NCBI RefSeq assembly: GCF_004010195.1
Contig: NC_057734.1
Coordinates: forward strand, 9,655,441-9,719,440
Origin: Chiloscyllium plagiosum
Taxonomy: Eukaryota
Direction: 5' to 3'
Length of the DNA stretch: 64,000 nt
In this document: positions 1 to 64,000 of the stretch, piece after piece
How positions within the stretch are numbered: the first letter of the stretch is position 1
Layout: the number at the start of each line of letters is the position of its first letter
Translations under genes and position numbers: made by a program
The notes under the pieces: model-generated
Told to the model about the DNA's origin: nothing
The model's database searches: none
Seen by the model: only the letters and a program-made list of their open reading frames with translations

Positions 1-290
1 GGGTTTACCCTGATCCTATCCGCCAACAACTTATCATGTCTCCTCCTGGCTCTTCTGAGGTCTCTCTTTATGTCTTTCCTGGCTACCTTGTAATCCTCAA
101 GCGCCCTAACTGAGCCTTCACATCTCATCCTAACATAAGCCTTCTTCTTCCTCTTGACCAGAGATTCCACTTCCTCCGTAAACCACGGCTCCCACACTCT
201 ACAACTTCCTCCCTGCCTGACAGGTACATACTTATCTAGGACACACAGTAGCTTTTCCTTGAATAAGCTCCACATTTCTAATGTGCCTAT
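1..290 (-). mobile_element. CR1 ORF2 fragment
   Basis: Minus strand reads REPWFTEEVESLVKRKKKAYVRMR...ARRRHDKLLADRIRVNP, the CR1 endonuclease-RT linker. Confidence 0.6.
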
Positions 291-3200
291 CGTGGGTTCA
301 ATTCCCACTCTAGCTGATGTTCCTGTGAAGGTCTCTCTCTCTCCATTCATCTGAGGCGTGGTGACCCTCAGGTTAAACAACTAGTAGTCATCACTCACTA
401 ATAAGCAAGTAGACATCTGGGATGGTGGTGATTATGTGATAGGACCCAGATGATTGCTGCACTCAATGTGAGTCTGCACTGTAATTGATCTCAGTATTTG
501 AAGTGGTAACGCAATAAGTGGCCTGAGGAGTTAGTGCAGAGTACTCTTACCTCAGAGTACAAATCTTTGGAGCCAAGTCTGACTCTGACAACTGGAGAGT
601 AAAATCTGCAATCAGCATTTGATCATCATGTGTGTCAATTCTCTGTTGAGATTTTGACACTGACTGCCCTTTCAGATGGACATCAAAGATCTCATGGCAA
701 CATCTCAACGTGGGCCAGGGAGTTGTCACTGATGACCTAATAAATATTATCCATGAACCAACATTGTCACATTTGAGGGACCTTGCTACATTTTTAAAAA
801 TCTTATCGTGAGATGTGGGCATCGCTGGCTTGATAAGCGTTGACTGTCCATCTCTATTGTGATGCCATTTTCCTGGATCACTGCAGCCCGGGGGGTGCTA
901 GTGCATTCACACTAGGGAGGGAAGATGGAGGATTTTGACTTTGAAGGGATGATGCCATAGTGTGCAACTTAACTGCTGCCTTTCAAAACTTTGCAACAGG
1001 ACCTGCACTTCAATGTAAGGCAGTGAGCATAAAAACCCTACAGGATACCTAGAGGCTGAGAAAGGTCTGAGATAAAAGCAAGTCTTTCTTAGTTGCGAAG
1101 ACTCTGGGGAATGCTATCCAGCGAGTCCAGCTTGAATCTGCTGGTGCGTGAGCATCGGGCATGGGCAGATTCATTCTTGACTCTGTATCTAATTCTCTTT
1201 GGTCAAGTAACTGTCAATAGTCAGCCTGTCATGCATGTAATTTCGTCCCAGCATTCCAAAAGAAGCTAAGTGGGAAGAGGCACTGAGGGGAAGTAAGTTA
1301 ACTTTAATCCCAAATAACTTGGAATTTAACAAAATGTGTAGCCCCCCACCCCAGTCCCTGTTAAGGATTTAAAAGGCTTTAATGTGAGTGAAACAACATG
1401 ACTGAGTATGGGCATTGCAGGAGAGGGAAAGGAAAGTTAATGCTGGCTGCATGAACTCAAAGTGATGTGGAATCACAGGAACTGCCTCACACTTTAGCAA
1501 TTGTAATTTCTTTCAGTACAAGCATACAGTCATATCATATCAAATCACATCAAGAAAAAAAGGGGAGTATTCAACAACAAACTGCTGAGGTACCAATCTG
1601 ACAAACACAAAAAATATTATAAATGTCACAATATCAGTAAATTTGCCAGCGTCCCACTCTGTCATTAGAGAGAACTAGCGGTAGTTTAACCTGAGGGTCA
1701 CCATGCCTCAAATGAGGGGAAAGATTGTGAAGGAGAGTCCTTTATGGTAACCTCAGCCAGGGCAGGAATCAAAACTGCTCTGTTGGCATCACTTTATGTT
1801 GTAAACCAGTTGTCCAGTGAACTAAGCTAACAATACCACAGGTAAACAGTCCTTGTGTAAGACACAATTAAGTAAATATTCTTGAACCATGGTTCAGCGT
1901 ACTTCAGGATTGAGTAGGCATGACATATTTGGAACATAATGTTTTCTAATCAACTTATTCAGCAATGCGATAATACACCACCAGAACTGGTGGGACTTGA
2001 ACCTGGGCCTCCTGGTCCAAAGTTAGGGATATGCTCTCTGCTGCTCCTACTTTCTGTGTTTCTAATTGCAAAAGGCAAACTCACCCAATAATTTCCCTTT
2101 CTGCCTCCTCCAGGGGTGGGAAGAATCATGCCCCCATTTCTAGTAATGGTGACCATGAACCTATCATCAATTATCATTCAAACCCATCAGCCCTCTGAAA
2201 TAGCCCAGCACAGAGTTACAGATGTCCTCTACAGCATGGAAATGGGCCCTCAGCCTGATTTGCCTATGCCCCCCAGTTTTCACAATTAAACTAGTCCTAT
2301 TGGCCTGCTTTTGGTCCATATCCATGTGTACCTATTCCATCCATGCACCTGTCTAAATATTTCTTTAATGGTGAAATTGTACTCGCTTCCGCCACTACCT
2401 CGGATAGCCCATTCCAGACACTCACCAACCTTACTATGAAGAAGATTGCCCCTCTAGACTCTTTTGTATCTCTCCCCCTCACCTTAAACCTATGCTCTCT
2501 AGTTTTAGACTCTCCTACCGTGGGAAAATTTGGATTGGGTACCAAGTTTAATTAGTGAGGGGCATTAGATGTTGGTCTTTCGTGTGATGCTCACATCCAA
2601 TGAAAGAATAAGTAAAAGAGAAAGGTTTGTCCACAAGACATCTAAAATAGCAATATTGTTTCTACTTGACTTTATAAATATTTTGCACTCATGTGCACAT
2701 CAAAATGTTCACATTTTTGTCACAGTTGTGTCAAGTTTCCGGTGTAAATTCATCTCTGAATACATCGAATGAAAATTGCCTGTGTACATTTGTCATTTTT
2801 GCAGGAGTGGCAAGGTCAGCATTTGTTGTCTGTGCCTAACTCCCCATGAAACGAGGAGCTTGTTATGTCATTGCAGAAGCAGGTTAAGAGTCGAACCACA
2901 TCACTGTGGGCCTGATCTCACATGTAGGCAAGACCAAGTAAGAATGGCGGATTTCCATTCCTACAGAAAATTAGTGACCCAGATGGATTGTCACAAACGC
3001 TGACAACAATCATAATTTGTCCACCTTTTAATTTCACATTTTATTAAATTCAAACTTCAATATCTGTATGGTGGGATTTGAACCCGTGTCCCCAGAACAT
3101 TAGCCTGAAGTTCTGGAGTACTCCTCTTTCCAGATCATAAAACTATTCACTGTGTTCAAGAAAATAGAGCTCATTTCATGACTGTTTCTTGTCCTAATTA

Positions 3201-4864
3201 TTTTCATTTTGTCTGTGTCTTCTGGTTAGTGACCCTCCAGCCACTGGAGGCAGTCTCTTCCTGCTACTTTTTCAGAATTATTAATTCTGACCCGAACCTC
3301 CTCTATTGTAAGGAGGGGGAAAAGCAGCCTGCCCATGTTATAGAGCCATAGAATCATACAGCACAGTAACAGACTCTTCGGTTCAAAGTCCAAACCGACC
3401 ATGTTCCCAAGTTAAAGCAGTCTCACCACTCTGCGCTTGGTCCACATCCTTCCAAACCTTTCCTGTTCATGAACTTATGCAATTGTCTTTTAAATGTTGT
3501 AACTGTACCCACATCCACCATTTTCTCTGGCAGTTCATTCCACACATGAACCACTCTCTGTGTTAAAAAAATTGCCCGTTTGTGTCCTTTTTAAATCGTT
3601 CTCTGCTCACCTTAAAAATACACTCCCCCTAGTGCCTGGTGCCCTCTGGCAAAGATAGAACACAAGGTAGCCATCCACAGAAACCATTTGCTTCCAGAAT
3701 AGTGTATTCCAAGAACAGTCCTACAGTGGAACAATCTGCAGATGGAGATCAATACATTCCCATCGTTTGGAATCCTCAAGACTCTTTATCATTCTTCAGA
3801 TTATTTCCATTTAAACCTTTTCATTCTCAGGACAACCATCTCAGAACCTCATGCCCAGTTTAATCAGCGCTACCCTCAGATACTTGGCTGGAAAATGGAT
3901 ATTAACCTGAATGTAAACATAACTGAACCTGAACAACCCCAATCATCTCATCATCCCATCCTGGCATAAAGCTTCCCAAATAACTTTGCACCATGATTTT
4001 ATTTCCAGGATACAGTACTTGATGTTACCTAAGCACATCTGAATAATTCTCCAGTAACTTCAACAGCTGCGGTTCTTGATCATCTCCATTCAAATGATGT
4101 ACTGCTTTTTTCAACATCTAATTGACAGACAACCATTCAATTTTGAAAAGTCATAACTCAGTGTGCTCAATAGTGACCAAGGGAAGGCAATGGCATAGTG
4201 GTAATGTCATTGAGCAATCCAAAAGCCCTGGGTTAATGTTCTGGGATGTGGGTTCAAATCCTGTTGCCAGCAGATGGTGAAAGCTTAATTTAAAAGAAAA
4301 CGGTAGTTGATAACATTGTTGATGAAAGCCCACCTGGTTCACTAATGACCTTTAGAGGCATAGAGTTCGACAGCATGGTAACAGACCCTTCGGTCCAACT
4401 CGTCCATGCTAACCAGATATCCTAAATTCATCTAGTCCCATTCGGCCCATATGCCTCTCAACCCTTCCTATTCATATACCAAACGAGATGCCTTTTAAAT
4501 GTTGTAATTGTACCAGCCTCCACCACTTCCTCTGGCAGCCCATTCCATACACACACCACACTCAGTGTGAAAAAGTTGCCCCTTAGGTCCCTTTTGTATC
4601 TTTCCACTCTCACCCTAAACCTATGCCCTCTAATTTTGGACTCCCCTACCCCAGGGAATTGACCTTGGCTATTCACCTGACCCTTGCTTTGGGAAAGGAA
4701 ATCTGCTGTCTTTACCAAGTCTGGCCAATATATGACTTCAGACCCACAGCAATATGGTGGACCCCTCATTTCCCATTGGGCAAATAGGAATGGTTATAAA
4801 TGCCTGCATCCATTGATGAATTTAAAATAAAAGCTGCCTGAGTGCTAAACATACGAGGACTCAC

Positions 4865-5532
4865 CTGAAAGGTATTCAGCTTTTGATGCTGTTCATGAAT
4901 CCAGATGAGGAATAAGCTGAGGAGGAACCCAATTGCAAAGAACACGATGAATAGAATGTAAGCCCACTGAGGGAGCTGGAGATGACTGACACCAAAAACC
5001 AGTATGCAGCACAGGCATATTGAACAGAGCACCATGGAGGTAACTGCGACAGTCACTATCTCCCCAGGTACAAAGTCACTAAGGAAATGTAAATAAGGCT
5101 CAAAGGAGGACTTCAGTTGGCCAGGCTCCCTTCGTTCCTTGGCTGCTTTTTGCTTCTCCACTAACTGGAGCTTATCCGAAAATGATTCATACTCCTTCAG
5201 CCCACTGCCATCCTGGGTTTGAGGACTTGGATTGGGCGGGGGTGTCTCCGAGCGCTTTATTTTGTCTGTCTGGTAGCGTAGCACGATGGTACTGGCAGCA
5301 ACAAATGTGTAAGCCAGGAGCGTTCCGATAGACAGGAACTGCACCAGGGATTCCAGGTCAAACACCATGGCCAGGATGGCCATCAGGATTCCAAACAGGA
5401 CAATGCCGATCACTGGAACCTTAGTGACTGGGTTCACTCGCGCAAATACCTTGAAGAGTAGGCCATCCTCAGACATGGCGTACGCAATCCGCGGGACAGA
5501 AAACAGGTTGCAGAGGAGGACTGTGTTCATTG
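4865..5532 (-). CDS. SLC7A4: SLC7A4 second coding exon (668 nt)
   Basis: Pyrimidine-rich ...ttcaag acceptor; phase matches the previous exon (G+CA = Ala). Reads AMNTVLLCNLFSVPRIAYAMSEDGLLF...LVQFLSIGTLLAYTFVA...TFQ and ends CAG|GTGAGT. The remaining C-terminal exons were not found in 1-4800. Confidence 0.92.
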
Positions 5533-7184
5533 CTTGAAGATAAGGGGGAAAGAAATAATAATCAGAAGACGTTTCAAGATAGACAACATCTAATCATTTA
5601 TTTCTGTATCTCACCTCATCTTGTTCTTATACTGATTTGAAGTTAGTGACTTAGGTTTTAACAAAGACACCATTTAATCCTGAACTTCAGGAGTGAAATT
5701 GAAAAACACACATCAACACCCAGAGGGTGATGTAGATGTGTGGAACTCTCATCTGCAAAGAACAGTTGATACTAGATCAATTGTTAATTATAAAATTGTG
5801 ATTGATAGATTTTTAGTTTATTAAAAGTATTAAGAGATGTGGGGCAAAATTGCATCTATGGGTTTAGGTTGCAAATCAGCAATGATATCTTGAATGGTGG
5901 TGAGGACCTATGAGGGGAAGAATGCCACTGGCTAGACCAGCATTTATTGCCCTTTTCTAACTGCCCTGGAGAAAACTTGAATTGCGATAGTGCTTGGGGT
6001 GCACCCATGTTGCAGTCAAGGAGAGAGCTGTAGGACTTTGGCCCAATCATGAGGGGCATGGATAGGATAAATAGACAAAGTCTTTTCCCTGGGGTTGGGG
6101 AGTCCAGAACGAGGTTTAGGGTGAGAGGGGAAAGATATAAAAGAGACCTAAGGGGCAACGTTTTCACACAGAGGGTGGTACGTGTATGGAATGAGCTGTC
6201 AGAGGAAGTGGTAGAGGCTGGTACAATTGCAACATTTAAAAGGCATCTGATAGGTATATGAATAGGAAGGGATTGGAGGGATATGGGCCAGGTGCTGGCA
6301 GGTGGGACTAGATTAGGTTGGGATATCTAGTTGGCATGGATGAGTTGGACCGAAGGGTCTGTTTCAGTGCTGAACATCTCTATGACTCTACGACAATGAA
6401 GGGTTGTGAGAAGCAAGTAAGTGAGACTAATTAAATTATTCTTTAAAAGAACCAAATGTTGGGCCAAATGGCCTTCATATCCACTTGAATAAAAATCTTG
6501 AATTAAACTTTGGTTTCTTTAATCGTGATTGTGAAACCACCAAATATGGTGAAAACTCATTTAGTTCACTGGTGCCCCACGACGAAAGAAATCGGCTGTC
6601 CTTACCTGGTCTGGTCTACATGAGGCTTTGAAATGGTTTCACAAGATGTTAAGGAAATCACATGGAGTGCAACAGTTAAAGGAGGCAGCTCGCCACCATC
6701 TTCTCAGGGAAATTAGGGATGGCTAGAGGGGTTACATTTGTTATGTTCACATCTGATTGGATCTCCCTAGAATCTAGAGAATTTTAGAAAATTGACACCA
6801 ACTACCCTGAAGATGAATACATTAGGAGCTGGAGACCTGTCAACTTGCAACTCCATCAGTTTGCTCAACACCATTTCCCTCACAAGTGCAATTCCCAATT
6901 TACAGCTACTATTGATTTTTCTTTTTTTTTGCTTTCTCTACAGTGAAGACAGCAATGTCTGCCTGCCATTATAACACAGAAAGCAGGAGTAAGATGCAAT
7001 AGTCTCTGTTTGTCTGTCTGAATGCAGCTCCAACATCCCTCAAGAAGATCAACACCATCCAGGAAAAATTTAGTTAACTTGATTGGCACCACATCCAAAG
7101 CAATCTTATGTCATCTACAAGATGCACTGAAGCAACTCACCAAGACCCTGTTGAGAACACCTTCTATCAACTCATGACCAGGCA

Positions 7185-9435
7185 TTCATGAGGAGCTGTG
7201 GGCCATCAACAGCAACAGAATTGAACTCCAGTACAATCTGTAACCTCATGGCCCAGCATATCCCCCACTCCACCATTACTGTCAAGCCAGGGGATCAACT
7301 CTGGTTCAATGGAGAGTGCAGGAGGGCGTGCCAGGAGCAGTGTGGATAGAATGTGGCACTGGAAAAAGCACAACAGGTCAGGCAGCATCTGAGGAGGAGG
7401 AGAGTCGACATTTTGGCCAGGACCCTTCATCAGGACTGGGGAGAGGTTTGAGGCTGGGGGAGAGGTAGGTGGGATGACGATAGGTGCCCCTTAGCACTAA
7501 GCCAGGAACATCATCAGGCGTACCTGAAGATGAGGTGTTAACCTGGTGAAGCCACCAAGCAGGGCTACCTGCCAAAAAGCAGAAGCAGCAGGTGATAGAC
7601 AGAGCTAAGCGATCCCATAACCAATGGATCAGATCTAAGCTCTGCAGTCCTACCACATCCAGGCATGGATGGTGGTGGATGATTAAACAACTCACTCGAG
7701 GAGGAGGCTCCATAGATATCCCCACCCTCGATGATGGAAGAGCCCAGCACATCAGTGCAAAAGATAAGGCTGAAGCTTTCGCAGTAATCTTCAGTCAGAC
7801 GTGCCAATAGATGATTCATTTGGGCCTCCTCCAGTGGACTCCAGCATTACAGATACCAGTCTTCAGCCAATTCGATTCACTCCATGTGATATCAAGAAAC
7901 AGTTGGAGGCACTGGATACTGCAAAGGCTTTTGGGACCTGACAACCTGTGCTCCAGAACCTGCCACTCCCCTAGCCAAGCTGTTCCAGTACAGTTACAAC
8001 ACTAGCATCTACACTACAATGTGGAAAGTTGCTCAACTATGTCCTGTACATAAAAAGCAGGTCAAATCCAACCCAGCCAATTACCGCCCCACCAGTCTAC
8101 TGCTAATCATCCGTCAAGCGATGGAAGGTTATCAACAGTGCTATCATACAGCACCTGCTCAGCAATAACCTGCTCAAGTGACGCCAGTTTGGGTCCTGCC
8201 AAGACCACTCAGCTCCTGACCTCATTATAGCCTTGGTTCAAACATGGACAAAAGAGTTGAATTCCAGAGGTGGGGTGAGAGTGATTGCCCTTGACATGAT
8301 GGCTGCATTCGACTGGGTGTGACATCACGGAGCCCTCACGAAACCGGGATCAATAGATATCGGGGTAAATTGTCTTGTGGTTAGAGTCATAACTGACATA
8401 TTGGAAGATGGTTGTGGCTGTTGGAGGTCAGACAACTCAGCTCCAAGACATCTCCACAGGAGTCCCTCAGGGTAGTGTCTTAGGCCCAAACATCTTCAGT
8501 TGCTTTGTCAAATACCTTCCTGCCATCATAAGGTCAGAAGTGGGAATGTTCACCGATGATTGCACAAAGTTCAGCACCATTCACTACTCCTCAGATCCTG
8601 AAGCCATCTGTGTCCAAATGCAACAAGATCTAGACAATATCCAGGCTTGGGCTGACAAGTGGCAAGTAATATTCACATCACACAAATGACAGGCTATGAC
8701 CATCACTAACAAGGGACAATCTAACCACCATCCCTGACATTCAATGTTGTTATCATCACTGAATCCCCCAACATCAACATCCTGGGAGTTATCATTCATC
8801 AGAAACTCAACTGGACTCACCACATAAACACAGCGGCTACAAGAGCAGGTCAGAGGCTCAGAATACTGCTGTGAATAACTCATCTCCTGACTCCCCAAAG
8901 CCTGTCCACAATCTACAAGGCACAAGTCAGGAGTGTATTGGAATGCTCTTCACTTGCATGGATGGGTGCAGCTCCAACAACACTCAAGAAGCTTGACATC
9001 ATCTAGGACAAAGCAGCTCGCTTAATTGGCACCACATCCACAAGCATCCACTCCCTCCATCACTGACACTCAAGTAGCAGCAGTGTGTACTACCTACAAG
9101 ATGCACTACAGAAATTCACCAACAATCCTCAGACTGCACCTTCCAAATCTACAAACACTTCCATCTAGAAAGACAAAGGCAACAGACATATGAGAACACC
9201 AGCACCTTCAACTTTCCCTCCAAGCCACTCACCATTCTGACTTGGAAATATATCGCCATTCCTTGTTCCTTCACTGTCATTGGGTTAAAATCCTGGAGGC
9301 ATTGTGGGTTAAGCCACAGCAGGCGGAATGTATCGGTTCAAGAAGGCAGCTCACCTCCACTTTTTCAAGGGCAACTGGAACGGGCAATAAATGCTGGCCA
9401 GCCAGCGACGCCCACATCCCACAAAATAAATTAAA
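7185..9435 (+). mobile_element. Degenerate CR1/L2-superclade LINE ORF2 (RT) with 3' tail; interrupted by a Penelope-tail fragment at ~7342-7495
   Basis: RT motifs NPANYRP, IALD..AAFD.V.H, GVPQGSVLGP, MFTDD, QQDLDNIQAWADKWQV, with many stops and frameshifts. Confidence 0.85.
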
Positions 9436-10496
9436 AAGCTGGCAAGTCTACCATCTAGAAGGACAAGGGCAGCAAATGCTCAGGAACATTATTACTAGAA
9501 TTCCCTCTAAATCCCTCATTATCCTGAATTATCGCCAATTGAGTAACCATTCTGAAAGTCCCTTTCTAACAGCACTCAATGGCTGATGTAACTTAAGAAT
9601 GCAATTCACAACCATCTTCCAGGACAGTTAGGGATGGACAATAAATTTTGGTCTGGCCAGTGATGCCTTCAGCCCATGAATGAATTTTGAAGAAGTTTTA
9701 TTTCTTTCTATTGATATCATGGCTACTTACATTACTTGTTCAATTCATTTTCAATCTTGATGGCTTATAAACCAATAAAACGATAGGCATGATGGGCCAA
9801 AGCCCACTCTTGTTTGCTGTCTCTTTGCAATGATCTTCCATCGTAGTTTCTCAAGAAGCACAGATCTCTCGCTTTCCAGGGTAATGTACATTACAACATT
9901 CTTACGCCATGCCACGTTCAGGTCTGCATTAATGTTGAGACTCACCATAAGAATAAATGGAAACGGACCAGTTAAAGATCTGGTTTAATGCTGTGTATCT
10001 TGGACGATTGGGAGAGTTATCCAGAACGAAAACAAACTCTTTGGTCCAACCAGTCCGTGCTGCACGTAATCCCAAACTAACCTAACCCCACCTGCCTGCT
10101 CCTGGCCCATATCCTTCCAAACTTTTCCTATTCACATACAGTATTTATCCAAATGTCTTTTAAACGCATTAATTGTGCTCACATCCACCACTTCCTCAGT
10201 CCACACACAAACCACCCTCTGTGTAAAACATTTGCCCCTCATGTCATTTTTACATGTCCCTCTTCTCCCCTTAAATATGTGTCCCATGTTTGACAAAAAA
10301 TGAACAAGAGGAGCAAGATGTCATTGGCTATGCTTTGAGCACGTGCTTTGACTCAAAGGCTTGGACATTGCCCTGCTAAGCACACACTGTGGGAAAAGTA
10401 AATTAAAAACCCACTCAAACATACAAATAAGAAACCAGAGAAGGCCACTCGGCCCTTTGAGCCTGTGCCATTATTCAATAAGATACTCAATTAAGG

Positions 10497-10805
10497 GTGA
10501 AATGGTGGCTCACTGGTTCGCACTGCTACTGCACAGCGCCAGGGACCCAGGTTCGATTCCAACTTCTGTGTGGAGTTTGTACATTCCCCCTGTGTCTGTG
10601 TGGGTTTCCTCCCACAATCCAAAGATGTGCAGGTTAGATGGATTGGCCATGCTAAATTGCCTTTGGTGTCCAGGGATGTGTGGGTTAGGTGCATTAGTCA
10701 GGGGTAAATGTAAAGTAGTAGGAGAATAGATCTGGGTGGGTTACTCTTTAGAGGGTTGGTGTGGACTTGTTGGGCCAAAGAGCCTGTTTCCACACTGTAG
10801 GGAAT
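10497..10805 (+). mobile_element. V-SINE (HE1-like)
   Basis: GGTGGCTCACTGGTT...GGTTCGATTCC head, V-domain and tail. Confidence 0.8.
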
Positions 10806-11223
10806 TCTATATAAAGAAAATACTGTGGCCGATCTGACTTTAATCTCAACTCTACTTGCTGAATATCCCTGATAATCTTTCATCCCATTGATCATGAAGA
10901 ATCTATCTACCTCTGTCTTAATAATATTTAAAGATACTGCATCCACTGCCTTTCGAGGAAGGGATTTCCAAAGACTCACAATCCTCTGAGAGAAAACGTT
11001 TCCTTACCTCTGTCTTAAATGGGCGGCCCCTTATTTTTTAAATGGGATTCTAGATTGTCTCACAGGAGGAAACATCCTTTCAACATCCGCCCAGTAAAAT
11101 CCCCTAAGGGTCTTATATATTTCAGTGAACTCAACTCCGACACTTCTAAACTCCAGAGGATTCAGGCCCAGCCTGCCTAGTCTTCCCTCATGATTCAATC
11201 TGCACAGATTGCCAAACACTCAC

Positions 11224-12205
11224 CACAAATAGATCCGACAGCCACGATGAATCCAGCCCAGGCATAGCCTCTCCTGTAGAAGGCATCTGAGAGAGCTGAG
11301 TCTGGGTTCAGGCTGTGCCAAGGTACCATCAGGGTGAGGGCTGCAGAGACCAAAGTGTACGCCAAAGTGGCCAGACCCAAGGAAAGAGCCGTCGCGATAG
11401 GGACGGCCTTTTGAGGGTTCCGAGCTTCTTCGCTGGATGCGGCGATGACATCGAATCCGACAAACGCGTAGAAGCAGGTCGCTGATCCAGCCATGATGCC
11501 CGAGAATCCGAAGGGAGAGAAGCCACCCTCCGCAGCACTGAAGTTCCTCGGGTCGGCCAGGATGAAGCCGAATATCAGAATGAAGAGGATCACTCCCATG
11601 CTCACCACCGCAAACAGGTGGTTCATCCAAGAGGCCACTTTGGCCCCGCAAGTGATGAATGCTGTAGCAACGAGCAATATGGCGGCCGCGAGCAGATCGG
11701 GGTTGGGGGCAAGGAGGGGCACATTCCACTTGCCAATGTGCGTTTCGGTGAAATTCTGAATCTTGTGATTGAAGATGGAGTCCAGGTAGCCACTCCAAGC
11801 CCTGGCCACTGCTGCCCCGCCAATCACGTACTCCAGAATGACGTTCCAGCCAATCAGGAAGGCCCAGATCTCGCCCACTGAGACGTAGGTGAACATGTAG
11901 GCGGAGCCCGTCTTTGGCACACGGGAGCCAAACTCGGCGTAGCACAAAGCAGCCAGCAGAGATGCGAAACCTGCAAAGATGTAGGAGAGGATAATGGCGG
12001 GGCCCGCCACGTCTTTGGCAACCGCACCCGTCAGGACGTAAAGGCCGGAGCCAACCATACCCCCAAAGCCAAGCAACGTCAGGTCCAGAGTGGACAGGCA
12101 CCTATTCAGGGCAGTCTCCATCATATCTGCCTCGAGGGTTTTGACCCTGTTCAGTTTCTGGCAGAATCGAGCCAGTGAGCTACAGCCGGGTAACCTGCTC
12201 ACCAT
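11224..12205 (-). CDS. SLC7A4: Cationic amino acid transporter 4 (CAT-4), first coding exon (982 nt, ends in phase 1)
   Basis: ORF MVSRLPGCSSLARFCQKLNRVKTLE...LGFGGMVGSGLYVLTG...CYAEFGSRVPKTGSAYMFTY...CFYAFVGFDVIAASSEEARNP, typical of the APC/CAT family; the N-terminus resembles CAT-4. GTGAGT donor follows 11224 on the minus strand. Confidence 0.93.
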
Positions 12206-12396
12206 TGTTCCCCTTACCGTCTCTGTGATATTCTGTGTTAAAGGTATGGGCTGGAGTTGGTGACTTAGTTTATCAGTATCTCATTCTATACTCTGAAGCT
12301 GCAGAGAAAACCTCATTTCTGAAAGATGAGAATCGCAGATCTGTGGAAAACAAAATAAACAAAACAATGTTAATGGTTGAGAATTACTATCCATCT

Positions 12397-12702
12397 CTAA
12401 ACCTAAACTTAATCCTAACCATAACCCTGACATGACCTCTAACACTGACACTAAACTTAACCTTAACCCTGACCCAACCATGACACTAACCCCAACTCTG
12501 ACCCTAACCATGACACTAGCCCTAACATTAACCCTAAACTTAACCCTAACCTTAACCCTGACCCTAACCATGACACTAACCCTGACCCTGACCCTGACCC
12601 TAACCCTAACCATGACATTAACTCTAACTCTGACCCTAACCATGACACTAGCCCTAACATTAACCCTAAACTTAACCCTAAACTTAACCCTGACCCTAAC
12701 TC
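12397..12702. repeat. Degenerate telomere-like hexamer array (CCCTAA/CCCTGA/CCATGA/CACTAA variants)
   Basis: About 50 hexamers; explains the spurious (VR)n and (LT)n ORFs in the track. Confidence 0.85.
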
Positions 12703-14035
12703 TATCTTGGCTGCCCAGAAGAAGCTCTCAGGTAATTTTATTCATTGTGATTGTCTGATGGACAGTCATTAGCTTAAGGGCCATGCTGTGACATCTTTTG
12801 GTGTGAGTGTATGCCAATCTGAGTGTGCACCATCTAACAGTTGGCACAATGGCCAGGAGCATGCCATTCTCATTGGCAAGGGAAGGAGGGGTCTCTGGCA
12901 GCAGACACCACTTGTTGATCTCATCATCTTCCCTTTATAGTCAAAGTTGAAAGCATGCAATGAATTATTGCATTATTTCCATAAACCCTTGGACAGTGTA
13001 TGTATAAAAATAATTGAAGCAAGAATTACTTACTTTTAACACAAAATATTTGCTCAGTCTGTATAACACAGTTCACACACTCCACCTCCACAATTTCCAG
13101 CCTACAGTTAAACAGTTATTGAGGTCATCATCTTTGCGGCCACCACAAGCTCTGTGCTGTTACAATTAATATTATGTCTTTCCCCTTCCTCCTAGTCCTT
13201 CCACTTCCCCTCCCCCTCCAGGTAACTGCTCACAACCTCGATGTCCTGTTATAGCCTCACCCAATGGCTACAGTGCAGAATCCATGCGGACTTTCTTCAG
13301 AAATGATTTATCGAACCCCACTCTCTGGTCCTCCTTCTGTAACCTTGCTTTTCTTTTCTCATCAGGTGATTTCTCATCAAGCCATGATTGAACCTTGCTT
13401 CCATCATACTCTCAGACAATACGTTACAGATTCTAGCCACAGGCTCAATAAAAAAAGCTCTATCTCAGATCCTTTTTTGATTGTTCTGCCCTGTACCTTA
13501 AATTTGTCTCCTTCACTTTTTGATCCTTCTATAGTCTCTCTATTTACTCTGTCGAGATACTCATAACCTTCAATGCCGCTCAACTGTCTGCTCTCTGTGG
13601 AGAACAACTTCAGCTTCCCTACTCTATCTGGTTGGAACTCCTCATTCCTGGAACCATTTGCAGAAACCATTTTCACACCTAGCTCTAAAATCCTCACATG
13701 TTTCCTTGTGGTCTGCTGCCAGAATTGGACGCAATATTCCCCCTGGGGGCAAACCAGTGTTTTATCAAGATTTGTTCTTATTGTTTCCTCTTATGGTTCA
13801 CCCCAAGCTGAGCTTTCAACTTTGTCTCAAGACCAGCGTGAATGTCTGCTTCCCCACTGCCCCTTCTATCCAGCCTATCAGCCACTGGAAACCTAAGCCA
13901 GACCCTTCACGCTTGGCATTCTGACAATGCCCAGTCCTGCTAGATGAACAGCTCCACAGCATCCAGCAAACTCTTCCCAACTGAATGTTCTTCCACGTGG
14001 AAGGGTCAAAATTCCACATTGGCAAGGGAAATGAA

Positions 14036-14598
14036 ACTACATCGGGGAGATAGGACGCCAACTTGCGGATCATTTCAGAGAACATCTCTAGGACACCCAA
14101 CCAACTCCATCGCCCTGTGGCTGAACACTTCAACTCCCCTCCCACTCCATCAAGGACATGCAGGTCCTGGGCCTCCTCCATCGCCAAACCTTAACCATCC
14201 GACGCCTCATCATCTGCCTTGGGACCCTGTAACCACACGGAATCAATGTGGATTTCACCAGTTTCCTCATTTCCCCTCCCCCCAACTTATCCCAGTACCA
14301 AGCCTCCAACTCGGCATTGCCCTCTTGACCTGTCCATCATATTTTACATTTATCCATTCCGCCCTCCTATCACCTTCCCCCCCACCTTCATCTACCTTTC
14401 ACATACCCATCTACCCCAGCCCCACCCCCCTCCCATTTATCTCTCAGCCCCCCGGCCCACAAGCCTCATTCCTGATGAAGGGCTTTTGCCCACAACATCG
14501 ATTCTCCTGTTCCTCGGATGCTGCCTGACCGGCTGTGCTTTTCCAGTGTGACACTTTTCGACTCTTACTCTCCAGCATCTGCAGTCCTCACTTTCTCC
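14036..14598 (+). mobile_element. Penelope-like element 3' fragment, same family as 16655-17615
   Basis: YIGE-like start, HFNSPSHSIKDMQVLGLLH, and the same tail ending CTGCAGTCCTCACTTTCTCC. Confidence 0.85.
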
Positions 14599-15414
14599 TA
14601 ACACTACCCAAGGCTCTATCATTATGAAACTATGCTGTTGACATTAATCTCTATTGTTCATCCGACTGTGCTAACTAAACCCTCCTAAAATCCATCCTGT
14701 GATAATCAGCTCTGCTGATTTTTGCATTGGAAATGAGAGGTGACCACAAGTTACGTTCATGGCAAAACCAAATACAATTTAGGTTACCATAAATGCACGA
14801 GCAAAAGTGAACATTTTCAAAAAGGCAAAGCCTTTCGAAGTCATATTTTGTGCGTTAGCACACCTTTTAAATTGTAAACAGCTAAACATAATTAACTTCA
14901 ATGTGTTTTTTTATTACTTCCTCCGTCCCGGTTTGCATGTTATCTATCAGGTCAATTCTAGAAATGATTTGGATAGTGGTTAAGGTGACTAACATACATG
15001 AAGTCATCCATCAGTTCTGCTCGAGATACCTCAATCCCTTCACTTCTTTTGTTTAACCACATTAATGATAGGCTCATGGTGATGGTCCTGATACTGAGAA
15101 GCATTTAGATATTGAGACACTGCGTCCCTCAGCTGAAGACTCTAGATCTTTCAGGATAAGATTTTGGCTCTTTAAGACGGAGGAGTAACACCTTCACTTA
15201 GAAACTCATGAATCTTCAGATTTCTCTGCCAACGTTGCCCTTTGGTCTTCGAGCATATTCAGGACAGAGATTGATAACATTTTTGAGCAATAAATGAATT
15301 AAGGCAAATCACAGATCGATCAGGAGGGCAGACTGAGATAGAAGATCAGTCATATTTCTTATGTTCTTATGCTAACAACTGAGCAGTAGCTGGTGCACTT
15401 TCTGTTCATGTGAT

Positions 15415-15925
15415 TAGAGTCATAGAGTCATAGAGATGTACAGCATGGAAACAGACCCTTCAGTCCAACCCATCCATGCCGACCAGTTATCCCAACCCAA
15501 TCTAGTCCCACCTGCCAGCACCCGGCCCATATCCCTCCAAACCCTTCCTATTCATATACCCACCCAAATGCCTCTTAAATGTTGCAATTGAACCAGCCTC
15601 CACCACTTCCTCTGGCAGCTCATTCCATACATATACCACATGTGTGAAAACGTTACCCCGTAGGTCTCCTTTATATCTTTCCCCTCTCATCCTAAACCTA
15701 TGCCCTCTAGTTCTGGACTCCCTGACCCCAGGGAAAAGACTTTGCCTATTTACCCAATCCATGCCCCTCATAATTCTCTATAAGGTCACCCCTCAGCCTC
15801 CGACACTCCAGGGAAAACAGCCCCAGCCTGTTCAGCCTCTTCCTATAGCTCAAATCCTCCAACCCTGGCAACATCCTTGTAAATCTTTTCTGAACCCTTT
15901 CAAGTTTCACAACATCTTTCCAATA
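15415..15925 (-). mobile_element. CR1 LINE 3' end (similar copies at ~2215-2530, 3345-3635, 4355-4680, 6048-6390, 10020-10290, 46780-47180, 53430-53790, 56055-56400)
   Basis: MRGMD..SLFPGV.ESRTRGHRF...VWNELPEEVVEAG C-terminus and (CTCTATGA)n tail. Confidence 0.85.
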
Positions 15926-16654
15926 GGAAAGAGAGCAGCTGGCACATCTCCTTTCCGTCTCAAATGATACACTCAGACATTAAGCAATAGCAGCAATGCA
16001 TTGGAGTGCTAATGCCAACTTGATTTGGTAGGTATCAGTAAACTGTATGGACAGCCCTGCCCTCTTCCTGTATCCCACACACCATCCTGATCTCTTCCAG
16101 GCCCATGCACAGCACTGATGGCCGAGAGGTTTGATCTAGCTTGATGTAGAGACCTTTCCCTTCAACAACCCCAAACCCCCCACTGCCCAGCCAGCCCACA
16201 GACCACCAGAACAAAACAGCAAGGTGTAGCATCACAGCATCCTCTGCAAGAACAGAACAGAGGTAGCAATATTGAGTGGGCTGTGTTGGGTGTGTCAAAT
16301 GTTATGCATGCAGTTGGTTAGGTGGATTGCCACAGACCTGATAAATGATGCATTAACATGCTATCACTAATATTATTCAAAAACCAGATTAAGGAGACAA
16401 GAACAATTGAAATTCATTTCAATGGAGAACAGATACAGCCCAATTGTGCCAGCTCGCTATCTAAAAGAAATGAGATGAGGCGAAATAGGGCAAAGCCCAC
16501 TCCTAGCATACCTCCCAGTGCTGGGCACTCACTGTGCAACTAGCGAATGAGAGCAAACTAATGGGCAACATCAAGATACATGAAGTCTTGCCTCAAGTCT
16601 CAAGATGTAGACTCTCAGTGTAGAATCTGGACAAGAGGGACTTGTACTCTTTGG

Positions 16655-17615
16655 AGACAAGGACAGAATCCCCCGGTCCTCACCTTCCACCCCAAGAACC
16701 TCCCTATACATTGCATCATTCTCGGCCATTTCCACCACCCACAGAGCTATATTTCCCTCCCCACCCCTATCTGCTTTCTGTAAAGACCATTCCCTCCATG
16801 ACTCCCTTGTCAGGTCCAGGCCCTGCATCAACCCAACCACCCCTCCCAGCTCCTTCCCCTGCTACCTCAGGAATTGCAAAGTCTGCGCCCACACCTCCCC
16901 CTCACCTCTGTCCAAGGTCCCAAAGGAGCTTCCACATCCATCAAAGTTTTACGTGCACTTCCACACATGTCATTTACTGTATCTGTTGCTCCCGCTGTGG
17001 TCTCCTCTACATTGGGGAGACAGGATGCCTTCTTGTACAGTGCTTCAGAGAACATCTCCAGGACACCCGCACCAACCAACCCCACCGCCCCATGGCCAAA
17101 CATTTCAATTCCCCCTCCCACTCTGCCGAGGACATGCAGGTCTTGGGCCTCCTCCATTGCCACTCCCTCACCACCTGATGCCTGGAGGAAGAACACCTCA
17201 TCTTCTGCCTCGGGACTCTCTAACCGTAAGGCATCAATGTGGATTTCACCAGTTTCCTCATTTCCCCTCCCCCCAACCCTATCGCAGTTCCAACTTTCCA
17301 ACTCGGCACTGCCCTCTTGATCTGTCCTACCTGTCCATCTTCCTTCTCACCTATCCACTCCACCCTCCTCTCTGACCTATCACCTTTACCTCCCCACCTT
17401 CACCAACCTATCACACTCTCAGCTACCTTCCCTCGAGCCCCATCCCCCTCCCATTTATCTCTCCACCCCCTCAGCTCCCAGCCTCATTCCTGATGAAGGA
17501 CTTTTGCCCGAAACATCGATTTTCTTGCTCCTTGGATGCTGCCTGACCTGCTCTGTTTTTCCAGCACCACTCTCTCGACTCTAATCTCCAGCATCTGCAG
17601 TCCTCACTTTCACCA
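16655..17615 (+). mobile_element. Penelope-like retroelement 3' fragment (degenerate GIY-YIG endonuclease plus terminal repeat with hammerhead-like motif)
   Basis: FTCTSTHVIYCICCSRCGLLYIGETG...FREHL...HFNSPSHS is a PLE GIY-YIG domain with frameshifts and stops; tail CTGATGAAGGACTTTTGCCCGAAACATC at 17490. Confidence 0.88.
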
Positions 17616-17800
17616 AAGACATCTACTGTCCACTGTTTCAGACAGGGTTAGTGAGCAGGAAAGGCTCAGTCGGTCCATCTCATCCGTCCCATATTATTAT
17701 GGGTGAACCATCACGACATATGTTTCTGAATGCATATTGTTCTTGCATGGCCACATACAATAATAGGAGTCATGCAATGTATGCATCTGTTGGAGTTAAG

Positions 17801-17953
17801 AGCTGAAAAATGTGTTGCTGGAAAAGCGCAACAGGTCAGGCAGCATCCAACGAGCAGGAGAATTGACATTTTGGGCAAAAGCCCTTCTCCTTGGATGCTG
17901 TCTGACCTGATGCTGTCTGACCTGATCTCCAGCATCTGCAGTCCTCACTTTCT
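17801..17953. mobile_element. Internally deleted fold-back Penelope-tail element, 15-bp TSD
   Basis: TCTGTTGGAGTTAAG at 17786-17800 and 17954-17968. Confidence 0.8.
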
Positions 17954-18589
17954 TCTGTTGGAGTTAAGTGAGGTAATGGTTGTTCTCCTGGAAGACAGCT
18001 CCCAGGTTCACTCTGAGCAACAATTGGCCAATTCAGGGGTGTGTGGAAAATTGGTAAGAGGCATAAATTACATCTGGGAGGCTGGGAGGAAATTCTCTGA
18101 CATGCATATAACAGTCACAGGCTGCAAGTCAAAATGATCATCATGATCAACTTCTTGAGGCTGATGATCCACTTGAAGAAGTGAACTGGCCCTTTGTGAT
18201 GTATTTTCTGATCCTATCCCCCAACCCTAAAGAGACTCCAGGGGTAATATCGATGCCCCTTCCTGAAGAGACATGTTGCTGATGCTTTGAGTGACAGGTT
18301 CACCTCTGCCAACTTTTCATCCTGGAGCGTATGTTGTTGCGGTTGTTTGCAATTTGGCCTTCTTGCGTTTGCCCTGTCTCTTTGTTCACAGACAATTAAA
18401 AACAATAAATTATTAAACCCTTTCCAAGGCAAACTCTGATATCCAGTTCACAGTTAGAGGAGTCATAACAAACAGGCAACGTTTGCGTGAACGAGGAGTT
18501 GGAACTAAGGTAGATTTCCTATAAACGCACAATGTAAAGTAAGCACAGAGTGTCTGTCACAAATAAGAATACGTTTGTACATAACAGAT

Positions 18590-19460
18590 CCATTTGTAAC
18601 AATCCGGCCGGATGCTTTATGACCGAATGCCTGATGTATCGAGTCGCCGGTGATAACGCACTGATGTCAATTTCACGTCTTATCATTTGCAATTTCACCT
18701 CCGATTACTCCCTGGTTTTGTCTAGACTTGGGAACAAGGCTGCTTAAATAAATAACAAAAACAAACTGGACGGCCTCAAAATTCCCAGCTCGGCTCAATT
18801 AAATGCAGCAGAAAGGGGTGGGTGGGGGACAAGGGACCAAACGGGCTAAAGCCTCCCAAACCAACCCCCGCCCAAGAAAAAGGTTGAGAATTGTACCTTT
18901 GCATCCGAGGCAGAGGGTCAAATCCGTCAATCTGCAAAAATCTCCGCGGAACCTAGCTCCGCCTCGTCGAAAAGATGATGAAAGGTTCAAGGGAGGGGGA
19001 GGATTGATTGGTCATTCTGTACCAGGGAAAGGGCAAGAGATGAGGTGGGTCAGTGAAAGGCGATTTGGAACACAGTCAGCCAGGTGGGTAAAGGGTGTTG
19101 CTGAGGACAAAGCAAAGGGTGGCACCTGTTTTCCTGGCTCCTGGGGTATTTTCTTTCTTCTGATCTCTTTCTCCCTCTCTCTCTCTCTGATCAGACTGAC
19201 GTCAGACAATACTGAGTGGGGATGGAAAGAGAGAGAGAGAATGGACTGATAGTGACAGCGAAAAGAGAGGACTCAGAGAGAGAGAGAGAGAGAAAGAGGT
19301 GTGAGGATACAGCATGAGGTAAGAGCCAAGGACGAAGCTTTTGGAAGGTCAACACACATTTGGCAACACGGGGCACCGGAGAAGTCGGGAATTTAACAGA
19401 CTTGAAAATTCAGGGAAGCCGATTAAAAACGGAAGATTCTCACCTCGCTCTCTCTGTGCT
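18590..19460 (-). promoter_or_regulatory. Candidate SLC7A4 promoter / non-coding first exon region
   Basis: CpG-retaining, TE-free segment upstream of SLC7A4; perfect CRE TGACGTCA at 19197-19204; CCAAT (minus strand) at 19007-19011; (GA/TC)n tracts; possible minus-strand donors near 18897 and 19443. Confidence 0.4.
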
Positions 19461-20649
19461 GTAATTAAACCACCAAACTAACCAAAAAAAAGTGCATTAC
19501 CTAATGCACACAATGAAGACGATATCACATAATTAACAGTTGAAAGACAGAACAGGGAAGCTAAAAGCAAAATTAATGCAGGTAAATTAATCAAACATGT
19601 GACCTCCTGTAGAGGTTACATTTCCAGGAGTAATTTTGGCTCTAGGAATTGTTCACATTGACACATACACCCACACCCATTACACACCCCTTAAACAGGT
19701 GAAATCTAGCCCTCTATTGTTCCCTTATTACAAAATTGACTTCTGTCTATATTACCTTTGCCTTTAATACAGTATTTTTCAATTGATAGCTGCTGTTGTT
19801 GAAAAAAAGGCTTAACTGTCCATTTACACCTTAATAATGTGTTTTCTTTCCTATTTTTTCGTTCTCTTTTTTAGTTTTTATTTTTTTAATTTTTTTTAAA
19901 CCCCCACACTCCCGCCTAACTGCGGTAGGTAGTGCTTATTTTTTCACCAGCACCCATGTTGTGTGTGTGTAGGTGTGAGACACAGTGAGAGACACAAGGT
20001 GCACGAATCTTTATTCAGTTTCCAACATCAGGAAGAAAAGAAACACCCGAGTGGCCAGTGACAAGCAGTGCCCTTTACATCAAAAGTAATGTGTATCTTA
20101 AATCAGAATCGACACTGGAGATTGGACAGAAATTGCTGAAGCAATTACAAGCAAAACACTGTGGAGGATGAAGATCTGAAATAAGAACAGAAAGTGCTGG
20201 AGAAACTCAACAGGTCTGGCAGCATCTGTGAAGAGAGAAACAATGTTAACATTTCCAGTCCAGTAGATCGTCTTTGGAACTTAACATTGCTGAAGCATGG
20301 GGAGTATCAATGCCATGAATTGGATCTTCACTCAACATTATAATTCGGATAACGATGTTGTGGCATAAATTACCAGAAGAGCAAATCGATTACCATGTGG
20401 TGAGGGCAACAGATCATCTAGGTGGGTCTGAACCATTTCGGCACTGTGGCCCCATTTGAGGCTTGAAAGTAGTGGTGACCCCACTGAGAACCCACCAGAG
20501 GGCATTGTGGGTGAGAGGGGAGGATGTCTGAGAGAACAGGGGCTGTTACAATGCGGGGTACAATTGGGACAACTCGGTCAAGGCTCCATGAAGCTCATTA
20601 CTGCTGCAGAGTTCATGACCCCAAAATGCAACTTAGGGTATGCCAAGGG

Positions 20650-21320
20650 AGCCTCAGTCATGTGCGTCGCTCAGCCAACAGTATATGAGAAGTCTTAGAC
20701 ATTCCGGTGGTGTGGATGACCACACCTGCAGGAAGTGCTGTGGTTTGGGCAGCTTGAGAGCTTGGTTTTGGGGTTTGAGTGTCACCTGGAGGCACAGCAG
20801 TTATTTGGATGACATGTGGTCACTCTACAACATAGGAAAGCGCATCAGGGAAGGGACGGGTGACCAACAGTCTGAAGAATGGCACACAAGCATTCAGGAG
20901 AGCAACAGAGTGCATCTCACTGAAGGATAGCTTTTTGGTGGATTCTCTGGTGGGGGGGGGGGGGGGGGGGGGGCAGGGGGGGTGCAGCCAGAGACCAGCT
21001 ACCTGAGGTGGGTTGAGGAAGAGCTTTAGTGGTAGAAGACTCAATAATCAGGGGTACAGATAGGAGTTTCTGCAGACTTGACTCCACAATTGTGTGTTGT
21101 CTCCCCTGACTCCAAGGTCCAGGATCTCACCGAACAGCTACACAGCATTCTGAAGGGATGGAGTGAACAGTCAGAAGTTGGGGTTCACATTGGTACCTCT
21201 GACATGGGTGGGAAAAGGGATGAGGTCCTACAGCAAGAATTTAGGAAACTAAGCAGCTGATTGAAAAGCAGGACTTTGAGGGATTTATTCTCCAGATCGT
21301 TCCTGGTACCATGTGCTATA
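20650..21320 (+). mobile_element. Degenerate CR1 ORF1 (Zn-finger plus SGNH esterase-like)
   Basis: DDHTCRKC and VQDLTEQLHSILKG..VGVHIGTSDMGGKRDEVLQQEFRKL remnants. Confidence 0.6.
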
Positions 21321-21814
21321 TGAATGTGGGGAACGTAACAGATGAATGTGTGGCAGAAGGAGGGAAGACTATTGATTTTTCATTGGACCCCGAGAGGCAG
21401 CAAGGATCAGGAGATTTTGGTGAGCATGTCCACCGGCCCCTAAAGGTCTCAGGACAGGCAGATAAAGTGATTATTCAGGCATTTGTAGTGTACTTGCCTT
21501 TATTAGCCAAGGCATAGAGTTAGGAGCAAGGAGGTAATGCCGGAACTGTGTAAAGCATTGGTTAGGCCACAGCTAGAATATTGTGTGCAGCTATAGTCTG
21601 GATGTGATAGCCCTGGAGAGGGTGCAGAGGAATGTTGCCTGAGTTGGGGAGCTTTAGTTATGGAGGGAGCTCGGAAAGTCTGAGGTTGTTTGCCTTAGAG
21701 CAGAGGAGATTAGGAATGATTGAGATGTATAAAATAATGAGGAGCATAGACAAAAAGAGATTTTTTTCCCTTGGTGAAGAGATCGGTGACCAGGGGCACA
21801 GATTTATTAGTTTA

Positions 21815-22100
21815 TTAGATTCCCTACAATGTGGAAACAAGCCTTTCAGCCCAACAAGTCCACACCAACCCTTTGGGGAGTAACCCACTCAGACCCATTT
21901 CACTCTGACTAATGCACCTAACACTATGGGCAATTTATCATGGCCAATTCACCTGACCTGCACACCTTTAGACTTTAGGAGGAAACCCATGCAGACAAGG
22001 GAGAATGTGCAACCTAACACAGTCACCTGAGGCTGGAATCGAACCTGGAACCCTGGTGCTGTGAGGTAGCAGTGCTAACCACTGAGCCACCGTGCCACCC
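21815..22100 (-). mobile_element. V-SINE (HE1-like) inserted in a CR1 fragment
   Basis: Reverse complement of the same head, V-domain and tail. Confidence 0.8.
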
Positions 22101-22379
22101 TGAAGGTAAGATTTAAGGTAAGAGGAAGGAGGTTTGGAAGGGATGAGAGGAAAAATGTTTTTACCCAGAGAGTGGTAGGAATCTGGAACTCACTGGCTCT
22201 AAGGATGGGAGAAGCAGAAACACAAATAACGGAGTAGTATTTAGATGTGCACTTGTGGTGTTAAGTCATACAAGGTTCTGTGCAAGTACTGGAAATAGTT
22301 AGGTTGTTGCTTTTCACTGGTACAGCCTTTTTCTGTGGAGTAGACCTCTATGACTCTTATGAATCTATGGGTCTGCTGC

Positions 22380-23980
22380 TGGGAAAGGAGAAACCAATAT
22401 AAGTCTGCTTGGTTGCATCTGAGCTGAAATGGAACCAAAATCCTTGTGGCAGTGCATTTGCTCATGCTGTTAGTAAGGGTTTAAGCTAATTTGGCAGGGG
22501 AATGGAGTACAATAAGATGTGATGCACAGATAAATAAAGAAAAGCAAGTCAGTCTGGATGGCAGAGTGTATAAGGAGAAGTTAAGGCAGAAGGAGCAGGG
22601 CAAGGCTCCTTTAATGTAAGGTAGAGAAGTTGAGGGTGATCATTAAACATGGGGTATGATTTTGCTATTACAGAGACAGTAAGAAAGACAGGAGCAGGAC
22701 TGGCAGCTCAATATTCTGATGTTTAGAATCTTCAGGCAAGATAGGGAGAGATGTAAAAGAGGAGATGGTGTTGCAATATTGATTAAGGAGTCAATTATTA
22801 AGGAGGGCTGGTGGCTTGGGAGGCTCCTCAGTTGATGTCATATGGCTGGAACTTAAAAGCAAAAAGGAGACAATCAGATTGTTGGGAATGTATTGTGGAT
22901 CTCCAAATGCTCAGGGAGAGACAGAAGATCGGGTAATATCGGCAAGTATAAAAATACTAGGGGGTTTTAACTTCCTGAATCTTAATTGGGATAGACAAAG
23001 TGTGAAAGACTTAAAAGGCATAAAATTCTTAAAATATTTCTTGGAGAGCACCACATATAAAGTTCTAGAGGAGAACTTTATGCTGAACCTAATTTTAAGG
23101 AACAAAGCCTGGCAGATGTGTCAATGGAGATGCATTTCGGTGAGTGATCGTAACTCAGTATGATTTAAGGTAGTCATGGAAAATGACAAAGATGGACCCG
23201 GAATAAAGGTTCTGAACTAGAGGCAGGCTGATTTTAATTTGATGAACAGGGTCTAGTCAGTGGACCGAAAAGCATCTACTTATAGGAAAATCTCATCAGA
23301 AACAGGGGAGTCATTCAAAAAGAGAAATAATGAGGGTGGAAGGACGATCTAAAATTGATAAAATTGAAGGGTGGGAATGACAAATCGAGAGAACCATGTT
23401 TGTTAAAGGGTAAACAGGATCAGATAATGGAAATAGGGAAGCTGATGGTAGATACCAAAAAGGTTCAAAAAGCTAGAAGCCTAGCAGAGTATAGAAAATG
23501 CAGGGGTTGTTTAAAATTAATTAGAAGAATAAAGAGGAGACATGAGAAAACACTGGTGGATAAAATAAAGGAAAATTCAAAAGGATTTTATAAATATTCT
23601 GTGGCAAGAAGATACCCGGGGCAGTGTAGGGTCCATTTGGGATCAAAATGGCAAACTGTGTGTGAAGCCAGAAGGCATAGGTAAGGTTTTAAATGCGTGT
23701 TATGCATCTTTATTGATTATAAAGAAGAACAATGCAGGTATAGAAATCTCAGGAGGACAGTGACGTACATGACTAAATTAGAATGGGACATGGGATAAGT
23801 ATTAGAGGTTTTAAATTTGAAATAAAAACCCAGGCTCAGATAGATGTATGCCAGTGAGACATAGGAAAAAAGTGAGGTGGTTACAGGGGCCCTGACATTA
23901 ATTTTCAAATCCTCTTTGACCATAGGAGTGGTGCCAGAGGACAGGAGAACAGTTAGTGGGGTACTATTACTCAAGAAAGC
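22380..23980 (+). mobile_element. Degenerate CR1 ORF1 end and ORF2 endonuclease region
   Basis: IWLELKSKK, GGFNFLNLNWD, IKENSKGFYKY, TGALTLIFKSSLTIGVVPED remnants. Confidence 0.75.
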
Positions 23981-23989
23981 TAAAGAAAA

Positions 23990-24500
23990 ACCAAAAGAAC
24001 TACAGATGCTAGAAATCAGAAACAAAATCAGAAATTGCTGCAAAACTCAGCAAGTTTGGCAGCATCTGTGGAGAAAAATTGGAATTAATATTTCAGGTCC
24101 AGTAATCCTTCTTCAGAACTGATGATGGGGGGGGAGGGGCTAAGGAGGAAACAATAGGTGAAGGGAGAGCCCAAAGAGAGAGAAGACCAGTTGGACAGAC
24201 AAAGGAGTGGAAAATGGTCAGCCTGGGAGAATAAAGAGCTGTTAACGGTGAATAATGGATTGTGGGCAATTGCAGACCACGGGATAATGAGGCCTGGTGT
24301 ATGGGGGTAGGGGGAAAGTGTGGGGAAGGAGCTCTAACCCTAAAATCAATATTGAGTCCAGAAGGCTGCAAGGTCCCCAAGTGGAAAATGAGGTGCTGTT
24401 CTTCCAGCTTGCACGGAGCTTCACTGGAACGCTGCAGCATGCCTGAGACAGATGTTAGCCGGGGAACGGGATGGTGTGTTAAAGTGGCAGGTAACTGGAA
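23990..24500 (-). mobile_element. Penelope-like element fragment (related subfamily)
   Basis: Minus-strand LEEQHLIFHLGTLQPSGLNIDF, a PLE C-terminal motif, plus a related terminal repeat. Confidence 0.7.
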
Positions 24501-24707
24501 GCTTAGCAGAAGCCCATCTTCGCAGACTACCTACGTTCTGTCCAAAAAAAAAATCCTGAGCTTCCCATTGCCTGCCACTTCAACAGACCACCTCCTCACC
24601 ATCTCCTTAAACGGAAGACCTTTTAGTTTGAAACTGTTCCCCCAGGTCTAGGTGTCCCATGTGGGGAAGCATGCTCCTGACATCTTCCTAGTTAAGCCCC
24701 CTCACAG

Positions 24708-25125
24708 CAAGGTTTGAGATTTGTAGCTTAGGTTGAGGTTTTGGATGTAGGTTTACTCACTGAGCTTGAAGGTTCATTTCCAGATGTTTCGTCACCCAAC
24801 TAGCTAACATCTTCAGTGGGCCTCAGGTGAAGCAATGCTGTAATTCCTGCTTTCTATTTATATGTTTGGGTTTCTTTGGGTTCGTGATGTAATTTCCTGT
24901 GGTGAAGTCACTTCCTGTTCCTTTTCTCAGGGTGTGGTAGATGGGGTCTAACTCAATGTGTTTGTTGATAGAGTTCTGGTTGGAATGCTATGCTTCTAGG
25001 AATTCTCATGCATGTCTTTGTTTGTCTTGTCCTAAGATGGATGTGTTGTCCCAGTCAACGTGGTGTCCTTCCTCATTTGTATGTAAGGATACTAGTGAGA
25101 GAGGGTCATGTCTTTTTGTGGCTAG
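24708..25125 (-). mobile_element. Second Penelope-like family, 3' fragment with hammerhead-like motif
   Basis: Minus strand reads approximately DWDNTSILGQTKQRHA*EFLEA*HSNQNSINKHIELDPIY (degenerate PLE GIY-YIG C-terminus), followed by CTGAAGA-TGTTAGCTAGTTGGGTGAC-GAAACATC at 24816-24783. Confidence 0.7.
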
Positions 25126-28100
25126 TTTTCTGCCTAACTTCAGGAAAAATCAATGCATATCCCATGGAGTAAAGGCCTTGACAACCGAGAACAGGGATTC
25201 CCTTTCAACTTGGCCACTGTGTGACAAGTGGACTAGGCACCCATGTTCACGTAGAATCCTGCCAGATTTGTCAGATGGAAAGCAATGATTACCATACCCA
25301 CCCTGTCTCACTATTTCATCCGAGGTGTTCTGTGGGAGATTGCATGAAGCTGGTGGAAACTCCCTTACCATCCTCCATCTGTGAATCCTACCATCTCTTT
25401 ATATTCAGATGACGAGATAGTCAAAGTATTGGTTTGACCATCACATCACAAAAACAGTACCTCCAACAGTGCATGGTTTGCGTGAATAGCTCAGAGGACA
25501 GTGGCATAGCTTCACAGTACCAGGAAGTACCCAAGTTCAATTCTGGCCTTGGGTGACTGTTGTGTGGAGTTAGTACATTCTTCCTGTGTCTGCATAGGTT
25601 TTCATCAGATGCTCCAGTGTCTAAAGTTGCGTAGGTTAGGTTGGTTGGCTGGCTGTGATAAATTATCCATAGTGTCCAGGGATGTGTAGGCTAAGTGGAA
25701 TAGCCGTGATAAATCTGGATTATGGGGTAGGCAGCTAGGTCTGGCTAGGATGCTCTTCAGAGGGTCAGTACTGACTTGATGAGCTGCATGACCCCTTTCT
25801 GCAATTCTTGATGAAGGGCTTACGCCCGAAACACACTCTTGCTCCTCGGATGCTGCCTGACCTGCTGCACTTTTCCAACACCACAGCTTTAGGTAATGTA
25901 GGGATTTTACGATAGTAAAAGCTCACCTGGTCCAAGGCAAGTGGAATCAAAAATTGGCTTAATAATAGGAAGCAGCGAGTAATGTTGAAGGTTGTAGTGA
26001 CAAAGCTGGTGTCTGATGGAATACTACTTGATTTAGTGCTGGGTCCCTTGCTGTCTGTAGTGCACATTAAATGATCGGAGCACAAATATAGGATGCTTGA
26101 CAAGTGAGTTTGCAGATGACATGAACATTGACAGCATGGTAAATAGTAAGGATGAAAGTCTTAGCCTACAATATATATTGGTCGGATGTGAAAAAGGAGT
26201 GGTAAATGGAATTTTATTCAGAAATTATGAGACGATGAATTTTGGGAGGATTGATAATGATGTCTCTGGGTGATAATATCAGGTTCAGCATAGAACTGAA
26301 TGCCATCAGGACAAATCTTAACACCGTTTCTCTTGATCCCTCCACTGTCACACTTCCTGCCAACATGCAGTAGCTGGAAATTCTTGCTCATCCAGTAAAC
26401 ATAGAGAAGACTTTAATTGAAACTATTGTCTTTTATTCGTTAATCGAAAGAGCAAAGGGGAAAAAAACTTCACAGAACTCTTTCCCACCCTGCCTCAGAA
26501 CATTTCCTCATCCATGGCATTGTTACCTCCATTCTTTTAAAAGAAAAAAGTTAATTCCTTCTGCACCTCCTCCATCAAACACTCCCAAAGCAGATACAGC
26601 CCAGGGTTAGATAGTAAAGACCCCTCTATTCATTTGAACAGAAAGTAAAACCCACTGCAATCTTTCAGACTAAAGGTAACTGAAAAGTAAAGCTCCTTCC
26701 ACTCTTTACTCCCCACTTAAAAGTTCCATTGATATTGTCCCCCCCAAAACTCCCAGGACAGAGACATGTTACTTCTAGTCTGGACTATCCAACATATTCC
26801 AAGATTAGGTCTCACCTTCCAGTTTACATAGACTTGTGCTCATCCAGTCTCTGCAGTCCATATCCACTAAGTTTTCACGAATCACTTTTGTGCTAGCAGA
26901 GTTATATTAGACAAGCAGGAGGCTGGGAGAACGCAGTGAGCCAGGCAGCATCAGGGAGGTGGAGAAGTCAACATTTTGGGTGTAACCCTTTTTCAGGACT
27001 GGGGGTGGGTGTAAGGGGAGCTGCAGATAAAGGGGGTGGGGGGGCAGGGTGGTAAGGTGGGGATGGGTGAAGACAGGTAGAGGGTATGACCTGGTTGGTC
27101 AACACGTTAGTCTCTAGCTGAGTTATGTTAGTTCTCAGTGCAACAATACCTCAAATGCAATACCCACTTACCTGTTTGGAACAACCTCCATGGTCTTACC
27201 CTTAAAACCAAAGTCTCTGCATTCCTCCAATTCTGGCATCGTACACTTTGATCTCTGCACAACTGGCAACTGTGCTTTCGTGTGCCTCGATTGTAAGCTC
27301 AGACTTAAATATTTACAGCACAAAAGGAAGCCATTCAGCCCATTGTGCGCTTACCCACAAATATCTGACTAAACAGGCCCCATTTTCTATTTCTTAGCCC
27401 ATAGCCCGGAGGGAAACAAAGGAATATCTGAATACTGCTTAAAATGTTGGAGAATTTCTGACTCAACCACCCTTTCAGGCAGTAAGTTCTAGACTACAAC
27501 CACCCTCAGAGAAAAGTAGTTCTCAATTCTCAGCTTAGCTTTCTACCTCTTCTCCCACTATGGTTATTGACTCTTCTACCAGTGGATAGAGTGACTTTCC
27601 TATCCACCATAACTTTGCAACACAAATTGCTAACCTGAAATGGCTGTGCCAGGGCTATTTGAAATTTACAGTGCAAATTTACCTTTTTTTGGACTCTGGA
27701 TAATTGTTGGTGAATCCCATTTGAGAAGAGTGCTGCAATTTTATAGCAATTTGCAACTCCATGTTTTCCTGGTCACAAATTGCCAGGCTTTCCATACACA
27801 TAATAGGCAGTGCTGTGCTCATCATTATTTTTCTGACAACTGTAAACTCTGAACGGTAAATTTATTTTTAATGACCAATTACTTGAAGAGTCAAATTATT
27901 GCTCACCATAAACTGGAAGAACCAGTCAAACAGCAGAACTGTCAGCAAACTTCGATAAGGCATCAGATTGTAGATTCATGACTAGGGAACAGCAGGTGGA
28001 AGCAGGAGGTCACTACAAATTGATAGCAAACTGGTTACAGCAAATTAAAAGAATATTTGAGGGAGAAAGGAAGAGAGTTAGGTGAAGATAGAGAAACTTT

Positions 28101-29383
28101 CTGTTCAGCAAAAACACCATCAGCATTTCATTGGATTAAATGCCACATTTGTGTTATAAATGTTATGCAAATTAGCAGCATCTACCCACCCACCTACTTA
28201 ATAACCAGAGGCACTTCCATCCTGAAGTGCCTCTGGTATATTTTGATTCTTTGCTGTTGTTATGGGAACAGTTATTTAAGGATAGAGATTTCCTGATAAA
28301 ACCTGGGATATGCACACAGAATGGCACAGAGCAAGAAACTTAAAGCTATGCTTTCTGGGAAATCCTGGAGGTTAAAAAACAAGTTGACAGCTTCTTGTTA
28401 TTGCAAGCATCGCTAGAAAGGAAAGACAGATTGTTAAAATATTGGCATCATTGCCTGAATTTATTGACATGTGGCAGCAGTTGAGTAATCTCAAGCTATT
28501 TTCCAAAAAAAAAACTTACTTTTGACCATTTTGAGGTTTATATGGCTGTGGGAAGTGGAAGGGGCTAGGTCATTATAGAGTGGGCAGTACAGAGAGAGAC
28601 AGTTTTGATGTTAGTCAAGGGTTATTGTTCACTGGGCTAGCTAATTCATACCTCAAAACAAATATTTTCTTCTGGTTGTGGTAATCCAAAGTAACAATAT
28701 ATAATCCCTTACTATAACCTCTGACCTATGGCTCACTGGTGGTACTCACTTCTCAGGAAGAGGAAGTTGGGTGTTGGTGCCTCGCTTCAGTGACCAGAGC
28801 ATAATTAGATCAATATTTCAGTTGCATTATCAGAGGTGGTGCCTTTTGGATGAGATACTGAATAGAGACACCATGGATAATGACGACAACGACCATTCTA
28901 CAATAACGTACTCCAAGACCAAGAGATCTCTCAGCATTTAATTCTCAAGCAACCTTTAAATCCTCAATCAATATTACACAAAGCAGCTTGTCCTTTATCA
29001 CGTGCACATTTGAAACCAGACTTGAAACATTCAGCTTCTTTATTATCTTAGCCCAAGATATCATGGCAGCAGCTCCTCAGGGTAGCATTCTCAACCTAAA
29101 CATCTTCAGCTGTATTAATGAACTCCCCTCCAAAAATGGTAATTGCACAGAATGTCCAGCAGAATTCTTGATTTCTCAGATGCTGATGCATGTATCTGTA
29201 TGCAACAAGACCTGGACAACATTGAGGCTTGTGCTGCTAAGTGGCAAATAACATTTATGTCACACAAATGATGAGCATTGACCATCTCCAACTACAGGGT
29301 ATGACCATTATCCCTCAACATTCACTGAATTCTGTCCCCACTAGCTCAACAACTCAACATCCCAGGTGTTAACCAGAAATTGA

Positions 29384-29580
29384 GGAGAAAGTGAGGACTG
29401 CAGATGCTGGAGATCAGAGCTGAAAATGTGTTGCTGGAAAAGCGCAGGTGAGGCAGCATCCAAGGAATAGGAGAATCGACGTTTCGGGCATAAGCCCTTC
29501 GCTTATGCCCGAAATGTCAATTCTCCTGTTCCATGGATGCTGCCTGACCTGCTGCGCTTTTCCAGCAACACATTTTCAGC
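29384..29580. mobile_element. Fold-back Penelope-tail element inserted in an old LINE, 15-bp TSD with 2 mismatches
   Basis: Inverted arms with central deletion; TTAACCAGAAATTGA (29369-29383) versus TTGACCTGAAATTGA (29582-29596). Confidence 0.8.
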
Positions 29581-30270
29581 ATTGACCTGAAATTGAACTG
29601 GGACCCACAGTATTTATTATGGCTGTGGTCAAGAGCCAGAGATTAGTAATACTACAGCAAGCAATTCACTTGACTCCATTTACCATGTACATCAGCTACA
29701 AAAGCACAAGTCAAGAATATAATGGAATACTTCCTACATGGCTGAAGAAGAGTGCAGCTTCAACAACACTCAAATTCAACACCATCTAGAACAAAAGGAG
29801 AATGGGAGGACTGCAGATGCTGGAGATCAGAGTTAAGAGAGTGGTGCTGGAAAAGCATAGCATGTCAGGCAGCATCCGAGGAGCAGGAGAATCGATGTTT
29901 TGGGCATAGCCCTTCATCAGGAATGAGGCTTGTGGGCCAGGGGGCCAAGAGATAAATGAGAGGTGGGTAGGGTTGCAGGGCAGGGATGGTAGTATAGAAA
30001 GCGATAGGTAGGTGAAGGTAAGGGAGAAGGTGAATTACAAAGTTAATATTTGATGCATCAAGTCATATTACCCAAATATTGTACCAATCTGGGTGATTAT
30101 AGTATTTCTGTCCCCACTAACCATCTAAAAATTAATGATATCACAAGCAACATAACCATTCCAACCATTTCAGTTCTAAAATGTTAGACATTTATTAATA
30201 CTGTGTACACTTACTGAACAAGTGATTAAAGACAGGAAAGTATAAATGATTTTTAAAAAAAAAATAAAAG

Positions 30271-30276
30271 TTTATT
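30271..30276 (-). terminator. Candidate DGCR6 polyadenylation signal (AATAAA), giving a ~1 kb 3' UTR
   Basis: tttatt on the plus strand, followed on the minus strand by a T-rich stretch, at the end of an AT-rich repeat-free segment downstream of the stop codon. Confidence 0.45.
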
Positions 30277-31278
30277 CATTGAGAAAAATGTTCAAATTAT
30301 TGAAAACTTTGAGAATCTTACAGATCGAAAACAAACCAAGTTAAAAATATACAACACTAATGAGCCAAGATGCTTTCCCAATTTAAACTGAAAAAGTTAA
30401 GAGTGTAGTAGCTGAATAAACAACCTTGGTAAGCCAGTCAGACTTGCCTGTAGGAATTTTATACAATCGTCCCCACTATATTACAGGTCATTATCTAGAT
30501 TTATAAATAGATTATTTCACATAGCATTGAGACACTTACTCCATTTCAAGTATATCAAGTAAATGCCAATTGAAAGCAAAAAAGATTCCCATCTGCTAAA
30601 AGTGTGTAACATTGATATCAATATTCAAGCTTTTTAAACAAAGATCACAATTTCTCTGTGAACCCACCATAACAAAAATAAGCTACTGGAAGTGGAATCT
30701 GCAGCCTCTCACTTGTCAGCATTTCATTTTCTTGCATTTGCTTTCCTTTCGCTAGATTTTCTGCTTATACAACATGCACAGTTCGGTCACACTAATTCAC
30801 ATGATTCCTTTATGTCAACTTGCATAACAAAAATAAATTGGATAAAAGATGTTCTTTGATACCAGTATCAGTTTTACCACTCAGTCACATTCCAAGATAA
30901 ACATGGTAATATTACAGGAAGCTCTGTAAGTAGACGGTACCAATTACACAATTCACTTTCCAAAAACCTGAGTGTCGAAAGATGAGCAGATTTAATATGG
31001 AGCATTTGAACCAAAATAAAGTACAACTGCAATGTGTTTTGTATTCCTCTCCTTGTGCACATGTAATGTATAATGATTTGGCATCTGAATAAAAGTTGAA
31101 ATTTACAGACATCTTATCATATAACCAGAGTTAGAGTCAGGAGTTCCTGTATAAATAGCACTTAGCAAACCTTTAGTATCGATTGTTCTGGCTTGTCATT
31201 TCAAATCTAGGGGTTGCTGAACGTTTATTAGATGATGAACTGACCACTTCTTGGATTTAAATCCAATGACATACTACA

Positions 31279-31356
31279 TCAGCAACTCCCCGATTCACAT
31301 ACTTTCTGCTGCATTTTTAAGATCAGTTCCAACAAATTCATCTGTAAGGTCAGTTC
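31279..31356 (-). CDS. DGCR6: DGCR6 last coding exon (78 nt including stop)
   Basis: tattttacag acceptor, then ELTLQMNLLELILKMQQKVCESGSC*. Total spliced CDS is 591 nt (196 aa). Confidence 0.9.
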   Translation of the reverse strand, partial: ELTLQMNLLELILKMQQKVCESGSC

Positions 31357-33320
31357 CTGTAAAATACAGAAACAAAACCATTTAGAACTTGGACCACTAA
31401 AAGCTTTGCCAAATATCCAGCAAGGCCACAACGTCCTGTCATTGATAATGTGCCACAACTGGCAGAAACTTGCAATGCTGATTGTTTTGATCTCGAGGGG
31501 AGGCAAGTTTGTGGACAAAAACAGCCAATATGATGCTTTCAAAAAAACCTGCAAAAATGTAAATTTGCACTGGATATAACTTACACTTGAAATTTGTTAA
31601 TCTTATGCTAGTTTGGCTAATTTCTGGTGAATTGTTCCAAAATTAATCATAAATACTCCAGTGAGTCTCTGATTTGGGGAAAATGTCCTTCCTGCAGTTA
31701 GGAAGCAAAGTTCTACATACTTTTAAAAATGTAATGCAACTTATTTTGGTAGGAAGAATGAGGAGGTCACGTATTCTTTGACAAGCAAGTACCTAAATGG
31801 GGTAGAGGTAGGAGGGGGAGCAAGGGCACAGTTACACAAATCACTAAAGTAGTGATAAGGCTAATAAGGCCATTAAGAAAAATAAAATCACTGTGGTTAA
31901 TGTCCACAAGGACAATTGAAAATCAATTTAAAATTTGAATAGAAGCTCAGTTAGACTATGAATACACTGATCACTTCTGGTCCCTATATTTTAAAAACAA
32001 AATGGCACTGAGGTGGCTCAAACAAAACCAACATGAGAACTGAGTGATTACTTCCCATGTAGAAGATGTTGCGAGACAGGCTCTTTCCCTTCCAAAAACC
32101 AAAGAGTGAGGGATGGCCAGATACAGTCCTAAAAATTATGACAGCAGAAGACGTTGAGGGTGGGATCAGATGCTGGGGTCATAAGATAACAGTCAGTAAA
32201 TATGGAAGTCCTTTCCTATTACCTGTTTCAAATTGAAAGTAAAGTTAATATTGTACAAGTATCCCACTAAAACACTGCTTTTGTTGGCTCCTAACAACCA
32301 ATGCCACAAGCACCTATTCAAACATTGGCCTGACTACAGTAGACAGCTCTCACGTAACATGAACCTGGATATTCATAGATACTTTCCACATCTTCATTCA
32401 GGGGATGCAGGCTTTGCTAGTCAGGTCATCATTTATTGCCTGAGAAGGTGGTGGTGAGCTACTTCATGAACCATTGTAGCTCATCGGATCAAGAATCCCC
32501 ATAATGCTGTTAGGGAGGGAGTTCATGGATTTTGATCCAATGACAGCCAATGATACACAGTGATATATTTCCAAGTCAGGATGGCGACTGGCTTGGAAGG
32601 GAATTGCAGGTTCCCTTGTATCTGTTGCCCTTGCCCTTCTAGGTTATACAGGTCATGGGTTTGGATCTGACGAAGGGGAAGCTGATCTGACTAAGGGGAA
32701 GCAGACCAGCTAAGCTATTTAGAGAGTCTCCCTGTGCTTCCAAAGGTTTCTCAACAGTAAGAAGAAAGTGTAATCTATGGCATATTTTTCTCCCTTCCTA
32801 AGAGGGGAATGGGACCAATCATAACATCAATACTTTCAATCAGTTCAGCAGGGTAGTCATTAAACCCAGGGCCTTTGAGCCCAACCATTTACAGCATAGG
32901 ATAAACTCTCAGCCAACGGGAAAGCAGAGTAACAGTGATAGTGCGGTTTTAAAAATTCACAAAACATGAATATGAATAGATTACATACACACACGAGCAC
33001 ATTTTATTGTACTATTGCTGACAGCAAGCCTATGAATAATCAGTCCTAGTAACATCATCAAGCTCTGGATAACAAGCTTCTCAGCAAGAATGCTCTTTGT
33101 CCTGTTTGAGAGTTGTCTTCTCACCACCTGTTATCCAAATACACAAGTTAACAGTACAATATTGACAGACTTTTGGAGAGCAACTCAGGCTTGGAAGTCT
33201 AGAAGTAAATGTTTTTTTTTAAAAAACATAAAACCCATTAACATTAAGTGTAATTGGTAAGCAAAGAAAAGTGACCCAAAAAGTAAAGATTATACTAAAC
33301 ATCTTTGAGAGGGGAGTCAC

Positions 33321-33461
33321 CTGAGGGTTTGTAGTAATGTAGAATCCTGGAACACCAGCCTTCTCCAGGGTGTTCTGCTGGTCAATCACTTTCTGATCTA
33401 GCTCCAAGACTATCTTCTCATCCATCATCCTTTGCTCATCCTTAACTCTCTGCTCCAAAGC
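33321..33461 (-). CDS. DGCR6: DGCR6 coding exon 4 (141 nt)
   Basis: [47 protein letters not shown]; poly-T acceptor, CAG|GTGACT donor. Confidence 0.95.
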
Positions 33462-33955
33462 CTAGCGAGGAAAGAAAAAAAAAAAGTGTTATAGAGCTCA
33501 AGCCTGTTTGGGTTAAAAGACAAGAGAAAAGAAAAAAAAAGAAAATCACTAGCTCAGTTCTAAATTTTACAGCAATGGCAAAGGAATGTAATTGCTAAAA
33601 AAATACAAAAACAATTAAGTATTGCAAACCCAAGCCTTTGTTCGTTTAACCTTATTAAGTTTTGAATGCAGGAGAAAAGTCACGTTTGTCTATTTCCCTG
33701 ACAACAGTCAGACTACCCGTCAGCACTAGTAGAGGTCTGAAGTAAATTTCAGACTGAAGACAGCTCTCTCGTCATGACAACTTGAAATCAATAAGTGACC
33801 AAAATTTAACAAGTGAAACATATCCAATATAGTTCAACACTTAAGAATTAGCCTCTGAATGTTAGCTCATCTTGTACAAAAACATTAGACAAATCTAAAA
33901 AGCTTGGAGAAAGGATTAAAGCCATTGCAAAAGCAGGTTAACTCAAATCTTTTAC

Positions 33956-34056
33956 CTCAAGCTCCCTTTGCTGTGCTGCACGGAGCACTGCCATGTTGTG
34001 GGTCTTGCAGCTCTGTAGTGCCTCCTTGTGTTTTTTCAGCAACTCCTGTTTAAGCG
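33956..34056 (-). CDS. DGCR6: DGCR6 coding exon 3 (101 nt)
   Basis: ALKQELLKKHKEALQSCKTHNMAVLRAAQQRELE; acceptor ttcttaaag, donor GAG|GTAAAA; phases fit neighbouring exons. Confidence 0.9.
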
Positions 34057-35746
34057 CTTTAAGAAAATTTATTTTGTATTTTTTTCTTGAAGGAAATTTC
34101 ATCAAGAAATACAATATTTTGGCAGAACTGCTCCCCCCTCTCCCCTGCCAAAGGGACTGTGCTGTGCCAAAGGGACTGTGCTGGTTTCCAGATCAACTTG
34201 CAAACTATGAACCTTTCCTTACTAAAAGCAGTGTACCAGCTGTTTTGATGTCAAGTTCTATAATGGTTCTGTGAAGTGCATTGCAATAAGAATATTTCAC
34301 TATGTAAAATGCATGTTACTAGAGTTTTAAATTTGTAATAAATAGCAGAGACGTTAGAAATCATCATTTTCTCCCTGTTATAGGTTTTCTAAGTGAGTTG
34401 CTGCCAATCTGTTCACATTTGCTATCAACAAGGACCTCTTGCATGTGATGGCATTGTGCAATATCACTGAACTAGACCAGTAATCCAGAGGTCCAGGCTA
34501 ATGCCTTATGGATACATGTTCAAACCCATCATTTGGATTTAAATTCAGTTAAGAATCCTAGAATAATTCTGGTAACGTCTTTGGACTAGTAAACCAGAAT
34601 ACCTAACCAGTGCCCAGGGTTCAAGTCCCACCAAGGCATATAGTGAAATCAGAATCCAATAAATGGATCTGGAATTAAAAGTCATCTTCATGGTGACCAT
34701 GTAACCACTGTCAATGGTAGTAAAAACAGTAATGACCTTTAGGAAGGAAATCTGCCATCTTTGTGTTGTTTGGCCTGCATGCAATTCCAGACCCACAGCT
34801 GGTTGGCTTTTAAATATGCAGAGACCCTTCTTCAGAACCATGTCTGTCAAATCTGCTGAGTTTCTCCAGCAATTTCAGTTTCATTAAACAAAAAAGATAA
34901 TCATTGTTGGTCATGAAAATCTATATCTGGTTCACTAGTGTACTTAAGGGAAGGAAATTTGTTCTTGGCTCACCTGACTTACCTGCAAATTCTCAAAACG
35001 TGCCATGAAGTGGCCTAGCCAGCTACATATTTCAGGGGCAACAAAAAGAAACTAATTTTAGTCCTACTATACAGAATATATTAAAATAAACAAATAGTAA
35101 TGCTAATAGTTCGCTGGGTTTTTTTTGTGGTGCAGTGGGTAGCGTCTCTGCCTTTGAAAGGGAGCATCTCGGCTCAAATTTCACTTCAGGATTTGACAGT
35201 AAAGGATGGTCGATTAATAATGCCACCAAACAAGATAATGTTAGCATCACTGTCTACAGCTCGAGGCTACAAGGAGTGCTAAAACACACGTTGTCACAGC
35301 AACAAAAACACCTCAAGGAACTGGTTGGCTAAGTTGGCTATGCTGTCAGCATGGGAAAGGTCAGTGCCAACTACATAGCATTCATTCTCCAGCTGTGGAG
35401 GATTTGGGATCTGTTTCTTCACCCTACACATTGTTGTTGGCCTGTAGGTCAGCCCAGCCTTCAGGCAACTTAAAATAAATATTGGTTCCTGCACCACAAT
35501 GCAGAAGTAGTAAACAGTAAAACCTGCTTATCAAATAACATATACTGGCGAATTCAAAATGCAGAACCACTACATTTAATTACATTTTTTTTTGAAAATC
35601 TGTTTTCTTTCCCCTGGGTAGTCATTTCTGCCAAAGATATTTACTGTGTTTAAGCAGAATCATTTGAGAACAAATGTAAATGCCTCCTCCCCTTTCCATC
35701 TGTTAAAAGTTCAATTTTCAATCTGGGACATCCACAAGCATGCTAC

Positions 35747-35907
35747 CTCTGTGCTCACTGTGCAGTTTTAGACGCTGGTTGTAGAGATTTTTCTCAGTGA
35801 GGTGCTGAATCTCGAGCAAACCCTGTACAATCTCAAAGACAGTGCCATCAATCAAAGCCAAGGCCAGATTACTTAGTGTATCGTAGGATAATCGCTGCTG
35901 GCATGAG
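35747..35907 (-). CDS. DGCR6: DGCR6 coding exon 2 (161 nt)
   Basis: [53 protein letters not shown], the conserved DGCR6/gonadal motif; AG/GT boundaries in consistent phase. Confidence 0.95.
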
Positions 35908-36358
35908 CTAAAAATAGAAAGAAAAAAGCTAAACATTTAAACACAGTCAGGATGCATGGGAAAAAAAACAAAGAACACTTCAGGCAAACTTTTCATCCTA
36001 GCTTACAAAAGTACAGATAAAAGAGACTTAAAATGGTTAAAACCATGAGTCAACCAGACAGTTAATGGAATGATCTTTTAAACACTTCATAGAAACAGAT
36101 TAAATGGACAAATTGGTGGTAACTTGTGACAGTAGGAGACAATAATACATGTATTAAAAATAAGTGTGAATTTTCTTCTCATTATCATTGTTCTATCCTT
36201 TTTAAAATACTACTCACCTGTAGATCCCTACAGTATGGAAATGGGCCATTTAGCCCATCCAGTCAACATCGACCCCCCTTCCCCACAAAGACCATCCCAT
36301 CTAGACCCACCCTAGTACCCTATCCCTGTCACCCTGCATTCCCCATGGCTAATTTACC

Positions 36359-36617
36359 CCAAGGAAAAAGGCTGTCACTATCCAATCCTCTGATCATCTT
36401 GTATGTCTCTATTAAGTCACCTTTCAACCTTCTCTCTAATGACCTCCAGTCCCTCAGCCCTTCCTTCCATACCTGGCAATATCTGGGTAAATCTCCTCTG
36501 CACCTTTCCAATGCTTCTGCCACCTTGCTATCGTATTTGTGCATTATTGGAAATCTAGTAGCTTTTCTGGTTTGAAATAGGTGATTGTATCTAAAAATCA
36601 AATCTAATTTGGTATCC
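36359..36617 (-). repeat. 259-bp inverted copy of 37574-37832, flanked by a 57-bp direct repeat (36302-36358, 36671-36727)
   Basis: Reverse-complement match with about 2 substitutions; mirrored ORFs 36329..36601(-) and 37551..37865(+) in the track. Confidence 0.95.
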
Positions 36618-39209
36618 CTCCCAGATCCCTTTGTGCTTTGGCTTTATTAATTTTCTCACCATTCAGAAAGTAGACCCACCCTAGTACCCTATCCCTGTCA
36701 CCCTGCATTCCCCATGGCTAATTTACCTACACATCTCTGGACACTATGGGCATAATTCAAAGATGTGCAAGTTAAGTGGGTTGGTTAAGAGTGGAAACTG
36801 GAATACTCAGGAGGAAATCCATTCAGAAGCAGGCAGAATGTGTCAAGCTTGCTCAATCAATCAATCAGTTGCCCATGGAACCCAGATGCTGTGAGGCAGC
36901 AGTGACAGCCACTAGCCCCTATTGACAGTGGTTGTCCTGGAATGGGAACTTTTTCCTGTTAATTAAAAAAGACTAGCTGTTGCTGCCATCAAATGGCAAA
37001 TCAAAAACAATATCCAATTGTTTTTCATGGAGAGCTACAATGAAAAAAATTCAAAAAACCAAATAGATATTGTTTTTGTACAAAACATTTCAGACTGTGG
37101 TGCCCAACGTTCAAACAAGACCTCAAGCAGGATAACAGTCGCCACTTGCTCCTAAAGGATTATCTGGGCACAGAAAATGCTGCAGAATATAGACAGGCAA
37201 CCAGAGTAATCACCACAACAGCTTACACCCGAGCAGCTGGTAGACACTTTGGTTGGGCCCAGAGCACACTCGACAGGCATCTCTAGCCCTGCCTAAAGTC
37301 CTATACTGAAAAGTACGAGACTGGAGTGCAGCCATTTGATACATATATCCCTCATTAATGAAACATAGGTGCAGAGCTGGACCATGGACAGATGCACACT
37401 ACAAAAGTTACAGGCAGCTTGGGAGTTAATGAAGTTACTTCAAATCTTTTCGACCGAATTGCCCTATGCAATACTTCCACTAAAAGTACAGTGGATGCTT
37501 CCAGCAATTGATCATCAGCCACATCTCATTATTGGATTCAATATCAGAGAGTGGAGAATGCAGTTTTACTCAAGGATACCAAATTAGATTTGATTTTTAG
37601 ATACAATCACCTATTTCAAACCAGAAAAGCTACTAGATTTCCAATAATGCACAATTACGATAGGAAGGTGGCAGAAGCATTGGAAAGGTGCAGAGGAGAT
37701 TTACCCAGATATTGCCAGGTATGGAAGGAAGGGCTGAGGGACTGGAGGTCATTAGAGAGAAGGTTGAAAGGTGACTTAATAGAGACATACAAGATGATCA
37801 GAGGATTGGATAGTGACAGCCTTTTTCCTTGGATAGTGATGCCTAGCATGAGGGGACAGCTTTAAATTGAGGGGTGATAGATATAGGAGAAATGTCAGAG
37901 GTAGGTTCTTTACTCAGAGTAGTAAGGCCATGAATGATAATAGAATAGTAGAAGTTAGATGGGCTTCAAATGGATTTCACAAGTCGGGTGCAGCACTGAG
38001 GGCTGAAGGGCCTGTACTGCGCTGTAATGTTCTTTGAGAACAAAAATTTGCATCCTTCAACGATTCATGTATTGTGCTCACGAGATGGTGAGGATATAGA
38101 AGTAGAAAAGAAGTAACTTCCCTGTTGTCCACATGCAATAAGAAATGGAAAGATTTGATTACTGAACAGATTCTTTTTTTTAAAAAAGAAATTGCAAAAG
38201 GGATATTTTTTGTTGAACTGATCCAAGGTTGCATTTTGTTAGTTGGGAGCAGCTTTTATTGCCCATTTCTATTGGTCATTACATGTGCTTTCAAATTAGT
38301 GACAACTAAGCCTTAACTTTAAAATGAACTGCATGATGGGACAAGAGATGATATTTATCAACAGTTAAGGATATGAGACAGGATTCAAAAATACAGAGCT
38401 GGAGATTTCCAAATAGAAGTATGGACATTAAAAAAATCAGAGCCTTTAAAACTCTTGCACAACCTCATCTCAATTTTTAAAAAAAAATGTTAAATTCATA
38501 GGATATGGTCTTTGCTGGTTGGGCCAATAGTTAATGTCCATCCCTTATTGCCCTTGAAGGTGGTGGCAAGTTGCGTTCTTAAGTCACTGCAGACTATTTG
38601 GTGCTGTACATATACCCACAATATTTTAGTCAATGAAGGGCACTTGACAAGGCAAATATTTTGTGCAGAGCAAAATCCCAGAAACAACAATGTAATATTG
38701 ACCAGACAATTTGTTGCGATGTTGATTGGAGGATAAAATATTGGCTTGTGCACTGGGATAATTCCCTTGTTGATATTTAAAATAATGCCAAAGTGATTTT
38801 TTGTCTACCTAAAAGGACAGACAAGGCATTGGTTTAACAGCTCATCTGAAATATTGCATCTCCAACAAAGCAGTGCCCTCTTATTACTACACTGATGCTT
38901 CAACTTTGTTTTATTTAAATTTTGTGCTCTAAGACCTCAATGCATAAATCGAATTACCAGTTCTATGTTTTACTGGCCATTTTAAATGGAAGCAGCTGAA
39001 ATGTATAAATCACGTAAAAAATACAGATTAAAGGGATGAGGATTTAGACTTATTATACATGTTTATCACTCAGATTTTCAAATAATCGGTAGACTAGCTT
39101 AAGAGAGTCACAGCATTCAAGTCCCCACCTGCTCCAGAGGTGAGTCGTAGCATTTCTGAACAGGTTGATCAAACATATCTAGAAATGTTTCAATTCACTG
39201 AGTTGCTAC

Positions 39210-39319
39210 CTTGATAGGTCTTTGACCAGGCTCTGCAGCTGAGAGAGAAGATGATAATGCTGTTCCTGCTGCTTAGCAATATCCGCTGGCTCTTTATATA
39301 CCTCTACAGTTTTATTCAT
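39210..39319 (-). CDS. DGCR6: DGCR6 coding exon 1 (110 nt; an in-frame upstream ATG at 39334 is an alternative start)
   Basis: MNKTVEVYKEPADIAKQQEQHYHLLSQLQSLVKDLS resembles the DGCR6 N-terminus (QQERHYQLLS.LQSLVKELP). Acceptor tgttttag precedes 39390; donor AG|GTAGCA. Confidence 0.85.
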
Positions 39320-40193
39320 CTTCAGATGTTTCATGAGGAAATCATCCCAGTAGTAAGATACTAGTTTCTTTCAAATAGGAATGCCCACTCCTAAAACAGA
39401 GATTTAAAAATAATTTCTAGTGTTGTCAAGAACACATGGTCAAAGACTTCATTGTTAATTTTTTACAAGAATAGATTTTTCTCTTTTGTAATTTAACATA
39501 TTTGACACAACTACATATTTGCACTCTTATCGCATGTAGAAGTGAATTGCCTTACTAATCCTTCTGTGGCCCAAAAATTGTAATGCAGAGACCAAAGGAG
39601 AATACACTTTTAGTTCAAAACATCCGGTTTTCTATCCACACCACCTCCTACCTTAACTAATTACCAAGTTAACTATCACACCACCATTTAAGCCACATGC
39701 CACCCAGACAATGAAAATTATTAGCTGTACCCCTTGCCACTCACTTCTGAAACTGCAAACTAAAGCTCAGGTTGAAAGAGAGAACAACTGTACTTCACAT
39801 CAGGGCAGCATTCAATCAGAAACAATACTAATGAGTTCAAGCAAAATTGAAGGAGATAGACCAAAGAGGGAAAATCACCCCAAGGCTGGAGTTACACCAG
39901 ACACATGGGCAAATAACAAATCAAAAAATCTGACATCATAGTGAGGGATTCATTCTTCATTATTTGAGACTTCAGTAGAGATGTTTTATTGGCTGTAATA
40001 TAAAGTTTGGTTGCAGAGTGGAAATGTAATTATTTTCACCATTTGCCAGATGAGACTTGAATTCCTACGGGCCTGACAATTTATTATCAAAACTGCATCA
40101 TGTGTACATGCTGGCCATTACAGTACTCAAAATCTAAGCAAGGTGCATAAACTCCTCTACAATGCAAATGGATTAGATGCAGAAGCAAAGTTA

Positions 40194-40409
40194 AAAATGT
40201 GTTGCTGGAAAAGCGCAGCAGGTCAGGCAGCATCCAAGGAGCAGGAGAATCAACGTTTCGGGCATAAGCCCTTCTTCAGGAATCCTGAAGAAGGGCTTAT
40301 GCCCGAAACGTCGATTCTCCTGCTCCTTGGATGCTGCCTGACCTGCTGCACTTTTCCAGCAACACATTTTCAGCTCTGATCTCCAGCATCTGCAGTCCTC
40401 ACTTTCTCC
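40194..40409. mobile_element. Fold-back element made of two inverted Penelope-type tails, 14-bp TSD
   Basis: Near-perfect inverted arms centred ~40282; CAGAAGCAAAGTTA at 40180-40193 and 40410-40423. Confidence 0.88.
40280..40317 (+). ncRNA. Minimal type I hammerhead-ribozyme-like motif
   Basis: GAATC-CTGAAGA-A-GGGC(TTAT)GCCC-GAAA-CGTC-GATTC: intact core, 4-bp stem II, 5-bp stem I, palindromic ACGT in place of stem III. Activity is untested. Confidence 0.55.
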
Positions 40410-40510
40410 CAGAAGCAAAGTTAGGCCACTCAGCCCATTAAAAGCAGACTCAATGAGATCATGACTAATCCTCAACTTCACTTACCCCACAACTCAATTC
40501 CTTTACTAAT

Positions 40511-40675
40511 GGTAGCAAGTTGTGAGAAGATTTGGAGCTCACATTGAGGTTCTGGATGTAGGTTTGCTTGGACCACCAGTGCTTCATCCTGAGGCTCACT
40601 GATGATGTTACCTACTATGGTGACAAAACATCTGAATCCAAACCTTCCAGCTCAGCGAGCAAACCTACATCTAGA
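40511..40675. mobile_element. Short partially inverted element from the second Penelope family tail, 12-bp TSD with 1 mismatch
   Basis: Shares sequence with 24708-24830; TCCTTTACTAAT (40499-40510) versus TCCTTTACCAAT (40676-40687); CTGATGA-T-GTTACC/GGTGAC-AAAACATC at 40599. Confidence 0.7.
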
Positions 40676-41163
40676 TCCTTTACCAATTTTAAAAAAAAGT
40701 CAGTCTTGAATATGCTTCACAAGTCAGCCTCAAAAGCCCTCAGCAGTAAAGAATGTCACAATCCTCAAGAAATTCCTCCTCAGGTCTCTCCTAACTAGGC
40801 AACCCCTTACCCATTTCGTTCTAAACTCTCCCACAAGGAGAAACAATCTTTCCATATCTACCCTGTCAAGTCACTTAAGAATTCTGCATGTTTCAATATG
40901 GTCACCTCAAATTCCAATGGGTACAGGTCCAACCCTACACAGTCTTGTTTTGAGACTCATTACAGTGCACAAACCAGCTGTCCTTATTCTGACATCATGC
41001 CAGCAAATCCACTTCAGAAAGAGTTATGGAGTACTTCCGGATATCCCAATATTGTGAAAGGCACTACATAAACCGAAGTTCTTTCACTTGATAAACCATT
41101 ACTTACAACTGGCACATTACAGATACACACATCAGTTGAGTCAAGGCAAGCTGTATCACCAAT

Positions 41164-41291
41164 GTTAAAAATCACAACACCAGGTTATAGTCCAACAGAT
41201 TTAATTGGAAGCACTCCTGTTGAACTATAACCTGGCGTTGTGTGATTTTTAACTTTGTACACACCAGTCCTACACCGGTATCTCCAAATCA
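41164..41291. mobile_element. Short fold-back element of a third family, 12-bp TSD
   Basis: GTTAAAAATCAC-AACACCAGGTTATAGTCCAACAG is inverted as CTGTTGAACTATAACCTGGCGTTGTGTGATTTTTAAC; TGTATCACCAAT at 41152-41163 and 41292-41303. Confidence 0.75.
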
Positions 41292-41929
41292 TGTATCACC
41301 AATAGCCATCACATGATCTATAGTCTGGAATTCTTATAAACTGGGGGACTGGATTTACCCAATACATTAGTAAACAATAAATTCTTTGGATTTAGGGTTA
41401 CCACTCTGGTTACATGCAGTCCTGGGGATTTGACCCACTCAAAATGATTTTTTCTCTCTATCTCAGGACATGTGACAATAACAAAATCACATCAGGACCT
41501 GCTACCACCCCTAGCCAGACAGCCTTATTTCCTACTCCATCACTAATACTTTAAGTTTATAGTGTTTAAAAGAGCATTTTGAAAAGGCCACGGTTCCTGT
41601 TTTCTCTATTAGCAGTGGTTACAATAACAGGCAGAACCCGGGGGTAGGGGGGAATGACAGAGCAATCCAGGAGGGTTAGCAACACAGATTCCTGATTAAA
41701 TTGGTGCGAGTCAATGACTCTGCTCAATATTAGTACAAGTCACACAATGCAAACTAAATCAAAAATAAAAACATATCACCATTCTGCACCCTGACTCAAT
41801 CCTTAAATAATACAGCTACATAAAGACGGAGTTATACCATAAAGTGAATACTTTCCGCTTTCACACAAAGGAGAACATCGCTCAATAGAAGTCACATTGA
41901 TTGTTTCAAAGTCAGAATTTGTTTTTTGT

Positions 41930-42310
41930 TTGAAAACCCGCAGCTAATCGATATACGCCAGAGGTATTTGGAAGGAAACCCTGTGTCGGGCCGCAATCCT
42001 AACGGATTTAACCGTCTGTCTCTCCCCTCGCCTTGCTACTTCCGCCATCTTGAGTGTGGCGCCTCCACTGGGCTTTTCACGGCGTCCCCCAACGTCCGCC
42101 ATCTTGAGTGTGGCGCCACCGCCGAACTTTTCACGGCATCCCCCAAAGTCCGCCATCTTGAGTGTGGCGCCTCTGCAAAGCTTTCACACCGTGCCTGTCA
42201 AGGTCCGCCATCTTGAGAGTGGCGCGATCACGTGATGTTAGCCTGAGGGGGCCCCCAGTGGTTCATGTGGGAAGGTGGATCTAAATTGAAGGGAAAGGGA
42301 GGGTGAGTGG
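41930..42310. promoter_or_regulatory. CpG-rich putative bidirectional promoter between DGCR6 and HPS4
   Basis: Local CpG enrichment between divergent genes; four CCGCCATCTT (YY1-type) motifs; ACTTCCG (ETS) overlapping the first; palindrome ATCACGTGAT at 42227-42236; candidate HPS4 non-coding exon donor GTGAGT at 42303. Confidence 0.7.
42041..42225. repeat. Tandem repeat, ~54-bp unit, about 3.4 copies, conserved core TCCGCCATCTTGAGTGTGGCGC
   Basis: Core starts at 42041, 42095, 42149 and 42204 (spacing 54, 54, 55). Confidence 0.9.
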
Positions 42311-44077
42311 GAATGACCTGGAGATGAAGAAAGTTTATTTTTTCAGAGACCGCTGGCCGTGAAAGGGAGTTTTGATATAGGGTTGGCTGATTGCAGTTAT
42401 TATTAATGAACCTACTCAGATATGTTATTGCATAACTACTATTGCATCACAAGAATCCATTGGTTGAGGTGAATTTTTGCTCTAAAGGGTATAATTGTAA
42501 AGGCAATGACTGGGGTTATATATAGGCACAAGTGTAGGCCATTCAGCCCTTTGATCCTGCCCCTCCATTCAATATGATGACGGCTGGACAAACACTTCAA
42601 TCCCTTTAAACCCATTCCATAATTCTGAATGTCACTAGTAATCAGAAATCTGTCAACGTCCACCTTAAACATCCTCAAAACACTGAGCTTCCACAGTCTT
42701 GTGTACTACCAAATTCCAAAGGTTCACAACTCTCTGAGTAAAATTATTTTGCCCCATCTAGGTCCTTAGTGGAATCTCCCTTATTTTTAAATTCTGCTCC
42801 CTGGTTCTACGCTCTCGAACTACTGCACAACTCATTGTAAGTGACAGGACAGGTTGAGAAGGTGTTTCATAATCCATACGGTGTGACCTGTGCTTTCTCA
42901 ATAGAGGCATTGAAAAGCAACGGAGTTAGGTTAAAATTGTAGAAAATACGGCGCTCGGCTGGAGTATTATGTCCATGTCTGGACACCATACTTTAGGAAA
43001 GATATAAAGACAGTGAGAGTGCAGCAAATGTTCCTTAAGTTCCAGGGGTAAGGACCTTCAGTCACATAGATTGGAAAAGTTGGGACTTTCTTTTAGAGAA
43101 GGTTCAAGGGAGATTTAATAAAGCTACTCAAAGACATGAGCGTTTGGCAGTTTAGTTAGGGACAAAATCCCACTGATGGTAGGATTAAGGACAAGAGGGC
43201 ACAATCTGGAATGTGCTGCATGGTGGAAGCTGGCTCAATCGATATTCAAGTGGGAATTAGATTATTATCTGAAAAGAATGCAGCACTTTGGAGAAAGTTC
43301 CTCAGATGTGATGATTTGATGGCTTCCTGTGCTGAAACCATTCTATGGTGCTGAAACAGTAGGCTGGATGGATGAGGGCCGAGCATCAAGTTTAAGCTGC
43401 AATTTGTTTTACTGAGCAAGTGCAAATCCCCAGAAGCAAAGCAATCCCTTCCACATTTGTAGGGTTTAAGGTGATTAGTCCACTTTGTTTCTGGAGGGAA
43501 CATTTCTCACGAATGAGCAGGATTGCTTGCTTCTGTTGTAAGTGCAACCTTTACCTGGAGGTTGGCTACTCTCCATTCCCGAGGCTTCTGATGAAGGGCT
43601 TTGGCCCAAAACGTCAATTTTCCTATATCTTGGATGCTGCCAGACCTGCTGTCCTTTTCCAGGACTACTCTAACCTTGACTCTAGTCTCCAGCATCTGCA
43701 GTACCCACTTTCACCATGTCAGGGCCCTTGTTTGCCCTAACCTTGTTTAGTAAGAATCACACTGATTGTGACTGGGGCTGAATAGCCTACTGTTGTTTTA
43801 TGTGAGTTGGAGCATAGCAGCGGTTGAGGGTGCTGTCCAATGCAAGCTGTTCTGTTGCACCTGATTTATTCTACCATTTGTAAATCTTTCCAGTCTGGTA
43901 GGAACAGGAGTAGACCATTCAGACTATTGAGTCTTTTTAAATGCATTTTGATTTTTATTTACTATTCCTGTTCCGTTTTTTTGGACACCATTTGTAGCAG
44001 GAGACCTAGGTTCAGGTTCTACCTGTACCAGAGATGTGTAATAACATCTCTGAACAGGATGGTAAGAAAATGTCTTT

Positions 44078-44362
44078 GGTGGCACAGTGGCTCAGCACTG
44101 CTGCCTCAAAGCGCCAGGCTCCCAGGTTTGATTCTCAGCCTTGGGTGACTGTCTGTGTGGAGTTTGCACATTATCCCTGAATCTGTGTGGGTTTCCTCTG
44201 GGTGCTCTGGTTTCCTAACACAGTCCAAAGATGTGCAGGTCATGTGAATTGGCCATGCTAAATTGTCCATAGTGTTAAGTGCATTAATCAAGGGCGGGGT
44301 TACTCTTCAGAGGGTCGGTGTGGACTCGTTGGGCCGAAGGGCATGTTTCCACACTGTAGAGA
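44078..44362 (+). mobile_element. tRNA-derived V-SINE (HE1-like)
   Basis: A/B-box-like head, V-domain TGTGTGGAGTTTGCACATT...GGGTTTCCTC, CR1-like tail TGTTTCCACACTGTAG. Confidence 0.8.
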
Positions 44363-45314
44363 AACTAATCTAAGGAGTATCTTTAAGGGAATAGAACTGG
44401 AAGAGCTTTTCTGGTGACATCCCAAAAATGCATCACCACGCACATTTCTGGATTAAACTCCATTTGCCAGTAAGATCACGGCTGATCAGTTTGTGTTCCA
44501 ACTTTCACATCTATCTATCCTTGGAAACTCCCAACAATTTGACTAGCAAATAAAAGTGCCCCCATACATTGAAATTCCCAGAAAATACTTAGGCCAAGAA
44601 GACAAGGAGAGAAGCTGTAATAAATTCGCCTTTAAAGGGACTAGAGAAGGCAACATCAGATGAAAAATTCTCGGGTTGATTTTATTTCCTTTTCTGGAGT
44701 TTACAGTAAATGATAAGTGTATTTTATTTGAAAAGTTTGAAATGATTACAGACACTGGCCGAAGTGGGGAACAGCTGTCTTTTATTCAAAAATATACTTG
44801 ATTCATAAATAGAAAATAGATATATCCATACAAAGACATGAGAGCAGTTCGGTTCTGTACAGTAGGAGATGAAGAAAACAAATAAATGCTGAGGTTTGAT
44901 GGAGGAACAGCGCTTTTGGAAACATCTCTGTTCACCAGTTCGAAAATCCACCTTATCTCCTTCCTCTCTGTTACTGGGAGGTCGGGTAAAAACCAACTCA
45001 TGGTTACTATAGAGCTACCAAAACTGGTTAGGGAACAACCCTCTGGAAGGTGTGGCTGGTCTCGAAGGGAGGGAGTAGACGACTGCATAGATTAAAATAA
45101 GCTTTGCAACGCAAAACAGCGAGCGACGCCGAACAGGAAGAAGAGTTCAGATATCCGTGAGGAGGTCTTTTCTTGTTGTTCCATTAGTCGGGAGTTGTGA
45201 TGCATTCTGTAAGGAGATGAGTGTCTGGCCACTCGGACAGAGCCTTTTTCTTTGTCCTGAAATTTCCATGGAATCCGACCGTCTTTAAAACTTGCATGAA
45301 GCCCTTGGTCGTAA

Positions 45315-45355
45315 ATGGCCACCGCGACTGATACAGAACAGAAAGCCACAACATG
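45315..45355 (+). CDS. HPS4: HPS4 (BLOC-3 subunit) first coding exon (41 nt)
   Basis: ATG GCC ACC GCG ACT GAT ACA GAA CAG AAA GCC ACA ACA TG|GTAAGC = MATATDTEQKATTW, similar to recalled human MATSTSTEAKSASW; phase 2 fits the next exon. Confidence 0.8.
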
Positions 45356-47644
45356 GTAAGCAATGGTTTAGGCAGAAAGTATTTGGATTCGCATGTATTA
45401 AAGTCATTCATTGTGCTTTCTGCTCTGGCGTTCCACTGTAGCCTGTTAGTCCTGCAGTCAGCTGCTTGCTGCCAGTCCATCTGACTCCCAGCTATTGCCA
45501 TGTCTCATAGATTCGCTACAATGCTTTATACTGTAAAGGGTTCGACCTGGTTTAATTCTGTAAAGTATCCAGCAACTACGTGTTTACATCGCACATTTAA
45601 CATGACGCTGCCCCAAGAAGCTTCAACAAAAAAAAATGCATGTTCAGAATATTGCTATTGACTTGTGCTGTGAACTTGGTTTGTAAGTGGCATCTTAAAA
45701 CAAAGGAAAGAGAGATGGTGAGGTTCAGCGAGGGAGTTCAGCAGCTTAGGACCCTGCTGGATGAAGACCAATTCTTTCTACTTTTAAAGGGTAACCACTG
45801 TTGAGAAAGTGGTGTATGATAAAAATACAGACAAAATAAAGAGGGAAGGGCACTTTATCATCAATGTAACCACACTGTGTAAGAGGATGCCATGACTTGA
45901 AGTACCTTGAGGTGTTGTAATTGAACTTGTAACTGAATGATGCTCTTGAGAAATATATTTCAGTAAGGTGCCACCATGCTGTTTGGATTTGAAGTTTTTA
46001 TGCATTGTATATTCATTTGAGGGTTTTACTCTCAGCATTTTACTTTAAAAAACAGCTTATTCCCTGCTGTTGTCAGACTTTTGAACAACCCTCTCCTATA
46101 TTAGAGTTGATCTTTCTTTGCATCTTCACTGTAGCTGTAACGCTACATATTCTGCATTCTTATTTTATCGCCCTGATGTACTTGTGTAACGTATGATTCT
46201 CATAATAATAATATCAAATAATAGAAGATACCTGAGCTCAGGTTTCCCATTAAATCTCACTCTTTTTTTTAAAGCCCTCCATTTTGAACAAACTTTCACT
46301 TGCTTTTGTTATCTGTTTCTTTGGTCCAGTCTCTACTACTTTCATGCATAAACGCCTGTAATTGGTGTTTTGACCGTGTTTGTGACTGAATGATATGTAT
46401 GAATGCAATACCATAGTTGCTACCATGGATAGGTTAAAAAATGTTTGTAACTATCGTAAGTTAAAATCATGCCTATATTGTGCACACATGCATAATGGCA
46501 CATGTTTGATGTGCTGTTACTAACACTGGGTGGGCTGGTTGCTTGCTAAGAGTTTATTTTGATCCTGGTGTTTTTAAAAAATTAGCTACCATAGCCGCCT
46601 TATGATTTGAGTGAAACTGAAGTGTAATACCCTTTTATAATAAAACAAATCAAGACTTTTTAAATAATAAGAATTGTCATATTAAGGAAAAGCAGCTTAC
46701 TATAGATGCTGAAAATGTGAAGTATGAACAAAAGATTGGAAATAAACAGCAAGCTAGGCAGGATTTGCTGTAGAGAGAAACAGAATCATACAGCATGGAA
46801 ACAGACTCTTTGGTCTAACTAATGCCTGATGAAGGGTTTATGCCCAAAATATCGATTCTCCTGCTCCTCAGATTCTGCCTGACTTGATGTGCTTTTCCAG
46901 TACCACACTCTCAACCCCCAACTTATGCATGTCAAGTTTCCCAAACTAAACTAATCTCATTTGCCTGCATTTGGCCCATATTCCTATAAACGTTTCCTAT
47001 TCAAGTACCTGTCCCAATGTCTTTTAAATGTTGTAACTGTCCCTGCATCTACCACTTCCTGTGGCAGTTCATTCCACACATGAACCACCCTCTTTGAGAA
47101 AAAATTGCCCCACCAATCCCTTTTTAAATCTTTCTCTCTCACCTTAAAATTATGTTTCTAGTTTTGAATTCCCCAAACCCAGGAACATCAATATTTCGGG
47201 TTGGAGCCCTTCATCATTTCCTGATGAAGGGCTCCAGCCTCAAATGTCGATTTTTCCTGCTCCTCCGATGCTGCCTGACCTGCTGTGTTTTTCCAGCAAC
47301 ACAGTCAACTCTCATCTCCAGCATCTGCAGACCTCACTGCCTCCTTCTTTATTAATCTGTCTACCTGTGAAACAACTTGCAATAAATAATGTTCTTGAAA
47401 CCCCTAGGTCTCTCTGTTCTACAACACTCCCCAGGACCTGACCATTAACTGTGTAAGTCCTGTCCTTATTTGCCTTTCCAAAATACAACACCTCACGTTT
47501 ATCTAAATTAAACTCCATCTGCCACTCCTTGGCCCAATTGATCAAGATCCCTTTGTAATCTTTGATAACATTAAATAGGTAACATTTCATATGAATTACA
47601 TCCCTTCAACTAGTTCCACAGGTGCTGATTAATATTTTAAGAAA

Positions 47645-48130
47645 GAAAGATGTGCATTTATCTAGAGGGTTTTGTTACATTAATATATTTAAATTGATTT
47701 GCTGCCAATGACATGCTTTGGAAGAATTGTCGCTGCTGTAATATGAGAAAAGCAGAAGTCATTTTGCACTCAGCATGCCCCAAAAAAATGTAATGAGATA
47801 ACGATCAGACAACCTGTTTTTAGTTATATTAGTTAAAGGATAAATGTTGGTCTGAATTGAATTGAATTTCAATTTATTGTCATGTGTACCGAGGCACAGT
47901 GAGAAGCGTTGTCTTGTGAGCTATACAGGCAGATCACAGAGTTAAGTAGCGTAGATAAGTAAATAATAGGTAAACAGCGGTAAAAAACAAAACACAACCT
48001 AGAGAACTCCTTGGCTATTTTAAAATAATGGTTAGGGATTCTTTGCATCCATCTAAGAGGGGCCTCGGTTTAATGCCACATTACAGAGATGGAATTACCA
48101 ACAATGCAGCAGTCCCTCTGCACTGAACAA
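47645..48130 (-). mobile_element. Old Deu-domain SINE (SacSINE1/AmnSINE-like) remnant, interrupted at ~47855-47995; similar remnant at ~38660-38930
   Basis: GGCCTCGGTTTAATG...AATGCAGCAGTCCCTC and GGATAAATGTTGG motifs recalled from Deu-SINE consensus sequences. Confidence 0.5.
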
Positions 48131-48791
48131 ATATATTATTTTGGATTAGAAACTGCTGCAGCTTGATTGTCCCAAACCATTAGTTGATGAAAAAGTAACT
48201 GGATGCAGAATTAGAAATAGCTGCTTATTTGCTTTATTTAAAAAAAAAGTCATGGGATCTAGACATCAATGGCTAATAAGCATTTATGTATTATCTATCC
48301 CTATTTGTTCTTGAGAAAGCAGTAAGTGGTGAGTTAACTCCTGGAGTTGCTGTAATGTGTGTGGTGAAGATCTTCCCACTGTGCACTTAGAAACATAGTT
48401 CTAGGGTTTTAACCCAGTGAAGTCAAAAGATTGACAATAGATTTCTTAGCTTCCATTTTCTCTTTCTGTCTCTTTCAACTTGAATTTTTTTCTAAAATCA
48501 GACAGACAAGAATCTTTCACCATGACACAGAGAATGCTATTTAAATCTACTCAAGAACTCTTTCATGAGTATTGAGGAAGATTCGTAAATAATGGGTACT
48601 GTTTGTCTATTTAATGTTTGTCTACTTAATGTTTAACTGGTCGACTCTCATTGCAGCCTAGTTGTGTTAGGACTATTATTAAGTGTTGGAATGTTTGATT
48701 AAAGGGGACTAAAAGAGGAAAGGCAAGTTAGTTCTCTTTCTTTTACCTTCTTATATTCTCTTTACTTGTACATTAAACATACGTTGGTCTG

Positions 48792-49304
48792 TTTGGCACC
48801 AAATGTTTCACAATCCATATCATTCACCTTGCAGAGTAGATATGATATATGGCAGTCTTTCGAGTATCATCTGGGATGAATTAATCTGTGAATAAATAGG
48901 AGTTTGTGCATGCAGAATTGTCTGAAAGCAGGGTGAGAATTTTCATTCTCTGCCCATTACAGATTCGAAGTTAAAGGTCTGTCAGGCAGACCCTGTGTTT
49001 AATCTATTCATGTCTGAATGGATGCTTCCAGTTCTACAATAGTACCCTGCCTACAACACTGACTCACATTTACATAGCACCTTTAACTTTATACAGTACC
49101 CCAAGACACTTCACAACAGAATTATGAAACAAAATTTGACACTAAAATGTCAAGGAGTTAGAAGAACAAGTGACCAGATGTGTGCAAAGATCAAAGTGTT
49201 AAGATTTAATGTGTGCGGTGAGGTTTAGTGAAGGAATTTCAGACTTCATACCTAGGCAGCTGAATGCATGGCTGCTAAATGTAGAGTGATCAAAATTGAA
49301 AATG
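48792..49304 (+). repeat. 513-bp direct duplication, copy 1
   Basis: Matches 51187-51699 (offset 2395) with only a handful of substitutions. Confidence 0.95.
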
Positions 49305-51186
49305 TTTTTAAAAGATCAGAATTGGAGGAGCGACATTATCTCAAATAGTTGTAAAGCTAGAGGGTGTTCTGAAAATGGGGAGAGGCCCTGGCAGGATTTG
49401 AAAACAGATGAGAATTTTAAAATATAGGCGGCAAAGGAAAAGATTGGTATTCTCTGCTACTGTAGGTATTTAACATTGCCTTGTTTACATTACAACAGTC
49501 AAAGCCAAGATCACCACTGAAGGGAGCTCTATAATATCAATGTCACACATTTTACCCTTCTCATCCTTTCTCACCTCATGTCCCAGAAATTTACTTGTCA
49601 CAATACTTTATATTATTCATGAACTCCCTTCTTTCTATTAAAACAGTATAAAAATTTAAGTTTTCCAGTTGATCCTAGACCCTTTAAGAAACGTCTAAAT
49701 CTTTGACATGTGGAATTTCTCTTCTCCTCGTCCTTTTCTGGGTATAACTTTACATTCATTGTTGAAGTTTAACAAGTTGGTTGTTTCTGCATGGCTATTC
49801 TGAAATGGTTAAGTCGTTCAATGTTACACTGTGGAGAGTATTTTAATGATTCTGCAAGATAGCCTGTGCAATTAATACTTAATTCTATGTTGGTATACAA
49901 TGATCTTACTAAATTAGACTGAATTACTCTGAATTGAGACCAAACTGGAGTGCTCAAATCATCAATCGTAAGAAGGTTTTTTTTTCTTTAAATTCTTTGA
50001 GTTTCTTTCCTATTTCACAACATGATAAGTCATGATTAGTAAGTTTGCTGTTTTTGGTACATGAATGGAGACAGCAATTATTAGAAATTTATTTGACTGA
50101 GGAGAGCATGGCAGATTAACCTGATCATATCATCTCAATCTCAGACATAAGCACGAGCTCAGTAGGAGCACAGAGTTGTGATCAAGATAGGGACCTTAAA
50201 CTAAGTTTTGATGGAACATTAGGTCAGCAATGTTCAGGCTAGTTATAGTAAACTCCTCATTGCTATTGCTGTGATAACTTTTTTCACATACTTGTCATGG
50301 TGCCACAGTTGCTAGTTTTTAGCATTTAGTAACAATATCAAAGCGCACTTGTCAGAGTCAAACAAGAAAAGGAATTACAACAAACGTATGGCTGTATTTA
50401 TGTGGCTAACAATGCTGTTAGGTGGAACAGCACGCATTCAGACGCAAAATTAAGAAATCCCTAGCTTTCACATGCTTGTCAATCGCTGACTATCATTCTG
50501 ACAACTGCTGTTGCACTTTTATTTAAAATCAGGGCGCTACGTGTGTTCATGCTATCAGTAATTTCTCTTCTGGAATGCAATATGAAAGCCGATGAAATAT
50601 GGACACAAATTGGCACATTTTATTAGTGCATCTATCTCAATATTTAGTCATTAAATGTGCTTCCATTTTTTATGAAGGAGGTGTGCAAACTGAAATGAAA
50701 CTTATGTTTGCATTTATTTCAAAATGTGATTTTACTATTGACCATCACACACTAAATTAACTTAAATCTACAGATCCTCCCTCTCATTTTCATTTTTTTA
50801 ACATGTTTTATCCGCTTACAATAATTAGGTTTAATCATTAATTTGCTGCATTGCATTACTGTGTAACGTGTATGTTCAAGCCCCCTTACTGAAAAACACA
50901 GCGATGTAGTTTTTGTTTGAAAGCTATGCAGACAGATCATGACTCCAAAACGTTCTTCCTGTTAATTATTGTTGCACCTACACCTGCAGATGGATCATGA
51001 TGGCCATTTTTAATGGCAGTATCCTGTCTCCTACATTGGCAGTACATGTTCCCAAAATGTATAGTTCAGAAACAGGCAGTGCTGGTGTTAATGCACCACC
51101 TGAGCCATTTGCCATCCATTAACAAATCCTTTAATTTCTTCTTTCCCTCTTGCCTCTTCTTCTACTCCAGGAAAATGAGACTGACC

Positions 51187-51699
51187 TTTGGCACCAAATG
51201 TTTCGCAATCCATACTATTCACCTTGTAGAGTAGATATGATATTTGGCAGCCTTTCGAGTATCATCTGGGATGAATTAATCCGTGAATAAATAGGAGTTT
51301 GTGCATGCAGAATTATCTGAAAGCAGGGTGAGAATTTTCATTCTCTGCCCATTACAGATTCGAAGTTAAAGGTCTGTCAGGCAGACCCTGTGTTTAATCT
51401 ATTCATGTCTGAATGGATGCTTCCAGTTCTACAATAGTACCCTGCCTACAACACTGACTCACATTTACATAGCACCTTTAACTTTATACAGTACCCCAAG
51501 ACACTTCACAACAGAATTATGAAACAAAATTTGACACTAAAATGTCAAGGAGTTAGAAGAACAAGTGACCAGATGTGTGCAAAGATCAAAGTGTTAAGAT
51601 TTAATGTGTGCGGTGAGGTTTAGTGAAGGAATTTCAGACTTCATACCGAGGCAGCTGAATGCATGGCTGCTAAATGTAGAGTGATCAAAATTGAAAATG
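51187..51699 (+). repeat. 513-bp direct duplication, copy 2
   Basis: Matches 48792-49304. Confidence 0.95.
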
Positions 51700-52157
51700 C
51701 CCAGCCTTGGATTAGCCAACAGTGGCTACCTTGGCCTAACCTACAACAAAATTGAGATGAATCAAATTGCAAGGATCTGCCCACAAATTCATATTAAGTG
51801 GAGCTTCAAGATAGCTGAGGAAACCTGATGCAAACTGATTTTCTGTTTGAAAAAAGTGTTCAAGGGATGTTAGCATCACTGGTACGCAGACATTTATTAC
51901 CCAGGAAGGATAGTGGTGAGCAGCCTTTTTGAACTGCTGCAGTCCTTGAGGTATGGGACACGCATAGTGCTGTGAGGAAGGGGTTCCAGGATTCTGAACA
52001 AGCTACAGTGAAGGAGTGGTGATATAGTTAGCATGATGTCCATTTTGGAGGGGGCCTGCAGAAAAACATTTGATTACAAACACACTCTACATGGAAAGAA
52101 AAATCCCAAACGCAGTGAGTATATGCAAAATGTGTTCATTTTCAACTACTTTGCACC

Positions 52158-52660
52158 TGTGACAATGCTGCCCCTTTAACAAGGTTATGTTGACCTTGGT
52201 TTTTTTTTAAGAGGCATTATAAAAGGCAGAGTTTCCAATTTGTCTGGGATTTGGGGTCTTTGCTAATGGCTAACAGATACTGCCCAAGACAGCAATCAGG
52301 CAAAAGGCTTTGAGGTTTGTTTTCATAACAGCTGTACAATGAAAGGGGAGTGGCCAGTCCTCCCAGTTCAGGGATTTTTCTAGTTTGGTTTAGTTTTAGC
52401 TGGGGACCCCGAGAAACAGTTGCAGATGGAAAGGGGTTCCATGCTTCAACAAATGATTCCTCCCTGATCCTCTCTCTTTCTGACATCTCTCATGTAAGAT
52501 CTGGTGTTTGAATTACCTTCTTTGCCAAGGGGGGGCGGGGGTGTGTTTATGGGATGTTGCAGGAAATCAGAACAGCTCTTTGTTAAGTTGCGGGGGATAT
52601 CATGTTGGTTGGGTTTTCAAATTGTTGTTATTCTAAATTCTGTTTGGAAAAAGCTCTGTA
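52158..52660 (+). mobile_element. Possible solo-LTR-like fragment
   Basis: Starts TGT and has LTR-like composition; no partner LTR, terminal CA or TSD confirmed. Confidence 0.25.
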
Positions 52661-55600
52661 ATGGTTTTCTGCATAGCGCACTGCCAGTGGATGAGAGGAC
52701 ACAGTCTGTCATGTCATCAGTGCAGCCAACCATGTATTCCATGTTTTTGGGTCTGCAGTGTGAAATTCTGTAGTATCTCTACAGACTTTGCAGCTTCAGC
52801 TGGGAGAATTAGCTGGCATCCATCAAATTCTTCAGAGAGATGTGACCCCTCAGTGGAAAAAATGCTGAGCCTCTGATTGATTCAACCATCCGTTCCATTG
52901 TACATAGCATTCAGTGTCATCCACCTCGGCACACATTTCCATAGTTGTCTCTGCCAGAATTTCCATGCCATTGTGCTGCAGGTGAGAGAAGAGCCTGGTC
53001 TTTGCATTGGTTTTCCTCACCCCAAGCTTCTTCTCAGCATGGCGTGTTCGAACTAGCATGGCAGCATTGGCAAGTGTGGGCTCCCTCCCCATCTTCCCAC
53101 GCAGTCAACTGAGAGAATGTGCAACACCACACAGACTGTTTCCCTGGAATCAAACCCAGGTCCCTGGTGCTGTGAGGTAGCGGTACTAGCCACCATGCCA
53201 ACCCGAATTTCCCAGGGAGATTTTGATTTCAAATGATTCCTTTTTCATGCTGTAGTATGGCCTAATTACACTTAAATTAATTGGTACAAGCATATGGCTA
53301 CTAATCTGGATTTTCTGAAATTTTGGCTTATTACAGGCATTATTTTGTTAGACTTTCTATCCTGCTGGTGAGAATAGCTGACTACTTTGAGACAACCAGA
53401 ATTTTGGGTAATCCAAATTTGACTGAGGGGGTGATCTTATAGAGGCTTCTAAAATCATGAGGGGCACGGATACGGTAAGTAGACAAGGTTGTTTCCCTGG
53501 AGTGGGGGAACTCCAAAACTAGAGGGCTTGGTTTATGCTGAGAGAGGAATGATTTAAGAGGTCTAAGAGGCAACTTTTTCATGCAGAGGGTGGTGCATGT
53601 ATGGAATGAGCTGCCAGAGGGAGTGGTGGTACACTTACAATGTTTCAAGGGCATCTGGATGGGTTTATGAATAGGAAGGGTTTTGAGAAATACGGGCCAA
53701 GTGCTGGCCAATGGGACAAGACTAATTTAGGATATTTGGTCCGCATGGATGAGTTGGACCCAAGGATCTGTTTCCCTGCTGTATATCACTATTGCTGGTT
53801 GCAGTTTCACTGAATGAATTAGATATTCCAGCAGCCACAGCAGGAATGTAAAAGCAGTTTAGCTTGAAGTAAACTAGAGTCTGGGGTACACCTAGTTGCA
53901 CAAGACATTCCGCTTACCAACTGAATGCTTTGGGTATTGTGAAGAGGAGGCTTCCACAAGTGCAGTTTTCCAGCCTGCAGTAAATAGTTGTGGTGAATTC
54001 AGCTTTCATTCCTAAAACATCACAAAGCTTTTCTGTGTGCTAGGTGGTTGCTGTCCACTAGGGAGAGCCACAGCACATTTAAAATTGTACAATGACAGAA
54101 TCATTACAGTAAGACATCTTTCTAAACAAAGGGATATAAAATGCCCTTTACTTGTTTCCTTTATCAGAAATAACCTAACCATTCATCTCTTGGGCTGTAT
54201 CTCACTTGGAAGACTATGGGATATTCTCATACCAGTCTGTTTTGCAACAAACACCCTGGTGTTTCCTTAAATCTTCTCCATTGATTGTGATCACAGGCTT
54301 AGGAAGGTTATTTGTTTGTTAATTGATCTTCCCAGCTGTACCTTGAGTCTTCCCATTGTGGTACCCAGTTATATGTCTTAAGTTGTTTATGCATACAGCA
54401 ACAACTTACATTTATATAATGTCATTAATAGCACAAAAACATCCCATGGCACTTCATAAATGACTAGTCCACTGCCTGACTTCGAGGCTACTCATTATTT
54501 TAACCTCTTCTTATGTGAATATGTCGAGGAGTCTTATCAAGGAAGACTTTTTCATTGGTAGTTTCAATCACGGTCTACGTGCCTTTTTTTTTGATAAATG
54601 TAAATGTTTACTAAGGGACAAAGTACCTGCGTACAATTATTAATGGCACTGTCAATCATTAAAAATTTCTTTTTGTCTTGTGAGCCTATCAGCACTTATA
54701 CAAGATGAAAGAGCAGATAGAAGACAATTAAATATTCTGTCAACTGTGATAAAAGGATGACTTGTTATAATAGTTGTGGAATCATGGGATTTGTTGCATG
54801 CTGGCATACTATGACCATAGGCAAGAAGTATGGTCAGTTGAATTTGTACTGGAAGATGCTTATACACTCAGTGAGCTGATCCTCCTAGTCATTGATGAGT
54901 CTGCAGAAGTAAGCAATAGAACATTCTGGGATTGAAAGGAAAGAGCTGAGTTTACTGCAGATTGTCAGCTGGGTGTGCACAGTGGCAGATATAGCTAGCT
55001 TCTCTTTGGGAAAGCAGAGGTTTTTGTTTTTGCTGTAAAATATGCATTTTCTAGCATGACCCTTTTTTAGGTTGGAAAATCCAGGAGTGGGAAACAGGCC
55101 TGATTTTTTTTTTCTTTTAATCTGATTCTCTCCCTAGTGTCCTGGCCAATAGTTATCGTTCAATAGATTGCACATTATAAAATATCTGTGGGTGCTTGCT
55201 GTGAACAAGTTGACTGGGACATTTTTTATATTGCAACAATGACTAATACTTCAAAATGCTCAATTGCCTGTAAAAGACTTTTGCAACATCTTAAATTAGT
55301 GAACAGCATGATATAAATGTAAGTCTGTTTAACAGTAGCTTGTCTATCAGAATGTCAGCATTTAGCCTGTTTGGTATACTTGATAAATGTGTAAGAAAAC
55401 CATTTCCCCTTTTATGATATAAACCTGCTCTTTGGAAAGGGCATAGCTGCGTAAAATGTCAAGCACTTTTCTTGAATAAAAACAGAAAATGCTAGAGGAA
55501 CTCTTCAAACTCTTTGAGGAGTCAAATTGCACCTGAAATATTAACTCTGCTTTCTTGGTAGATGCTACCAAACCTGCTAGATTTTCCAGCATCTATGTTT

Positions 55601-56759
55601 GCTTTTATTTGAACTATTTCCTTGTCCTACTTTGTGATTTTTGACTTAGTTTGCATTTGTCAGCGGTGCTATAGAAATACATGTTTGTTTTTGCTCGTGC
55701 TGAGGCTTGAAAGACCTTTTTGTTCAAACATCAGTACAATTTATTCCAAACAAATTTTTTCTGATAGCGAGATTTAATAAAATCTGCAATTTAAAGTTGT
55801 ATGGGATTAATGGAATATATAAGGAGATCAGGGAAAGAATGGAATTTGATTTCATGGGCTTATATTGGAAATTATGTCCACGTAACTGCTTTCTGAAGAA
55901 GAGGGTAAAGTTTCTCTTCAAAATAAATGGGACTGTCTTATAAAATAACCCAATCAATTTTGCAACCAATCATAGCATTTTCTTTCAATGTAAGAAGCAA
56001 AATTGTTGTTTGTTTAATATGTACTGCTTTTCCTCCCCTATTAATACTTATTAAAATTCTGCAGTTCTGGTCTCCCTACTATAAGAAGGATGTTGTGAAA
56101 CTAGGAAGCCAGGACTTTGAGCTATATGGAGAGGCTGAATAGACTGGAGCTATTTTCCCTGGAGCATTAGAGGCTGAGTGGTGATCTCATATTGGTTTAT
56201 AAGGTCATGAGGGACATGGAGAGGGTAAATAACCAAGGTCTTTTCCCCAGAGTAGGGGAGTCCAAAACTAGAGGGCATAGGTTTACAGTGAGAGTGGAAG
56301 GATTTAAAAGGGACCTAAGGGGCAATGTTTTCACCAAGTGGATGGTGTGGGTATGGAATGAACTGCCAGAGGAAGTAGTGGAGACTGCTACAATTACAAT
56401 ATTTTATTTTAAAACACCATAAGCTTATGAAACCAACATCAAAGGCTTAAATTAATTAAAAGTAGCAAATCCACAGTGGAGAAAGGAAGTTTTACCATAG
56501 CATCACGTAAAACCATGACCTGGCTTCTGATCCAGCCGAGCTGAGTACGTACATCTCTTGTCCTTTTTAAAATATCCTAATCTAATGCACATTGATCAGT
56601 CTCATTCCAGTTTTCAATGGGCATAAATCACACTGCAAGAATTTTTAAAAAGATGATGACAATCTTATTCTAACAGTTTGAAAGATGGCTGAAGGATGTT
56701 TCCCTGTCCTGGATGCTGAGGCACATGTTCAGAGCAATTACAGACCGTTCTCTGTATCA

Positions 56760-56966
56760 GGAGAAAGTGAGGTCTGCAGATGCTGGAGATCAAAGTTGAA
56801 ACTTTATTGCTGGAACAGCACAGCAGGTCAGGCAGCATCCAGGGAACAGGAGATTCGACGTTTCGGGCACAGGCCTGAAGAAGGGCCTGTGCCCGAAACG
56901 TTGAATCTCCTGTTCCCTGGATGCTGCCTGACCTGCTGTGCTGTTCCAGCAATAAAGTTTCAACAA
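56760..56966. mobile_element. Fold-back Penelope-tail element, 14-bp TSD
   Basis: Inverted arms; CGTTCTCTGTATCA at 56746-56759 and 56967-56980. Confidence 0.88.
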
Positions 56967-57392
56967 CGTTCTCTGTATCAACCTATGCTATATATCACCT
57001 GGGATTACTGAGTGTTGACACTGTGTGTTTGAAAGGGGAAATGTTTCTTTTGCTAGCACAAACATTACTTCCCTCCAGTGTTAAATTACCACAACATGTA
57101 AATTGACGGAAGAAAATTAAATCCCATGTGTGCTTTACAAACTTATAGGAGGACATTTTCTAAATTGAATGCAGCTCCAGTATTTAACATTACTTTAAGG
57201 CTTTCCTGCATCTACTGATGCACCAGATAGACTGAGCACGTGCTTATATCGGCTTTCACACAGAGTTATTTGTGAAACAGGTTTCTAAGTTGTCATTGAC
57301 TTAGTGTTATTAGGGAGAAGAAAGTTAACCGATATCAGCACATATATGTTGGTTTGTCTAATCTTTCTCATTTATTGTTCCTTTATGTCTAG

Positions 57393-57483
57393 GTGTAACT
57401 ATTTCTTTCTCTATGATACTTCAAAAGTTAAAGAAGAGGGCGATCCAACGAGAGCTGGTATCTATTATTTTTTCCCTTCACAG
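57393..57483 (+). CDS. HPS4: HPS4 coding exon 2 (91 nt)
   Basis: [30 protein letters not shown], start of the longin domain; tctag acceptor, CAG|GTGAGA donor. Confidence 0.93.
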
Positions 57484-57619
57484 GTGAGACTCGAAATTAA
57501 AGTGGTAGTTTACTTCTTTTGGAGGGGAAGAGGGACAAACCAGGATTCCTGTATCAATGTAATTAAATTAACTTAATTTATGAACAAAATGGCAATACAT
57601 TTCAATACCCTCACGTTTA

Positions 57620-57915
57620 GATTAGAATCCCTCCAATATGGAAACAGGCCCAATGAGTCCACCCCAACCCTCTGAAGAGTAACCCACCCAGACCCATTCT
57701 CCTACCCTATATTTAACCCCCGACTAATGCATCTAACACTGTAGGCGACCTGGCATGGCCAACTCATCTGGCCTGCACACCTTTTGATTGTGGGAGGAAA
57801 CCCACACAGACACAGCGAGAATATGCAAACTCCAGACAGACAGTCACCTGAGGTGGGAATTGAACCCAGGTCCCTGGCACTGTGAGGTAGCAGCACTAAC
57901 CATTGAGCTGCCCCT
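57620..57915 (-). mobile_element. V-SINE (HE1-like)
   Basis: Reverse complement of the same SINE consensus. Confidence 0.78.
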
Positions 57916-58339
57916 ATGTTTATGTTTTGTTTTAACAAATGCTTTCTGAATTTACCCTAAATGATCAATGTAACTGACTATAAATGTTACACTTCTTAGA
58001 AAGAGTTATTGAGTAACAGTTTGGAGTGAGAACCTTCCTGTGTGAGTTTCCTTTCATTTCAATCACTCTGAAGATGTCAGATTATGCAGAATTACAGTCC
58101 TGCACAAGAGGACACATCCAAGTTGTCATGTATTCCTCCTGGGTGTGGGCAGAGTAGCAAGCATAAAAGGGATGTTGAGGGTGGGGGGCAATCCTTTTCA
58201 GCTGCCCATATTATTCTCATCCAGTCTTTATGTGAACATACACCATGGGCAGTTATGTGTAATGATTCATTTATTTTCCCAGTCTGTAATACTTAGCCAA
58301 TGAACTGCCATGTTGATGGAGATAAATTATTACATCATC

Positions 58340-60070
58340 ATCTTCTGACGTCCACAACATAAGAGATGTCAGTCTTCAGCCAATATGACTTTTGCCATAT
58401 GATATCAAAAAATAGCTAAATTCACTGGACTTTGCACAGACTATGGGCCCTGGCAAGTTATAGAATCATAGACAGAGGTCATAAAGCACAGAAACAGACC
58501 GTTCAGTCCAACCAGTCCATGTTGACCATAATCCCAAACTAAACTAGTCTTACCTGCCTGCGCTTGGCCCATATCCCTCCAACTCCTCCTTATTCATGTG
58601 CTTATCTAAATATCTTAAATGTTGTATCTGTGCTCGCATCCACCACTTCTTTGTTTTCTGTGTTTGTTTTTCTGTCAGTAATAATAAAAATTTGTGCTTA
58701 AGAACTTGCCTTAACCAAATGATTCCACTATGGCTCCAACACTAGCATCTACCTGGCAATGTGGAAAATTGCCCAGGTATGTTCTGTACACAAAAGCAAG
58801 ACAAGTCCAACCTGGCCAATTACCATCAGTAGTGTACCTTCAGTTATTAGCAAAGTGATGGAATGGTTGTTGACAAGTGGCACTTGCTCAGCAATAACTG
58901 ACTCACTGAGGCTCAGTTTGGTTTCCACAGGGGCCACTCTGCTCCTGACCTCGCAGAGCCTTGGTCCAATTGTGGTCAAAAGAGGTGAACGCCAGAGGTG
59001 AGATAAGATTGATAACACTTGATATCAAGGCAGCATTTGACCAAGTGTGCCATCGAGAAGTCTTGGCAAAACTGGAGTCATTAAGAGCTGAGGAAAAACT
59101 TTGTTGGTTGGAGTCATAAATTGCACAAAGGAAGACACTTAGGTTTGTTGGAGGTTAGTCATCACTACCCAGGTTATCATCGAAGAGGTTCCTCAGGGTA
59201 GTATCCCAGGGCCAATAAATGACCATGCCTCCATCATAAGGCCAGAGATGGTGGTGTTTGGTGATAATTGCAGAACATTCAGTGCCATTCATAACTTATT
59301 GGGTAGGGAAGAAGACTATGTACATATGTAGCAAAATCTGGACAACATCCAGGTTTGGATGGCAAATAACATTCACACCAAAGAATTGTAGGCAATGACC
59401 ATCTCAGCCAAGAGAGAATCTAGTTTCCCCTTGACGTTCATTAGCATTAACATTGCTGAATTTTCCTAAGATGGCCGTCCTAGGACTGAAACTGAAGTGG
59501 GCACCCATATAAATGCAATGGCCACAAGAGTGGTGAACAACATGCTTCCTTACTCCTTACTCACAAGTCAGGGATTTGATGGAGTATTCTCCATTTGCCT
59601 GGATGAGTGTAGCTCCAATAACACTGGAGAAGCCTTTTAGGATGAAGCAGCCGCTTGACCTCTTCAATACTCACTCTCTCCACCACCAGTATGTGGTAGC
59701 AGCATTTTGTACCTTTCACAAGACGCATGCAGCAACTCATCAAGGTTTGTTTAACAGTATCTTTCACACATGAGACCTCTATTACCTGGAAGAACAAGAG
59801 CAGCAGATGCTTAGGAACACCACCAAGTTCCCCTCTAAGCCACTCATCATCCTAACTTGGAATCCTATCAGCATTCCTTTACAATTGCTGGTCAAAATCC
59901 TGAAATGTCACCCTTCCTTCTTAACAGGACTGTGGATGTATATTCATCTGAAAGGCCTGCAGATGTGCAAGAAGGCAGTTCACTACCACCTTTGCAAAGG
60001 CCATTAGGGATGGGCAATAAACACTGGCCTAGCAAATGGCACTCTCATCCTGTGAACAAATGAATAAAAA
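58340..60070 (+). mobile_element. Older copy of the same LINE family as 7185-9435, with a CR1 3' fragment inserted at ~58460-58650
   Basis: WKIAQVCSVHK, VPQGS and MEYSPFAWM remnants; same 3' tail GGGCAATAAA..CTGGCCTAGC. Confidence 0.75.
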
Positions 60071-60377
60071 CTTTTACCTGATTACCAGCTAAATTTAGGA
60101 AATCTGAAGGTTCTCTTTAATTTTAAAACCATCAATTATTTGTTTGTCATTTGTTGCTCACTTCTCCTCGGTACTATTGTGTACTAGAGTCATGTTTAAT
60201 GTCTGAGCGACCGTTTCCACAGGTAAGCTTAGATTGTGAATGTTGTCATATTTGTCAACTGGAAAGAAGCCAACGTGGTTGAATCTGTTGTCCGTCGTCT
60301 GCATTTGAACACCTGACTTATTGGTGAGCAGGCTTCAGAATGTAGCTGATTTCCATACCCCACAGGTCTCAATTATT

Positions 60378-60725
60378 GGGCTGCATGGTGTCTCAGTGGT
60401 TAGTACTGATGCCTCACAGCACCAGGGATCTGGGTTCAATTCCAACCTTTGGTGACTGTGTGGAGTTTGCATGTACTCTCCATGTCTTGTGTGGCTTTTG
60501 TCCAGGTGCCCTGCTTTCCTCCCACAGTCCAAAGCTGTGCAGATTAGATGGATCGGCCATGCGCAATTGTCCATCGTGACTAGGCACGTGCAGGCTGGGA
60601 GGATTAGAAATGGTAAATGCAGTGTCATGGAGATAGGGTAGAGGGTTTGGGTCTGTGTGGGATGCTCTTTGGTGGGTTGGTTTAGACTCAATGGCCTATT
60701 TCCACACTGTAGGATTCTATGATTC
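60378..60725 (+). mobile_element. V-SINE (HE1-like); another copy at ~25497-25800
   Basis: tRNA-like head, V-domain, tail ending ATTCTATGATTCTAT. Confidence 0.78.
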
Positions 60726-61004
60726 TATTTCTAACGCTCCGTTAGCCACCTAGCTGAAATCAGCTAAGACCATCCTAACTGGGAACTGGCCTCCTGGCCT
60801 ATGTGGCTCAGCTTTGCTGTGCCTTTTGCAAATTTAGCAACTGGGAGTCACTTGTTTAAATTTTAAAAATGTGGTCCGGTAAGTTGCAACATTTCATCCT
60901 CAAATAAAAGTCACTTGAAAAGTTTTCTTTCCATTTTAGATCCATCTTTTTCTCCTGTCTCTTTTGACTGACTCTCTAAATCTTAACTCACTTTTCTTGA
61001 ACAG

Positions 61005-61148
61005 ACTACTCTTGACCAACAGGAATTGCTGTGTGGGCAGATAGCTGGTGTGGTTTGCTGCATTAGTGAAATTTCTGGATCACCACCCAGTTTAATCCAC
61101 TTGCGAAAGCTGAAGTTTGCTATCCGGTTGGATGGGGAATACCTTTGG
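61005..61148 (+). CDS. HPS4: HPS4 coding exon 3 (144 nt)
   Basis: [48 protein letters not shown]; aacag acceptor, TGG|GTATGT donor. Confidence 0.93.
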
Positions 61149-61279
61149 GTATGTATAAGTGCCTTTCACAGCAAAAGGATGAGTGTCTATTTATCAAGAC
61201 AATGCAGATTTCCCCCATCCCACCACCACCTCCAAACTGTAAATATCTCTTCTGGGATAGAAGTGACCTGTAGAAGAAA

Positions 61280-63210
61280 GACAGGTTACACCTGAATTGG
61301 AAGAGGACTATTATACTGGCAGGGAGATTTGCTAGAGCTGCTCAGGAGGATTTACACTAGTGAAAGGGGAGGAGGTGTAATTGGAATCCAGGGAGATAGT
61401 GAGGAAAGAAATCAGTCCTAGACTGGTACAGTTAGGAAAAGGAGCAAGTTAAACAGTCAGGGTAGGCAGGAACAAAGCAGAGACTGAGGTCGGACTGATA
61501 AATGAAACTGCATTTATTTCAATGTAAAAGGCCGAACAGGTAAGGCAGATGAACTCAGGGCATGATTGAGAACATGACACTGGGACATCATAACAATTAC
61601 AGAAATATGGCTCAGAGGTGGACAGGACTGGCAGCTTAAGGTTACAAGCTATAGATGCTATAGGAAGGATAGAAAGGGGGGCAAGAGAGGAGGGGGAGTG
61701 GCATTTTTGATTTGGGATCACATCACGGCTGTACTTGGGGAGGATATTCCTGGGAATAGTCCTGGGAAGTTATTTGGGTGGAACTAAAAAATAAGAAAGG
61801 TATGATCACCTTTATTGGGATTGTACTATAGACCCCACCAAACAGTCAGCGGGAAAATGAGAAACAAACTTGTAAGGAGGTCTCAGTTCTCTGTAAGAAT
61901 AATAGAGTAGTTATGGTAGGGGATTTTAACTTTCCTAACATAGACTGGGACTGTCATAGTGTAAAGGGTTTAGATGGAGAGGAATTTGTTAAGTGTGTAC
62001 AAGAAAATTTTCTGGTTCATGTGTGGATGTACCTACTAGAGGAGGTACAAAACTTGACCTCTTGGGAAATAAAGCAGGGCAGGTGACTGAGGTGTCAGTG
62101 GGGGAGCACTTTGGGGCCAGCGACCATAATTCTACTAGTTTTAAAATAATGATGGAAAAGGATAGACCGGATATAAAAGTTGAAGTTCTAAATTGGAGGA
62201 AGGCTAATTTTGACGGTATGAGACAAGAACTTTCGAAAGCTGATTGAGTCAGATGTTCGCAGGTAAAGGGACGGCTGGAAACTGAGGCGTCTTCAAAAAT
62301 TAGATAATAAGAGTCCAGAGACAGAGTGTTCCTGTTAGGATGTCGGGCAAGGATGGTAGCTGTAGAGAGTGCTGGATGACTAAAGAAATTGAGGTTATGG
62401 TTAGGTATAGAAAGAAGAAATTGAGTAAATCCCTAGAAGATGAGAAAGGCAGTCTGTATATACTTAAGATGGAAATCAGGAGGGCAAAAAGGGGACATGC
62501 GTTGGCAACTAGCTTTAAGGAGAATCTAAAGGAATTCTACAAATATATTAAGGACAAAAGAATAACTAGGGAGAGAATAAGACCCCTTAAAGATCAGCAA
62601 GGTCACAGATGTGTGGAACTGCAGGAGATGGAGGAGATACCAAATGAGTATTTCGTATCAGTGTTTGCTGTGCAGAGAATATGGAAGATAGAGAACATGA
62701 GGAAATAAATAGCGACATCTTGAAAAGTGTCCATATTATAGAGGAGGAGGTGCTGAATGGCTTAAAATGCATATGGGTGGAGGGTTTGAGCTGCAGGGAG
62801 AGGCTAAGTAGGCTGTGGCTGTTTTCCCTGGAGTGTTGGAGGCTGATCTTATAGAGGTTTATAAAATCATGAGGGGCATGGATAGGATGAATAGCCAAAG
62901 CCTTTTTCCCAGGGTAGGGGAGTCCAAAACTAGAGGAAATAGGTTTAGGGTGAGAGGGGTAAGATTTAAAAAGACCTAAGGGGCAACTTTTTCATGTAGA
63001 GGGTAGTGCATATATGGAATGAGCTATTAGAGGAAGTGGTGGAGGCTGGTACAATTACAATACTTAAAAGGCATTTTGGTTGGGTATATGAATAGGAAGG
63101 GTTTAGAGGGATATGGGCCAAATACTGGCAAATGGAATAAATTAATTTAGGATATCTAGTTGGCATGGACGAGTTGGACTGAAGGGTCTGTTTCTGAGCT
63201 GTACATCTGA
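61280..63210 (+). mobile_element. CR1 LINE, APE endonuclease region joined at ~62770 to the 3' end (RT core deleted)
   Basis: ITEIWL, GDFNFPNIDWD, PTRGGTKLDL, VGEHFGASDHNS, then a jump to the LIEVYKIMRG...WNELLEEVVEAG tail. Confidence 0.85.
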
Positions 63211-63243
63211 GACTTTTCAGATATTTTCTCTCTTCTGTTGTAG

Positions 63244-63351
63244 GCTCTTGGATGTTCTGTAGAAGTCCCTGATGTGAGCTGTAAACGATTTCTGGATCAA
63301 CTTGTCGGCATCTTTACATTTTACAATGGATCTAGTCAGCATGTATACCAG
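63244..63351 (+). CDS. HPS4: HPS4 coding exon 4 (108 nt); the gene continues past the window
   Basis: [36 protein letters not shown]; ttgtag acceptor, CAG|GTAATG donor. Confidence 0.92.
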
Positions 63352-64000
63352 GTAATGCTTTTCAATTGCAAAGTTCTGAAGAGTGGTCACTGGGCCCGAA
63401 ACTTTGACTTTCCTTTTTCTTAACAGGTGCTGAGTTTCTCCTGCAATTTCTATTTTGTTGCTCGCTACTATTTCTTTAAGTGTTTTTCTGAGTTGACCAT
63501 GTCTTTACTAAGTGAAAGTGAGGATTGAGATGCTGGAGATTAGTCAAGAGTGTGGTGCTGGAAAAGCACAGCAGGTCAGGCAGCATCCGAGGAGCAGGAA
63601 AATCGACATTTCGGGCAAAAGCCCTTCATCACCTATATCTATCAATCAGTCAGTCATACAATTCTTGTATTCCTGGATGACCACCATTTAAACATTATCT
63701 TCCTTTAGTTCGAGTGGATCTTGTGTTTGTTTGTGCGATACATAATAAAGATGTGCTTATTTGGTGACTGTAAAAACCTGGTATCACATCTACTGATTTG
63801 ATCAAAATAGATCCAAGCATTCATCAAGCACATAGTCAGTGATAAAGAAAATTGTGATTTTTAACTTGTTGTTTAGTGTTGCAATTTTACAATATACAGC
63901 AGAATCCAGTGTGAGAGTTCATTATGACCAATAGAATTGTGGTATTCTCAGAACCCATTAGGATGTATAGGAATTAGTTTCAAATAGAAGTAAATTGTGA

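Follow-up and report, generated by a model that had tools for sequence, protein, structure and literature searches.

EN+ units of Penelope-like elements (PLEs) are the closest described counterparts of the insertions considered here. Their general scheme is given in PMC8557442 (Fig. 2), where inverted 5'-truncated copies and a one-sided tail of 30-40 bp are presented as general PLE features, and a 34-bp repeat has been reported for Drosophila virilis (PMC2377424). An insert with adjacent inverted end pieces (pLTRs), a 31-bp tail on one pLTR and target-site duplications (TSDs) of 8-10 bp is described in PMC3846280, and the Adineta vaga units Pen2a, Pen2 and Pen3a of the same report have head-to-head inverted pLTRs, a one-sided tail, a TSD round the unit and a short overlap or palindrome at the junction. 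The purified protein of PAc (Poseidon, Anolis carolinensis), a predicted dimer, cuts and extends both strands and starts reverse transcription (RT) at two adjacent internal sites, the spacing of which corresponds to the tail, according to PMC11167929. Minimal hammerheads of metazoan PLEs were described by Cervera and de la Pena (2014, PMC4209133), including, in Schistosoma, oppositely oriented pairs with 100-700 bp between them and numerous solos derived from truncated PLEs. Non-LTR retrozymes, which are likewise short, non-coding, hammerhead-bearing and derived from PLE pLTRs, are described as tandem arrays of head-to-tail units that each contain a hammerhead (PMC7229834; bioRxiv 10.64898/2026.07.22.740005).

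The window analyzed here, a 64,000-nt stretch of Chiloscyllium plagiosum DNA, contains four fold-back insertions (loci A-D; Table 1) of 150-220 bases, each with two head-to-head copies of a PLE end piece. The arrangement is that of the Adineta vaga units, including the TSD round the unit and the short overlap or palindrome at the junction, with a tail of 34-39 nt against 31 bp in Pen2a and a TSD of 14-15 bp against 8-10 bp in the rotifer (PMC3846280). Unlike the PLE units as they are depicted in these sources, the shark fold-backs have no ORF or host DNA between the pLTR copies, their 5' ends are concentrated at the hammerhead front, and their abundance is very high. The fold-backs themselves are ordinary PLE debris, the described PLE signature in a body-less minimal form, and the novelty that the sequence-only reading of this DNA had considered does not extend to the architecture, since inverted pLTRs, a one-sided 30-40-bp tail and a TSD are all described for PLEs (PMC3846280, PMC8557442). 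It is highly probable that they are truncation-inversion products of PLEs, and the overall explanation that we favor, and regard as likely, is that they are body-less PLE insertions, i.e., head-to-head end pieces within TSDs, built anew at each insertion by two-sided priming.

Table 1 Coordinates of the fold-back insertions and related PLE copies in the window
Feature	Positions	Strand	Remarks
Locus A, whole	17786-17968		153-bp insert between 15-bp TSDs; without complete core
Locus A, TSDs	17786-17800 / 17954-17968		15/15 match
Locus A, short arm	17801-17888	-	
Locus A, long arm, rearranged	17887-17953	+	
Locus B, whole	29369-29596		without complete core
Locus B, TSDs	29369-29383 / 29582-29596		15 bp, 13/15 match, 2 mismatches
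Locus B, long arm with tail	29384-29500	-	
Locus B, short arm	29501-29580	+	
Locus C, left TSD	40180-40193		14 bp; exact 14/14 repeat
Locus C, short arm (tail-less PLE end piece)	40194-40281	-	
Locus C, short-arm minimal hammerhead core	40252-40279	-	descriptor scan; predicted GUU site
Locus C, long arm	40283-40409	+	tail at 40371-40409
Locus C, long-arm minimal hammerhead core	40285-40312	+	predicted cut between 40312 and 40313
Locus C, right TSD	40410-40423		
Locus D, whole	56746-56980		separate tail sub-lineage
Locus D, TSDs	56746-56759 / 56967-56980		14/14 match
Locus D, long arm with tail	56760-56874	-	
Locus D, short arm	56875-56964	+	complete core at 56875-56902
Locus E, whole (unrelated second tail family)	41152-41303		
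Locus E, TSDs	41152-41163 / 41292-41303		12 bp
Locus E, short arm	41164-41215	-	
Locus E, long arm	to 41291	+	38-nt tail
Locus F, decayed fold-back, same family as A-D	47180-47345		CTGATGA type
5'-truncated PLE copy	16640-17614	+	degraded RT-EN linker and GIY-YIG, then tailed end piece; 5' end approximate
5'-truncated PLE copy	14036-14598	+	end of EN region and tailed end piece
5'-truncated PLE copy	29797-30033	-	~240 nt, with tail
Solo end piece with tail	43588-43715	+	begins at core
Solo end piece with tail	63512-63632	-	begins at core
Solo end piece, tail-less	46822-46915	+	begins just before core; weak 9-nt direct repeat
Solo end piece, tail-less	25798-25894	+	begins 4 nt before core
Solo end piece, tail-less	7342-7480	-	~40 nt of body; weak 10-nt direct repeat; upper bound approximate

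Fold-back insertions and their parent element

The sequence-only reading had proposed four insertions, each consisting of two inverted copies of a PLE tail between TSDs of 14-15 bp, and all four are located where it had placed them. Two inverted copies are present in B, C and D, with arm identities within the copy of 72/77, 86/88 and 79/80, respectively; A is only a partial fold-back, in which the long arm begins ~37 nt beyond the start of the core and is rearranged internally by a duplication and a deletion. Locus C folds into a single predicted hairpin (z = -24.5), and none of 200 shuffles was equally good. The TSDs are perfect in A, C and D and imperfect in B, for which a search allowing one mismatch gave 12 nt with a score of 9. 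As the same repeat search at 150 random positions gave no score higher than 10, the TSDs of A, C and D are beyond chance, and that of B is only suggestive by itself, leaning on its position as well. No clear target consensus emerged across the five TSDs. One arm does stop short of the true end, by 34 nt in A, 35 nt in B, 39 nt in C and 35 nt in D rather than by the 25-35 nt given previously, so that the tail is found on one arm only. Exactly one tail is present in all five of the measurable fold-backs (A-E). Two fold-backs had been overlooked: locus E, belonging to a second family, and locus F, a fifth member of family 1 with a short arm cut to ~36 nt and a private helix-II variant common to both arms. 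A TSD search at locus F found none. The end pieces of family 1 amount to 2.95% of the window.

About 190-220 nt separate locus A, and likewise locus B, from the tail end of a neighboring body-bearing PLE copy (17614-17801 and 29581-29797). With two fold-backs out of four so close to such a copy, local targeting is weakly suggested.

The arms are 77-86% identical to the last 125 nt of the three body-bearing copies, in agreement with the earlier assignment of the arms to the tails of GIY-YIG fragments, although the sub-lineage is a different one. The core type is CTGAAGA in fold-backs A-D versus CTGATGA in the three body-bearing copies, and therefore the exact parent of A-D is not in the window, which holds no body-bearing copy of the CTGAAGA lineage. 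Different tail sub-lineages are represented among A-D as well, D being 84-86% identical to B and C. The body-bearing copies at 14036 and 16640 are 76% identical over 617 nt. The GIY-YIG stretch of the latter is 82% identical over 83 aa to P0001, a predicted RT + GIY-YIG protein of Chiloscyllium punctatum (3 matches among 42 candidates), and the window frame 16624-17178 reads VIYCICCSRCGLLYIGETG, which fits an EN+ PLE insertion unit. The match of P0001 itself to the GIY-YIG profile is weak (E 2.5e-4, below the curated cut-off), and a Pfam search with five degraded PLE frames of the window gave no match. No RT is retained in the PLE copies of the window; the relatives P0001-P0003 carry an RT of the YIDD type, P0003 matching RVT_1 at E 1.9e-5, below the cut-off. 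The linker motif is CYLRNCKVC in the window frame 16611-17375 and CHRRNCKTC in P0001, and CX2-5CxxC in the RT-EN linker defines the Neptune and Nematis clades (PMC8557442). These sequence comparisons identify the arms as the pLTR of a GIY-YIG PLE with a Neptune/Nematis-type linker and, presumably, an RT like that of P0001-P0003; PAc, in contrast, belongs to the Penelope/Poseidon clade (PMC11167929).

Being short, non-coding and bounded by inverted repeats and a TSD, the fold-backs also resemble MITE-like DNA transposons, the long inverted repeats of which would then merely look like PLE ends, and terminal inverted repeats of this kind had been named as the finding that would overturn the PLE assignment. 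However, in three window copies the arm sequence runs on into GIY-YIG coding sequence, the two ends are unequal owing to the tail, the position of the short end shifts by as much as 5 nt, and the TSD length varies from 12 to 15; a DNA transposon has practically no chance of being the correct explanation.

The end piece (40331-40409 and other tailed copies) contains a frame, beginning with MLPD(L/R/M)L, that stays open up to the element end in six of nine tailed copies. This frame may be the start of an ORF, as in other PLEs; protein searches with it gave no matches and then two unrelated, repeat-inflated ones. One more candidate fold-back, at 25786, was suggested by a BLAST look; its upstream part is other sequence, and it was classed as a solo.

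Hammerhead core and arm starts

Hammerhead-like cores had been ascribed to all four fold-backs, which proved correct for C and D: a complete minimal core is carried by three of the eight arms of A-D, namely both arms of C and the short arm of D, and A and B have none. Three matches to the hammerhead descriptor (40285 +, 40279 -, 56875 +) were obtained in the window, compared with 0.02 per shuffled window. Rfam at the gathering threshold returned 0 matches for the whole window. As a motif only, the core, the extra base before helix II and the loop-less ACGU fit the minimal PLE hammerhead, for which PMC4209133 gives the same core with the extra base between 9 and 10.1, the same G10.1-C11.1 pair, a loop-less palindromic ACGU and a short helix I. 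The hammerhead pairs of the shark are located back to back in a perfect hairpin, unlike the widely spaced pairs of that report. Helices I and II are predicted to pair with p 0.96-1.0 in a lone arm and with p 0.0 in the whole fold-back; on this folding model the hammerhead is predicted to be a passenger, buried in the hairpin. In PAc, where a hammerhead likewise lies near the pLTR end, it is dispensable for insertion (PMC11167929).

Counted from core base C3, the predicted cut falls between +27 and +28, and the starts of all 18 family-1 copies or arms are more than 3 nt away from it. Thirteen of the 18 starts are located between -7 and +11 of C3, i.e., ~17-35 nt upstream of the cut, the five outside this cluster being those of the long arm of A (+38), the copy at 7342 (-41) and the three body-bearing copies. 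The starts were picked by hand and depend on the reference (B short arm +10 to +12, D long arm +7 to +15, 46822 -1 to -7), so that, given the alignment doubt, 11-13 of 18 cluster; the corresponding P is 1e-11 or less for an interval chosen after inspection of the data.

These starts bear on the idea, contained in the sequence-only reading, that the copied tail is delimited by the ribozyme. If self-cleavage of the hammerhead set the 5' end of the copied RNA, as in retrozymes, a fitting motif and arm starts beside it would be expected, and both are found. However, the starts cluster at the front edge of the core and not at the cut, no arm starts at 40313 among the 15 joints and 12 inserts listed, and the window is without head-to-tail arrays; in addition, PAc works without cleavage (PMC11167929). 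In the cleavage sense, delimitation by the ribozyme must be abandoned as very improbable. Retrozyme-type organization was not found either, in that all copies are head-to-head or solo, half of the fold-backs are without a whole core, and five of eight arms lack a complete one.

Tailed and tail-less arms share the stop place despite a 35-nt length difference, and consequently the stop is set by position and not by length. Most simply, the template RNA would begin at the hammerhead front edge, the copy ending there by run-off; alternatively, the stop may be caused by endonuclease cleavage at the ATT immediately preceding the core, a sequence that PAc prefers. A splice acceptor behind the 5' cluster was also considered, the intron of D. 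virilis ending at helix I according to PMC4209133, and rejected, as the expected shared upstream exon is absent from the 15 junction contexts.

Older hammerhead-type PLE end pieces of other families are present at 20165-20255, 23997-24530, 26922-27100, 34818-34890, 55485-55620 and 63370-63450. Some of them begin at the front edge of the core, and those at 34818 and 55485 resemble decayed fold-backs.

Centers, empty sites and the route of formation

The centers differ in all five family-1 fold-backs (A-D, F). Among 15 paralogue joints listed (2107 further), ten skip the center, all at different places and with 1-9 contigs each, in a tally that leaves out copies with locus C's own center, as such copies give no joint. 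One joint (X12 40283-40347) contains 12 extra letters beginning as the reverse complement of the upstream PLE body, showing that arms can extend further into the body than those of locus C. Comparison of B, C and D revealed nine copy-specific columns, eight of which set D apart from B and C, and no arm-specific ones. In the tree, from which the long arm of A was left out as too short, the two arms of D pair at 100/99. For A, B and C, arm identity is about the same within a copy (93-96%) as between copies (88-95%). On the 5' side, the tail-less arm extends beyond the tailed one by 33 nt in A, 10 nt in D and 17 nt in E. Neither arm is thus a subset of the other in these loci, which makes simple copying of one from the other impossible and means that a plain snap-back of cDNA would need a further deletion.

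Two origins had been offered for the fold-backs: a self-propagating, non-autonomous hairpin family and a stereotyped abortive PLE insertion. In the former, master fold-backs would be transcribed whole and reinserted by the PLE protein. The likeness of A, B and C (88-96%), their grouping with D apart from the body-bearing copies (93/89), the near-identical centers in other species (X9 record 25 and X12 record 11 cross the center of C with only 3 gap letters) and the location of the window's only three intact cores in fold-backs would all be accommodated by such a family. On the other hand, there are five centers in five copies and ten more among the listed paralogue joints, and the same shape is seen in three tail lineages and a second family; moreover, transcription of such a unit would give a perfect RNA duplex of 90 bp, in which the RT start region and the ribozyme would be inaccessible. 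Neither a shared center nor an arm-specific base, both expected of a self-propagating family, was found in this small sample, and the family is improbable. Stereotyped body-less insertion fits the data, with centers that are variable and not shared, and the balance favors building at insertion, later decay adding to the spread. That most fold-backs were built insertion by insertion is likely.

The spread of centers could also be wholly secondary, if one fixed center at insertion were followed by deletions at the palindrome tip and by homogenization of the arms through conversion. Palindromes are generally unstable, A, B and D are each derivable from a C-type center by one deletion with 0-2 nt overlap, and A and F are clearly rearranged. 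Nevertheless, solo stubs begin at the same place without a palindrome, one paralogue arm extends further into the body than C, and D has a center of its own in spite of its nearly identical arms and perfect TSD. A fixed center is accordingly quite improbable as a full account; later deletion at the tip probably adds to the variation and cannot be its sole source.

Contigs from four public runs (of 21) were compared with window positions 39000-41900, which cover loci C and E. The empty orthologous site that had been suggested as a check was found for locus C in organism B, a related species, where one 14-nt target copy is left: in a contig of 1766 nt (X9 record 24), window positions 39001-40179 correspond to record positions 134-1304 and 40410-40541 to 2-133, with nothing between. 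The shortfall of 230 nt equals the 216-nt insert plus one 14-nt target copy. In organism C (X12), a second relative, the flank contig stops at 40173-40179, short of bridging the locus. In the source species, the flank continues into the element for 22 nt of arm in run X15 (record 21), and the flank contig of run X1 terminates inside the left TSD of locus C. Locus E is empty in organisms B (X9 record 28) and C (X12 record 15), each with a small extra deletion. Hence, fold-backs can serve as clean presence/absence markers between shark species, at two loci here.

Position 40409 is a dominant terminus of the paralogues (1098-1718 loose-ended contigs per run). The summed depth of 3.7-21 million on the element versus ~7-70 in the unique flanks indicates great abundance and gives no copy number. 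Perfect hairpins of ~90 bp scattered over the genome would yield dsRNA wherever they are transcribed. A literature search conducted mainly outside subscription journals found no description of body-less PLE palindromes in sharks, and an entry in Dfam, Repbase or a whale shark library may exist. Pattern scans gave 0 in viral_contigs and, with a 32-nt pattern, 0 each in metagenome_contigs and genome_contigs; the 48 metagenome loci found with a 19-nt pattern had matches of no more than 44 nt, at low identity, and were all treated as chance.

For insertion by two-sided priming, the following scheme can be proposed. A staggered cut of 14-15 nt would provide two 3' ends, priming at the tail end and at the short end, respectively. 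Both cDNAs, ~90-125 nt long, would stop near the hammerhead front edge, most simply by run-off at the RNA start, and the palindrome would arise by joining of their free ends with 0-3 nt overlap and a variable loss of sequence; where only one primer was used, a solo stub would result. The ends of the other copies are as two RT start sites predict, the tail end being found in two solos and three bodies and the short end in three solos. The fold-back copies are probably dead ends. A related process is 5' inversion of L1 by twin priming, in which two target ends prime cDNA and an inverted junction with a short overlap is formed within a TSD. The pieces of an L1 inversion are different parts of the RNA, whereas both shark arms are copies of one and the same 50-90 nt, so that two RNAs or two passes are required.

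As to the route itself, two-primer copying rather than antisense self-priming is about an even call. Self-priming on antisense RNA would form the head-to-head junction before integration, and the endonuclease would resolve it, leaving the one-sided tail. This has been proposed in print for exactly this head-to-head arrangement (Arkhipova 2013, PMC3846280, Discussion); short palindromes are present at the centers of C (GGAATCC) and D (CAGGCCTG), and the constant presence of one tail would be accounted for. The junctions of A, B and E, however, are without a pre-formed stem, and PAc in vitro uses sense RNA with target priming on both strands (PMC11167929), and we consider antisense self-priming rather unlikely. 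If start sites were picked independently and equally, one tail in five of five fold-backs would have a chance of ~1/32, which is a weak hint of coupling.

Tentatively, the stubs could be regarded as PLE transposition intermediates of a two-primer, strong-stop type, frozen in place. The RNA would then start at the hammerhead front, and two RNAs would be held on a protein dimer, possibly via a palindromic ACGU hammerhead dimer, with one subunit always starting at the tail end and its partner at the short end. If this were true, the shark genome would be a very large natural record, sufficient to settle the origin of the inverted pLTRs and one-sided tail of PLEs, which PMC8557442 presents as still open. 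Such minimal, young and very abundant insertions preserve the two target ends, the two RT start points and the junction in a span of no more than 250 bp.

Second tail family and other features of the window

The second family, represented by locus E, has its own minimal hammerhead just beyond the center, as seen from paralogue loose ends. Joints from 40409 to 41173 and 41177, in which the family-1 tail end is connected to the family-2 short end, were found in 71 and 30 contigs, respectively, from all four runs, and correspond either to a recurrent nested insertion hot spot or to an amplified chimera. Two other joints were also common to all four runs: 40408 to 40376, in which the 33-nt tail is repeated in tandem (29 contigs), and 40284 to 40409, with the appearance of two end pieces placed head to tail (34 contigs).

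Several duplications were also recorded in the window. An inverted duplication of 259 nt (99%; 36359-36617 and 37574-37832) adjoins an exact direct duplication of 57 nt (36302-36358 and 36671-36727), and the whole 36302-37832 group is either a recent templated rearrangement or an assembly feature. A direct duplication of 513 nt (98%; 48792-49304 and 51187-51699) has its copies 2.4 kb apart. Finally, two large amino-acid permease coding exons are located on the minus strand, at 11195-12280 (Pfam AA_permease_2, E 1e-33) and 4766-5593, which we take to be cationic amino-acid transporter-like.
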